39,007 bases of DNA from Fimbriimonadaceae bacterium (GTDB lineage Bacteria > Armatimonadota > Fimbriimonadia > Fimbriimonadales > Fimbriimonadaceae): contig JANWJY010000140.1 of assembly GCA_025451715.1 (NCBI GenBank), positions 1 to 39,007 on the forward strand, in the 5' to 3' direction. Positions within the stretch are counted from its first letter, which is position 1. The number at the start of each line of letters is the position of its first letter. The position numbers were made by a program, and so were the translations under genes. Of the stretch, positions 1-39,007 are shown in pieces. The notes beneath the pieces are model-generated. The model did not search any database, was not told the origin of the DNA, and was given only the letters and a program-made list of their open reading frames with translations.

Positions 1-5
1 TCTTC

Positions 6-500
6 ATGGAGATGATGGGCGGGATGTTCGGAGGCGGCCAGGCCAAGGACTTTACTGAGGAGCCGACTGAGGTGATGCCGAACGGGCTGCCGCTCGACGG
101 CTTCGTATTGCTGGAGCTGGCCAACGAGCCGATCGCGAAGCCCGAGGGCGCGAAGAGCATGATCTTCTTCATGTTCGGCTCGCTCGGCGCGGACGAGTTT
201 GCGATGTTCGAACTGATGAGGGAGTCGAACGCGGACGAAATGGCGGAGGTCGGGGAGATGTTCGCCCTGCCCGACAAGGTCAAGATCGGCTCGCGCGAGA
301 AGATGAACTTTAAGTTCTGGCTCTCGGCCGTCGCCGGGATCTCGAAGACCCTGATCGACGATTCGGTGTCCAAGGATGCGGCTACGGTGTCGATGTCGGA
401 CCTGCCTCCGGCGTTCAAGGCGCTCATCGCGCAGAGGAAGCAGGCGATCAAGGACTCGCCGTTCGGAAAGTTGATCGGAGGGATCGGCCAAAGCCCCTAG
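6..500 (+). CDS. hypothetical protein (frame is open to the window edge, so possibly 5'-truncated)
   Basis: Uninterrupted ORF in the track. No motif I recognise. Ends with TAG at 498-500, immediately followed by a hairpin plus T-tract. Confidence 0.5.
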   Translation: MEMMGGMFGGGQAKDFTEEPTEVMPNGLPLDGFVLLELANEPIAKPEGAKSMIFFMFGSLGADEFAMFELMRESNADEMAEVGEMFALPDKVKIGSREKMNFKFWLSAVAGISKTLIDDSVSKDAATVSMSDLPPAFKALIAQRKQAIKDSPFGKLIGGIGQSP

Positions 501-502
501 AT

Positions 503-524
503 TCCCGTTTAGACGGGATTTTTT
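503..524 (+). terminator. rho-independent terminator
   Basis: TCCCGT (503-508) / ACGGGA (513-518) stem with a 4-nt loop, followed by TTTTTT (519-524). Confidence 0.6.
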
Positions 525-533
525 GCCCTTTTT

Positions 534-1205
534 ATGTGCGCCCGGTACTCGTTCTTCAGCGTGCAGCTCTTCCAGCAGGAGTTCGACCTCGACCCCGAAG
601 GGATCGAGCCGCACTTCAACATCGCCCCGACCGACGTCGCACCCGTGATCGTGCAGGACTCTGACGGGCGACGGGTGGAGCAGATGCAGTGGGGGCTCGT
701 GCCGAGCTGGTCGAAGGACGTGACGATCGGGCAGAAACTGATCAACGCGCGCGCCGAGACGCTCGCGGAAAAGCCGAGCTTTCGCGCCGCGCTCAAGCGG
801 CGGCGCTGCCTCGTTCCCACTGACGGTTTCTTCGAGTGGAAGGGCGAGAAAGGGCACAAGCAGCCGTTCCTTATTCGAATGAAGTCCGGATCGCCCTTTG
901 CGTTTGCCGGGCTGTGGGAGTACTGGGAGGGGGTCGAGGGCGCGCTCGTGACGTACACGATCATCACGACCGAGCCGAACGAACTGCTTGCGACGGTCCA
1001 CACGCGCATGCCAGTGATCATCGCGCGCAGCGACCGCGACGCGTGGCTCGACCACTCTGTGCAATCGAGTGAGCTGGTCTTACCTCTGCTCGCTCCGTAT
1101 TCGGCAGATGAAATGGAGATGTATCCGGTCACGAAGGCGATGTCGAACCCCTCTTATGAGTCGCCGACGATCGTGGAGCCAGTGGCGGCGGAGACGTTAT
1201 TCTGA
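534..1205 (+). CDS. SOS response-associated peptidase (SRAP / YedK / HMCES family)
   Basis: Met-Cys N-terminus (MCARY). Motifs WGLVPSW, INARAETL, LVPTDGFFEW and FAFAGLWE are typical of the SRAP family. Confidence 0.9.
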   Translation: MCARYSFFSVQLFQQEFDLDPEGIEPHFNIAPTDVAPVIVQDSDGRRVEQMQWGLVPSWSKDVTIGQKLINARAETLAEKPSFRAALKRRRCLVPTDGFFEWKGEKGHKQPFLIRMKSGSPFAFAGLWEYWEGVEGALVTYTIITTEPNELLATVHTRMPVIIARSDRDAWLDHSVQSSELVLPLLAPYSADEMEMYPVTKAMSNPSYESPTIVEPVAAETLF

Positions 1206-1223
1206 GTGCAGAGTGCGTAGTGC
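1203..1223. repeat. tandem heptamer array (3 units)
   Basis: TGAGTGC AGAGTGC GTAGTGC. The first unit contains the TGA stop of the SRAP gene. The array lies in the convergent gap before the DprA-like gene stop (1233). Confidence 0.7.
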
Positions 1224-1232
1224 GTTCAATCC

Positions 1233-2111
1233 CTAAACGCTGATCTCCTTGGCACCCAAAGCAGTGAGTGCGTCCTTCTGCGCGGCGAGGGCGCTGACGC
1301 GGACCTGGCGTCCCGCGCGAAGCGCTTGTTTCGCAAGCCTATCCATGTTGCCACCGGCGGCGACGCAAACGAAGTCGAGCTGGTGGGAGAGCGAGGCGCC
1401 CAGGCGGTCTCGGAGCCGGTTGCTGTTGGGGTGGTAGCCGCCCTCCGGGCTGACCCAAGTCACGGCAAGATCGGTCTTGGCGTCGAACTTATACCGCCAG
1501 AGCCTGGCAGCGCGAAACGGTTCTTCGTTCAAGTCTGCGCCGAAAACTTGGAAAAACCCCTGGTCCAAGACGAGCACTCTTGGTGCGCCCCACCGCAACG
1601 GCACGACCGCTGCCCGCTGATATTCGGGGGTGTCGTGTCCGCTCACGAGGACGCGCCCGTCGAGCACGCCTTCTTCCACGGACTTCTCGATCAGCTCAAG
1701 TGCCTCGGGCGGCGACTTTCGCGAGCTCATGACGCAGAAGGTTCGACCGTCGAGCAGCCTTGTGTTGCCGTAGAGGAACAGGACGCCCGGCGGGTCGGTG
1801 TCCATCGCCTCGATGCGGCGCGGGTAGTGCGCGTCGGCGGCGGAGACGATGTCGATGTCGTAGCCGTCGAGGCGTTTGAGCAACGCTTCCGCTTGTTTGA
1901 CCCGTTCCTTTGGGTTGTTCGCCCACTCCCTCGCGGCTTTGACCGTAAACCGATACTCTTCGCGCAGCGCCTCTTCGCCGAGTCGCATGAACTCCTCGAT
2001 CGACCTGCCGAGGAGGTCGTTGCGCGTGAGCACGCGCGTGACGGTGCGCCCTCCGATGCCGGGCGTCAGTGAAAGCGCAACGACGAGCGTCCTTCGCGAG
2101 ACGTTCTTCAT
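1233..2111 (-). CDS. divergent DprA/Smf-like (SLOG-fold) protein
   Basis: N-terminal HhH-like LSLTPGIGGRTVTRVL, then a DprA-like core (VLFLYGN, VLVSGHD, SNRLRDRLGASLS, VAAGGNMDRL) with several canonical DprA residues replaced. Start placed at ATG 2109-2111, which forms an ATGA overlap with the upstream TGA. The 337-aa track ORF has an Arg-rich extension that is unlikely to be real. Confidence 0.65.
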   Translation of the reverse strand: MKNVSRRTLVVALSLTPGIGGRTVTRVLTRNDLLGRSIEEFMRLGEEALREEYRFTVKAAREWANNPKERVKQAEALLKRLDGYDIDIVSAADAHYPRRIEAMDTDPPGVLFLYGNTRLLDGRTFCVMSSRKSPPEALELIEKSVEEGVLDGRVLVSGHDTPEYQRAAVVPLRWGAPRVLVLDQGFFQVFGADLNEEPFRAARLWRYKFDAKTDLAVTWVSPEGGYHPNSNRLRDRLGASLSHQLDFVCVAAGGNMDRLAKQALRAGRQVRVSALAAQKDALTALGAKEISV

Positions 2112-2833
2112 GCGACCCTCCGGGCGGCGTCGAGCAGCGCCTTCACGGCCTTGTCGCCGTGCAGCGACATCGCATCGCCGACCTCGCCGTGCGAAAGCGT
2201 GCTTTCGGAAAGTCCGGACGCAGGGTTTGTCACGACGGCGAGACACGCGTAGGGCACGCCCGCCTCGCGCATCGCGATCGCCTCGTTAGCGGCGGTCATA
2301 CCGACGACATCTGCACCGAACTCGCGCAAGAGCGAGACCTCGAACGGCGTCTCGTACCGCGGTCCATTCATGCACGCGTAGACGCACGGCGACACCGCTC
2401 CGGAAAGAAGCGACGACATGGGGAACGGAGAAGAGAAGTCCGTGTGGCGCACGTCGCGCTGGAACAGTGTGGTTCCGCGCCCGCTCGCGTCAAGGAAGTC
2501 CGTGCACGATGCGAACGTCCCGACGCCCCAATCCGGACGCAGCGATCCGACGGCGGCAGACGACACGCACCCGCGGACGCCAAGACGGCGAAGCCCGTCC
2601 GCGATCGCTTCGTACGAAACGGCGTGCGGCGGCACTCTGTGCCCGATCGCGTGCCTGCGCACGATGACTAGCGACACCCCCTCATAAGTGACAAGCCGAC
2701 CGCGCAACGCCCCGAACGGCGTCGGCACGCAGAGCGCATGTCCGCCGAGCGCGGCCAGGCGCTCACCGATCCCGGTGCCACCGATGAGCGCGACGTCGGC
2801 CTTCAGCACGGGTGCGATGTTACCGTGGGGCAT
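2108..2833 (-). CDS. mtnP: S-methyl-5'-thioadenosine phosphorylase / purine nucleoside phosphorylase (PNP_UDP_1 family)
   Basis: Motifs ALIGGTGIG, MNGPRYETPFE, GADVVGMTAANEA and LAVVTN. Confidence 0.8.
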   Translation of the reverse strand: MPHGNIAPVLKADVALIGGTGIGERLAALGGHALCVPTPFGALRGRLVTYEGVSLVIVRRHAIGHRVPPHAVSYEAIADGLRRLGVRGCVSSAAVGSLRPDWGVGTFASCTDFLDASGRGTTLFQRDVRHTDFSSPFPMSSLLSGAVSPCVYACMNGPRYETPFEVSLLREFGADVVGMTAANEAIAMREAGVPYACLAVVTNPASGLSESTLSHGEVGDAMSLHGDKAVKALLDAARRVA

Positions 2834-2841
2834 ACTTGGCC

Positions 2842-4224
2842 ATGCACCGCAGCATCGCCTTCGACGGCGCAGCGCGCACCGTCACGGGCTCGAGGCACCT
2901 GCTCTCCATCGGTGGACACAAGGTCCTCATCGACTGCGGCCTGTTCCAAGGGCCGCGCGAGATCCGCGAGCGCAACTGGGAGCCGTTCCCGTTCAACGTG
3001 GACGAGATCGAGATGCTGCTGCTGACGCACGCGCACACCGACCACGTCGGGCTGTTGCCGCGGTTGGTGAAGCAAGGCTTCAACAAGCCGGTGTACGCGA
3101 CTTCGGGCACGATCGGACTGGCCAACGTCGCGCTTCCGGACGGCGGGCGGCTACAGGAAGAGGACGCGCGGTACCACAACAGGCACCAGACAACTCGCCA
3201 CGAACCGGCGCTCCCGCTGTTCACCGAGAACGACGCGTACGACGCGCTGAAGCTGATGAAGCCGGTGCACTACCACCAGCCGTTGAAGCTCCCCGGTGGG
3301 GCGACGGCGCGGTACCTCCCGGCGGGCCACATCCTCGGCGCGTCGCACATCGAGGTCACTTTGGAAGACGGCGAGATCGTCGTGTTCTCCGGCGACGTTG
3401 GGCGCTACGACCGCCCGATCCTGAAGGACCCAAGCGACATCTTTACGGCAGACTATCTGGTCGTGGAGAGCACATACGGTGACCTTCAACACTCAAAGGA
3501 GGACACGGAGCGAAAACTCGCGGACCTTATCAACGAGGCGTCGAGGAACAAGAGCGTGATCCTCGTACCAAGCTTTGCGATCGGGCGCACGCAAGAGCTG
3601 CTTTGGTACATCCACCTCTTGATCGAGGGGAACAAGATCCCGCGCATTCCGATCTACGTCGACAGCCCGATGGCGAACGCGACCACGCTGCTCTACACCA
3701 ACCACACTGAGGACCACGACACTGAAATGAGGATCAGCCTCGCGAAAGGCGAGTCTCCGCTGAATCCTGAGCTCGTACGGCTCGTGCAGGATAGGAACAT
3801 GTCGAAGGCGCTCAATTTGGCCGACGGCCCGATGATGATCATCGCGGGCAGCGGAATGGTGAACGGGGGGCGTATCGTCCACCACCTTAAGCAGCGGCTG
3901 GGCGATCCGAGCACGGTCGTGCTCTTCACTGGGTATCAGGCGGAGGGGACGCGCGGACGCGACATGATCGAGGGCGCGGAGAGCGTGAACATCCTGGGAG
4001 ACGAGGTTCCAGTGCGGGCCCGGATCGAGAAACTGAATTCGCTCTCTGCGCACGCAGACTCGGAAGAGCTGATGCGCTGGATGTCGCACTTGAACTCCGC
4101 GCCGAAGCGCGTGTTCCTCGTGCACGGCGACTACGAGGTCCAAAAGGAGTTCCGGCTGAAGATCATCGAGCGGTACGGTTGGGAGGTCGACATCCCCGCG
4201 CCGGGTGATGTGTTTGAATTTTGA
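2842..4224 (+). CDS. MBL-fold metallo-hydrolase with beta-CASP / RNA-specificity domain (RNase J/CPSF-like)
   Basis: HxHxDH motif in LLLTHAHTDHVG. Also ESTYGD, SAHAD and VFLVHGD. Start taken at ATG 2842 (MHRSIAFDGAAR...). Confidence 0.85.
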   Translation: MHRSIAFDGAARTVTGSRHLLSIGGHKVLIDCGLFQGPREIRERNWEPFPFNVDEIEMLLLTHAHTDHVGLLPRLVKQGFNKPVYATSGTIGLANVALPDGGRLQEEDARYHNRHQTTRHEPALPLFTENDAYDALKLMKPVHYHQPLKLPGGATARYLPAGHILGASHIEVTLEDGEIVVFSGDVGRYDRPILKDPSDIFTADYLVVESTYGDLQHSKEDTERKLADLINEASRNKSVILVPSFAIGRTQELLWYIHLLIEGNKIPRIPIYVDSPMANATTLLYTNHTEDHDTEMRISLAKGESPLNPELVRLVQDRNMSKALNLADGPMMIIAGSGMVNGGRIVHHLKQRLGDPSTVVLFTGYQAEGTRGRDMIEGAESVNILGDEVPVRARIEKLNSLSAHADSEELMRWMSHLNSAPKRVFLVHGDYEVQKEFRLKIIERYGWEVDIPAPGDVFEF

Positions 4225-4270
4225 GAGCTGAGAGCTGAGGGCAGAGAGCAGAGTGCATAGTGCAGAGTGC
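4222..4270. repeat. tandem heptamer array (7 units)
   Basis: TGAGAGC TGAGAGC TGAGGGC AGAGAGC AGAGTGC ATAGTGC AGAGTGC. The first unit is the TGA stop of the beta-CASP gene. The array ends 11 nt before the convergent GH127 stop. Confidence 0.85.
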
Positions 4271-4280
4271 GGCACGAGCT

Positions 4281-6164
4281 CTAATTGCCTTTTCTTACCC
4301 AGACGAGCATCGCGTTCGGCCCGCGGTTTGCCCAGGTGAAGTAGGGGACGAAGCGCGCAGTCCTTGCGACAGTCGACGAACGGTCGTACGGCCCGTAAAG
4401 CTCACTTCCGGCGACAGTGTCAAGAGTTCCTTGCGCATCGAGTAGAACCGTGCCGAACCCGGTGCTCGAACGTACGACACCGACAGGCGAAGTGACGTGC
4501 GCCGACCAGAGCTGAGGTGCGGCGCCAAGGTCGTGCTGCTCCAGGCAATAGACCAGCGGCCCGCGCTGCAGCGCGGTGCGGCCCGCGCACGACTGGACGG
4601 AAGGGTGTGCCGCGGACCACTTCGCGTCCATCGGACAGGAGACGGTGATTAGGTCTCCTTGCCGCCACTCTCGATCGATCACGATGAATCCCTTTTCGAC
4701 CCGTGACTCGACATTGACGCCGTTCACGGTTGCCGCGAACGACCCTGCCCAGTCGGGGCGTCGAAGCGCGACGCGCTTTAGCCCATCGCACCGGGCTATT
4801 CTGAGCGAGAAGTCGCCCGTCCATGGGTAGTCGCCTTCGATCGCGACCTCTGCCGCTTTTGAGCTGTAGCGACCGCTGATCGGGATGGCAACGTAAAGCG
4901 TTCCTTCATCCGAAGCAACAGCGTATTGACCGATAGACATGACAAGCCGTGCGATGTTCGGCGGGCAGCAAGCGCAAGTGAACCACGGCTGTCGCTCGTG
5001 GCGGCCGTCGCTCTCGAGCGGGTTGTCGTAGAAGTAGCGATCGCACGACTCCGAGACACCGCTCAGCACGGCATTGTACAGCGCCCGCTCCAAAACGTCG
5101 ATGAACTTGCCTTCACCAGATACGAGGAACATTCGCCACGCCCAGTACACGAGCCCGATGCCTGCGCAAGTCTCCGCATACGCGTCAATGTTCGGCAGGT
5201 CGTAGTCGTCCGTAAAGCCTTCGTTGCGCCCTGACGATCCGATCCCGCCTGTGACGTACATCTGTTTTGACACCAGGCCATCCCAAATCGTGTGCAGGGC
5301 CGTCATCGTCGGCTCATCGTCTGCAAGCGTGTCGACGGCGCCGCTATAGAAGTACATCGCTCGCACGGCGTGGCCGACTGCGCGGGTCTGCCGAGCGAGG
5401 GGCATGTCGTCCTGCGCGTACGCGCCATCGTATACGCCGTCCTTGATGTAAAGCGGCTTGACGCCTGGCGTCAGAGCGACGACCGCGGGGTCTTGAAGCT
5501 CGGCTTCAAAGCGACTAGGTCGCGTTCCGCGAGACTGGACCTGCCAGCGCGCGTAGTCCCCGTACTTCTCCTCGCCCGTTACGTCGGAAAGTCGCACGAG
5601 TGCGAGCTCCAGCTCTTGGTGGTCGCCGCAGGCCGGCGGGCCGGAAGCAGGGAACTGCGCCATGATGTGGTCTGCGCACCGCTTGGCTACGTCGAGCAAC
5701 CGCGACTTGCTAGTTGCCTCGAAGTGCGAGACCGCGGCTTCGATCAGGTGCCCCATGCAGTACATCTCGTGCAGCGCGCTCAGGCTCTTCCATCGCATCT
5801 CGGGGCAAGACAGCTGGACGAAGGAGTTGATGTACCCGTCGGCTTGTTGCGAGGCGGAGATCAGGTCGATCGCCTCGCTGACCATGGCCTCTAGACCGTT
5901 TGCCAACCCGATCGAGATCGCGTACGATGTCGCCTCGAGCAGTTTGTAGACGTCGCTGTCGTTGAAGCGCAGACCTTGAAACCCGCCGTTTTCGCGCCTC
6001 GCGCACCGGCGCAGGTTCTCGAGGCGGCTCGTATCTTGGCACTGCTTCCACTGGTGTACGAGGCCCGTGCTCGACATTTGGCACTGCCAAGCGGACCAAA
6101 AGGAGTCGGTCAGCGTCGTCGACTTGAGCGGCAGACTCCTCAACCTGGCAGACATGCGAGCCAT
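4281..6164 (-). CDS. glycoside hydrolase family 127 (DUF1680, beta-L-arabinofuranosidase-like)
   Basis: Family-typical N-terminus (LPLKSTTLTDSFW) and the Cys cluster WFTCACCPPNIARL. Start is uncertain: ATG candidates at 6206, 6164 and 6155, while the track ORF begins at a TTG at 6218. Confidence 0.8.
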   Translation of the reverse strand: MARMSARLRSLPLKSTTLTDSFWSAWQCQMSSTGLVHQWKQCQDTSRLENLRRCARRENGGFQGLRFNDSDVYKLLEATSYAISIGLANGLEAMVSEAIDLISASQQADGYINSFVQLSCPEMRWKSLSALHEMYCMGHLIEAAVSHFEATSKSRLLDVAKRCADHIMAQFPASGPPACGDHQELELALVRLSDVTGEEKYGDYARWQVQSRGTRPSRFEAELQDPAVVALTPGVKPLYIKDGVYDGAYAQDDMPLARQTRAVGHAVRAMYFYSGAVDTLADDEPTMTALHTIWDGLVSKQMYVTGGIGSSGRNEGFTDDYDLPNIDAYAETCAGIGLVYWAWRMFLVSGEGKFIDVLERALYNAVLSGVSESCDRYFYDNPLESDGRHERQPWFTCACCPPNIARLVMSIGQYAVASDEGTLYVAIPISGRYSSKAAEVAIEGDYPWTGDFSLRIARCDGLKRVALRRPDWAGSFAATVNGVNVESRVEKGFIVIDREWRQGDLITVSCPMDAKWSAAHPSVQSCAGRTALQRGPLVYCLEQHDLGAAPQLWSAHVTSPVGVVRSSTGFGTVLLDAQGTLDTVAGSELYGPYDRSSTVARTARFVPYFTWANRGPNAMLVWVRKGN

Positions 6165-6254
6165 TCTGACCCATACTTGCGGGAACCTTGGAGCCCTTGC
6201 CGACATTATCAAGGTCAACCATAGTTGTGTCTGTGGCAGGATGGGTCTTTCTCT

Positions 6255-6782
6255 ATGCGCACGCCCAATCGTGCTCGAGAGTTCGAGCGGACGGTGAAGG
6301 GCGAGCTTGCGGTTCTTTATCGCGTGGCTCGCCGCATGGGCGTGTCCGCCGAGCAGGCCGAGGACCTGGTCCAGATCACGCTCGTCAAGGCGTTCCAGGC
6401 CTGGGACAGCTTCGACGGCCGGTACCTACGGAGCTGGCTGATCCGGATCCTGCGAAACGAGCGGCTGATGGCCCTACGGTCAGAGCACTCGGAGTCCTCG
6501 ATCGAGGACACGCCGGACGCCGAACTTTGCGACGGGCCCTTTTGGGACGAAGTAAGCTGGAAGCTTGAGGCTGAGCGGGTTCTAGTGGAACTAGATCGCC
6601 TGCCGGACATTTACCAATTGGCGATCCAGCTCATTGACGTGGAACAGCTTACATACGAAGAGGCGGCCCGGGTCTTGGAGGTCCCGATCGGGACGGTGAG
6701 GTCACGGCTCTTCAGAGGGCGAGAAATGCTCCGGAACCGGTTGCAAGGGACATCCGGCACGCTTGAGCAGGTGCATTCATGA
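6255..6782 (+). CDS. ECF (sigma-70 family) RNA polymerase sigma factor
   Basis: Region 2 (DLVQITLVKAFQAW, SWLIRILRNE) and region 4 (LTYEEAARVLEVPIGTVRSRLFRGREML). First in-frame ATG is at 6255. Confidence 0.85.
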   Translation: MRTPNRAREFERTVKGELAVLYRVARRMGVSAEQAEDLVQITLVKAFQAWDSFDGRYLRSWLIRILRNERLMALRSEHSESSIEDTPDAELCDGPFWDEVSWKLEAERVLVELDRLPDIYQLAIQLIDVEQLTYEEAARVLEVPIGTVRSRLFRGREMLRNRLQGTSGTLEQVHS

Positions 6783-7468
6783 GGATCGATTGGCAGATGT
6801 ATGAAGACGGCCAGCTCGGGCCCGAGGAAATGAGAGAGGCGGATGACGCCTTGCGCTTCGACTCCGGAGCGCGCAAAGAGCTCGAGGGCTTGCGCTCGTT
6901 CCGAAAGTCCGTGCGCGAGGCGGCGCTGCGCGAGCGGGTTCCGCAGAGGAGCCTTGAGCGCCGGCTCGACATGGTCGTCGGCCAGACGGCGCGTCCGTCG
7001 GGGCGAGTGCGCCTAGCGTACGGTGCAGCCGCGGTGTGTGCGCTCACATTCGCGTTTTTGGCCCTGAACAGGTTCGTACTAACGGACGACACAGTCGAGG
7101 TTCGAGAGCAATTTGACGATGTGGGTGCGGCCGCGGACTGGGCTTCTGATCGAAGCCACATCGAGATTCCGGATATTCAGAAGCTCGCGGTAGGACAGTT
7201 CGGCTCAGTGCACGCTGCGAGCGGCTGGGCGTGCTTCGACTACGCGGTCGACGGCGAGACGGTCCACGTTTTGGTCTCGCAAGGCGTGGCCAGGAAAACG
7301 GGCTGCCACAGCGTTTCGACGAAGGCGGGCGTAGTCTATGTCCAGGTGGGCTCTTCCAACGTACGGCTCAACCTTAGAGGGCTGCTGTTCGTTGTGATGG
7401 GAACGAACTTGGACAGGAACATTTCGGTCGCGGAGTCGCTAGGCGCCCAACTCGGACCCATCGGTTAA
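6779..7468 (+). CDS. anti-sigma factor (single-pass membrane protein)
   Basis: ATGA overlap with the sigma gene stop. Short N-terminal cytoplasmic domain, then a hydrophobic segment AAAVCALTFAFLAL. Confidence 0.6.
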   Translation: MRIDWQMYEDGQLGPEEMREADDALRFDSGARKELEGLRSFRKSVREAALRERVPQRSLERRLDMVVGQTARPSGRVRLAYGAAAVCALTFAFLALNRFVLTDDTVEVREQFDDVGAAADWASDRSHIEIPDIQKLAVGQFGSVHAASGWACFDYAVDGETVHVLVSQGVARKTGCHSVSTKAGVVYVQVGSSNVRLNLRGLLFVVMGTNLDRNISVAESLGAQLGPIG

Positions 7469-8586
7469 CTGAGCGTTACCGGCGCGCCCGATTCAAGCGA
7501 CTGCACGATCGCGTGCATCACCCTCACGGTCCCGACCCCTTCTTCCAGGTCTGGGTGGTTCGGTGTATCGTCCGTGATCGCGGCCGCAAAAGAGTCGATG
7601 ACGTTACAGAACTCGCCGTAGTGCATTCCCTCGAGCTCGTGGCGGAAGTAGTAGCCCGCCATCGAGTGGGTCCAGTCCTCATCGATCTCAGTGCCGTCCT
7701 TTTTGGTGTATGTGAGCCGTAGGTCTGGGTAGCGCGCGAGCGCAGAGCCCGCCGATCCCTGGAGGTGGCACTCGACGAGTGATCTGCCCTTTGGTAGCTC
7801 GTGGATGCCGTAGTTGCCGAACGCGCGACCGATGCGACCGTCGCTTGAAACGAGCGTCGCTGCGATGACGTCGGGGGAATTCAAGTCGTGCGCCTTGCCG
7901 AGCGCCGTGATCGATCCGTAGGCGTGCACCTCTTTGATCTCTCCGAGGTACTGCCGCACGAGGTCGACCGGGTGGCTGAGTCCGAGGTACGCCCAGTGCG
8001 TCTCGCTCATCGACCATGGGCTCTTCTTGTAGAACCAGTCCATGCGGTGCGTGTACTGGGCGTCGACGACCTCGGCTTTTCCGAACATGCCTTGATCGAA
8101 AAGCTCGCGCATGCGAAGGAACGGCTCATAGAAACGCGTCGACTGTGCGACCTGCAATCGCATTCCTGTCTTCTTGGCCGTTCTCAGGAGTCTGTCTGCT
8201 TCCGACACTTCATTGAGCAGAGGTTTGGTGCACACAACGTGTTTGCCGGCCCTGAACGCCTCTTCGATCTGTTCTGCGTGCAGGCTGTCCGGCGTGTAGA
8301 TCGCGACGATCTGCACGTCTTTGCGCGCGAGCATCTCGTCGTAGTCGGACGTGGTCCAGAGTCCGGGGCAGACCTCCTCGGCGGCCCTACGCTTGTCCTC
8401 CTCGAGGTCGCATCCAGCGACGGCGCGACAGAGCCCTGAGGCGCGCAAGGCGACCAGCATCGTGTGGCCCTCGTGCAGGCCGACGACACCCACTCCAAAC
8501 TTTTCGGCGTCTGGGACGAACCCCCAATCGCGGCGACGGCCGACGGTCGGATCGCCTGTCGGAAGGAGGTCAGGGTGGAGACTCAC
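7465..8586 (-). CDS. Gfo/Idh/MocA family oxidoreductase
   Basis: N-terminal Rossmann region GVGVVGLHEGH ... VQIVAIYTPDSLHAEQIEEAFRAGKHVVCTKPL. GTG start. Its TAA stop shares the palindrome TTAA (7465-7468) with the convergent anti-sigma stop. Confidence 0.8.
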   Translation of the reverse strand: MSLHPDLLPTGDPTVGRRRDWGFVPDAEKFGVGVVGLHEGHTMLVALRASGLCRAVAGCDLEEDKRRAAEEVCPGLWTTSDYDEMLARKDVQIVAIYTPDSLHAEQIEEAFRAGKHVVCTKPLLNEVSEADRLLRTAKKTGMRLQVAQSTRFYEPFLRMRELFDQGMFGKAEVVDAQYTHRMDWFYKKSPWSMSETHWAYLGLSHPVDLVRQYLGEIKEVHAYGSITALGKAHDLNSPDVIAATLVSSDGRIGRAFGNYGIHELPKGRSLVECHLQGSAGSALARYPDLRLTYTKKDGTEIDEDWTHSMAGYYFRHELEGMHYGEFCNVIDSFAAAITDDTPNHPDLEEGVGTVRVMHAIVQSLESGAPVTLS

Positions 8587-8634
8587 GAGGCGAGATTACC
8601 GGCATCGGCTGTCTCCGGTAGCCAATCTACCGGA

Positions 8635-9465
8635 CTACCCGAACCGGCCCGAGATGTAGTCCTCGGTGGCGCGCATCTTCGGCCGCAGGAAGATGTCCTC
8701 GGTCTTGTCGAACTCGATGATCTCGCCCATCATGAAGAACGCGGTGTTGTCGCTCGCCCTTTGCGCCTGCTGCATGTTGTGGGTCACGATCACGATCGTG
8801 AACTGTTGCTTGAGCTCATCGATCAGGTCCTCGATGCGCGCAGTGGCGACAGGGTCAAGAGCGGAGCAGGGCTCGTCCATCAAGATGATCTTCGGGTCTA
8901 CCGCGATTGTACGCGCGATGCACAGCCGCTGTTGCTGGCCGCCGGAGAGGCCAAACGCGCTCTGGTCGAGCTTGTCCTTGACCTCGTCCCACAGGTATGC
9001 CTTCGTCAGACAGTTCTCGACGGTCTCCTCCAGGTCGCTCCTTTTTCGCATCCCGTGGATCTTCGGCCCGTACGCGACGTTCTCAAAGATCGACATGGGG
9101 AACGGGTTCGCCTTCTGGAACACCATCCCCACAGCCTTGCGAAGTTCGACCGGGTCGACGCTCGATGAGTACACGTCGACTCCGTCGATCAGCACTTTGC
9201 CCATGAGGTGCGTGTCCTCGATCAGGTCGTTCATGCGGTTGAGGCACCGAAGGAAAGTGGACTTGCCGCAGCCGGAGGGTCCGATGAGTGCAGTGACTTG
9301 ATTTGGAGCGACGTCGAGGGTGACGTTCTTGAGCGCCTGGAAACTTCCGTAGAAGAAGTCCAGATTGATCGCCTGGATTTTCGGCTCGACCGCCGGCTCA
9401 GCGACCATAGGCGTCTGAACCGGGGGCGTAGTCGAGGCAGCGGGTTCCATCACGACGACGGCCAT
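8635..9465 (-). CDS. pstB: phosphate ABC transporter ATP-binding protein PstB
   Basis: Motifs [47 protein letters not shown] and [12 protein letters not shown]. An alternative start at ATG 9408 ([16 protein letters not shown]) matches the usual PstB N-terminal length better. Confidence 0.9.
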
Positions 9466-9491
9466 CTCGCAGTTAGATTCTTGGTGAGGAT

Positions 9492-9508
9492 TGTTAACGC
9501 CATGTTAA
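9492..9508 (-). promoter_or_regulatory. PhoP/PhoB-type direct repeat (Pho-box-like)
   Basis: The minus strand reads TTAACA-TGGCG-TTAACA (6-nt direct repeat, 11-bp period) upstream of pstB. It overlaps the aroC stop codon. Confidence 0.4.
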
Positions 9509-10590
9509 CAGCCCCTCATCGCGTCCTGTCTGAGGGCGTGGTCGGCAAGCACGAGCGCGACCATGGCCTCGACGATCGGCACGGCCCTGGGGAGCACGCA
9601 GGGGTCATGGCGGCCCCTGCCCGAGATCGTGGTGTTCTCGAGCTCAGTCGTGACGGTCTCCTGCTCGTGCATGACGGTCGCGGTGGGCTTGAATGCGGCT
9701 CGCAGGGTGATCGGCATGCCGTTACTGATCCCGCCCTGGATGCCGCCGCTGTAGTTGGTCTTGGTGTACGCTGTCTTCTGGTCGTCGGAGCGGAAGGCGT
9801 CGTTGTGCCGGGTCCCCGTGAGCAGAGTTCCTGCGAAACCGCTACCGACCTCGAACCCCTTGCACGCGGGAAGGCTTATGAGCGCCTTTGCAAGGTCGGC
9901 CTCGAGCTTGTCGAACACTGGCTCGCCCCATCCGGCTGGGACGCCGCGCGCGACGCAGCACACGACTCCACCGACCGAGTCGCCGCCTTTACGGACGGCT
10001 TCGATCAGCTCGATCATTTTCGTCGCTGCGCCGGCGTCGGGGCACCGCACGTCGTTCACATCCACATTTGCGCGGGTCACAGTCAGTGGGTCGACCTCGG
10101 ATGAGACGCCTTGGACATGGCTCACCCACGCGACGATCTCGACGCCCCACCTTTCGCGAAGCAGCCTTTGTGCAATTGCTCCGGCTGCGACGCGCCCCAC
10201 CGTCTCGCGTGCGGAGGCGCGGCCGCCACCCGACCATGCGCGAACGCCGTACTTTTGGTCGTATGTGAAGTCCGCGTGCGAAGGGCGGTACTTCGTGCGC
10301 ATCTCCTCGTAGTCGCGCGAGCGGGCGTCCTCGTTGCGGACGAGCATCGCGATCGGAGTGCCGAGCGTGACGCCGTCGTGCACTCCGCTCAGTATCTCGA
10401 CCGTGTCGGACTCTTTTCGCTGAGTGACGAGCTTGCTCTGGCCGGGTCGCCTGCGATCGAGCTCGGCCTGGATCTCGGCGACATCGAGCGGCACCAGTGA
10501 AGGGCACCCATCGACGACGACGCCGACGGCGGGTCCGTGCGACTCACCGAAGGTCGTGGCGCGAAAGAGCGTCCCGAAGCTGCTCGACAT
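9505..10590 (-). CDS. aroC: chorismate synthase
   Basis: N-terminus [22 protein letters not shown]. Also [15 protein letters not shown] and GGISNG. Confidence 0.92.
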
Positions 10591-10608
10591 CGCAGGCGAG
10601 TGTACCGG

Positions 10609-10902
10609 TCAGGCCAGCGCCTGGATCCGACGCGCGGCCTCCATGTCGTATGCGGTTAGGCCGCCCGCGTCGTGTGTCACGAAGGACACGCGGACCTTCT
10701 GGTACCCGACGAACAGGTCCGGGTGGTGGTTGAGTTTGTCCGCCGTGTGCCCGCACGCGACGGCGAACACAAGGCCGGCGGAGTAGGAGTCGAATGCAAA
10801 CTCCTTAGTGACCATTCCGTCCTTGAGCGACCATCCGGGGAGGCCGGAGAGCCCTTCCTTGACCTCCGCGTCGCTCAGTTTGTCGTAGCTCAGTTTTGTC
10901 AT
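10609..10902 (-). CDS. phhB: 4a-hydroxytetrahydrobiopterin dehydratase (pterin-4-alpha-carbinolamine dehydratase)
   Basis: 97 aa. Motifs LPGWSL, AFVNAV-like AGLVFAVACGHTADKLNHHPDL and VSFVTHDAGGLT. Confidence 0.85.
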   Translation of the reverse strand: MTKLSYDKLSDAEVKEGLSGLPGWSLKDGMVTKEFAFDSYSAGLVFAVACGHTADKLNHHPDLFVGYQKVRVSFVTHDAGGLTAYDMEAARRIQALA

Positions 10903-10947
10903 GTTCTTGTGGGCCAGATTACCGGAGGGGGCTCAACCGGCCCACGG

Positions 10948-10953
10948 TAGACT
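10948..10953 (+). promoter_or_regulatory. putative -10 element (cGGTAGACT) for pckA
   Basis: TAGACT preceded by GG, 44 nt upstream of ATG 10998. The same GGTAnnnT pattern recurs before other genes in this window. Confidence 0.3.
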
Positions 10954-10997
10954 CCGATTCATACCTCGGGGCAGTGTCGCCCCAGCCGAGTTCAAAG

Positions 10998-12533
10998 ATG
11001 AGTTCCACTGAAGTCTCCGAAGTCGCTATCGATCTCGAAAGGGCCAAAGAAACGTTTAGAAACCTGTCGGCGGCGGAGCTTATCGAGCACGCGGTTCGGA
11101 ACGGCGAGGGCGTGCTAGCCTCGAACGGCGCGTTCGTGGGCAGGACCGGAAAGTACACGGGCAGGACACCGCAGGACAAGTGCACGGTCCGCGAGCCGTC
11201 CTCCGAGGCGAACGTCTGGTGGGACAACAACAAGGAGATTTCGCCAGAGACCTTCAGCGGCCTCAAACGCAAGGCGCAGGGCGCGATCAAGAATAAGCGA
11301 CTTTATATCGTCGACACGTTCGGCGGCGCCGATCCGAACCACCGCATCGCCGTTCGGTTCGCGGTCGAGAAGGCGTGGCACGCGCTGTTCGTCCGCTCGC
11401 TCCTGATCCGGCCGACTAAGGAAGAGCTCAAGAGTTTCAAGCCCGATTGGCACATTTACGACCTATGCACCGAGGTCTGCAATCCCGAGAAGGACGGAAC
11501 GCGAAGCGACGCGGTGATCGCGCTCAACTTCGCCGACAAGGAGGTGGTCATCATGGGCACCGAGTACGCGGGCGAGATGAAGAAGAGCGTGTTCACGATC
11601 CTCAACTACCTCCTGCCGTTGAAGGGCGTCTTGAGCATGCACTGTTCCGCCAACATCGGCGAAAAGGGCGACACGGCGTTGTTCTTTGGGCTGAGCGGCA
11701 CCGGTAAGACCACGCTCTCGGCCGACCCGCGACGCAGGCTGATCGGCGACGACGAGCACGGCTGGACGGACGAAGGCGTGTTCAACTTCGAGGGCGGGTG
11801 CTACGCGAAGTGCATCAAGCTCAGCAAAGAGGGCGAGCCGCAGATCTTCAACGCGATCAAGTTTGGTGCGGTGCTCGAAAACGTGATCCTCGACGAGGGC
11901 AGGAACCCGGACTACAACGACAGCTCGCTCACCGAGAACACCCGCTGCGCGTACCCCGTTGACTACATCGACGGAGCCGTGATCCCGAGCGTCGGCGGAC
12001 ACCCGCAGAACATCGTTTTCCTGACGGCCGACGCGTTCGGCGTACTGCCACCGATCAGCCGGCTCACGAATGAGCAGGCGATGTACTATTTCTTGAACGG
12101 CTACACCGCCAAAGTCGCGGGCACAGAGGCCGGCGTCACAGAACCGCAGGCGACCTTCTCGACGTGTTTCGGTGCGCCGTTCTTGCCGCTCCCTCCTGCG
12201 CGCTACGCGAACCTGCTCAAAGAGAAGACCGCAAAATACGGCTCGCGCGTATGGCTGGTCAACACCGGCTGGACCGGTGGACCGTACGGCACGGGCAGCC
12301 GCATGAAGCTCGCGTATACGCGCGCGATGATCGACGCGGCGTTCAGCGGAAAGCTTGACGGCGTCGAGTGTGCCGAGGACCCCGTCTTCGGTCTCGATGT
12401 ACCTACGTCGTGCCCCGACGTACCTGCGGAGATCCTCCAGCCGCGCAACACGTGGGCCGACAAGGACGCGTACGACACGCAGGCGAAGAAGCTGCACTCG
12501 ATGTTCGAAGAGAACTTTAAGAAGTTCTCGTAG
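10998..12533 (+). CDS. pckA: phosphoenolpyruvate carboxykinase (ATP)
   Basis: Motifs GRTPQDK, FFGLSGTGKTTLS, LIGDDEHGW and NTGWTGGPYG. Start at ATG 10998 (MSSTEVSE...). Ends with TAG. Confidence 0.93.
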   Translation: MSSTEVSEVAIDLERAKETFRNLSAAELIEHAVRNGEGVLASNGAFVGRTGKYTGRTPQDKCTVREPSSEANVWWDNNKEISPETFSGLKRKAQGAIKNKRLYIVDTFGGADPNHRIAVRFAVEKAWHALFVRSLLIRPTKEELKSFKPDWHIYDLCTEVCNPEKDGTRSDAVIALNFADKEVVIMGTEYAGEMKKSVFTILNYLLPLKGVLSMHCSANIGEKGDTALFFGLSGTGKTTLSADPRRRLIGDDEHGWTDEGVFNFEGGCYAKCIKLSKEGEPQIFNAIKFGAVLENVILDEGRNPDYNDSSLTENTRCAYPVDYIDGAVIPSVGGHPQNIVFLTADAFGVLPPISRLTNEQAMYYFLNGYTAKVAGTEAGVTEPQATFSTCFGAPFLPLPPARYANLLKEKTAKYGSRVWLVNTGWTGGPYGTGSRMKLAYTRAMIDAAFSGKLDGVECAEDPVFGLDVPTSCPDVPAEILQPRNTWADKDAYDTQAKKLHSMFEENFKKFS

Positions 12534-13358
12534 CTATCGGGTGCGCCACGGCTTTTCGACGTCAGGGAAGATGTTCTTGATGTGCGCATTCGCGGGCTTC
12601 AAAAACCCCTTATGTCCATCGAGGTAGAAGACGTGGATCCCTGCACCGTGCCGCATCACTGCGTCATTCGATTCGTACCCCTTTGAGACGTTTCGGAACG
12701 CGAGCCGCGTGATGAACTTCGATTCTGGGCTCAGCGCCTCGTTGCCGTCGTCGAACCCGGCCATGAATGCGTCAAAGGGGATCACGTTTCCGTTTGAATC
12801 TCGGAACGGTACTGGATTGAAGCTCCCTTGCGACCCGTGGTTGGATGTTTCGACGAGAACAGCAGTGTCGCTCTGGCTCGTTGCAAGCAAGTAGGGGAAG
12901 GTCCCCATCGGCAGGTACATTCCATACGTCAGGTCGACGTCCTTTCGATTGCGTCCGTCATAGCCCAGGGCAGGCATCTTCTCATCCTCTTCGGCGGCGG
13001 GACAGAAGAAGTTCGCGCGCGCGTTCATGTAAGGCACGAGCTGTGAGGCCCAGACAGAGGGCTTGCCACCGACGATCTGTGGCGTGCCGTTGTCACCGAC
13101 CTCGTAGAGCGGGGGAAGGCGCTGGTCGTTCTGCTCCGCGTACTGCATCATCGCGTTGTAGATGGCGTGCATGTTCGTCGCGCACACCTGTTTGTCGCGC
13201 TGTTGCATAAACGCGTAGTAAAGGGGGATTCCAATCGCGATGACTACCCCGATCACGATCAAGATGACGCGAACATCCTTTTTGGACAGGTAGATACTGC
13301 TCGTCTGCTTCGCGTCCTCGGGCGCGTCGACGTCGAACTGTTGCGTGGTGAGCATCAC
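12534..13358 (-). CDS. membrane-anchored H-X9-DG-type protein lacking a prepilin leader
   Basis: One N-terminal TM segment (VILIVIGVVIAIGIPLYYAF). The region after the TM, NMHAIYNAMMQYAEQND, resembles pseudopilin-like proteins. C-terminal H-X9-DG motif (HGAGIHVFYLDGH). Start is GTG 13358 or ATG 13355, overlapping the LCP stop. Confidence 0.6.
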   Translation of the reverse strand: MMLTTQQFDVDAPEDAKQTSSIYLSKKDVRVILIVIGVVIAIGIPLYYAFMQQRDKQVCATNMHAIYNAMMQYAEQNDQRLPPLYEVGDNGTPQIVGGKPSVWASQLVPYMNARANFFCPAAEEDEKMPALGYDGRNRKDVDLTYGMYLPMGTFPYLLATSQSDTAVLVETSNHGSQGSFNPVPFRDSNGNVIPFDAFMAGFDDGNEALSPESKFITRLAFRNVSKGYESNDAVMRHGAGIHVFYLDGHKGFLKPANAHIKNIFPDVEKPWRTR

Positions 13359-14329
13359 GGATCGATCAGCTCGAACTCCTCTAAGGTGTCCTTGAGTTTG
13401 CCCAATTCGACCGCGAGGTCGTAGTTGCCCGCGTCATACACAGGAAGCATTCCAAGGTGGATGTTCGCCGTGCCCACTTCCTTGGCGAAGAGCATGAGGG
13501 TTGAGAGCTCGTTGTCGCTAAAGACGTAGCCGGTCAGTTCGTTCGTCTTGTTGACGAGCTCTGGCGCCTTTCTGAGGTTGTTCGCCTTTGTTGCCTGCTC
13601 TTTGAACGCGACAAGGAATGTCCTTTGTCGCTCCTGTCTGTTGAAGTCGCTGTCCCTGCGATAGCGGACGTAACCCATCGCCTTCTCGCCGTCGAGGTGT
13701 TGGAGACCTGGCTCTAAGTCGATGTTCAGGTGGCCGCGCTCGTCTTCATAGCGGAGCCGTTTTTCGACGTCGATGTCCAGCCCGCCGATCAGGTCGACCA
13801 TGTCCTGGAACACGCGGTAGTTCACGACGATCACTCGATCGATCTTCACACCGATCAAGTTTTCGACGGCCTCCTTGGCGAGGTCCGCCCCTCCGACCGA
13901 GTGGAACGCGTTGATCCTGCGGGTGGAGTGGCCCGGCACCTTTGCGAGCGTGTCGCGGGGGATCGTGATCCCGGTTATCTTCTTTTTGTCGAAGTGGAGC
14001 CGTGCGACCATGATCATGTCGCTGCGGGCTGCCTCGCGATCGACCGTCCGACCGCCCGGCGCGCGGTCCTCGTCCGTCCCGAGCATCAGGATCGTGATGT
14101 CGTTGCGCCCGAAGACTTCCTCAGGAGACTCCTTCAGGGGGTTGAGAAGGTCAAGGATGACCGGGGAGTCCTTTGCCCACCCAAGGAGCGTGCCGCCGGC
14201 CAGGGCCACTGTGACCAAGAGCCCATAGCTGACCCAGCCCAAAACCACCTTCCACCGCTTCGTTTCCGATGCTACTTGCATCCGTTTGATCGTACCTCTG
14301 CACCTTACGGACGGCTCGGGCCGGTCCAT
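13355..14329 (-). CDS. LytR-CpsA-Psr (LCP) family protein
   Basis: TM anchor followed by ILMLGTDE, SDMIMVARL, ITIPRDT, INAFHSVGG and DRVIVVNYRVFQDMVDLIGGLDIDV. Alternative start at ATG 14281. Confidence 0.85.
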   Translation of the reverse strand: MDRPEPSVRCRGTIKRMQVASETKRWKVVLGWVSYGLLVTVALAGGTLLGWAKDSPVILDLLNPLKESPEEVFGRNDITILMLGTDEDRAPGGRTVDREAARSDMIMVARLHFDKKKITGITIPRDTLAKVPGHSTRRINAFHSVGGADLAKEAVENLIGVKIDRVIVVNYRVFQDMVDLIGGLDIDVEKRLRYEDERGHLNIDLEPGLQHLDGEKAMGYVRYRRDSDFNRQERQRTFLVAFKEQATKANNLRKAPELVNKTNELTGYVFSDNELSTLMLFAKEVGTANIHLGMLPVYDAGNYDLAVELGKLKDTLEEFELIDP

Positions 14330-14452
14330 GCACCGTTCAACAGGTTGAGGAGCCTTTAAGTTCTCGGCAGACTGGTGCCGAACTATTCCCTTGTCTGCAA
14401 GTCCCTGCGAACATTCCGGCCCTCGGTTCCGTTGTAGACTGTAAGGACTCCA

Positions 14453-15130
14453 ATGGACAGCAAGAGGGCATTTACGCTGATAGAACTGCTGGTGGTGATC
14501 GCGATCCTCGCGATCCTAGCGGCGTTCCTTTTCCCGGTCTTCACACGGTCAAAGGCAGCAGCGAAGAAGTCGGCCTGTATAAGCAACCTGCGCCAGGTCG
14601 GTCAGGCGATGCTCTTGTACATTGAGGACTACGACGATGTGTTCCCACACGCTGTTGACGCAGCCGACAAGTACCGGCCAGAGATATGGTCAGGGTTCCC
14701 GGACTTCATGGCGCAGATCCCCAACATGCCGATGATGCACGAGGCGCTGCAGCCCTACGTCAGGAACTATCAGATCTTCGAGTGTCCCAGCGACTCCGGG
14801 ACGCAGGTCCTCGACACTCACCCGAACCTCGATTTCGTCACCGTGCCGACGATGTTCAACGTGTATGGGCTCTCTTACATGTACCGCACGGAGATCACAT
14901 TCAGGCACTATACGCACGGCGCGCTGCAGAACCCCGCGACGGTCAATGTGATGTTCGACGGTGCAGGAAACTGGCACGAGGGGGAACGCGCTCTCAGGCT
15001 CGACGACGTGTCGAACGGCGAGTTCATCGCACAACGCAAGAAGTTTCGCTACAACATCTTGTACGGCGACATGCACGTGAAGTCTGTGCGCTACGACGCG
15101 CTTGATGCGGCGTGGGGGACGGACCTGTGA
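14453..15130 (+). CDS. prepilin-type N-terminal cleavage/methylation domain protein (pseudopilin-like)
   Basis: N-terminus RAFTLIELLVVIAILAILAAFLFPVF. C-terminal degenerate DG-H region (NILYGDMHVK). Confidence 0.8.
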   Translation: MDSKRAFTLIELLVVIAILAILAAFLFPVFTRSKAAAKKSACISNLRQVGQAMLLYIEDYDDVFPHAVDAADKYRPEIWSGFPDFMAQIPNMPMMHEALQPYVRNYQIFECPSDSGTQVLDTHPNLDFVTVPTMFNVYGLSYMYRTEITFRHYTHGALQNPATVNVMFDGAGNWHEGERALRLDDVSNGEFIAQRKKFRYNILYGDMHVKSVRYDALDAAWGTDL

Positions 15131-15141
15131 GAGCGCAGAGC
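15128..15141. repeat. tandem heptamer array (2 units)
   Basis: TGAGAGC GCAGAGC. The first unit is the TGA stop of the 14453-15130 gene. Lies in the convergent gap before the GH26-like stop (15161). Confidence 0.5.
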
Positions 15142-15160
15142 GCTTTCTTGACTCTAGCGC

Positions 15161-16549
15161 CTAGTGTACGACCGTCACGCCGACCGACTTCTTCGCCAAC
15201 AGCTGGTTTCCTTTCCACGCCTCGACGCTGAACACCCTCCACCCTTCTGCGATTCGGCTCGTTCCGATCGTGACGTACCACTTGTCCTTGCCGAGGCCCT
15301 CGTAGAGCAGCTTGCCGTCGATTCGGAACTTCATCATGATGTCGGTGTCGATCGTTTTGCACCAAGCCGAGAAGTCGAGCTTCCCTTGAACGACGTCGCC
15401 CTCTTGCAGCGGCATGGGAGCGATCGGGACTGACTCCATGGGATCGTTGGATCCGTCAACCGGCAGGAAACCAAGCGCAGTCGCGTCGTACGAGAGCGAT
15501 GAGATATTCTTGAGATAGTACGCTGGCTCTGTCACGCGGCGGTACACCTGCAAAACGGCGGCGTCCTGTGTCACGGCGTAGTTGTTGTTCAGCCTGTGTT
15601 CGAGCGCCAGGTTGTTGCCGTTGAAATAGCTGATGCACTTCACGCGCGGATACTTGCGCGGCAGTCCGGCGTAAAGGGCATACAGGTTGCGCTCGGCGAA
15701 CTTCGGCACCGAGAGCTTCTCTAGTGCGGAGAAGTGCGTCGTCCCGTACTCCCCGATCATGATCGGTTTGCGCGCACTGTACTTCTTGTACACGTAGTCG
15801 AGCATCTCGGTCGGATGGATCTGCCCAGCGGGCTTCTTCCGGTCCTGGTCGAAGAAAGTGACGCTGTACATGTTGACGCCGACCCAGTCGACCCAGTCGT
15901 CACCGGGATAGTACGACTCGATCGGGTTGGTCGGTGTCGCGTAAGGGCACCACACCATGGCGACGTTTGGCGCGTACTGCTTCATCTTCTTCGCGACGAG
16001 CTTGAACTTCTCTTTGTAGAGCTTTGGGTCACGGCCGTACTCGACCCAAGCGCCATTCATTTCGCTGCCGAAGCGGAGCAGGATGCTCGCGCCGCTCTGT
16101 CCCATGTCCTTGGCGAGTGTCGTGAGGTACTCGTCGTCCAGGACATATTGGATTCCGCGCGTCGGTTCGAGAGCGATGTGCACGATCTTGCCTTGTGTGG
16201 CGAGCATGCCTACCCAGTCCTTAGGGAGCGGCCGACCGTATCCGAGGTAGAAGAAGTAGGTCGAGTGCTGGTTGCCGACCACGCGCTCGAACTCCGACGG
16301 CAGCCGACGCACGCGCCCGATCGTATCCTTGTACTCTTCCTTCAACGAGTAGTCCAGGTCGATGAACGCGCCGAGGTAACAACCGTAGAGGGGCTCGAAC
16401 TTTGCGCCCGTGTAGTTCCTCCTGACCTCGTCGGCGGTCGGCTTCCGATCCAGGTAGAGCCCAAGTTGCAGGTCGTCAGCAGAAGTGAGAACTGCCAGCG
16501 ACCCGGCCAAGGTGGCCGTCAGGACGCGCAATCGAACCGGTGCCAGCAT
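15161..16549 (-). CDS. secreted GH26-like glycoside hydrolase with C-terminal beta-sandwich-like extension
   Basis: Signal-like N-terminus. Motifs LLRFGSEMNGAW, YYPGDDWVDWVGVNMY and IMIGEYG resemble the GH26 mannanase family. ATG 16549 is preferred over the GTG at 16567. Confidence 0.65.
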   Translation of the reverse strand: MLAPVRLRVLTATLAGSLAVLTSADDLQLGLYLDRKPTADEVRRNYTGAKFEPLYGCYLGAFIDLDYSLKEEYKDTIGRVRRLPSEFERVVGNQHSTYFFYLGYGRPLPKDWVGMLATQGKIVHIALEPTRGIQYVLDDEYLTTLAKDMGQSGASILLRFGSEMNGAWVEYGRDPKLYKEKFKLVAKKMKQYAPNVAMVWCPYATPTNPIESYYPGDDWVDWVGVNMYSVTFFDQDRKKPAGQIHPTEMLDYVYKKYSARKPIMIGEYGTTHFSALEKLSVPKFAERNLYALYAGLPRKYPRVKCISYFNGNNLALEHRLNNNYAVTQDAAVLQVYRRVTEPAYYLKNISSLSYDATALGFLPVDGSNDPMESVPIAPMPLQEGDVVQGKLDFSAWCKTIDTDIMMKFRIDGKLLYEGLGKDKWYVTIGTSRIAEGWRVFSVEAWKGNQLLAKKSVGVTVVH

Positions 16550-16556
16550 TGATTTG

Positions 16557-16562
16557 AGTCTA
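16557..16562 (-). promoter_or_regulatory. putative -10 element (GGTAGACT), 7 nt from the ATG (leaderless candidate)
   Basis: The minus strand reads gtgGGTAGACTcaaatcaATG. Confidence 0.35.
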
Positions 16563-16616
16563 CCCACTACTCTGTTCCATGGAAGGGGGTGCTTGCCTCC
16601 CGTACTTTCGGCAACG

Positions 16617-16637
16617 AAAAACCGCGCCGGTCGCGAT
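16617..16637 (-). terminator. putative rho-independent terminator after rocD
   Basis: Minus-strand RNA AUCGCG-ACCGG-CGCGGU (6 bp including one G-U pair) followed by UUUU. Confidence 0.45.
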
Positions 16638-16681
16638 CGGAAACGGCGATCCCCGTAAGATTCCCAGTGCCTTGCAGTGTT

Positions 16682-17953
16682 CTAGCAGTCTGCGTTGAGC
16701 GCCCGCGAGGTCCGCTCGATGATCTCGTCGATCAGCGACTCTTCGACCACTAGTGGGGGCGCGAAGCGGAACGTGCGTGAGCGGGTCTCCTTGGTTAGGA
16801 TGCCGTTCTTGACGAATGCCTTCGTCAGTGCCTTTGAGTCGACGTCGTCAGCGACCTCCATGCCGACGAGCAGGCCCTTGCCCCGGACTTCGACCACCTT
16901 AGGGTGGTTCAGTGCTACGAGCCCCTTCTTGAGCCTCTCACCGAGCACTGTGCTACGGCCCGCGTAATCGTTGACCTCCATCTCGGCCAAGGCTGTCAGC
17001 GCGGTCACTGCGGCGAGCGGGTTGCCGCCAAACGTGCTGCCGTGGTCCCCAGGCTTGAAGACCTCCATGACCTCGAGCCGCCCGACGGCCGCAGAGACGG
17101 GCAGGAGCCCGCCGCCCAGCGGCTTGCCGACAGCGACGATGTCCGGCTTCGCGTCCTCGTACTGCCACGCGAACTTGCGGCCGGTGCGGCAAAAGCCGGT
17201 CTGAATCTCGTCCCAGATGAGCAGGACGTTGTTGTCGTCGCAGATTTGCCTCACTTCAGCCATCCAGCCGTCCGGCGGAATCAAGATTCCGCCCTCGGCC
17301 TGAATCGGCTCGCAAAGGAACGCTGCGGTGTTCGGCGTGATCGCCTTACGAAGGGCCTGCGCGTCCCCGAACGGGACCATGCGGAATCCGGGGGTGAACG
17401 GCCCGAACCCCTCGCGATAGTTCGGCTCAGACGAGAACCCAACGATCGTAGTCGTGCGTCCGTGGAAGTTGTCCTCACAGACTATGATCTCCGCCTTGTC
17501 CTTTGCGATGCCCTTCTTCGTATACGCCCACTTGCGCGCGAGCTTGATCGCCGTCTCGACGGCCTCGGCGCCCGTGTTCATCGGACAGACCATGTCGAGG
17601 TCAGCGTACTCAGCCAGTCCCTTAAGGAACAATCCGACCTCGCTCGTGTAGTACGCGCGACTGGTCAGGACGATTTTCTGGAGCTGCGCCTCCAGCGCCT
17701 TCACGACTGCGGGGTTCAGGTGGCCGTGTGCGACCGCCGAATACGCGCCGACGCAGTCGATGTACTCGTTGCCTGCGCCGTCCCACACCCGCGCGCCGTC
17801 GCCGCGCACGACGTTGACGTGCATCACCGAGTAGTTGTGGGTGCCGTACTCCTCGGCCATCGCCATCGACTCTTCGTCGGTGATGCGCCTTACGACCCTC
17901 TGGATCCCGTTTTCGACTATGTCGTGCCAGAGGTCGATTGCCGTACGCTTCAT
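16682..17953 (-). CDS. rocD: ornithine--oxo-acid aminotransferase (class III PLP aminotransferase)
   Basis: Motifs GTHNYSVMHVNVVRGDG, NTGAEAVETAIKLARKW, EDNFHGRT, LIWDEIQTGFCRTG and GDHGSTFGGNPLA. Confidence 0.85.
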   Translation of the reverse strand: MKRTAIDLWHDIVENGIQRVVRRITDEESMAMAEEYGTHNYSVMHVNVVRGDGARVWDGAGNEYIDCVGAYSAVAHGHLNPAVVKALEAQLQKIVLTSRAYYTSEVGLFLKGLAEYADLDMVCPMNTGAEAVETAIKLARKWAYTKKGIAKDKAEIIVCEDNFHGRTTTIVGFSSEPNYREGFGPFTPGFRMVPFGDAQALRKAITPNTAAFLCEPIQAEGGILIPPDGWMAEVRQICDDNNVLLIWDEIQTGFCRTGRKFAWQYEDAKPDIVAVGKPLGGGLLPVSAAVGRLEVMEVFKPGDHGSTFGGNPLAAVTALTALAEMEVNDYAGRSTVLGERLKKGLVALNHPKVVEVRGKGLLVGMEVADDVDSKALTKAFVKNGILTKETRSRTFRFAPPLVVEESLIDEIIERTSRALNADC

Positions 17954-17960
17954 TCCCTAC

Positions 17961-17966
17961 ATTGTA
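17961..17966 (-). promoter_or_regulatory. putative -10 element TACAAT, 7 nt from the rocD ATG (leaderless candidate)
   Basis: The minus strand reads cctcTACAATgtagggaATG. It is embedded in the 11-bp palindrome CTACATTGTAG (17957-17967). Confidence 0.35.
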
Positions 17967-18031
17967 GAGGATGAGGGTGTGCTAGCGGAACCCCAACCGT
18001 TGCCCGCTGGGCCGTCCAGCGAACCCGGACA

Positions 18032-18826
18032 CTACGGGTACATCCACTTTTGCACGCTGAACATCGGTCGCTTCAGCTGTGCGAACAGCAACCGCTTGGT
18101 GTGCCCGTCTGCCCAGAGGGTCGTGGAGCCGTTCCTGTGAAGGAAGTTGAAGTGTTCGGCCAGGTATGGAAGATGGATCGGCGGGTTCTCTAACCAGTCC
18201 ACGCTCTGCAGGAAGTTGCACATCGGGACCCTCGCGTTGTGCTCCCACACCACGAGCGTCGTAGAGGGCTCCTCCATGAGCGAGTCACTGATCCCCGATG
18301 CGTTGACCAAACCGTTGGCGTCCGTCCATAGCTCGCCGGTTCCTGGGCCGAACTCCTGGCCCGCAGCGTCCGGGTTTGTCGTGTAATAGGCGGAAGGTGC
18401 GTACTTATTGAACATGTTGTACGCCATCGCCATCTGCCAGTCGCGCGGCTGCTCGGGGCAGACCTTGATCGGTTCGCTCTTGATGTAGGGGTCGATGAGG
18501 CCGGGCTTAGGGGGGTTGACCGCCGGCTTGTTGACCATACCGTGGTAACCGCCGAAGAGCGGGCTGTTGTTGTTGTCGTAGCCGAGCCAGAACGTCTGTG
18601 GCGCCCAGCCTGGCGAGCTATCGGCATAGACCGCCGCGGGCCATACGTCGTCGTAGTCTGCCCGGTACATCAACATGGCCATTCCGATCTGGCGCACGTG
18701 GACTACGCAGACGATCTGCTTCGCCGTCCGCTTGGCCTGGACGAACACGGGGAACAGGATGGCCGCCAGGATGGAGATGATAGCAATCACAACCAGCAGC
18801 TCGATCAGGGTGAACGCGCGCCTCAT
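18032..18826 (-). CDS. prepilin-type N-terminal domain / H-X9-DG protein (DUF1559-like)
   Basis: N-terminus RRAFTLIELLVVIAIISILAAILFPVF. C-terminal H-X9-DG motif (HRNGSTTLWADGH). Confidence 0.85.
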   Translation of the reverse strand: MRRAFTLIELLVVIAIISILAAILFPVFVQAKRTAKQIVCVVHVRQIGMAMLMYRADYDDVWPAAVYADSSPGWAPQTFWLGYDNNNSPLFGGYHGMVNKPAVNPPKPGLIDPYIKSEPIKVCPEQPRDWQMAMAYNMFNKYAPSAYYTTNPDAAGQEFGPGTGELWTDANGLVNASGISDSLMEEPSTTLVVWEHNARVPMCNFLQSVDWLENPPIHLPYLAEHFNFLHRNGSTTLWADGHTKRLLFAQLKRPMFSVQKWMYP

Positions 18827-18859
18827 GGGGTGCCTCTGGTAATAGCGTACGCCAAAGGG

Positions 18860-20227
18860 CTAGGAAATGGCGTCTTTGGTTGACAAACTTCTTGCCCAAA
18901 ACCATCTGAGGACGGCCAGCTCCGCCACGATCTGCACGGTCATCGCCAGTCCGATCATCAGGATCCCGTTCGCCCGGACGGCGACCCCAATACCAAGGGC
19001 TACGACAAGGGCGCTGATCGAGGCGACGATCGCGTAGAGCCGAGCCCGGGTCTGGTGATGGTACGTTAGCAGCCCCCTGAGGAACGAGGCGTGCGAGTTC
19101 ACTGCAGGGATCAGGACGCTGCTGAGCAGAGCGAACGCCGCGACGGAAGCGACCGACGGCTTGGAATCGAGCACGCGCTCGAAGAGGAGTTGCGCGCCAC
19201 CGGTGAAGTACATCAAGAGGATCGCCCCGGAGCACGCGAGGCCGACGTTGCGGCAGAACCGTCCCAGCTCCGCCTTTGTGCGGTCGTCCCTGTGGAGGGC
19301 GATCACTGTCTCCGGCAAAGCAAACGTAATCGAGCGGAACATGAACACGACGCTCATAGCAATGCCCCAGGCCGCGAGCGCCGTTTTGCCTTGCGGCGAG
19401 TTGTTCAGGGCCCAGGTGACGAGCGGCATCGAGAGGATCATCGTCATCGTCGCCAGCGTGAGAGGGAAGTGGAACGCGCAGAGCTGGCGCATCGATATCC
19501 CTTCGTCGGCGCTTGTCCCTGCCATCGGGTCGAGCCGCTCCCGGATCGTCGACTGCGTCGCGAAGTGGATGAACAGAGCCTCGGTGAACACCGAGCCGAC
19601 CAAGGCGATCGCCGCGAGGGTGAGGCCCGGCAGGCTCGTGTAGACGAACAGCAACGCGCCGATCAGAAGTACTGACAACACACGCACGGTCGTGCCGAGC
19701 CCGACAGGGCGCGTGTTGTCGTATCGGATCAGCACGCCGTGGTGGAACCTCCTCCAGCCGACGAACGCCGCCCAAGGGACCATGATCGCCATCGCGGGCC
19801 GAAGCACGACGGCCACGTCGTGCGGGGTGTCGAGCCAGCCTTCGACCAGCACCCAGTAGAACGGCGTCAAGGTGATTAATGCGTGAACGACCGCGGTCCA
19901 GAGCATCATCACCCCTGTGAAGCGGCGGAGTTGGACGAACGCCGCGTGGGTCTTGCTCAGGGTCGTCGAGGTCGAGAGCAGGTCGATGACCGGTGACTCG
20001 ATAAAGATCGAGAGCGCCATGAGCAGGGCCATTCCCGCCAGGCTGTCCTCCTCACCTGGCCTGCGTGAGATGAAGCCGCTCGTGATCGGCCCTTCGAGCG
20101 ACATGAAGATCCACGACACCGCAAGCGGGACGAAGAACTTGAGGATCCGCCTCTGGTCGATCGGTGGCTCTGTGGGACGAGGGTGCGGGCTCTCGATGGG
20201 GGTCTTGCCGACCGGCGTCTCGGACAA
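18860..20227 (-). CDS. multi-pass membrane protein, MATE/MOP-superfamily-like transporter
   Basis: 455 aa with about 12 hydrophobic segments. The N-terminal ILKFFVPLAVSWIFMSLEGPI resembles MATE-like exporters. Family assignment is tentative. Confidence 0.5.
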   Translation of the reverse strand: MSETPVGKTPIESPHPRPTEPPIDQRRILKFFVPLAVSWIFMSLEGPITSGFISRRPGEEDSLAGMALLMALSIFIESPVIDLLSTSTTLSKTHAAFVQLRRFTGVMMLWTAVVHALITLTPFYWVLVEGWLDTPHDVAVVLRPAMAIMVPWAAFVGWRRFHHGVLIRYDNTRPVGLGTTVRVLSVLLIGALLFVYTSLPGLTLAAIALVGSVFTEALFIHFATQSTIRERLDPMAGTSADEGISMRQLCAFHFPLTLATMTMILSMPLVTWALNNSPQGKTALAAWGIAMSVVFMFRSITFALPETVIALHRDDRTKAELGRFCRNVGLACSGAILLMYFTGGAQLLFERVLDSKPSVASVAAFALLSSVLIPAVNSHASFLRGLLTYHHQTRARLYAIVASISALVVALGIGVAVRANGILMIGLAMTVQIVAELAVLRWFWARSLSTKDAIS

Positions 20228-20294
20228 AGTCTAACGAGCTTACCGGTCAGGGGTTCGGCGCGCAGGGACGCGTGAAACAAACCGGACCCTCCGG

Positions 20295-20300
20295 TAGTAT
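20295..20300 (+). promoter_or_regulatory. putative -10 element (cGGTAGTAT), 8 nt from the ATG (leaderless candidate)
   Basis: Sequence is ccGGTAGTATctttcactATG. Confidence 0.35.
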
Positions 20301-20308
20301 CTTTCACT

Positions 20309-21355
20309 ATGTCCTCCCGAAGCCTGTTGATCGCCTCCGCCCTCGTTGCCACGCTGGTCGCTGGAGGGGCGACGCAACAGGCGCACCCTTCAGAGTTTGT
20401 CGATGAGAACTTGCTGCGGGGACACCTCTCCTTCATCGCATCCGACGCGCTCGAAGGTCGGGCGACGCCGAGCAAAGGGCTTGACATGGCTGCGGAGTAC
20501 ATCGCGGCGCAGTTCAGGACGGCGGGGCTCGAGGAGGTGAATGAGAGCTACTTCCAGCTCGCACCTGCACACCGCCTCAACCGCGAAGGGATGCCCGTGC
20601 TGAAGAACGTGGTCGGGATCCTGCGCGGTACCGACCCTGTTTTGAAGGACACGTACTTGCTTGTCACCGCGCACTACGACCACATCGGTATGAACCCGAA
20701 CGCACCGGGCGACGACAAGATCTTCAACGGCGCGAACGACGACGGGAGCGGCACGGTCGGCGTGATCGCGATCGCACAGGCGATGGGTCGGTCGAAAGTG
20801 CGGCCGAAGCGCAGCGTGTTGTTCATGTGCGTGTTCGGAGAGGAGCGAGGCATGCAGGGCTCGACGTTCTACGGACAGAACCCGCTCGTGCCGCTGATGA
20901 AGACGGTAGGGATGCTCAACATCGAGATGATCGGGCGGACCAACAAGGAGTCGGCCAAGAACGGACAGCTCGAAGATTGGACCGGTCGGCTTGGGGTCAC
21001 GGGGTTTGATTACTCGGACATGGGCTCACGCCTGGTCGCCTCGGGGAAGAAGGCCGGGATCGACGTGGTGATGGACCCGGACGCCAGCGGGCCGTTCTTC
21101 ATGCGGTCGGACAACCGCGCGATGGCCGGGTTCGGGATTCCCGCGCACACGGTGAGCGTCGGGTACGAAGACCCCGAGTACCACCAGGCGAACGACCACT
21201 GGGAAACGATCAACTATGCGAACATGGCAAAGGTCGTGCGCGCGCTGATGTACGCGACCCTTGACCTTGCGAACGACCCGGTGGAGCCCAAGTGGGCGGA
21301 CATCCCCGCGACGCAGCGATACCGCGAGGCTTGGGCGAAGTTGCACGGGGGATAG
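20309..21355 (+). CDS. M28 family metallopeptidase (secreted aminopeptidase-like)
   Basis: Signal-like N-terminus. Motifs LVTAHYDHIG, GANDDGSGTVGVIAIAQ and FGEERGMQGS. Confidence 0.85.
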   Translation: MSSRSLLIASALVATLVAGGATQQAHPSEFVDENLLRGHLSFIASDALEGRATPSKGLDMAAEYIAAQFRTAGLEEVNESYFQLAPAHRLNREGMPVLKNVVGILRGTDPVLKDTYLLVTAHYDHIGMNPNAPGDDKIFNGANDDGSGTVGVIAIAQAMGRSKVRPKRSVLFMCVFGEERGMQGSTFYGQNPLVPLMKTVGMLNIEMIGRTNKESAKNGQLEDWTGRLGVTGFDYSDMGSRLVASGKKAGIDVVMDPDASGPFFMRSDNRAMAGFGIPAHTVSVGYEDPEYHQANDHWETINYANMAKVVRALMYATLDLANDPVEPKWADIPATQRYREAWAKLHGG

Positions 21356-21386
21356 TGAAGAGAGCGGAGAGCAGAGAGCGGAGAGC
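21352..21386. repeat. tandem heptamer array (5 units)
   Basis: ATAGTGA AGAGAGC GGAGAGC AGAGAGC GGAGAGC. The first unit contains the TAG stop of the M28 gene. Confidence 0.75.
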
Positions 21387-21396
21387 CGAGCGGGTG

Positions 21397-21431
21397 CTCC
21401 TCTTCGCGACACTGACGTTCGCGAAGAGGAG
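21397..21431. terminator. bidirectional terminator-like hairpin between convergent genes
   Basis: Perfect 13-bp inverted repeat CTCCTCTTCGCGA (21397-21409) / TCGCGAAGAGGAG (21419-21431) with a 9-nt loop. No clear U-tract. Confidence 0.5.
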
Positions 21432-21439
21432 TCGTTGAC

Positions 21440-22951
21440 TTACTTGCCTGACTTGAGCCGTGCGTTGACCGCATCGAGCTGCTGTAGGACGGTGTCAAGC
21501 GACCACTTGCCATAGCCTTTTCGGTCGTGCTCGCGCTTGAGCCGCAGATCTTCCTCCAGCCACCGCTTCGCGTTCGGCCAGTCTTCGTAGTTTTGGAAGT
21601 GCCGGGCCAAAGTGGATGAGCGTGCCATGAGTGAGACCACCTCGTTGTTGAAGCCCGAGTAGTCGAGCCGGGCCATGTAGTCTGGTCGCAGGTCGCACGT
21701 CGGGGCACTGAAGCTGCCGCTCCAGACCTCCGTCAACGGCGGCAGGTGGTCGGGATCGACGCCTTCGGTGTTAGGCATGTAGCTGAACCACACTGTGCCG
21801 TCGGTGCGCTGGCCGCCGACGTATCCGCCGACGAACTGCACGATCTCATTTTCGGGTGTGAAGCGCGCTTCGACTCTGACCGTGCGCGGGCGCCATGGGG
21901 CTGTCGGGTTCAGAGGGACAAAGACCTCCTTCTCCAGCCTTCCGTCCTTTGACCTCTCGATGAACGGATCGTCGTGCCAATAGGTCTCCATTGGCGCCGT
22001 GTACTCGTTGCCGAGGTCGTCGGTGATGTGAAGCCTGAATCCGCGCCAAGTCTTCGACTTGTCGCCGATCTGGTACGCGACGAACACAGTGCCATCGCCA
22101 GCGACCTCGACGCTGCGAAGGACGAACGTTCCGGTCTTGGTCTCGATCGACGAGAGCGACTTCGAGGTCATCGTGTCGACGAGCCGTTGGTCGTACTCGT
22201 TCTTCGCCAGCGTAGGAACGCCTGCCTTCAAGGCAAAGTGGCTGGCAGTGAACCTCGGCGTGTAGTCGAACTCAGCAACACCGCTCAGTCGCCATCTGCC
22301 TCTCTCAAACGAGAATGCCTCAGACTTGATCGGCAACATCGATTCCTTGTCGGCGTACATCTTCGACCGACTGCGAAGGTTAGGGTCTTCGATCGTGGCG
22401 ATGACTACCGGCTTGCCGTCAAGCGCGCCGTCTGCGACGGTGACCTTGTGTCCCCAGCTCGCGACCATTTCGATCATTGAAGAGAGACCAAGTCCCTTGG
22501 AGTTGTACGAGAAGGGCCCTTCCGGCCTGTCCTCGACGATGTACGCGTTGGTCAGCGGGTCGTAGAGGTACAGCTTGCCGCCCAGATAGATCTGGGTCTC
22601 AAGTCCAGAAGCCTTCTGGAGTCTCCACTTCCCGCGGTCGTAGTCGATCGTGCCGGACTTCGTCCGTGTGCCGTCTTCGGCGACCGAGTACGACTGCATC
22701 CGCACAGTACTGACGTCCTCGAGCGCGCCCGACATCTGGTCGAGCACGCTGCGCGCTTGGGCCGTCGGCAGGACGAACACCAACAGTGCGACCACTGCTG
22801 CGCCGGTCAGGGCATACGACCACCCGCGACGAGACGTGCTTCGTGAGCCGCCCTTTGCGACCCGCTCATTGATCTTCTGCGTCAGGCCGATGTGTTCCGG
22901 CTCGGGCGTCATGGCGTCCTTGATCTGTCGTTCGAAACTGTTTTCGTTCAT
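21440..22951 (-). CDS. membrane-anchored putative anti-sigma factor with a large extracytoplasmic domain
   Basis: ATGA overlap with the upstream ECF sigma stop. Short cytoplasmic N-terminus, a TM segment (YALTGAAVVALLVFVL), then about 430 aa outside with a LolA-like beginning. The function of the large domain is unknown. Confidence 0.55.
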   Translation of the reverse strand: MNENSFERQIKDAMTPEPEHIGLTQKINERVAKGGSRSTSRRGWSYALTGAAVVALLVFVLPTAQARSVLDQMSGALEDVSTVRMQSYSVAEDGTRTKSGTIDYDRGKWRLQKASGLETQIYLGGKLYLYDPLTNAYIVEDRPEGPFSYNSKGLGLSSMIEMVASWGHKVTVADGALDGKPVVIATIEDPNLRSRSKMYADKESMLPIKSEAFSFERGRWRLSGVAEFDYTPRFTASHFALKAGVPTLAKNEYDQRLVDTMTSKSLSSIETKTGTFVLRSVEVAGDGTVFVAYQIGDKSKTWRGFRLHITDDLGNEYTAPMETYWHDDPFIERSKDGRLEKEVFVPLNPTAPWRPRTVRVEARFTPENEIVQFVGGYVGGQRTDGTVWFSYMPNTEGVDPDHLPPLTEVWSGSFSAPTCDLRPDYMARLDYSGFNNEVVSLMARSSTLARHFQNYEDWPNAKRWLEEDLRLKREHDRKGYGKWSLDTVLQQLDAVNARLKSGK

Positions 22952-23457
22952 TGGTTCTTCTCCGCGATCTTGCGGACCCGCTCTCTCGCGCGCTGGAGCA
23001 GACTGTTCGTGCCTGCGTACGTTCGGCCGAGGACCTCGGCGATCTCGGGGATGGATAGTTCCTCGAGGACTTGCAGTGTCAACGCGTCACGCTCGTCCGG
23101 CGGGAGTTGGAACAGGATGGCGAGCGCCTGCTGCGACTCGGTGCTCTGCACGAGCGCGCCGAACATGTCGGCGGTGTGGCCGTCAGTGGGCCTGAAACGC
23201 CAGAAGCCGCGCCTGCGGCGGTAGGCGTCTGCGATCTTTCTTCGTGCGATGCCGAGCAGCCAGAGGTGCGTCTCGCCCCGCTTCTTAGCCCAGTGGCGGT
23301 AGGCGTCGAGGAAGACCTCTGCGGTCACGTCCTCGGCGTCCTCTCGTGGCTTGATGCGCCGTGAGACGTAGGCGAACACCAGCGATTGGTGCGTCTGCCT
23401 TGCGTCTTGGAAGGTCTCTGCCGCCTGCGTGGTCTGTCGGGCTGTCTCGCTCACCAT
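22948..23457 (-). CDS. ECF (sigma-70 family) RNA polymerase sigma factor
   Basis: Region 2 (AEDVTAEVFLDAYRHW, WLLGIARRKIADAYRR) and region 4 (LSIPEIAEVLGRTYAGTNSLLQRARERV). Confidence 0.85.
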   Translation of the reverse strand: MVSETARQTTQAAETFQDARQTHQSLVFAYVSRRIKPREDAEDVTAEVFLDAYRHWAKKRGETHLWLLGIARRKIADAYRRRRGFWRFRPTDGHTADMFGALVQSTESQQALAILFQLPPDERDALTLQVLEELSIPEIAEVLGRTYAGTNSLLQRARERVRKIAEKNQ

Positions 23458-23559
23458 TTCGTTCCGTTCGAGCGTCCGCTCATTGTTGGTGTTCGCGGCT
23501 AGGGCTGGAATCTATCGGGAATTGAGCAAAGCGCGGTGCTGAAGGAGCGGCACCCTCCC

Positions 23560-24393
23560 CTAGACCCGCGACTCCTCAAGGTCCGTCGCCAGCGAAACCT
23601 CCTTCCACGCCTCGAAGTCGCGCTGCAACTGCGCGATCTTCTCGTTCGCCCACTCGTAGGCGTCGGGGCCGAGCAGGAGGCGCAGCGGCGGGTCCGGCGA
23701 ATCGACGACCCGGATCATCGCCCGGGCCGCCTTGACCGGGTCGCCAGCCTGTTTGCCGTCCACGTCGTCATAGGCGGCGATGCGCGCCTCGGTCAACTCC
23801 TTGTAGTCGCCCTCGTTGACGGGCGGCAACCCAAGTGACCGACCAGCGAAGTCCGTCCGAAAGCGCCCTGGCTCCACCAATGTCACACGCACACCGATCG
23901 GTGCGACCTCCGCAGCCATCGCCTCGCTGATCGCCTCCAGCGCGTGCTTGGTCGCGCAGTACATCCCGACGAACGGGTACGACGCGAGCCCCGCGATCGA
24001 AGAGAGCTGCAGCACGTGCCCGCTGCGCTGCTTTCGCATGACCGGCAGGACCTCGCGCTGCACGTTGAGCACGCCGAAAACGTTGGTGTCGAACTGTCTG
24101 CGCGCCCGCTCGTCGGAGAACTCCTCGATCACGCCCATCTCGCCGTAGCCGGCGTTGTTGACGAGCACGTCGATGCGCCCGAACCGCTTCATCGCCTCGG
24201 CGACCGCGGCCCTGATCGTCTCGGGCTTTGTGACGTCGAGCTCCGCCGCCAGACAGTCCCCGCTCTCAAGGTCCCGCACCGCCTCGACCTTCCGCGCCGT
24301 CGCGACGACCCTCTGCCCCTGCCGCAGCAGCTCCTCGCACAGCTCCCGCCCCAGCCCCGTCGAACTCCCCGTCACGAACCACACCCTGCTCAT
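23560..24393 (-). CDS. SDR family oxidoreductase
   Basis: TGSSTGLG cofactor motif, NNAG, and the YCATKHAL catalytic YxxxK. Start at ATG 24393 (MSRVWFVTG...). Confidence 0.85.
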   Translation of the reverse strand: MSRVWFVTGSSTGLGRELCEELLRQGQRVVATARKVEAVRDLESGDCLAAELDVTKPETIRAAVAEAMKRFGRIDVLVNNAGYGEMGVIEEFSDERARRQFDTNVFGVLNVQREVLPVMRKQRSGHVLQLSSIAGLASYPFVGMYCATKHALEAISEAMAAEVAPIGVRVTLVEPGRFRTDFAGRSLGLPPVNEGDYKELTEARIAAYDDVDGKQAGDPVKAARAMIRVVDSPDPPLRLLLGPDAYEWANEKIAQLQRDFEAWKEVSLATDLEESRV

Positions 24394-24421
24394 GGGGGAA
24401 AGGCTACCGTCTGGGGACGGC

Positions 24422-25444
24422 CTACTCTTCCGTGAAAAGGTCTGTCGGGCCATCACCCTTAAACAGCACGGTCGAAGGGGTCCAGTCTTTTGCGAAGGCG
24501 TCGGCTCTGGTCAACCACTCCTTTATTCGATCCTTTGGCTTTACGCTTTTGTCCCAGTACTCGACGAAAAGTTCGTCGGGCAGCTCCTTCGCTGCTTTTC
24601 GCATAAGGGACTCCACGTTTTGAAGCCCCTTGCGTACGTAATCTCCGCCTCTTTCGGTGCCGGCAGCACTCCCAGCAGAGAATAAGTCGCGAGTCTGCGA
24701 AGCCATCACATTGAAGTACTTGAGGAGAAAGAAGGCAACTCCTTTGTACTTGTTCTTGTCCCGAGAGCCGCCCACGATTTGAGGAAAAAGGAGGGAGGCC
24801 ACGGCACGAATCCATAGCCTCTCGTCCGGGGGTAGATTGGTATAGAGCTTTATCTCAAGCGGAATACCGGGAGCACTGTCATCCTCTAGCCACCATATGA
24901 CCTCACCGGGCTTCAGTCTGCCGCGAGCGTATTCGCGTACTTTCTTCATCTTCTGCTGCGGCTTGAGTTTGCAGAAATCTTCGTAAGACATGGACAGCCT
25001 TTCGAACAGGGGTGCTTTACCGGGCTCGTCGCTCATATCGACACAGAATCGTGGAGCGTGTGAAATACGAACGTGCGAAATCACCTGCTCGTACTTGCCC
25101 CATCGAACCGCCGGCATTCCCCCAGCTTTGCCAAACATAATCCATACTTCTTTAACGCTCTGATCCCGCATCCCCTCGAATACGCTGTTGCCCGTGCTCA
25201 GCCAACTGTCGTGGTCCGTGTACTTCACTTCAACACCGAAGCCGTTCGCGCAGATGTCTGGGAATGCGTGGCGGTGAAAACTGGGCTTCACCTTGATGTC
25301 GGAGTCGTGCGCGACTCGTTCAAGCACCTCAAGTACCCGGGCCGCGAATTTAGCAGGATCGTGATACTTCTTGCTCTCGAGAAGATCCGCGTTCAATTGT
25401 TCTGATGCCTTCGAAAGAAGGCTCTCGAATTCTGCCGTAGTCAT
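24422..25444 (-). CDS. putative type II restriction endonuclease (PD-ExK)
   Basis: FPD...GVEVK gives a PD-(D/E)xK-like arrangement near the N-terminus. The ATG forms an ATGA overlap with the stop of the adjacent C5-methyltransferase. Lower GC than surroundings. No other recognisable domain. Confidence 0.55.
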   Translation of the reverse strand: MTTAEFESLLSKASEQLNADLLESKKYHDPAKFAARVLEVLERVAHDSDIKVKPSFHRHAFPDICANGFGVEVKYTDHDSWLSTGNSVFEGMRDQSVKEVWIMFGKAGGMPAVRWGKYEQVISHVRISHAPRFCVDMSDEPGKAPLFERLSMSYEDFCKLKPQQKMKKVREYARGRLKPGEVIWWLEDDSAPGIPLEIKLYTNLPPDERLWIRAVASLLFPQIVGGSRDKNKYKGVAFFLLKYFNVMASQTRDLFSAGSAAGTERGGDYVRKGLQNVESLMRKAAKELPDELFVEYWDKSVKPKDRIKEWLTRADAFAKDWTPSTVLFKGDGPTDLFTEE

Positions 25445-26409
25445 TCCAAACAATCCGCAACCGACCGGGCGACGTGCCAGGCCAAGACGGGCGGTACTGC
25501 ATTGCCGACTTGTCGCTCTGTTTCTCGCAAGCGAGCTTCAAATACGAAATCATCCGGAAAGGACTGGATTCGCGCCGCCTCTCTCATGGAGATTCGGCGA
25601 TCTAGTTTGTAGTGAAACTGGATGTTGCCGTGGCATTCGGCGCGGATCGTGTCTGATGGCCGGTGCGCCTTGAGTTTTCTGCTCCCTTGATCGTGACTAG
25701 GACGTGCGCGGCTCCAAATGTGATTGGGAGCATCGTATTCGCGTTTTTTGATCAAGTCGGAAATCGCCTGCTCCGCAGTCATCCAATCACGTTTATCGAG
25801 CACCGGTTTGGGATGCTTGAAGAGGCGAACACCGGGGCGCGTACCCACGAAGAAAACGCGCTGACGCATTTGCGGCACACCGTAATCTGCCGCAAGGTAG
25901 AGCTCGTAGGAGACGTTGTATCCGAGGCCCTTGAACGACTTGATAATTTCATCAAGCGCGGCACGATTGTATTCTTGCAGGAGCCCTTTGACATTTTCGG
26001 CAATGAACACCTTCGGCTTTGTGCGACCAACGGCGGCGACCATTGCTCGATAGAGACCACTACGCTCACCCGCTGCGCCCGTTCGCTTGCCGTTGATCGA
26101 AAAATCCTGACACGGGAAGCCGCCAATCAGGACGTCAGCCCGTTTCGGCATGTCCTCAATCGTCTCCCAAATGTCGCCGCAGACGATGTGCCCTCCGATG
26201 TTGCGCCGATACGTTCTGCACGCGGCAGGGTTGAGATCGTTGGCCCAAGTGACGCGAAACGGGTTCCGCCGATAGCGTTTTCCGAAGACCTCGAAGCCGC
26301 CTTGAAAACCGAGATCGAGGCCACCACAGCCAGAGAACAGAGATACGACTTTGTGCTCCCTCAGAGCCGGAGAGAGCACCATTCTACGACTTAGGTCTGC
26401 GACGGCCAT
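25441..26409 (-). CDS. dcm: DNA (cytosine-5)-methyltransferase
   Basis: Canonical motifs: I (LFSGCGGLDLGF), IV (GGFPCQDFS), VI (ENVKGL), VIII (QMRQRVFFVG), IX and X (SFPDDFVF, QVGNAVPP). Start taken at ATG 26409; the track ORF starts at a TTG at 26457. Confidence 0.92.
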   Translation of the reverse strand: MAVADLSRRMVLSPALREHKVVSLFSGCGGLDLGFQGGFEVFGKRYRRNPFRVTWANDLNPAACRTYRRNIGGHIVCGDIWETIEDMPKRADVLIGGFPCQDFSINGKRTGAAGERSGLYRAMVAAVGRTKPKVFIAENVKGLLQEYNRAALDEIIKSFKGLGYNVSYELYLAADYGVPQMRQRVFFVGTRPGVRLFKHPKPVLDKRDWMTAEQAISDLIKKREYDAPNHIWSRARPSHDQGSRKLKAHRPSDTIRAECHGNIQFHYKLDRRISMREAARIQSFPDDFVFEARLRETERQVGNAVPPVLAWHVARSVADCLE

Positions 26410-26500
26410 ACGCCAATTGTGACGGATTTCTGCCCGGGTTTGACGCTCACAGGACAAAAATACTGGAAATTCGTCTACCTCTTTTACAATCCTAGGTTCA

Positions 26501-26731
26501 AATGAGCCTGGCTAGAGCCGATTTGAGCCTGATTTGAACCTCTCCAAGCCCTTGGAGAGCCTCTTGGGAGGCTTAGAGAACCCCTCCAAAGCCTTGAAGA
26601 GCCTCTTTGGAGCCTTGGAGAACCCCTCCAAAGCCTTGAAGAGCCTCTTTGGAGCCTTGGAGAACCCCTCCGGACCCTTGGAGAGGTGCGGAAAGGGCTT
26701 GGAGAACCCCTCCGCTTGCATCCCTGGCCTC
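26501..26731. repeat. array of about 11 tandem 21-bp units (two alternating types form a 42-bp repeat) with 10-11 bp sub-periodicity
   Basis: Core is TCCAAAGCCTTGAAGAGCCTC + TTTGGAGCCTTGGAGAACCCC, repeated perfectly twice (26585-26668) and degenerating on both sides. AGCC/AACC cores sit at 26505, 516, 526, 536, 547, 558, 569, 579, 590, 600, 611, 621, 632, 642, 653, 663 and 674. Confidence 0.9.
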
Positions 26732-26751
26732 TCCGGTGGAAAACTCGGGGC

Positions 26752-27363
26752 ATGGCAACAAGTCGAATCTCAAGACGGCCCGACGCGCTTCGGGACATGC
26801 TCACACAGGCATCGGCGGCGGCGACTGCGGTAGGCCTACCCTGGCCCGCGGCGGCACCGACCCCCGCACAGCTCACGGCGGGTGCGACGGCGCTCAACAC
26901 CAACGTCACGAACCTCAACAACCTCGACGGGCAGATCGCTACCGAGCGGCAGACCCGCGACACGAACGTCAACTCTGGTTTCGTGCTCATGCAGCGCGTC
27001 GATGAGGCGACCGACTCGCTGTACGGTCCCGACGGGGCGCAAAAACTCAACTTCGGTCTTCCTCCCAAGGGCACTGGCACGATTGATCCGCTGGTGAAAC
27101 TGACCGACCTGAAAGTGTACGACGGGCTCTTGCCGGGTTCGATCCGTTTTGATTTCGAGAACATCGACGGCGCGAGCTACGAAGTGGTGTGGGCGACCGA
27201 CTCCGCTTTCAACAACGTAGTCGGTTCTGCCGTCTCGACGCAGAGCGAGTACATGATCGCGGGGCTGACTTCCGGGACGCAGTACTGGATGCGCGTCCGC
27301 CCCGTTCGCGGCGGTCAGTCCGCGCCTTGGTCCGACCCGGCCACTCGCGTTGCTCCGCTGTAA
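26752..27363 (+). CDS. small protein with C-terminal fibronectin type III-like domain
   Basis: C-terminal YEVVWATDSAFNNVVGSAVSTQSEYMIAGLTSGTQYWMRVRPVRGGQSAPWSDP fits an FN3 fold pattern. The N-terminal half is Ala/Thr/Asn-rich and helical-looking. Start at ATG 26752. Confidence 0.6.
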   Translation: MATSRISRRPDALRDMLTQASAAATAVGLPWPAAAPTPAQLTAGATALNTNVTNLNNLDGQIATERQTRDTNVNSGFVLMQRVDEATDSLYGPDGAQKLNFGLPPKGTGTIDPLVKLTDLKVYDGLLPGSIRFDFENIDGASYEVVWATDSAFNNVVGSAVSTQSEYMIAGLTSGTQYWMRVRPVRGGQSAPWSDPATRVAPL

Positions 27364-28934
<1,571 letters not shown>

Positions 28935-28937
28935 GGC

Positions 28938-30731
28938 TCACCAGCTCCCGCCGCCGCCGCCGCCAAACCCTCCGCCCGAGAAGCCGCCTCCTCCCGAGAA
29001 CCCCGAGCCCCCTCCGCTGGCACCGTCCGACCGGGGAGGCGTCGAGGCGGCAGAGCCGAAGTCCGAAGTCATCGAGCGGATGTCGTGTGCGAACACGTGC
29101 GCGTAGAACACTCCGCCGTACGGGTCGTGGTACCACGAAGGCGGCTCCTTGACGATGTCGGCGAACGCCTCGTTCCATTGCTCGATCAGGTCGAAGGCGA
29201 CCGCGTAGGGAAGGTACTCCTCGTACTTGAGCCCGTCGGGCTGCTTGTCGACGACCCACGCCATGTAGTTCTCGCGGTGCCTCATCATCTCGTAGAACCC
29301 GAGCGTCTCCTGCCGGACCTGGTTGCCATAGTAAGTCCTCATCGGCATGTGCCAGCCAAGGTTGATCGCTGGGATGAGCCCAACCAGTCCACCTAGGACG
29401 ATGACCCACACGTCCGCGACGAGGGAGAACTGGGAGAGAAGGAACGCGACCAGCCCAGTGAGCAGGATCCCGAGGAAGATCGCGATGCCGCGCACTGTGT
29501 TCGGGTTGGCGCGGTAAAGGTCGCGGGTCACGAAATCCTCGTAAATCGTGCCTTTGAGCTCCATGATGTGCGGCGCGACGTGCGTCCGCAAGTCCTCTCG
29601 GGTGATCTGGCCACCTGCGCTGAGAAGGCGCTCGAGGAGCTCGTTCTCGAAAAGGGAGAGTCCCGTGGTGTCCTCTTTGTTGGTCGGGTGCAGCACGTAC
29701 TCGCGCTTCTGGAACAGCCCCTCTTTCTGCGTTAGTTCGACCGTAAGGTAGCCCTTGACGCACAGCGACATGATCCCTGCTGCGAGGTCGCGTTGGTCGA
29801 CCCTCTCATCGAGCATGGTGCCTGCCTCGGTTGCAGGTAGGGAGCTTGGCGGCTCGAACCGGACCTGGACAGGCCCGTCCTTCTTGTCGCGGCCGTGCTT
29901 TGACCAGATGGGGTACATGATCAGCATCACCACGAAGGGTGTGAGCAAGGGGAGGTACTCCGTCGCGCGCCGCAGGAACTCTTCGAGGGGTGGCGGGCGG
30001 GGCACTGCCGCCTGTGGCAGGCTCAACACAAAGGTGAGTCCCTCGTACGGTTCAAGGGGCTTCGTGCGGGATCCGGTCATTTCGTTTGGCGTTAGCATGA
30101 GGTCGACGAACGGTTCATTGGCAGTGCTCGCGGTCCCTAACTCAGTCAAGACCACGGAGTCCCGCGAGCCGTATTCGCCGGCAAAGGCGCGGGCCCTGAG
30201 CTTCGCGCCGCTCTCCTGCGGAGGAAAGGTGACGCGGAACGAAGCGGCGGTGATCTGCGTGTCCCACTCTGGCCCGGTCGCGTTCCAGTAGAGCTCGGTC
30301 CAAGGCTCCCAAGACTTGTCCTCGTGCCAGTTGAGCGCGCCGAATACCGTGTACTGGATGACATAGGTCTCGCTGCTGCCTGGCGGAAGGAAGACGTCGG
30401 CATCGCCGATTCGGATCTTGAGGTAGTCGCCCTCGCGCGTGACCTTGGTCGTGTGCCTTTTTCCGCTCTCATCGACCACGGCGCCGAGCTTGAGCTGGAT
30501 CGCCCTCTCGCTACCCGTGCCAGTCGGGTAGACGATCGGTATCGTGCGAAAAATGCCGCGCCGTGGCTCGTTGAAGGTGACTTTGATCGTCTCAGTCACC
30601 GCGATCGTGGCGTCTTTGCTGACGATGACCTCAGTGTAAAACGAGTCAATGACGTAAGGGTAGTACTGCGCAGTCGCAAGCGACGCAAACGCAGCGGCGA
30701 CTAAGCACAGGGCGGCGCGCCAGCGGGACAT
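28938..30731 (-). CDS. DUF2207 domain-containing membrane protein
   Basis: Signal peptide and N-terminal DUF2207-like region (YVIQYTVFGALNWHED, ELYWNATGPEW). Internal TM segments and a Gly-rich C-terminus (GGGSGFSGGGGFSGGGFGGGGGGSW). Confidence 0.8.
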   Translation of the reverse strand: MSRWRAALCLVAAAFASLATAQYYPYVIDSFYTEVIVSKDATIAVTETIKVTFNEPRRGIFRTIPIVYPTGTGSERAIQLKLGAVVDESGKRHTTKVTREGDYLKIRIGDADVFLPPGSSETYVIQYTVFGALNWHEDKSWEPWTELYWNATGPEWDTQITAASFRVTFPPQESGAKLRARAFAGEYGSRDSVVLTELGTASTANEPFVDLMLTPNEMTGSRTKPLEPYEGLTFVLSLPQAAVPRPPPLEEFLRRATEYLPLLTPFVVMLIMYPIWSKHGRDKKDGPVQVRFEPPSSLPATEAGTMLDERVDQRDLAAGIMSLCVKGYLTVELTQKEGLFQKREYVLHPTNKEDTTGLSLFENELLERLLSAGGQITREDLRTHVAPHIMELKGTIYEDFVTRDLYRANPNTVRGIAIFLGILLTGLVAFLLSQFSLVADVWVIVLGGLVGLIPAINLGWHMPMRTYYGNQVRQETLGFYEMMRHRENYMAWVVDKQPDGLKYEEYLPYAVAFDLIEQWNEAFADIVKEPPSWYHDPYGGVFYAHVFAHDIRSMTSDFGSAASTPPRSDGASGGGSGFSGGGGFSGGGFGGGGGGSW

Positions 30732-30802
30732 AGCCAGAATGTACCTAGGGCGGTCCGATCACCGTTGGTGGATAACGGTGGGGAAAAGAAAACTCAATCG
30801 TG

Positions 30803-30832
30803 TTGCACGCGAAATCCCGGCAGATGTAGAGT
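30803..30832 (+). promoter_or_regulatory. putative sigma-70-type promoter for the structured RNA
   Basis: TTGCAC (30803-30808), an 18-nt spacer, then TAGAGT (30827-30832) preceded by TG. Similar to the TGTAGACT before the 14453 gene. Confidence 0.3.
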
Positions 30833-30837
30833 GTTCA

Positions 30838-31603
30838 CACAGCAACCGAGGGTTGGTCTGAAGAGTCCGGAGGGCATCCCCTGGATGAAACAGAACCGGT
30901 TCATATAAAACGGTTGCGACGCAGTGAGCGAGACATCGCAGAAGACGGCTCGACCTTCGGGAAGAGAAGTCGGAAGCGTTGAACCGATCGTTCACAGCGG
31001 TATTGCGAGAGACAGGTCCGCCCGGTCGAAAGGGCAATGGCTGAGTGGACTGAGCTCCGGGCAAAGCCCGGCCCGGAGCACAGCGCTCGCAAATCTCGGT
31101 TCGCCGCTCTTGGCGGTTGGCTGATGGAAGCCGAGCCGTGGCCCGCAAGGGTCAGACCCCGCAAGGGGTCAGTTCCGCAAGGACCTAAGCAAGGCAAGCC
31201 ACAGCGGACGGCGGCTTCGGTCGCGGTTCGTAACCGCGCGGCGCCCCTAAAAAGGCGCAGCGCATGGGTTGTGGCCCACGGTCGACCAAGTGTCGGAAGC
31301 CCGCAAGGGCACGCCGGCCCAGACGCACAAGAGCGGCGGAGCGAGCCTGATTGAATCGTTGGGCCGAATCGTCGACCTTCGGGAAGGCATTTCTGGCTTT
31401 TGGATCCAACCAGGATTCGGTCGCCTCGGGCTGGCTTCGGCCAGTCCGGGCGGTCGAGCAAAATATGTCGGCGTCGCGCCTCCGCAGCGTGGCGCCGCCG
31501 TTCTTTAAGCCGGAACACCTGGGTGGCCAGGTTCGTCAAAGACTGTAATCTTGCCGGGAACCGTTGAGGGCACTCAGATTCTTGCCCCAACCCCGCGGGG
31601 TTG
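30838..31603 (+). ncRNA. candidate large structured noncoding RNA (unclassified)
   Basis: No credible ORF. At least 12 GC stems capped by GCAA or UUCG tetraloops, seen only when read on the + strand. Internal repeated hairpin modules. End points are approximate. Confidence 0.4.
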
Positions 31604-31636
31604 CGTTACAATCAAAGTTGCTGGGGTTGATATCAT

Positions 31637-32986
31637 ATGAACCGTTCAATTGCACTCTTGCTTCTCGCGTCTGTGATTACGCCGGCGATCTTCGCCCAAG
31701 AGGTGTATCACGGCACCGCCCAAATCGCGTACTTGAAGGTCAGAAACAGCGATGGCACGTACACGACAATTCGTGACGTTGGCACGATACCGATAAAAAT
31801 CACACCGATCGATGCCACGGTTGGGACCGACACCCTTGACATTCACAACCTGCCTTCCACCCTCGGCCTTACGAAAGGTGGCGGGGGAGGGTTCTTGGGC
31901 GTATCTGGGTACCAAACCGTGTACCAAAACGACACGGGATCGTACTTCGTCGCTATAGACGGCGCCAGCTGCCTTGACGACACTGTGCACACTGCGGCTG
32001 GCAACGGCAAGGCCTGGAGCATCGTCAAGTTCGGGGTTCATATTTCGGACGACCGGCGAACTGGCAAGTTCCTCCTCCGATGGCGGGGATATGCGACGTA
32101 TACGGGCCAGCTCGGCCCCGGCGTCAGTGCGTTTAGCAACGAGTTCTTCGATTCGGGGTTCTACGTGGAACGAAACCAGTTCCCGGCAACCCCGCCAGGT
32201 CAGTCTACGTTTCTCGTCGAGGGCGACATCAGTCAGTACCCCGTGTTCATCGTCCCGAACCAGACTTGCTACATGGCATCTCAGTTCCGCACACCACACC
32301 CGCTCGGACCACAGTTCGAGGATGGCGAAGGGCCGTTCACATTGGACTGGAACGTGTTCGCCAACAACGGACCGCAAATCGGGACGAGCCAGGACATGTT
32401 TTGGTACGACGTGCCCGCCGATGGTGTCTATGACGAGACCGAAGTGGACATGTTCGACCCGGAGGATGGCGGTGTCGGGGCCGGTAACTTCGCATTCAAG
32501 GCGCAAGTCAATTCCGGCCCAACGAACGTAGTCAATCCGTTCTCGTTCAACTGGTTCCGTGGCACACACATGTCTGGAAACGTGGGGAGCCTTTGGTTCG
32601 ATGACGGGAACTACAACGTGGGGCGGTCGGGCGCAACCCCGATCGTGACCGAGGCACCTGCACAGATCGTGGTCGAGTCGTTCTCACCGACCAACTTTCC
32701 AACTGCACTGAGAATCGACGCTCAGGCTAAAGTGAATACAGTTAACCTAGGGATGAGGGTTGAACTCTGGAACTTCACGACGTCACAGTGGGTCCAAGTT
32801 GCCAGTGGCTCAGTCGGCACGAGCGATACGACCCTGATAGGGTTCGCATCGAACCCGGGACAGTGCGTTCAAGCAGGAACTTCGACGATCCGCGCAAAGG
32901 TCAGTTTCTATCGGATCGGCGCGACGCCAGTCTTCGTATGGTTGGCTTCGGTCGATCGCATAGTCTGGACGATCACTTCACCGTAG
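31637..32986 (+). CDS. secreted hypothetical protein (signal peptide, no recognised domain)
   Basis: N-terminus MNRSIALLLLASVITPAIFAQE. 449 aa, rich in Gly/Thr/Asn/Val and beta-rich looking. TACAAT at 31607-31612 lies upstream and a strong terminator downstream. Confidence 0.7.
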   Translation: MNRSIALLLLASVITPAIFAQEVYHGTAQIAYLKVRNSDGTYTTIRDVGTIPIKITPIDATVGTDTLDIHNLPSTLGLTKGGGGGFLGVSGYQTVYQNDTGSYFVAIDGASCLDDTVHTAAGNGKAWSIVKFGVHISDDRRTGKFLLRWRGYATYTGQLGPGVSAFSNEFFDSGFYVERNQFPATPPGQSTFLVEGDISQYPVFIVPNQTCYMASQFRTPHPLGPQFEDGEGPFTLDWNVFANNGPQIGTSQDMFWYDVPADGVYDETEVDMFDPEDGGVGAGNFAFKAQVNSGPTNVVNPFSFNWFRGTHMSGNVGSLWFDDGNYNVGRSGATPIVTEAPAQIVVESFSPTNFPTALRIDAQAKVNTVNLGMRVELWNFTTSQWVQVASGSVGTSDTTLIGFASNPGQCVQAGTSTIRAKVSFYRIGATPVFVWLASVDRIVWTITSP

Positions 32987-33008
32987 TTGGTGTAGCAGCG
33001 CAATGGAA

Positions 33009-33040
33009 GCGGGGCCGAGTCCTTTAGGATTCGGCCCCGC
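33009..33040 (+). terminator. rho-independent-type terminator hairpin
   Basis: 14-bp stem GCGGGGCCGAGTCC / GGATTCGGCCCCGC (one G-U pair) with loop TTTA, followed by pyrimidine-rich TCCTCTATCC. Confidence 0.65.
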
Positions 33041-33076
33041 TCCTCTATCCAAGAATAGTCCATCATAGGAGAGTAA

Positions 33077-34240
33077 GTGACACTGCGACCTCACGCCGTT
33101 CTGATCGATGGCCGCCTCGAGTCTGGGCTCGAGGTGGAGATCGACGCGGCAGGGGAAGTGCACGAGGTTCGCGCACTCGAAGGAGACCCCGAGGAATATG
33201 TTCTGAGCCCTGCGTTCGTAAACGCGCACTCGCACCTCGAGTACAGGGGGCTCCAGGGTCAGCTCACCGCGCGCGGATACTATGACTGGATACAGGCGAT
33301 TACCTCAGCAAAGCTCGCACAGACTCCGGCCCAAGTCCGCGAGGACTGTCTAGTCGCCGCCTATGAGAACCAGCTCTCCGGCGTGGCATACATCGCCGAG
33401 CACTCGGACAGGCCGTACAGCGGCGAAGCGATGTCGCACCACGGCCTCGACGGGATCATCTTCCAGGAAGTCATCACGTTCGGCAAGGAGTCGGTGCTTG
33501 GAGACAGGCTCGGAGAGGTCGCCGAGAACATGCGACAGAACGCGCGCCACTTTGACGGTGATGTCCACATCAACCCGCATGCGCCCTGGACCGTTGACGA
33601 GGCGACACTGCGCTCGATCGCTGAGGCAGGTGGCCGCATCAGTATCCACGTCGCAGAGTCTGTGCACGAGAACGACTACTTCGAAAAGGACAAGGGGCCG
33701 ATTGCACAGGCCTGCCGAAAGGCGGGCGTTACCCGGACACTCGGCCTTCGCGTCGTTCCGTACTTGGCGGGACTGGGATACCTCCGGCAAGGTGTGCAGT
33801 TTGTGCACTGTTGCGACGTCGAGGATGGCGAAATCGACCAGATTGCCACCGCAGGCGTCGCAGTCGCCCACTGTCCACGCTCGAACGAGGCGCTCGATTG
33901 TCCAAGGATGCCCTTGCGCGAGATGCTCGACGCGGGCGTGCTCGTCGGGCTCGGCTTGGACTCAGCAGCATCCAGCGGGCCAATCGACATGTTCGCAGAA
34001 ATGCGGATGGCGCTTGAAGTCGCACAAAAGCGGGGTGCCGAGGTGACGCCCGAGGAAGTTTGGCGCATGGCGACGACGATGGGTGCTGAATCACTCGGGC
34101 TGCACGGTTGGGAGATCGGCGAGGGCCGGTTCGTGCCCATGCTGAAGATCCACGTTTCGGACGCGCAGAGCACAGGAGACCTCATCGCTACCGCGAGCCC
34201 AAGGAGCGTCGAATGGGTGACACCCACAGTCCACAACTGA
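33077..34240 (+). CDS. amidohydrolase family protein (MtaD / aminofutalosine-deaminase-like nucleoside deaminase)
   Basis: Metal ligand motifs FVNAHSHLEY, HVAES, VHC and GLGLDS. GTG start preceded by AGGAGAG. Confidence 0.75.
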   Translation: MTLRPHAVLIDGRLESGLEVEIDAAGEVHEVRALEGDPEEYVLSPAFVNAHSHLEYRGLQGQLTARGYYDWIQAITSAKLAQTPAQVREDCLVAAYENQLSGVAYIAEHSDRPYSGEAMSHHGLDGIIFQEVITFGKESVLGDRLGEVAENMRQNARHFDGDVHINPHAPWTVDEATLRSIAEAGGRISIHVAESVHENDYFEKDKGPIAQACRKAGVTRTLGLRVVPYLAGLGYLRQGVQFVHCCDVEDGEIDQIATAGVAVAHCPRSNEALDCPRMPLREMLDAGVLVGLGLDSAASSGPIDMFAEMRMALEVAQKRGAEVTPEEVWRMATTMGAESLGLHGWEIGEGRFVPMLKIHVSDAQSTGDLIATASPRSVEWVTPTVHN

Positions 34241-34527
34241 GAGCGCTTTGGAAGGTCGTCCGCTCGATCCCCAAGGGCAGCGTGGCGTCGTACGGTTCGG
34301 TCGGCAGGGCCCTTCCTAACCCGTGCAGCGGCTTCCTCGTCGGCAGGTGGATGGCGTCGTGCCCCCAGGACGGTACGCCCTGGTGGCGCGTGGTGAATGC
34401 GAAGGGCCACTTGCCGATCGCGAAAAAGTCGCCTGAGCTCGCGCACGAACAACGGCGCATTCTAGAGAAGGAGAAGGTGAAGTTCGACGGTGACACGATC
34501 AAACCGGCGCACTTCTGGGTGCCTTGA
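34213..34527 (+). CDS. MGMT-family DNA-binding protein lacking the acceptor Cys (alkyltransferase-like, ATL)
   Basis: Motifs IPKGSVASYGSVG and PWWRVV in place of PCHRV. AAGGAG SD at 34201-34206. Overlaps the amidohydrolase 3' end by 28 nt. Confidence 0.75.
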   Translation: MGDTHSPQLRALWKVVRSIPKGSVASYGSVGRALPNPCSGFLVGRWMASCPQDGTPWWRVVNAKGHLPIAKKSPELAHEQRRILEKEKVKFDGDTIKPAHFWVP

Positions 34528-34530
34528 CCG

Positions 34531-35853
34531 CTACGCCATCGCCTCTTCCGGCGTCTCGGTCGGCTCGCCCTCCCACTTTGCAACGCACGCGGCTATGGTC
34601 ATGTCGCCTGTCACGTTGAGCACGGTGCGCGACATGTCGAGGATGCGGTCGATGCCGAGCACGATGCCGATCGTCTCGACGGGAATGTTGAAGCGCTGTA
34701 TGACGCCGGCGATCATCGGCCACGAACCGCCTGGCACTCCTGCCGTGCCGATTCCCGCGACGATCGCGAGGAGCATGACTTGGAACTGTTGGCTGAGGTC
34801 GAGGTCAATTCCTACGAACTGGGCTAGGAAGAGGATGGTGATGCCCTCGAAGAGCGCGGTGCCGTTCTGGTTTCCTGTCGCGCCTACTGTTAGGACGAAA
34901 GTGGAAATCTTGCGTGGCAAGCCGAGGTCCTCTTCCGCAGCCTTCAGGGCCGTTGGGAGCGTTGCGTTGCTAGAAGAGGTCGCGAACGCGGTGAGCATGA
35001 CTGTCTTCATTTGACGGAAGAACTCCATGGGGTTGCGCTTCGCGAGGAATTTGATGACGAGGCTGTAGACCACAAACTGGTGGAACGCGAGCGCGGCGAG
35101 CACGATGAGGACGTACTTGCCCAGAGTCGTGACCAAGTCGAACCCGAGTATTGCTCCGGTACGGAACACGAGGAAGAAGACTCCTATTGGGGCAAGCAAC
35201 ATCGCAAAGTCGATGACCTTCAGACTGACCGCGAACAGACCCTCCAAGAACTGCTTGAGGGGCAGCGCCTTTTCGGGATCGATGGCCGAGAGCGCGATGC
35301 CGAACACAAGCGAGAAGAACATGAACGGGAGCAGCCCGCCAGTGAGGGCTCGGGTTGCTTCAAGAAGCGGGTTCCGCGGCAAGATGCCAAGCGTCGGAGG
35401 GTCGGCCTCAGCGGGCTTTTCTGCCGCACCCTTCTTTTCTGCCGCCCCCTTGTCAATCGCAGCGAGCAGTGCCTGTCGCTTCTCTTCGGGAAGCCCGACG
35501 CCGGGTTTAACGGCGTTGACTGCCGCAATGCCGAGCAAAACCGCGATCACGCTTAGGACGATCGTCATCACGAGGGCACGAAAACCAATACGGCCGACCT
35601 TAGTCGCATCTCCGATCTCAGCAATTCCCAGAGTGAGTGCAGAGAAGAGTAGCGGAACGACGATCATGAAGATCATCGTGAGAAAGATCGAGCCGACGTT
35701 GTTCGCGATGTTCTCCGAGAACCAGACGAGATCTTCGTTCTTCGGGCCGCCCGGCAAGACGAACTGAGCCGTGATCCCAAGTACACCTCCTGCGACGAGC
35801 GAAAGAAGGATCTTCGTGTGCAGGGGCGTGCGCTTGCGGGCGGTCTCGGCCAT
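34531..35853 (-). CDS. dicarboxylate/amino acid:cation symporter (DAACS family)
   Basis: Motifs TSSSNATLPT, GATGNQNGTALFEG and GVPGGSWPMIAGV. Multi-pass membrane protein. Confidence 0.85.
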   Translation of the reverse strand: MAETARKRTPLHTKILLSLVAGGVLGITAQFVLPGGPKNEDLVWFSENIANNVGSIFLTMIFMIVVPLLFSALTLGIAEIGDATKVGRIGFRALVMTIVLSVIAVLLGIAAVNAVKPGVGLPEEKRQALLAAIDKGAAEKKGAAEKPAEADPPTLGILPRNPLLEATRALTGGLLPFMFFSLVFGIALSAIDPEKALPLKQFLEGLFAVSLKVIDFAMLLAPIGVFFLVFRTGAILGFDLVTTLGKYVLIVLAALAFHQFVVYSLVIKFLAKRNPMEFFRQMKTVMLTAFATSSSNATLPTALKAAEEDLGLPRKISTFVLTVGATGNQNGTALFEGITILFLAQFVGIDLDLSQQFQVMLLAIVAGIGTAGVPGGSWPMIAGVIQRFNIPVETIGIVLGIDRILDMSRTVLNVTGDMTIAACVAKWEGEPTETPEEAMA

Positions 35854-35904
35854 GCCGCACAGTATGCGCGATAGGCGTGAGTTATTGGAACCTCGAAGCC
35901 GCCT

Positions 35905-36999
35905 TCAAGCGCGGGCATACCGAGAAACAAGAGCGGGCCACGTGCCGCCCTCGACTGCTTCTCGCACTTCGCGCATCAGCCGGGCGTAAAACGCGAGGTT
36001 GTGTAGCGTCGCGAGGCGTGCGGCCAGCGGTTCGTCGGTCTTGAACAGGTGGCGGATGTAAGCGGCGGAGTACCGCTCTGTCTGTGGGAACACGGAGTCC
36101 GGATCGTGCGGCCCGCCGTGGTTGGCCCACTCCTGGTTTGCGGCGTTGATGCGCCCGTTCAAGGTATAGAGCGCGTGGTGGCGCGCCATGCGCGTGGGCA
36201 GCACACAGTCGAACATGTCGATCCCGCACGCGACCGCGTGGATGATGTCCTGTGGGTGCCCGACGCCCATCAGGTAGCGCGGCTTACCGGCCGGGAGTAG
36301 CGGCGCCGTGTACTCGACCACTGGATACTGCATATCGGTCGGTTCACCCACCGACACTCCGCCGATAGCGAAGCCGTCAAATTCCAGATTTGTTACAGTT
36401 CCCGCGCTTTCCTTACGCAAATCCTCGTGAGTACCTCCCTGAACGATCCCGAACACGGCTTGCCCCTCGCGCTTAACAGAGAGGTTGCGCGGCGCCCATT
36501 GGTGCGTCCGTCGCATCGCCTCCGCTGCCCCATCCTTGGTGCAAGGGAAGGGCGGACACTCGTCGAGCGCCATGCTGACGTCGACCCCGAACTGGCCTTG
36601 GATCTGGATCGACCGTTCTGGAGTGAGGAACGTCTCGTTGCCGTCGAGGTGGCTTCGGAAGGTCACTCCCTCGTCGGTGATCTTGCGGCTCTTTGCGAGC
36701 GACATGACCTGGAACCCGCCAGAGTCGGTGAGGATCGGCTTGCTCCACGACATGAACCTATGGAGACCGCCGAGCCTCTCGATGAGGTCCGCCCCCGGCC
36801 TTTGTGAGAGGTGGTAGGTGTTGCTCAGGACAAGCTCGAACCCGAGCTGCTCGAGGTCCTCTGAGCCGAGCGTTTTGACCGTGCCGTATGTGCCGACGGG
36901 CATGAAGCAAGGAGCCTCGACAGTGCCGTGTGGGGTATGGATGCGCCCCCGTCTGGCGCGGGTGTGCGGGCACTGGGCTAGGAGCTCGTAGCGGACCAC
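35905..36999 (-). CDS. tgt: tRNA-guanine transglycosylase (queuine tRNA-ribosyltransferase)
   Basis: Motifs RARRGRIHTPHGTVEAPCFMPVGT, LTDSGGFQV, GGVSVGE and DCVLPTR. GTG start. Confidence 0.92.
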   Translation of the reverse strand: MVRYELLAQCPHTRARRGRIHTPHGTVEAPCFMPVGTYGTVKTLGSEDLEQLGFELVLSNTYHLSQRPGADLIERLGGLHRFMSWSKPILTDSGGFQVMSLAKSRKITDEGVTFRSHLDGNETFLTPERSIQIQGQFGVDVSMALDECPPFPCTKDGAAEAMRRTHQWAPRNLSVKREGQAVFGIVQGGTHEDLRKESAGTVTNLEFDGFAIGGVSVGEPTDMQYPVVEYTAPLLPAGKPRYLMGVGHPQDIIHAVACGIDMFDCVLPTRMARHHALYTLNGRINAANQEWANHGGPHDPDSVFPQTERYSAAYIRHLFKTDEPLAARLATLHNLAFYARLMREVREAVEGGTWPALVSRYARA

Positions 37000-37001
37000 T
37001 G

Positions 37002-37030
37002 AGGCAGAAGTATGCCAGAGGCTTCTGCCT
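37002..37030. promoter_or_regulatory. 9-bp perfect inverted repeat in the tgt/der divergent region
   Basis: AGGCAGAAG (37002-37010) / CTTCTGCCT (37022-37030) with an 11-nt loop. Confidence 0.3.
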
Positions 37031-37067
37031 TCGGCTTTCCGAGCGCGACTGGTACCCTCAAACCCCC

Positions 37068-38408
37068 ATGTCCTCAGAACTGCCGACAGTCGTCATCGTC
37101 GGCCGCCCCAACGTCGGAAAGAGCACGCTCTTCAACCGGATCGCGGGGCGGAGGATCGCTGTCGTCCAAGACACGCCCGGGGTGACGCGAGACCGGCTCT
37201 ACGCCGAGTGTGAGCGCCACGGGCGGCGTTTTCAGCTTGTCGACACGGGCGGAATCCTGTTCGGCGACGACGACCCGCTCGTCGAGCAGATCAAGGTGCA
37301 GGCCGAGGTCGCGATAAGCGAGGCGGACGTCGTGCTTTTCATGGTCGATGCGATCGACGGGCCGATGCCTGGCGACTGGGACCTCGCCGAGCGGCTGCGA
37401 GGTTTTGAAAAGCCAGTGTACCTGATCGTCAACAAGGCCGACAACAAGGAACGCGAGCAGATCGCGAACGAGTTCTTCGCGCTCGGTGTAGGAGAGCTTG
37501 TTCCCGTGAGCTCCGTGCACGGCACTGGTGTCGAAGATATGCTCGAGCGCGTCGTAGAGGACTTTCCGAAGCACCTCGGCGAAATGCCGGACGACACGCT
37601 CAAGCTCGCGATCATCGGGCGCCCTAACGTCGGCAAGTCGTCGATGCTCAACGCGCTGGTCGGAGAAGAGCGTGCGATCGTCAGCGACATCCCCGGCACG
37701 ACGCGCGACGCGATCGACACACCGATCGTGTACAAGGGCCAGGCGTTCCGGCTGATCGACACGGCGGGAATCCGCCGTCGAGGCAAGGTCCAGGGAAGCA
37801 TCGAGTACTACATGGTGTTGCGCGCAACGAAGGCGATGGAGCGCGCTGACTGCGCGCTCGTGGTGATCGATGGAGTGGACGGCCTCACGGACGGCGACAA
37901 GCGTGTGATGAAGACCGCGCACGACATGGGCAAGCCGATCGTCATCGCAGTCAACAAGTGGGACGCGGTCGAGCCGCCTACGGGCGATCTTGGCAAGAAC
38001 TCACCGGCGAAGCGCGACTTTCTCAGGACGATCCGAGACCAGATGCCAGAGTGCGCATATGCCATTGTGAGGTATACGAGCGCGCTCGAGTCGTCAGGGC
38101 TCGACGGGGTGATGAAGGCCGTGCGGGCGGCTTTCGACAATTGGAACTTCCGCACGACCACGGGCGAGCTTAACCGGATCGTGCAAGACGCCGTGTTCGA
38201 GAAGCCGCTCAACCGAAAGGGAAAGGCCGCCAAAGTCCGGTACGTCACCCAGGCCGAATCGCGCCCACCAACGATCGTGATGTTCGTCAACGACCCCGAG
38301 CTGTTCCACTTCTCCTACGTGCGTTACATCGAGAACCAGGTTCGTAAAGTGCACCCCCTCGAAGGCACCCCCGTCCGGGTCGTGGCGCGGCGCAGTTCGG
38401 GCCCGTGA
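37068..38408 (+). CDS. der: ribosome biogenesis GTPase Der (EngA)
   Basis: Two tandem GTPase domains (GRPNVGKSTLFN ... DTGG; GRPNVGKSSMLN ... DTAG) plus a KH-like C-terminus. Start at ATG 37068. Confidence 0.92.
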   Translation: MSSELPTVVIVGRPNVGKSTLFNRIAGRRIAVVQDTPGVTRDRLYAECERHGRRFQLVDTGGILFGDDDPLVEQIKVQAEVAISEADVVLFMVDAIDGPMPGDWDLAERLRGFEKPVYLIVNKADNKEREQIANEFFALGVGELVPVSSVHGTGVEDMLERVVEDFPKHLGEMPDDTLKLAIIGRPNVGKSSMLNALVGEERAIVSDIPGTTRDAIDTPIVYKGQAFRLIDTAGIRRRGKVQGSIEYYMVLRATKAMERADCALVVIDGVDGLTDGDKRVMKTAHDMGKPIVIAVNKWDAVEPPTGDLGKNSPAKRDFLRTIRDQMPECAYAIVRYTSALESSGLDGVMKAVRAAFDNWNFRTTTGELNRIVQDAVFEKPLNRKGKAAKVRYVTQAESRPPTIVMFVNDPELFHFSYVRYIENQVRKVHPLEGTPVRVVARRSSGP

Positions 38409-38426
38409 AAAGTCCAAGTCGGGCGG

Positions 38427-38432
38427 TAGAAT
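38427..38432 (+). promoter_or_regulatory. putative -10 element (cGGTAGAAT) for grpE
   Basis: TAGAAT lies 16 nt upstream of ATG 38449, with an AGGAG SD in between. Confidence 0.3.
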
Positions 38433-38448
38433 CCTGGGAATAGGAGCT

Positions 38449-39007
38449 ATGAGTCTGGAAAACGAGAAGATCCAGGAACCTGTTGCGGAGGACGGCCCGC
38501 AAGAACCCTCTAACGGCACACAAGAAGAGAGGCCAAAGGAGAAGAAACGGAAAGGGCACGACGAGCAGGTCGCCAAGCTTCAAGCCGAAGTAGCGTCGCT
38601 TCGCGACCAGATGGTGCGCTCCATGGCCGAGGCACAGAACATACAAAGGCGCATGCGTGAGCAGCACGAGGAGGCGCTAAAGTACGCGGCGCAACCCGTT
38701 GTCACTGCGCTCCTCCCCGTGCTAGACAACCTGGAGCGCTCGCTTGCATCGTTAGAGATGGGAGCGAGCCCGGACAAGGTCTTGGAGGGCGTGAGGGCTA
38801 TCGACAGGCAACTCCGGCAAGTGCTCTCATCCATCAATGTCGAGCGCATCGATGCGGTCGGCCAGGAGTTCAACCCCGAGGTGCACGAGGCGCTGACGAC
38901 CACGGTTTCCGAGGATCACAAGGAGAACACGGTCCTCGCAGAGATCGAGCCTGGATACAGGATGCACGGGCGGGTCATACGCCCGGCGCGGGTGCAGGTC
39001 AACAAAA
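38449..39007 (+). CDS. grpE: nucleotide exchange factor GrpE (3'-truncated by window edge)
   Basis: Not in the ORF track because there is no stop before the window end. My translation gives MSLENEKIQ...LKYAAQPVVTALLPVLDNLERSL...GQEFNPEVHEAL...GYRMHGRVIRPARVQV, which is typical of GrpE. Confidence 0.85.
   Translation, partial: MSLENEKIQEPVAEDGPQEPSNGTQEERPKEKKRKGHDEQVAKLQAEVASLRDQMVRSMAEAQNIQRRMREQHEEALKYAAQPVVTALLPVLDNLERSLASLEMGASPDKVLEGVRAIDRQLRQVLSSINVERIDAVGQEFNPEVHEALTTTVSEDHKENTVLAEIEPGYRMHGRVIRPARVQVNK

Follow-up and report, generated by a model that had tools for sequence, protein, structure and literature searches.

A 21-bp tandem array coupled to a family of FN3-domain genes in Armatimonadota and Planctomycetota, and its possible role as a phased binding platform

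To our knowledge, pairings in which one gene family keeps its own tandem array are known mainly from plasmid centromeres and iterons, and not from single genes of the chromosome. For example, the partition centromere sopC of the F plasmid is composed of 12 units of 43 bp located downstream of sopB, the parC of plasmid R1 has 10 units of 11 bp placed around the parMR promoter, and the parC of pSK41 has 4 units of 20 bp. The iterons of the theta-replicating plasmids are repeats of 17-22 bp, spaced at some 22 bp, which are found next to rep. Direct sites are also present in the pho boxes, i.e., the operators of the response regulators PhoB and PhoP, in which 7-bp cores recur every 11 bp. REP/BIME clusters and the heptamer repeats known as STRR in cyanobacteria are dispersed, with many copies per genome.

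The array described here lies in a stretch of 39,007 nucleotides from a Fimbriimonadaceae bacterium (contig JANWJY010000140.1), the whole of which is referred to below as the window, and it represents, in this genome, a conserved minisatellite of 21 bp that evolves rapidly and shows genetic coupling to one family of FN3-domain genes. This pairing has survived across two phyla with a period of exactly 21 bp while the sequence turns over, and a full-text literature search found no description of an FN3 gene paired with a 21-bp array.

Anatomy of the array in the window

The array fills the region between two divergent genes, and both the methyltransferase (Pfam PF00145) and the FN3 gene that the earlier note had named as its flanks were recovered. 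The loci compared are designated below by L numbers. The features of the region are as follows:

24422-25453, minus strand: type II restriction endonuclease (PADLOC, 2e-83)
25441-26457, minus strand: C5 methyltransferase (Pfam PF00145, 3.6e-70)
edge of the array: AGGTTCAA
26494-26509, no strand: edge motif AGGTTCAAATGAGCCT, an imperfect 16-bp palindrome (AGGYTCR-AA-YGARCCT) and the left boundary of the module
26503-26541, no strand: lead-in of 10-11-bp half-units similar to TGAGCCTGATT (Tandem Repeats Finder: period 11, 3.6 copies)
26536-26727, no strand: 21-bp array proper, nine units, with the A type (GAACCCCTCCAAAGCCTTGAA) alternating with the B type (GAGCCTCTTTGGAGCCTTGGA)
26728-26751, plus strand: spacer from the last decayed unit to the FN3 start codon, with GAAAACTC common to the window spacer and L008
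26752-27363, plus strand: gene of the FN3-domain protein, 203 aa (Pfam), with the start at 26752 fixed by its orthologues

The about eleven 21-bp units of two alternating types that the earlier note had described were confirmed, and they extend from 26494 to 26727. Eleven rows can be set in the 21-nt register from 26494 up to 26724, each of which opens with GA(A/G)CC or AGGTT. Tandem Repeats Finder reports 26536-26685 with a period of 42, 3.6 copies, and 89% matches, together with rows of period 21 and period 84 for the same array, and the repeat search returned seven copies at an exact spacing of 21 bp. The alternation of the A and B types produces the 42-bp super-period of 26536-26727, which decays at both ends, and the 84-bp core does consist of two perfect 42-bp copies, with 26585-26626 being identical to 26627-26668. 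The longest perfect stretch at a lag of 42 extends over 26576-26671; CTCCAAAG is found at 26584 and again at 26626, and CTTTGGAG at 26605 and 26647.

The A[GA]CC cores of the array start at 26505, 26516, 26526, and so on up to 26663, at spacings of 11, 10, 11, 10, 11, 21, 11, 10, 11, 10, 11, 10, 11, and 10 bp, in which the lone 21 is the site of one inverted core. Their density is 70 per kb in the array vs. 7.8 per kb in the whole window, i.e., about nine times as high. The lead-in terminates in TTTGAACCT, an inverted copy of the left arm of the edge motif, and 26494-26509 forms an inverted repeat with 26526-26541 that is 88% complementary. TTGAACCT recurs 30-40 bp past the edge motif in the window, L013, and L061, and is also present in L073 and L074. 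The TACAAT hexamer noted previously beside the array is present, 4 nt upstream of the edge motif, one base away from the coordinates first given (26485-26490 and not 26484-26489). The array and its flanks have a GC content of approximately 59%.

Clear Shine-Dalgarno sequences are absent from the spacer at 26728-26751, and a consensus scan of 26300-26900 returned no sigma-70-like site. No second copy of either 21-mer was found in the 39-kb window at up to 3 mismatches, and none was expected in shuffles; on this evidence, the array is not a dispersed repeat, such as those of the REP/BIME kind. The Rfam covariance models gave 0 matches at the gathering score anywhere in the window, which also contains no tRNA. 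The origin of GGTTCAAAT from a tRNA or attachment site was considered and rejected, based on this absence of a tRNA and on flanks that are unable to form a T-arm. A CRISPR array was likewise discarded, in that the units are contiguous, without spacers, and no cas families are found among the neighbours searched against Pfam. Separately, the window has arrays of the GAGAGCN heptamer, which are placed at the 3' ends of genes.

Linkage to the FN3 gene and turnover of the units

A total of 57 metagenome loci were fetched, and further loci were obtained by exact-protein look-up. The first hint of 21-bp arrays upstream of the gene in other genomes was provided by three gene calls with N-terminal extensions of 7-residue repeats. 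In a uniform scan of the distinct full-length orthologue loci, with the minimum lag-21 match set to 0.60 over 84 nt, an array was found no more than 700 bp from the FN3 gene in 35 of the 41 loci, and the same scan gave a single comparable region in the 176 kb of DNA located more than 700 bp from the gene. In four of the six loci that the scan missed, the flank available on the side in question is shorter than 230 nt. The divergent homologue at L087 is clearly without an array, and has a canonical terminator at its end. When Tandem Repeats Finder was applied to 280 kb of the loci, nearly all the arrays of at least 60 bp had a period of 21, 42, or 63 and were found beside the FN3 gene.

The array lies upstream of the ATG in 20 loci, all of which, except for L022, are of the Armatimonadota type (approximately 49% or more protein identity to the window), and most of the arrays of this type end 15-90 bp before the ATG. 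In 15 loci, which make up a more distant group (31-48% identity), it begins 5-180 bp after the stop codon, and many of these arrays start 10-30 bp past this codon, with no terminator between. The named members of the FN3 family are Fimbriimonadaceae or Armatimonadetes MAGs, plus one Sedimentisphaerales (Planctomycetota) MAG, the one named member from which the phylum of the distant group is taken. The 21-bp array is tied to the same small FN3-domain gene in two bacterial phyla, and this gene is the only one that consistently accompanies the array in other genomes.

Wider searches were also conducted. A scan of species-representative genomes for two conserved 13-mers at the array spacing found no homologue; all that it returned were unrelated arrays, from Lentisphaeria, Streptomyces, and other taxa, which share a 13-mer but have other units, repeated every 33-42 bp. 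Neither the 203-aa FN3 protein nor P0003 was matched in an exact-protein look-up. Given that the viral contigs provided only a single weak partial match, the module does not appear to be phage-borne.

The other neighbours of the FN3 gene vary from one locus to the next. The window has the restriction-modification (R-M) pair and ProRS, whereas L008 has CrcB and peptidases, L068 a Y1 transposase, L070 Mrr and GmrSD, L074 pseudopilin-like genes, and L087 RHS proteins. In L072 the neighbours are PEP-CTERM-like proteins, an assignment made by eye on the basis of the PEP...RRRR tails at their C-termini. In an alignment of six loci, the homology starts abruptly at TAGGTTCAA, with an invariant AGGTTC.A, and the sequence further upstream does not align. 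The edge motif is found 241-258 bp before the ATG in the window, L008, L013, and L061, and in L073 it carries a symmetric double change, from TCA..TGA to TCG..CGA. As the flanking genes differ and the loci cease to be homologous beyond the edge motif, the array behaves together with the FN3 gene as a single module.

The reading given in the earlier note, which linked the array to the R-M genes, must thus be re-centred, as the array travels with the FN3 gene and not with the R-M genes. The position of the window array, in the divergent region between the methyltransferase and the FN3 genes, might suggest that it controls the adjacent R-M system or switches it by phase variation, but the comparative data already contradict this role, which is barely credible and was rejected. 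In the window, the R-M genes lie in a low-GC segment (0.54 vs. approximately 0.62), and the pair is an insertion that is seen only at the window's locus among the loci compared. The closest relative, L073 (78% FN3 identity), has a homologous edge motif and array with no R-M genes, the genes upstream of the orthologous arrays are unrelated, and the array stands beside FN3 in the 35 of 41 loci whatever its other neighbours may be.

The copy number is also the same between the samples compared. L074, L075, and L076, from three different samples, are identical base-for-base over 1070 bp, with the same FN3 protein, and the L008/L009, L033/L034, and L039/L040 pairs have identical tandem-repeat results or printed sequence. 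The earlier suggestion of copy-number phase variation received no positive evidence from this comparison, and there is no sign of a phase-variable contingency repeat, given that the copy number is identical in all four contig sets (three from different samples), a small comparison in which short-read assemblies break inside the arrays. In the case of P0019, 9 Logan contigs of the 16 on record all end 61-149 bp upstream of the ATG, and the six longest upstream flanks among these 9 end inside the array. The gene callers are also misled by the arrays, with P0009 being called at 124 aa, and P0003, P0008, and P0047 having false repeat extensions. In practical terms, the arrays break short-read assemblies and lead to the truncation or extension of the FN3 gene.

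All the arrays keep a period of 21 bp; they have 5-12 units, often show super-periods of 42 or 63 bp, and their unit sequences are lineage-specific, differing even between close relatives. Among the Armatimonadota-type arrays, no k-mer is universal, and no 5-mer is common to more than 4 of 18; the window and L073 can be aligned across the edge region only. The units of the Armatimonadota-type arrays resemble repeated versions of the edge palindrome or of its half-sites. GAGCC(T) is kept in the units of the window, L025, L028, and L083, the units of L074 retain GGTTCTAAAT, those of L021 and L032 are close to the whole edge palindrome, and in L074 and L021 each unit can be read as the edge motif over again. 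Most Armatimonadota-type arrays are enriched 2-10 times in GARCC or its complement GGYTC, which is absent from L012 and L038, and the distant-group arrays have a common AAAG(T/C)(A/G)CT core.

The sub-lags are 10/11 or 9/12 in the Armatimonadota-type arrays, which implies two half-sites per unit; the distant group has sub-lags of 7/14 or 6/15. The 10.5-bp helical phasing that had been proposed for the array holds in the window, where the cores recur every 10-11 bp, as it does in L010, L013, L021, and L032, but does not stand as a general property, with sub-lags of 9/12 or 7/14 in the other arrays. A universal 10.5-bp sub-period was rejected on these grounds, and the phasing of the window is real but lineage-specific. 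The orientation of the half-sites also varies by lineage, being direct in the window and inverted in L021 and L073. A universal dyad-symmetric core was rejected in turn, as L028, L029, and L037 are the only ones of the Armatimonadota-type arrays examined in which tight palindromes reach significance.

The FN3 protein and the possible roles of the array

The FN3 protein has 80 homologues, mostly of 200-206 aa, which cover 97-100% of the query. In the AlphaFold2 model (pLDDT 90), residues 1-9 are predicted to be unstructured and are followed by helices at 10-27 and 38-91 and by the FN3 domain at 120-200. The N-terminal arm has an invariant R-I and then three hypervariable residues, with RIPTKP being found together with AAAGYRCT arrays at about 12 loci, RIATKP with TTAGCGC, RIHTKP with a third type, and RISKNA with GGNGCTCC at two loci, a correlation between arm and array type that is confounded by phylogeny. 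The array-less homologue of L087 is also without the R-I and LRDQL motifs. The FN3 proteins are acidic, with a mean pI of 5.1, and have a net positive charge only at residues 1-12.

Only the FN3 domain was matched in Pfam, NCBIfam, PHROGs, PADLOC, a PDB sequence search, and Foldseek, with no DNA- or RNA-binding domain being found by any of them, and no ribbon-helix-helix or helix-turn-helix was found by Pfam (E up to 10, N-terminal 110 residues), a PDB profile search (residues 1-60), or Foldseek. A ribbon-helix-helix N-terminus was considered, with P-x-E-L-R-D-Q-L resembling the Arc/Mnt helix cap by eye, and was rejected for lack of profile or fold support. A dimer-dependent ribbon may nevertheless form in residues 1-9, which are unstructured in the monomer model.

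Given that the DNA itself is the common denominator across the groups, a role at the DNA level is favoured, and our best explanation, proposed tentatively, is that the array is a non-coding DNA element in which phased half-sites, derived from the conserved edge palindrome, are bound cooperatively by a candidate protein. The anatomy of the array, its phasing, its linkage to the FN3 gene over two phyla, its independence from the R-M genes, and its stability between samples are results of the analysis; the action at the DNA level, the binding of a protein, the identity of this protein, and the regulatory outcome are what we infer. The array would act as double-stranded DNA, and the approximately 15 reiterated GARCC(T/C) half-sites of the window would be copies of the right arm of the conserved 16-bp palindrome at its 5' edge. 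As the half-sites lie one helical turn apart, all of them would face one side of the helix over some 170-230 bp. A sequence-specific protein would nucleate at the palindrome and extend cooperatively along the phased sites, and the nucleoprotein filament so formed would lie immediately before the FN3 promoter, where it would control the locus, insulate it, or mark it in some other way.

Given that the unit sequence changes by lineage and the 21-bp period does not, the specificity of the binder would have to co-evolve with the array, and as the FN3 gene is its only consistent companion, the product of this gene is a candidate binder, albeit a speculative one, which would bind through its short basic N-terminal arm. 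The position of the array is flexible, either upstream or downstream of the gene or at a variable distance from it, and the array tolerates an insertion of 115 bp (in L028) as well as being inverted (in L041), all of which fits a binding platform better than a promoter-proximal element. A sigma-70-like match (TTGAAC-16-GATAAT) is conserved between the array and the ATG in L021 and L032, with a similar downstream match in L037, and a divergent promoter-like match is found at the outer edge of the array in L021 and L032, all of these being matches to the consensus, of which there are none in the window itself. If the promoter-like sites of L021, L032, and L037 are real, the array in these loci would be an untranscribed spacer. 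On the other hand, some arrays (L012 and L038) have no GARCC at all, and the tight palindromes are significant in one lineage only, both of which count against this explanation, as do the variable orientation and arrangement of the half-sites and, for the FN3 protein as the binder, the lack of a recognised DNA-binding domain and the acidic character of the protein.

It is also conceivable, albeit unlikely, that the FN3 protein and its neighbouring array make up a self-contained, co-evolving recognition module that is conserved across the Armatimonadota and the Planctomycetota. In this arrangement, the arm, with its invariant R-I and three specificity residues, would be a nucleic-acid-binding element of a kind not recognised before, and the protein, in which it is followed by a long coiled coil and the FN3 domain, would use it to coat the 5-12 phased sites that flank its own gene. 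If the sites are read as DNA, they would serve on the chromosome as an anchor or a centromere-like element that has no partition NTPase, and if they are read as RNA, the FN3 protein would load onto its own mRNA.

The main rival to the binding platform, which we consider somewhat unlikely, is a repeat in the untranslated region of the FN3 transcript, i.e., an RNA element that forms the 5' leader in the Armatimonadota type and a 3' trailer or intercistronic spacer in the distant group, and that would act on the stability, processing, or translation of the mRNA, or serve as the multi-site partner of the arginine-rich arm of the FN3 protein. The array abuts the FN3 ORF on either side, and in L039 it runs straight into the ribosome-binding site of the next gene; given that the distant-group array abuts the stop codon, it is probably transcribed there, and a role as RNA is conceivable. 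All but one of the distant-group arrays have the same orientation, when their unit cores are read, most arrays are more self-complementary than dinucleotide shuffles (z of -2 to -9; in the window, -3.6 for the plus and -5.2 for the minus strand), and the TACAAT hexamer of the window would also be consistent with a transcribed array. The folding is not universal, however (z of approximately 0 to -1.5 in L016, L061, L041, L043, L056, and L015), and there is no preference for the sense strand, with 10 arrays folding better in antisense and 6 in sense. The palindromes of L028, L029, L037, and the distant group reach the centre, leaving no loop, no Rfam family is matched, the promoter-like sites of L021, L032, and L037 lie downstream of the array, and the strictly conserved 21-nt period is left without a reason. 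This period, conserved as strictly as the sequence is free, would be expected of a sequence-independent structural DNA, in which in-phase bends every two helical turns produce a curved or easily wrapped segment that would contribute to promoter architecture, insulate, or provide a pad for a nucleoid protein, with selection on the period and length only. The wedge model predicts a bend of 60-145 degrees over 168 bp in most arrays vs. approximately 25-40 degrees in ordinary DNA of the same loci, an estimate on which the two parameter sets disagree. This reading is nevertheless improbable, as the edge palindrome, the enrichment of the half-sites, and the restriction to one gene family are left unexplained, and the real units are no more bent than position-permuted periodic controls; intrinsic curvature was rejected as a selected property on this last result, and may be a simple by-product of the periodicity.

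A minisatellite without function, maintained by some mutational process at the site, for instance slippage that starts from the edge palindrome, and hitch-hiking with FN3, would account for the rapid and concerted turnover of the units, for the super-periods of 42 and 63 bp, which are typical of unequal exchange, and for the assemblies that break inside the array. It is quite improbable, given that the array persists beside one gene family over two phyla, at approximately 45% protein identity, with a constant period and a length in a similar range (5-12 units), that hardly any array of this kind occurs in the 176 kb of other DNA, and that the arrays are identical between samples. The coding of heptad repeats, either as a small repeat peptide or as an extension of FN3 with 7 residues per unit, is highly improbable, even though 21 bp corresponds to 7 codons and one plus-strand frame of many arrays, in the two groups alike, reads as a heptad of the form x-P-x-(K/Q)-(A/V/T)-L-x, with variation that looks synonymous (CCN; TTG vs. 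CTC). A GGAG-N5-ATG is found just past the FN3 stop in several distant-group loci, and some of the gene calls (P0003, P0008, and P0047) join the array to FN3 in the same frame. No strand or frame is open in all the arrays, however, with stops in all the minus-strand frames in L008 and L017 and in all the plus-strand frames in L012 and L032, and the frame of the shared motif has 1-4 stops in L015, L018, L023, L027, L044, L031, L028, L037, and L032 (approximately 40% of the arrays). The open plus-strand frame of L027 is shifted in relation to that of L033 despite the same DNA core, the conservation within the arrays takes the form of contiguous blocks with no 3-nt periodicity, the ORF in the motif frame of the window (26534-26833) begins at a TTG and shares 80 nt with the FN3 gene in a different frame, and the repeat ORFs have no Pfam match. 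The open frames thus vary in strand and phase between loci, and the coding repeats that the earlier note had named as a possible refutation look unlikely.

If the array is indeed a binding platform, it would be a new cis element, and may define a new architecture of nucleic-acid-binding proteins in two poorly studied phyla, as well as providing a natural system for the study of the co-evolution of a protein and its repeated site.

Comparison with known systems

The resemblance to iterons and centromeres pointed out in the earlier note is borne out for the architecture of the array, which is iteron- or operator-like, but does not extend to membership of the parC or centromere class, as there is no partition NTPase in the loci examined, and no ParA, ParM, or TubZ is present in the Pfam lists of the neighbours of the window, L008, L068, L070, L072, L073, L074, and L087. 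Like the partition centromeres, the array has head-to-tail units with a short recognition core and helical phasing, is located directly upstream or downstream of a small gene, and combines a lineage-specific sequence with a conserved architecture. It differs from them in being chromosomal, and in having an acidic candidate binder without a recognised ribbon-helix-helix or helix-turn-helix fold.

The iterons have in common with the array the length of the unit, the two-turn phasing, and the presence of tandem direct repeats beside one gene. The array, by contrast, has no Rep-like gene, AT-rich unwinding element, or DnaA boxes, and its flanks are housekeeping genes; a plasmid iteron origin is also at odds with the GC content of the array and its flanks and with neighbours among which no Rep family is found. 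In the pho boxes, as in the array, direct half-sites lie one helical turn apart on one face of the helix, although they have 2-6 half-sites, in comparison with the approximately 15 of the array, to which no response regulator is linked and whose core is not conserved between species.

The REP/BIME and STRR repeats are similar to the array in being intergenic, with palindromic units or units of alternating orientation and a species-specific sequence, but they are dispersed, whereas the 39 kb contain only one copy of the array, which is linked to a single gene family. The promoter repeats of the contingency loci are also tandem repeats found between divergent genes, from which the array differs in its 21-bp units, in being identical in three samples, and in that it can lie downstream of the gene.

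Array breaks and gene calls

Short-read assemblies are systematically broken by these arrays. For example, the FN3-protein homologue P0019 is found in 16 Logan contigs, and in all of the nine that were displayed (L077-L085; 9 of 16) the upstream flank ends 61-149 bp before the ATG, the six longest of these flanks stopping within the CGAGAGCCCCCCGCACCTTGC array.

The gene calls of the family are also affected at their starts. The protein recorded for the FN3 gene of the window (26752-27363), P0009, has 124 aa and begins at an internal Met, while comparison with the orthologues places the true start at 26752, and the genes of three homologues from other genomes (P0003, P0008 and P0047) have been wrongly lengthened through the array by gene callers. 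Around the gene of the divergent homologue P0074 (locus L087, 4001-4800), which has a canonical terminator at its end, the array is absent from both sides, and the protein is without the N-terminal R-I and LRDQL motifs that are conserved in other homologues.

Promoter-like sites and an insertion around the arrays

The following features were found at the FN3 loci of other genomes or samples:

L021 3069-3096 and 3334-3361, L032 162-189 and 429-456: conserved, divergent sigma-70-like promoter matches on both sides of the array
L027 4934-5050: sigma-70-like promoter match (11/12, TTGAAA-16-TATAAT), directly 3' of the downstream array
L028 about 565-680 (-174 to -60 from the ATG): 115-bp palindromic insertion, with the array on one side and the promoter region of FN3 on the other

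In both L021 and L032, the first array unit is overlapped by the -35 box of an outward-facing match. In L027, a hairpin that resembles a terminator and has a run of T lies approximately 70 nt past the promoter-like match, and this stretch could be a small RNA or a leader; the promoter-like sequence is also present in L023 and L044. The insertion in L028 resembles a miniature transposable element and is flanked by a duplicated AAGTTTTCG; L037 and L029, both related loci, lack it.

Neighbours of the FN3 gene

On either side of the FN3 gene, the window contains:

24422-26457: type II R-M pair, endonuclease (PADLOC match, 2e-83) and C5 methyltransferase
27445-28799: prolyl-tRNA synthetase (ProRS) gene, frame break at 28055-28075

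The R-M pair lies within a low-GC segment (0.54) that has no counterpart in the closest related locus, L073, and is probably a recent insertion beside the FN3 module. Elsewhere too, FN3 loci adjoin genes of defence or of mobile elements: Mrr and GmrSD (L070), a Y1 transposase (L068) or genes judged by eye to be baseplate-like (L039).

The ProRS frame break falls at GTTCTCGCGGTCTAAAG, where a single added G would restore the frame across a 14-residue stretch. Either the G run was misread in sequencing or assembly, or the gene is truly frameshifted.

Motifs shared with other repeats

The 13-mer GGAGAACCCCTCC is common to tandem arrays with periods of 33-42 bp that were matched in the genome scan (L001-L007), in Lentisphaeria, Streptomyces, Oscillospiraceae and one unclassified bacterium. 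These arrays are unrelated, and the shared 13-mer appears to have arisen by convergence on a hairpin-like core, GGGAG...CTCCC, and not by homology.

Within the window, GAGAGCN heptamers form tandem repeats at convergent gene ends:

4222-4270
21360-21390
15129-15141

These arrays start in or just past the stop codons (8 matches versus 0.5 expected). GAGAGC is common to the heptamers and the 21-bp units (GGAGAGCC, GAAGAGCC), and the heptamer repeats resemble the STRR-type repeats of cyanobacteria.

Follow-up and report, generated by a model that had tools for sequence, protein, structure and literature searches.

What occupies the 905-nt gap at 30732–31636 of the 39,007-nt stretch of DNA analysed here (the window)? 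The initial annotation found no credible open reading frame in it and proposed a large structured non-coding RNA (ncRNA) read on the plus strand. Our best explanation, which as a whole we consider probable, is that the gap holds a new structured ncRNA of ~670 nt that has a transcript of its own and most plausibly serves as a scaffold-type RNA.

Setting of the gap and absence of coding

The gap is bordered by two genes:

28938–30731, minus strand: gene for a membrane protein of the DUF2207 family (597 aa, with a C-terminal tail rich in Gly; Pfam DUF2207 and DUF2207_C), transcribed away from the RNA
31637–32986, plus strand: gene for a 449-aa secreted protein (P449), whose family comprises 23 proteins

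The wider neighbourhood in the 39-kb window consists of housekeeping genes (ProRS, an amidohydrolase, TGT and Der). The TGT gene at 35854–36929 was considered as a possible pseudogene, which was rejected because the gene is intact on the minus strand. The gap itself is composite, made up of upstream signals (30767–30832), an RNA core (~30838–31505) and the promoter and leader of the downstream gene (31512–31636). A large structured RNA is present as first proposed, but it measures ~670 nt (30838–31505) rather than 905 nt, since the last ~125 nt belong to the promoter/leader region of the downstream gene.

The claim that 30732–31636 contains no credible ORF was borne out by checks of codon bias, indels, periodicity and Pfam content. 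Shadow ORFs of 105–229 aa cross the gap in several frames, and in four contigs, L003 and L004 among them, gene callers have annotated ORFs of this kind, which would fit a protein-coding gene that escaped recognition or has decayed into a pseudogene. We find that reading barely credible, as the longest of these ORFs (30901–31590, minus strand) had GC contents of 0.63/0.63/0.62 by codon position, i.e. no bias (the GC3 of real genes in the window is about 0.75–0.9), and had no Pfam match, while no 3-nt periodicity of substitutions was found across copies of the element and 29 of the 35 indels among them shift the frame (6 are multiples of three). The only two "homologues" of a shadow-ORF query among 5.8 billion proteins were themselves shadow ORFs on the same element, one of them in L073. 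The element at 30838–31505 was therefore shown to be non-coding.

Conservation, covariation and fold of the RNA core

The element was present at nine independent metagenomic loci, in one copy each and always at the same syntenic position. Identity among copies was 63–94% for the RNA; the two flanking genes, compared as DNA, gave 65–78% and 59–67%, so that the element is conserved about as much as the neighbouring coding DNA, and 288 of its 668 core positions were invariant in six copies. A MAFFT alignment of these six copies, made from sequence with no structure input, gave 208 consensus pairs with 93.7% of cells paired. Both partners had changed in 54 of these pairs, where shuffles gave 19.9 ± 3.4 (0/500) and slid controls 6–10, and in a five-copy alignment prepared in the same manner this was true of 49 of 239 pairs against 20.1 ± 3.4; the sample comprised about six distinct lineages and three of the loci were near-identical, so these counts rest on few events. 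Conservation and covariation were thus both found in relatives, with compensatory change above controls, the generic criterion for a structured ncRNA.

Three further scans bear on the distribution of the element. A metagenome scan with a three-anchor pattern, verified on the known copies, returned no matches, and a second with an RNA-only anchor (the H9 loop plus GGTTCGCC) returned one locus, L074. A scan of a genome collection for TCCGCAGNGNGGCGCCG-N8-38-GGAACA, in which the second anchor is a promoter motif and not RNA, gave 61 matches, all of them chance occurrences in GC-rich genomes and none fitting the element profile. By its sequence distribution, the element appears to be restricted to a narrow clade within the Armatimonadota, made up of uncultured bacteria that resemble Fimbriimonadaceae.

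The consensus structure places seven helical domains in series, with GNRA and UUCG caps and about 200 bp kept by compensatory change. The features of the core, all on the plus strand, up to the terminal hairpin (listed with the end signals below) are as follows:

30838–31505: structured RNA core, ~668 nt, starting at invariant CACAGCAA and ending after the terminal hairpin and U-rich tail
30842–30917: domain 1 (H1–H4); H1–H2 invariant or with one-sided variation, H3 and H4 with one covarying pair each
30920–30999: domain 2 (H5–H7), its tip being the first 15-mer module TCGACCTTCGGGAAG; H5 and H7 with 3 two-sided pairs each
30954–30961: UUCG tip of H7 (loop 30956–30959)
31004–31091: domain 3 (H8–H10); H9 with the invariant 11-nt loop GAAAGGGCAAU
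31054–31062 with 31071–31079: H10, loop AAAGCCCG; two-sided changes in 5 of its 9 pairs
31095–31345: domain 4 (H11–H23), 251 nt, multi-branched, with a 17-bp closing helix
31139–31186: tandem GNRA hairpins H15–H17, three 16-nt units; loops GCAA or GAAA in all copies, stems covarying
31211–31224: H19, UUCG hairpin in domain 4
31299–31310: H23, GCAA hairpin in domain 4
31346–31414: domain 5 (H24–H28), with near-invariant flanks GCCTGATTGAA and GGATCCAACCAGG; H28 with 2 covarying pairs
31372–31386: second 15-mer module, at the tip of H28 (UUCG, 31376–31383)
31416–31458: domain 6 (H29–H30), a CUGGC-UUCG-GCCAG hairpin on a conserved base
31431–31444: H30; 4 pairs change on both sides

Helices H12, H13, H16, H17, H19 and H23 of domain 4 each contained 2–6 two-sided pairs. 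Two-sided variation was lacking in H1, H2 and H24 in the copies compared; the invariance of H24 provides no evidence for or against that helix. All of the GCAA and UUCG hairpins listed in the initial annotation lie where it had placed them and fall inside the covariation-supported structure, and their loops are exchanged among copies within stable classes (GCAA, GAAA and GUAA replace one another, and GCAA stands in for one UUCG). The repeats it had described were likewise recovered: CCGCAAGG occurs four times in the gap, three of these at 16-nt spacing (six copies in the whole window vs 2.1 expected), and the 15-mer was found twice vs 0 expected. Some modules vary between lineages, as the TCGACCTTCGGGAAG module of domain 2 is missing in L008 and the middle hairpin of the H15–H17 tandem is lost in the L073/L074/L075 lineage. 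At 31054–31079, where two competing pairings had been suggested, the outer 9-bp helix (H10) held up through its two-sided changes but the inner CCGGGC-AAA-GCCCGG hairpin was not favoured. A candidate 11-nt GAAA receptor motif, CCUAAG at 31184, was rejected as it is absent from the conserved sequence of the relatives.

The core had a minimum free energy (MFE) of −331.8 kcal/mol, compared with −282.5 ± 5.1 for shuffles (z −9.7), and its centroid structure was near the MFE structure. For the whole gap, the plus strand folded better (MFE −423 kcal/mol, z −6.85) than the minus strand (−367 kcal/mol, z −3.06), and the RNAalifold consensus was −252 kcal/mol for the plus strand vs −183 for the reverse complement. 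GNRA or UNCG hairpins with at least 3 closing bp numbered seven on the plus strand and one on the minus strand, against 2.3 ± 1.6 in shuffles and 1.3–2.0 per equal length in the rest of the window. The strand specificity that had been claimed was thus confirmed, and from the G–U pairs and the asymmetries of fold and tetraloops we infer that the plus strand is the one transcribed.

These data also bear on whether the conservation acts on DNA, i.e. whether the gap is a long divergent promoter with arrays of protein-binding sites in which the hairpins are palindromic operators. Its position between divergently oriented genes and the conserved promoter-like motifs at both of its ends would suit such a region. 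We nonetheless regard this as highly improbable, since long-range helices covary (for example H12 and H11, the latter pairing 31095–31112 with 31328–31345 across 215 nt), many conserved G–U pairs would be A–C mismatches on the opposite strand, the consensus fold differs between strands by 69 kcal/mol and the tetraloop classes are kept on one strand only. That the element is a genuine conserved structured RNA of the plus strand is, in our judgement, very likely.

Ends of the RNA and relation to the downstream gene

Conserved signals were found on either side of the core:

30767–30789: upstream block GGTGGATAACGGTGGGGAAAAGA, invariant columns in alignment A1, with an A-rich part ~40–50 nt before the −10-like element
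30823–30832, plus strand: −10-like element GATGTAGAGT, GATGTAnnGT in all copies (alignments A1, A3 and A4); candidate RNA promoter
31465–31510, plus strand: terminal hairpin H31, followed by a U-rich tail and TTTAAGCC; candidate 3' end/terminator
31512–31537, plus strand: GGAACA-N17-GTC, a motif resembling an ECF-sigma-type promoter, outside the RNA core
31545–31559, plus strand: conserved block GTAATCTTGCCGGGA; the stretch after it (31560–31606) is variable, and the sequence of its hairpins is not kept
31607–31612, plus strand: TACAAT −10, invariant in all copies
31621–31627, plus strand: SD-like CTGGGGT, invariant in all copies

The RNA would be transcribed from its own promoter, comprising the GATGTAnnGT element and the A-rich block upstream of it. 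The promoter originally proposed, TTGCAC-N18-TAGAGT, stood only in part: its −35 hexamer (TTGCAC, 30803–30808) was not conserved and only the −10-like GATGTAnnGT was, a candidate that a consensus sigma-70 scan did not call. The GGTGGATAACGGTGGGGAAAAGA block is presumably a UP-like or regulatory element of this RNA promoter, or else part of the divergent DUF2207 promoter.

At the other end, the RNA would stop at the conserved H31 and its U-rich tail. H31 pairs 31465–31479 with 31487–31501 through 14 consensus pairs around an invariant 7-nt loop, (C/U)UCCGCA, and is kept by every copy, even the distant L010. It was called terminator-like in a scan of the window, its U-run being only 2–4 nt in relatives, so that H31 is a putative 3' end; a plain intrinsic terminator would not usually have an invariant loop and so short a U-tract. 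The palindrome at 31589–31602, to which the end of the RNA had first been assigned, was not conserved, which leaves the hairpin at 31465–31501 as the likelier 3' end. The same applies to the other hairpins reported downstream (31517–31532 and 31565–31576), which like the palindrome are present in the window without being conserved; the first of them is the variable spacer of the promoter-like motif. Two candidate pairings were also rejected. The outermost closing helices of RNAalifold, which join the 5' flank (GATG..GAGT) to the SD region, consist of invariant columns, overlap with the putative promoter and RBS, and are accompanied by poor pairing after 31505, where helices 32–33 were only 77–85% paired. 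A helix between CAGCAAC, at the 5' end of the RNA, and GUUGCUG, close to the SD, is disrupted in L002 (alignment A4).

By its sequence, the motif at 31512–31537 has the elements of an ECF-sigma-type promoter (GGAAC-like −35, a free spacer of 16–17 nt and a CGT/GTC-like −10). Its spacing was exactly 17 nt, with unrelated spacer sequences, in all six copies examined, and it was absent upstream of P449 homologues that lack the RNA; two ECF-type sigma factors are encoded in the window. The GTAATCTTGCCGGGA block and the variable stretch after it are presumed to be the leader of the downstream gene. The TACAAT ascribed to that gene in the initial annotation proved to be kept even by the RNA-less homologues L005 and L011, in which it lies 25–30 nt before the start codon. 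The P449 gene would be expressed from signals of its own, i.e. GGAACA-N17-GTC, TACAAT and the SD-like block. Its product belongs to a family without a Pfam domain; the AF2 model (pLDDT 77.9) consists of all-beta jelly-roll domains and showed weak similarity in the PDB to CBMs and phage baseplate proteins. On the other side of the RNA, the opposite strand carries a DUF2207 homologue wherever this upstream region is visible (L001, L002/L003, L008, L073 and L074).

The main rival to a stand-alone scaffold RNA is a giant cis-regulatory leader, in which the RNA is the 5' UTR of the P449 gene and transcripts begun at 30823–30832 either stop at H31 or read through according to a signal (temperature, a protein or a ligand) that the folded leader senses. 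In 9/9 loci, including L010 and L075, where the genes further downstream differ, a P449 homologue follows the RNA directly and on the same strand, and a terminator-like hairpin lies just before the gene, so that a cis-acting leader fits this arrangement too. We consider it fairly unlikely, however, for several reasons. At ~670 nt and seven domains, the RNA would exceed every known riboswitch or attenuator several-fold in size, and a scan for conserved alternative helices found no anti-terminator that competes with H31, whose invariant loop would not be needed by a plain expression platform. The RNAalifold pairing of the 5' flank with the SD region, described above, shows no covariation. Promoter-like signals (GGAACA-N17-GTC and TACAAT) are conserved between the RNA and the gene, and P449 homologues exist without the RNA (L005/L006 and L011). 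The conserved −10-like block, the terminator-like H31 and the separate promoter-like signals before the P449 gene support ends proper to the RNA, and on balance we think it rather likely that the element is a stand-alone transcript and not a leader.

Known RNA classes and the standing of the element

None of the 4227 models of Rfam 15 matched the window or eight homologous loci at gathering score. These models include RNase P, tmRNA, SRP, 6S, group I/II introns, OLE, ROOL, GOLLD, HEARO, raiA, riboswitches and self-cleaving ribozymes, in agreement with the earlier failure to match the gap by eye to RNase P, tmRNA, SRP, 6S or group II domain V. At E ≤ 10, only short hairpin-level matches were obtained in the gap (11–22 bits vs thresholds of 37–218). 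The element is not a dispersed repeat or MITE either, as it is single-copy at each locus and in the window and had no match in phage genomes, plasmids or viral contigs. No tRNA genes were found in the 39-kb window, and literature searches on structured or non-coding RNA in Armatimonadetes, Armatimonadota or Fimbriimonas, on DUF2207 with RNA and on large-RNA surveys yielded nothing relevant. The nine loci, covariation, strand asymmetry, absence of coding and lack of Rfam matches support the core proposal of a large structured plus-strand ncRNA outside known families, and we conclude that it is a real and new, previously undescribed class of large ornate bacterial RNA of ~670 nt.

A ribozyme, or what is left of a self-splicing or mobile RNA (a group I or II intron without an ORF, the guide RNA of a transposon nuclease or a retron-like RNA), might explain the size and GNRA richness of the element, which recall large ribozymes, and H19, read by eye, is superficially similar to domain V. 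This is very unlikely given that no intron, ribozyme, HEARO/omega-RNA or retron matched even at E ≤ 10, that the element interrupts no host gene and occupies a single, fixed syntenic site, that no reverse transcriptase, nuclease or transposase genes were found near it and that it is absent from the phage, plasmid and viral collections.

The function that we favour, by analogy with other large RNAs, is that of a stable, trans-acting architectural RNA whose invariant loops and junctions could be surfaces for protein binding or tertiary contacts. Like OLE, ROOL or GOLLD, such an RNA might act as an RNP scaffold or self-assembling particle, and not by base-pairing with mRNAs. A scaffold or RNP role in particular is tentative, and slightly more doubtful than probable. 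Both neighbours of the RNA encode envelope proteins, one of them secreted, an observation that was counted against the scaffold/RNP analogy. Rather improbable, in turn, is an independent particle RNA that forms either a membrane RNP core with the adjacent DUF2207 protein (an OLE-like arrangement that a phylum of diderms would have evolved separately) or else a ribozyme or a homo-oligomer of RNA only. If that were true, the invariant loops GAAAGGGCAAU (H9) and (C/U)UCCGCA (H31) and the duplicated CGACCUUCGGGAAG modules would be interaction or active sites, and the fact that an ECF-type promoter and a secreted beta-sandwich protein always accompany the RNA would point to envelope stress or surface biology.

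To our knowledge, bacterial ncRNAs of more than about 500 nt that are this densely structured are very rare and, once rRNA, RNase P and self-splicing introns are set aside, just a few classes are known (OLE, GOLLD, ROOL, HEARO and some others). Work on each of these has turned up surprises, among them RNPs at the membrane, cages built of RNA only and guide RNAs. The class described here, narrow in phylogenetic breadth, comes from a phylum, Armatimonadota, that has been little studied and whose members are mostly uncultured, and had no prior annotation. As the alignment, consensus structure, domain boundaries and invariant loops are in hand, the RNA is amenable to work in vitro without culture, by in vitro transcription, chemical probing and cryo-EM. 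The fixed order of DUF2207, RNA, ECF-like promoter and secreted protein offers a testable hypothesis of a possible role of the RNA in envelope biology.

Compared to long structured 5' leaders (riboswitches, T-boxes and ribosomal-protein leaders), the element shares its strand and position immediately upstream of one gene and a terminator-like end hairpin, but it is three to six times larger, is separated from that gene by the gene's own promoter-like signals, has no anti-terminator alternative that was found and is lacking from some loci of the gene's homologues. Group II introns are marked by a domain V/catalytic core, insertion into host sequence and often an intron-encoded reverse transcriptase; neither Intron_gpII nor group-II-D1D4 matched the element at E ≤ 10, and there is no RT gene nearby.

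Prophages and tRNA genes are the usual setting of ROOL and GOLLD, whereas the element has a housekeeping chromosomal context with no tRNA in 39 kb and no phage or viral match, and has no covariance-model match to either RNA. Like them, it is large, ornate, tetraloop-rich and multi-domain, with modular hairpins gained or lost between lineages. ROOL and GOLLD assemble into RNA-only homo-oligomeric cages (PMC12286853). Surveys of GC-rich intergenic regions have yielded orphan, lineage-restricted candidates for large ncRNAs, such as the high-priority smtA motif (PMC11109978). The element resembles these in its long, GC-rich, gene-free intergenic region with covariation and in being judged too large for a riboswitch; it differs in that it lies outside the Rfam 15 families and, at ~670 nt, is considerably above most such candidates, and these surveys make no mention of Armatimonadota genomes.

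OLE RNA (Rfam RF01071), an ornate RNA of about 600 nt, occurs in Bacillota, mostly in extremophiles and anaerobes, and forms a membrane-associated RNP with OapA/B/C. The Rfam covariance models gave no sequence or structure match between OLE and the element, whose host is assigned to Armatimonadota/Fimbriimonadaceae (by the PEPCK marker of the window and the P449 family) and not to Bacillota, and whose neighbour matches DUF2207 where that of OLE is OapA, with no relationship claimed. The two are nevertheless alike in their comparable size, their dense helices in series and their many invariant loop and junction nucleotides, and also in occurring in one lineage, in single copy, beside a membrane-protein gene and with a function that is not evident from context.

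Coding potential and folding of the gap

The gap at 30732–31636 lies between two protein-coding genes, the second of which encodes P449, a secreted protein.

28938–30731, minus strand: DUF2207 membrane-protein gene, upstream border
31637–32986, plus strand: P449 gene (449 aa, N-terminal signal peptide), downstream border

Window GC is 61–62%, with a third-position GC of ~0.75–0.9 in its genes. Codon-position GC of the longest ORF in the gap was flat (0.63/0.63/0.62) and a Pfam search with this ORF gave no match, in agreement with the initial annotation, which saw no credible ORF here. Only 6 of 35 distinct indels between homologous copies were multiples of three, and no 3-nt periodicity was found among variable columns (105/124/106). 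Descent from a decayed gene, i.e. a pseudogene, is poorly supported. The second-longest apparent gap (2247–2811; 565 nt, GC 0.66–0.69), flanked by a DprA-like gene and one for a beta-CASP/RMMBL ribonuclease (RNase J-like), is overlaid by ORFs on both strands (e.g. 2108–2833, minus strand, 241 aa) and had no Rfam match; it may contain a genuine gene, an extended leader of the ribonuclease gene or another kind of feature.

All of the GCAA- and UUCG-capped hairpins proposed between 30954 and 31444 exist. GNRA/UNCG hairpins with a closing stem of at least 3 bp numbered 7 on the plus strand of the gap vs 1 on the minus strand, as expected from the claimed strand-specific signal, compared to 2.3 ± 1.6 in shuffles and 1.3–2.0 per equal length in the remaining window. 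The whole gap folded at -423 kcal/mol on the plus strand (z -6.85) and -367 kcal/mol on the minus strand (z -3.06), while the trimmed core (30838–31505, plus strand, ~668 nt) reached z -9.7 with MFE and centroid structures close to each other. The internal repeats were also recovered: there are four copies of CCGCAAGG in the gap, three of them spaced 16 nt apart (6 in the window vs 2.1 expected), and the 15-mer TCGACCTTCGGGAAG occurs twice (0 expected).

Relatives, covariation and novelty

The P449 family is small (23 proteins) and the only organism name attached to it is that of one Armatimonadota MAG; proteins nearest to the PEPCK marker of the window are named Fimbriimonadaceae or Armatimonadetes (72–78% identity). 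The element was found at nine independent loci from about six distinct lineages, a count in which L073, L074 and L075 are near-identical to one another and L003 is a near-identical duplicate of L002. The conservation in relatives that the initial annotation had suggested looking for is therefore present, on the following metagenomic contigs.

L001, L002 (with L003), L004, L008: gap of ~855–905 nt, alignable over its full length and containing long invariant runs; found on contigs of P449 homologues
L010: only the 3' part of the element, situated at the edge of a contig; via a P449 homologue with 43–45% identity
L073: complete copy; protein search using the shadow ORF of the gap
L074: complete copy; RNA-only motif scan of metagenomes
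L075: complete copy; contig look-up

Core identity between lineages was 63–94%, comparable to, or higher than, that of the flanking genes at the DNA level (amidohydrolase, 65–78%; P449, 59–67%), and 288 of 668 core positions were invariant in six copies. A query consisting of one hairpin-plus-GGAACA motif did not find the element in 185,579 species-representative genomes, and searches of viral contigs, plasmids and phage genomes were likewise negative.

Copies were aligned with MAFFT on sequence alone. For five distinct copies, RNAalifold gave 239 pairs with 93.1% of cells paired, and 49 pairs changed on both sides vs 20.1 ± 3.4 in shuffles (0/500) and 6–12 when partners were slid by 1–3 columns. 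With six copies, restricted to the core, 54 of 208 pairs (93.7% paired) changed on both sides vs 19.9 ± 3.4 in shuffles (0/500) and 6–10 in slid controls, each covarying pair reflecting one or two events since lineages are few. Covariation thus well exceeded both controls and extended to long-range helices such as H11 (31095–31112 with 31328–31345) and H12; helices H1, H2 and H24 show no variation, so that covariation speaks neither for nor against them. The consensus fold was -252 kcal/mol on the plus strand and -183 kcal/mol for the reverse complement, and terminal loops kept their class across copies (GCAA/GAAA/GUAA), with a single UUCG to GCAA swap. The element is an RNA structure, neither coding sequence nor DNA sites, and a DNA-level operator array is poorly supported.

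Rfam 15 (4227 models) gave no match in the window at the gathering score, only hairpin-sized noise in the gap at E ≤ 10, and no match in eight homologous loci, and ARAGORN called neither tRNA nor tmRNA genes in the window. The element did not pass as a member of any of the known families considered, and a literature search returned nothing relevant; it was therefore filed as a new class, which can be grouped only loosely with the large, ornate RNAs of bacteria that have no known function.

Architecture of the core and flanking signals

The core consists of seven domains in series, all on the plus strand.

D1, 30842–30917: H1–H4
D2, 30920–30999: first 15-mer module at its tip
D3, 31004–31091: H9 with invariant loop GAAAGGGCAAU; H10
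D4, 31095–31345: 251 nt; three tandem GNRA hairpins
D5, 31346–31414: nearly invariant flanks; second 15-mer module
D6, 31416–31458: CUGGC-UUCG-GCCAG hairpin
D7, 31465–31501: hairpin H31 with invariant 7-nt loop (C/U)UCCGCA

The middle D4 hairpin of the three is missing in the L073 lineage. Of two competing pairings proposed in D3, covariation favoured the outer one (H10) and not the inner. A pseudoknot between the H10 loop GCCCG (31066–70) and UGGGC (31360–64) is possible, one lineage (L004, GUCCA/UGGAC) pointing to it. The 15-mer modules (30950–30964 and 31372–31386) cap two different domains (H7 and H28); the first is missing in L008 and the second in L002, and these separate losses suggest a binding or docking element that is modular and in part redundant.

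The gap is a composite of upstream signals, the RNA core and signals of the downstream gene. Two features precede the core.

30767–30789: conserved block
30823–32: -10-like GATGTAnnGT

The -35 proposed for an RNA promoter was not conserved among copies, and a sigma-70 consensus scan upstream of the core called nothing. H31 and its U-rich tail, called terminator-like by a scan although the U-run is short in relatives, are the likely 3' end. Downstream of the core, all copies carry GGAACA and GTC exactly 17 nt apart with unrelated spacers, which from its sequence looks like an ECF-sigma-type promoter, followed in order by conserved GTAATCTTGCCGGGA, a variable stretch, TACAAT (31607–12), CTGGGGT and ATG. 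Hairpins proposed at 31517–32, 31565–76 and 31589–602 lie within the variable parts and lack conservation. P449 homologues without the RNA (L005/L006, L011) retain TACAAT 25–30 nt upstream of the start codon, which assigns this hexamer to the P449 gene, as had been proposed; they do not retain GGAACA-N17-GTC, and the ECF-like motif travels with the RNA. Of relevance to this motif, two ECF sigma factor genes are present in the window (6225–6782, plus strand; 22948–23457, minus strand), each followed by an overlapping ORF without Pfam match (6779–7468; 21440–22951), possibly an anti-sigma factor.

Genomic context and interpretation

In 6/6 loci where the upstream side is visible, the RNA is preceded by an oppositely oriented DUF2207 gene. 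Housekeeping genes make up the wider neighbourhood (ProRS, amidohydrolase, MGMT-like, SDF transporter, TGT, Der), and no nuclease, reverse transcriptase or transposase genes were found near the element; a ribozyme or mobile-element remnant is poorly supported. Between ProRS and DUF2207, L002 carries a 137-aa 23S_rRNA_IVP family gene (1819–2232; four-helix-bundle protein) where the window has merely a 138-nt spacer. The window ProRS ORF (27189–28799) was mechanically called at 536 aa with odd codon-position GC (0.80/0.52/0.63), the L002 orthologue having 496 aa; probably the true start is further downstream or the crude call mixes frames. Elsewhere, a low-GC island (24422–26457; GC 0.53–0.56 vs ~0.62, GC3 only ~0.61) resembles a restriction-modification module gained by horizontal transfer.

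25441–26457, minus strand: C-5 cytosine DNA methylase gene, in the low-GC island
24422–25453, minus strand: 343-aa ORF without Pfam match, adjoining the methylase gene

Two prepilin-type N-terminal methylation motif genes (type IV pilin-like; 14453–15130, 18032–18826) sit amid glycoside hydrolase and LytR-CpsA-Psr genes.

The P449 model is all-beta and multi-jelly-roll (pLDDT 77.9), with only weak structural similarities, to carbohydrate-binding modules and phage baseplate/fibre proteins; it has no RNA-related features. A P449 homologue lies directly 3' of the RNA in 9/9 loci, answering the question of whether homologous gaps always precede one, even where genes further downstream differ (L010, L075). 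Homologues 47% identical to P449 in L005 (5001–6305) and L006 (2524–3828) sit amid glycine-cleavage genes (gcvP subunits upstream, gcvH downstream) behind a gap of just 106 nt without RNA, indicating that the gene moved independently or the RNA was lost there. The main rival, a giant cis-acting leader of P449, is favoured by the strict adjacency of RNA and P449 gene and by the terminator-like H31. It is made unlikely by the size of the RNA, by the promoter signals between it and the gene, by the absence of a competing anti-terminator pairing and by the homologues that lack the RNA.

The element is a conserved, single-copy, non-coding sequence whose plus strand keeps an elaborate secondary structure unrelated to curated RNA families. 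It would be made as a stand-alone transcript of ~670 nt, starting from a promoter of its own and ending in the terminal hairpin. The invariant loops and junctions of this RNA may bind proteins or make tertiary/quaternary contacts. Such a role as an architectural RNA is the most likely one by analogy with OLE, ROOL and GOLLD.
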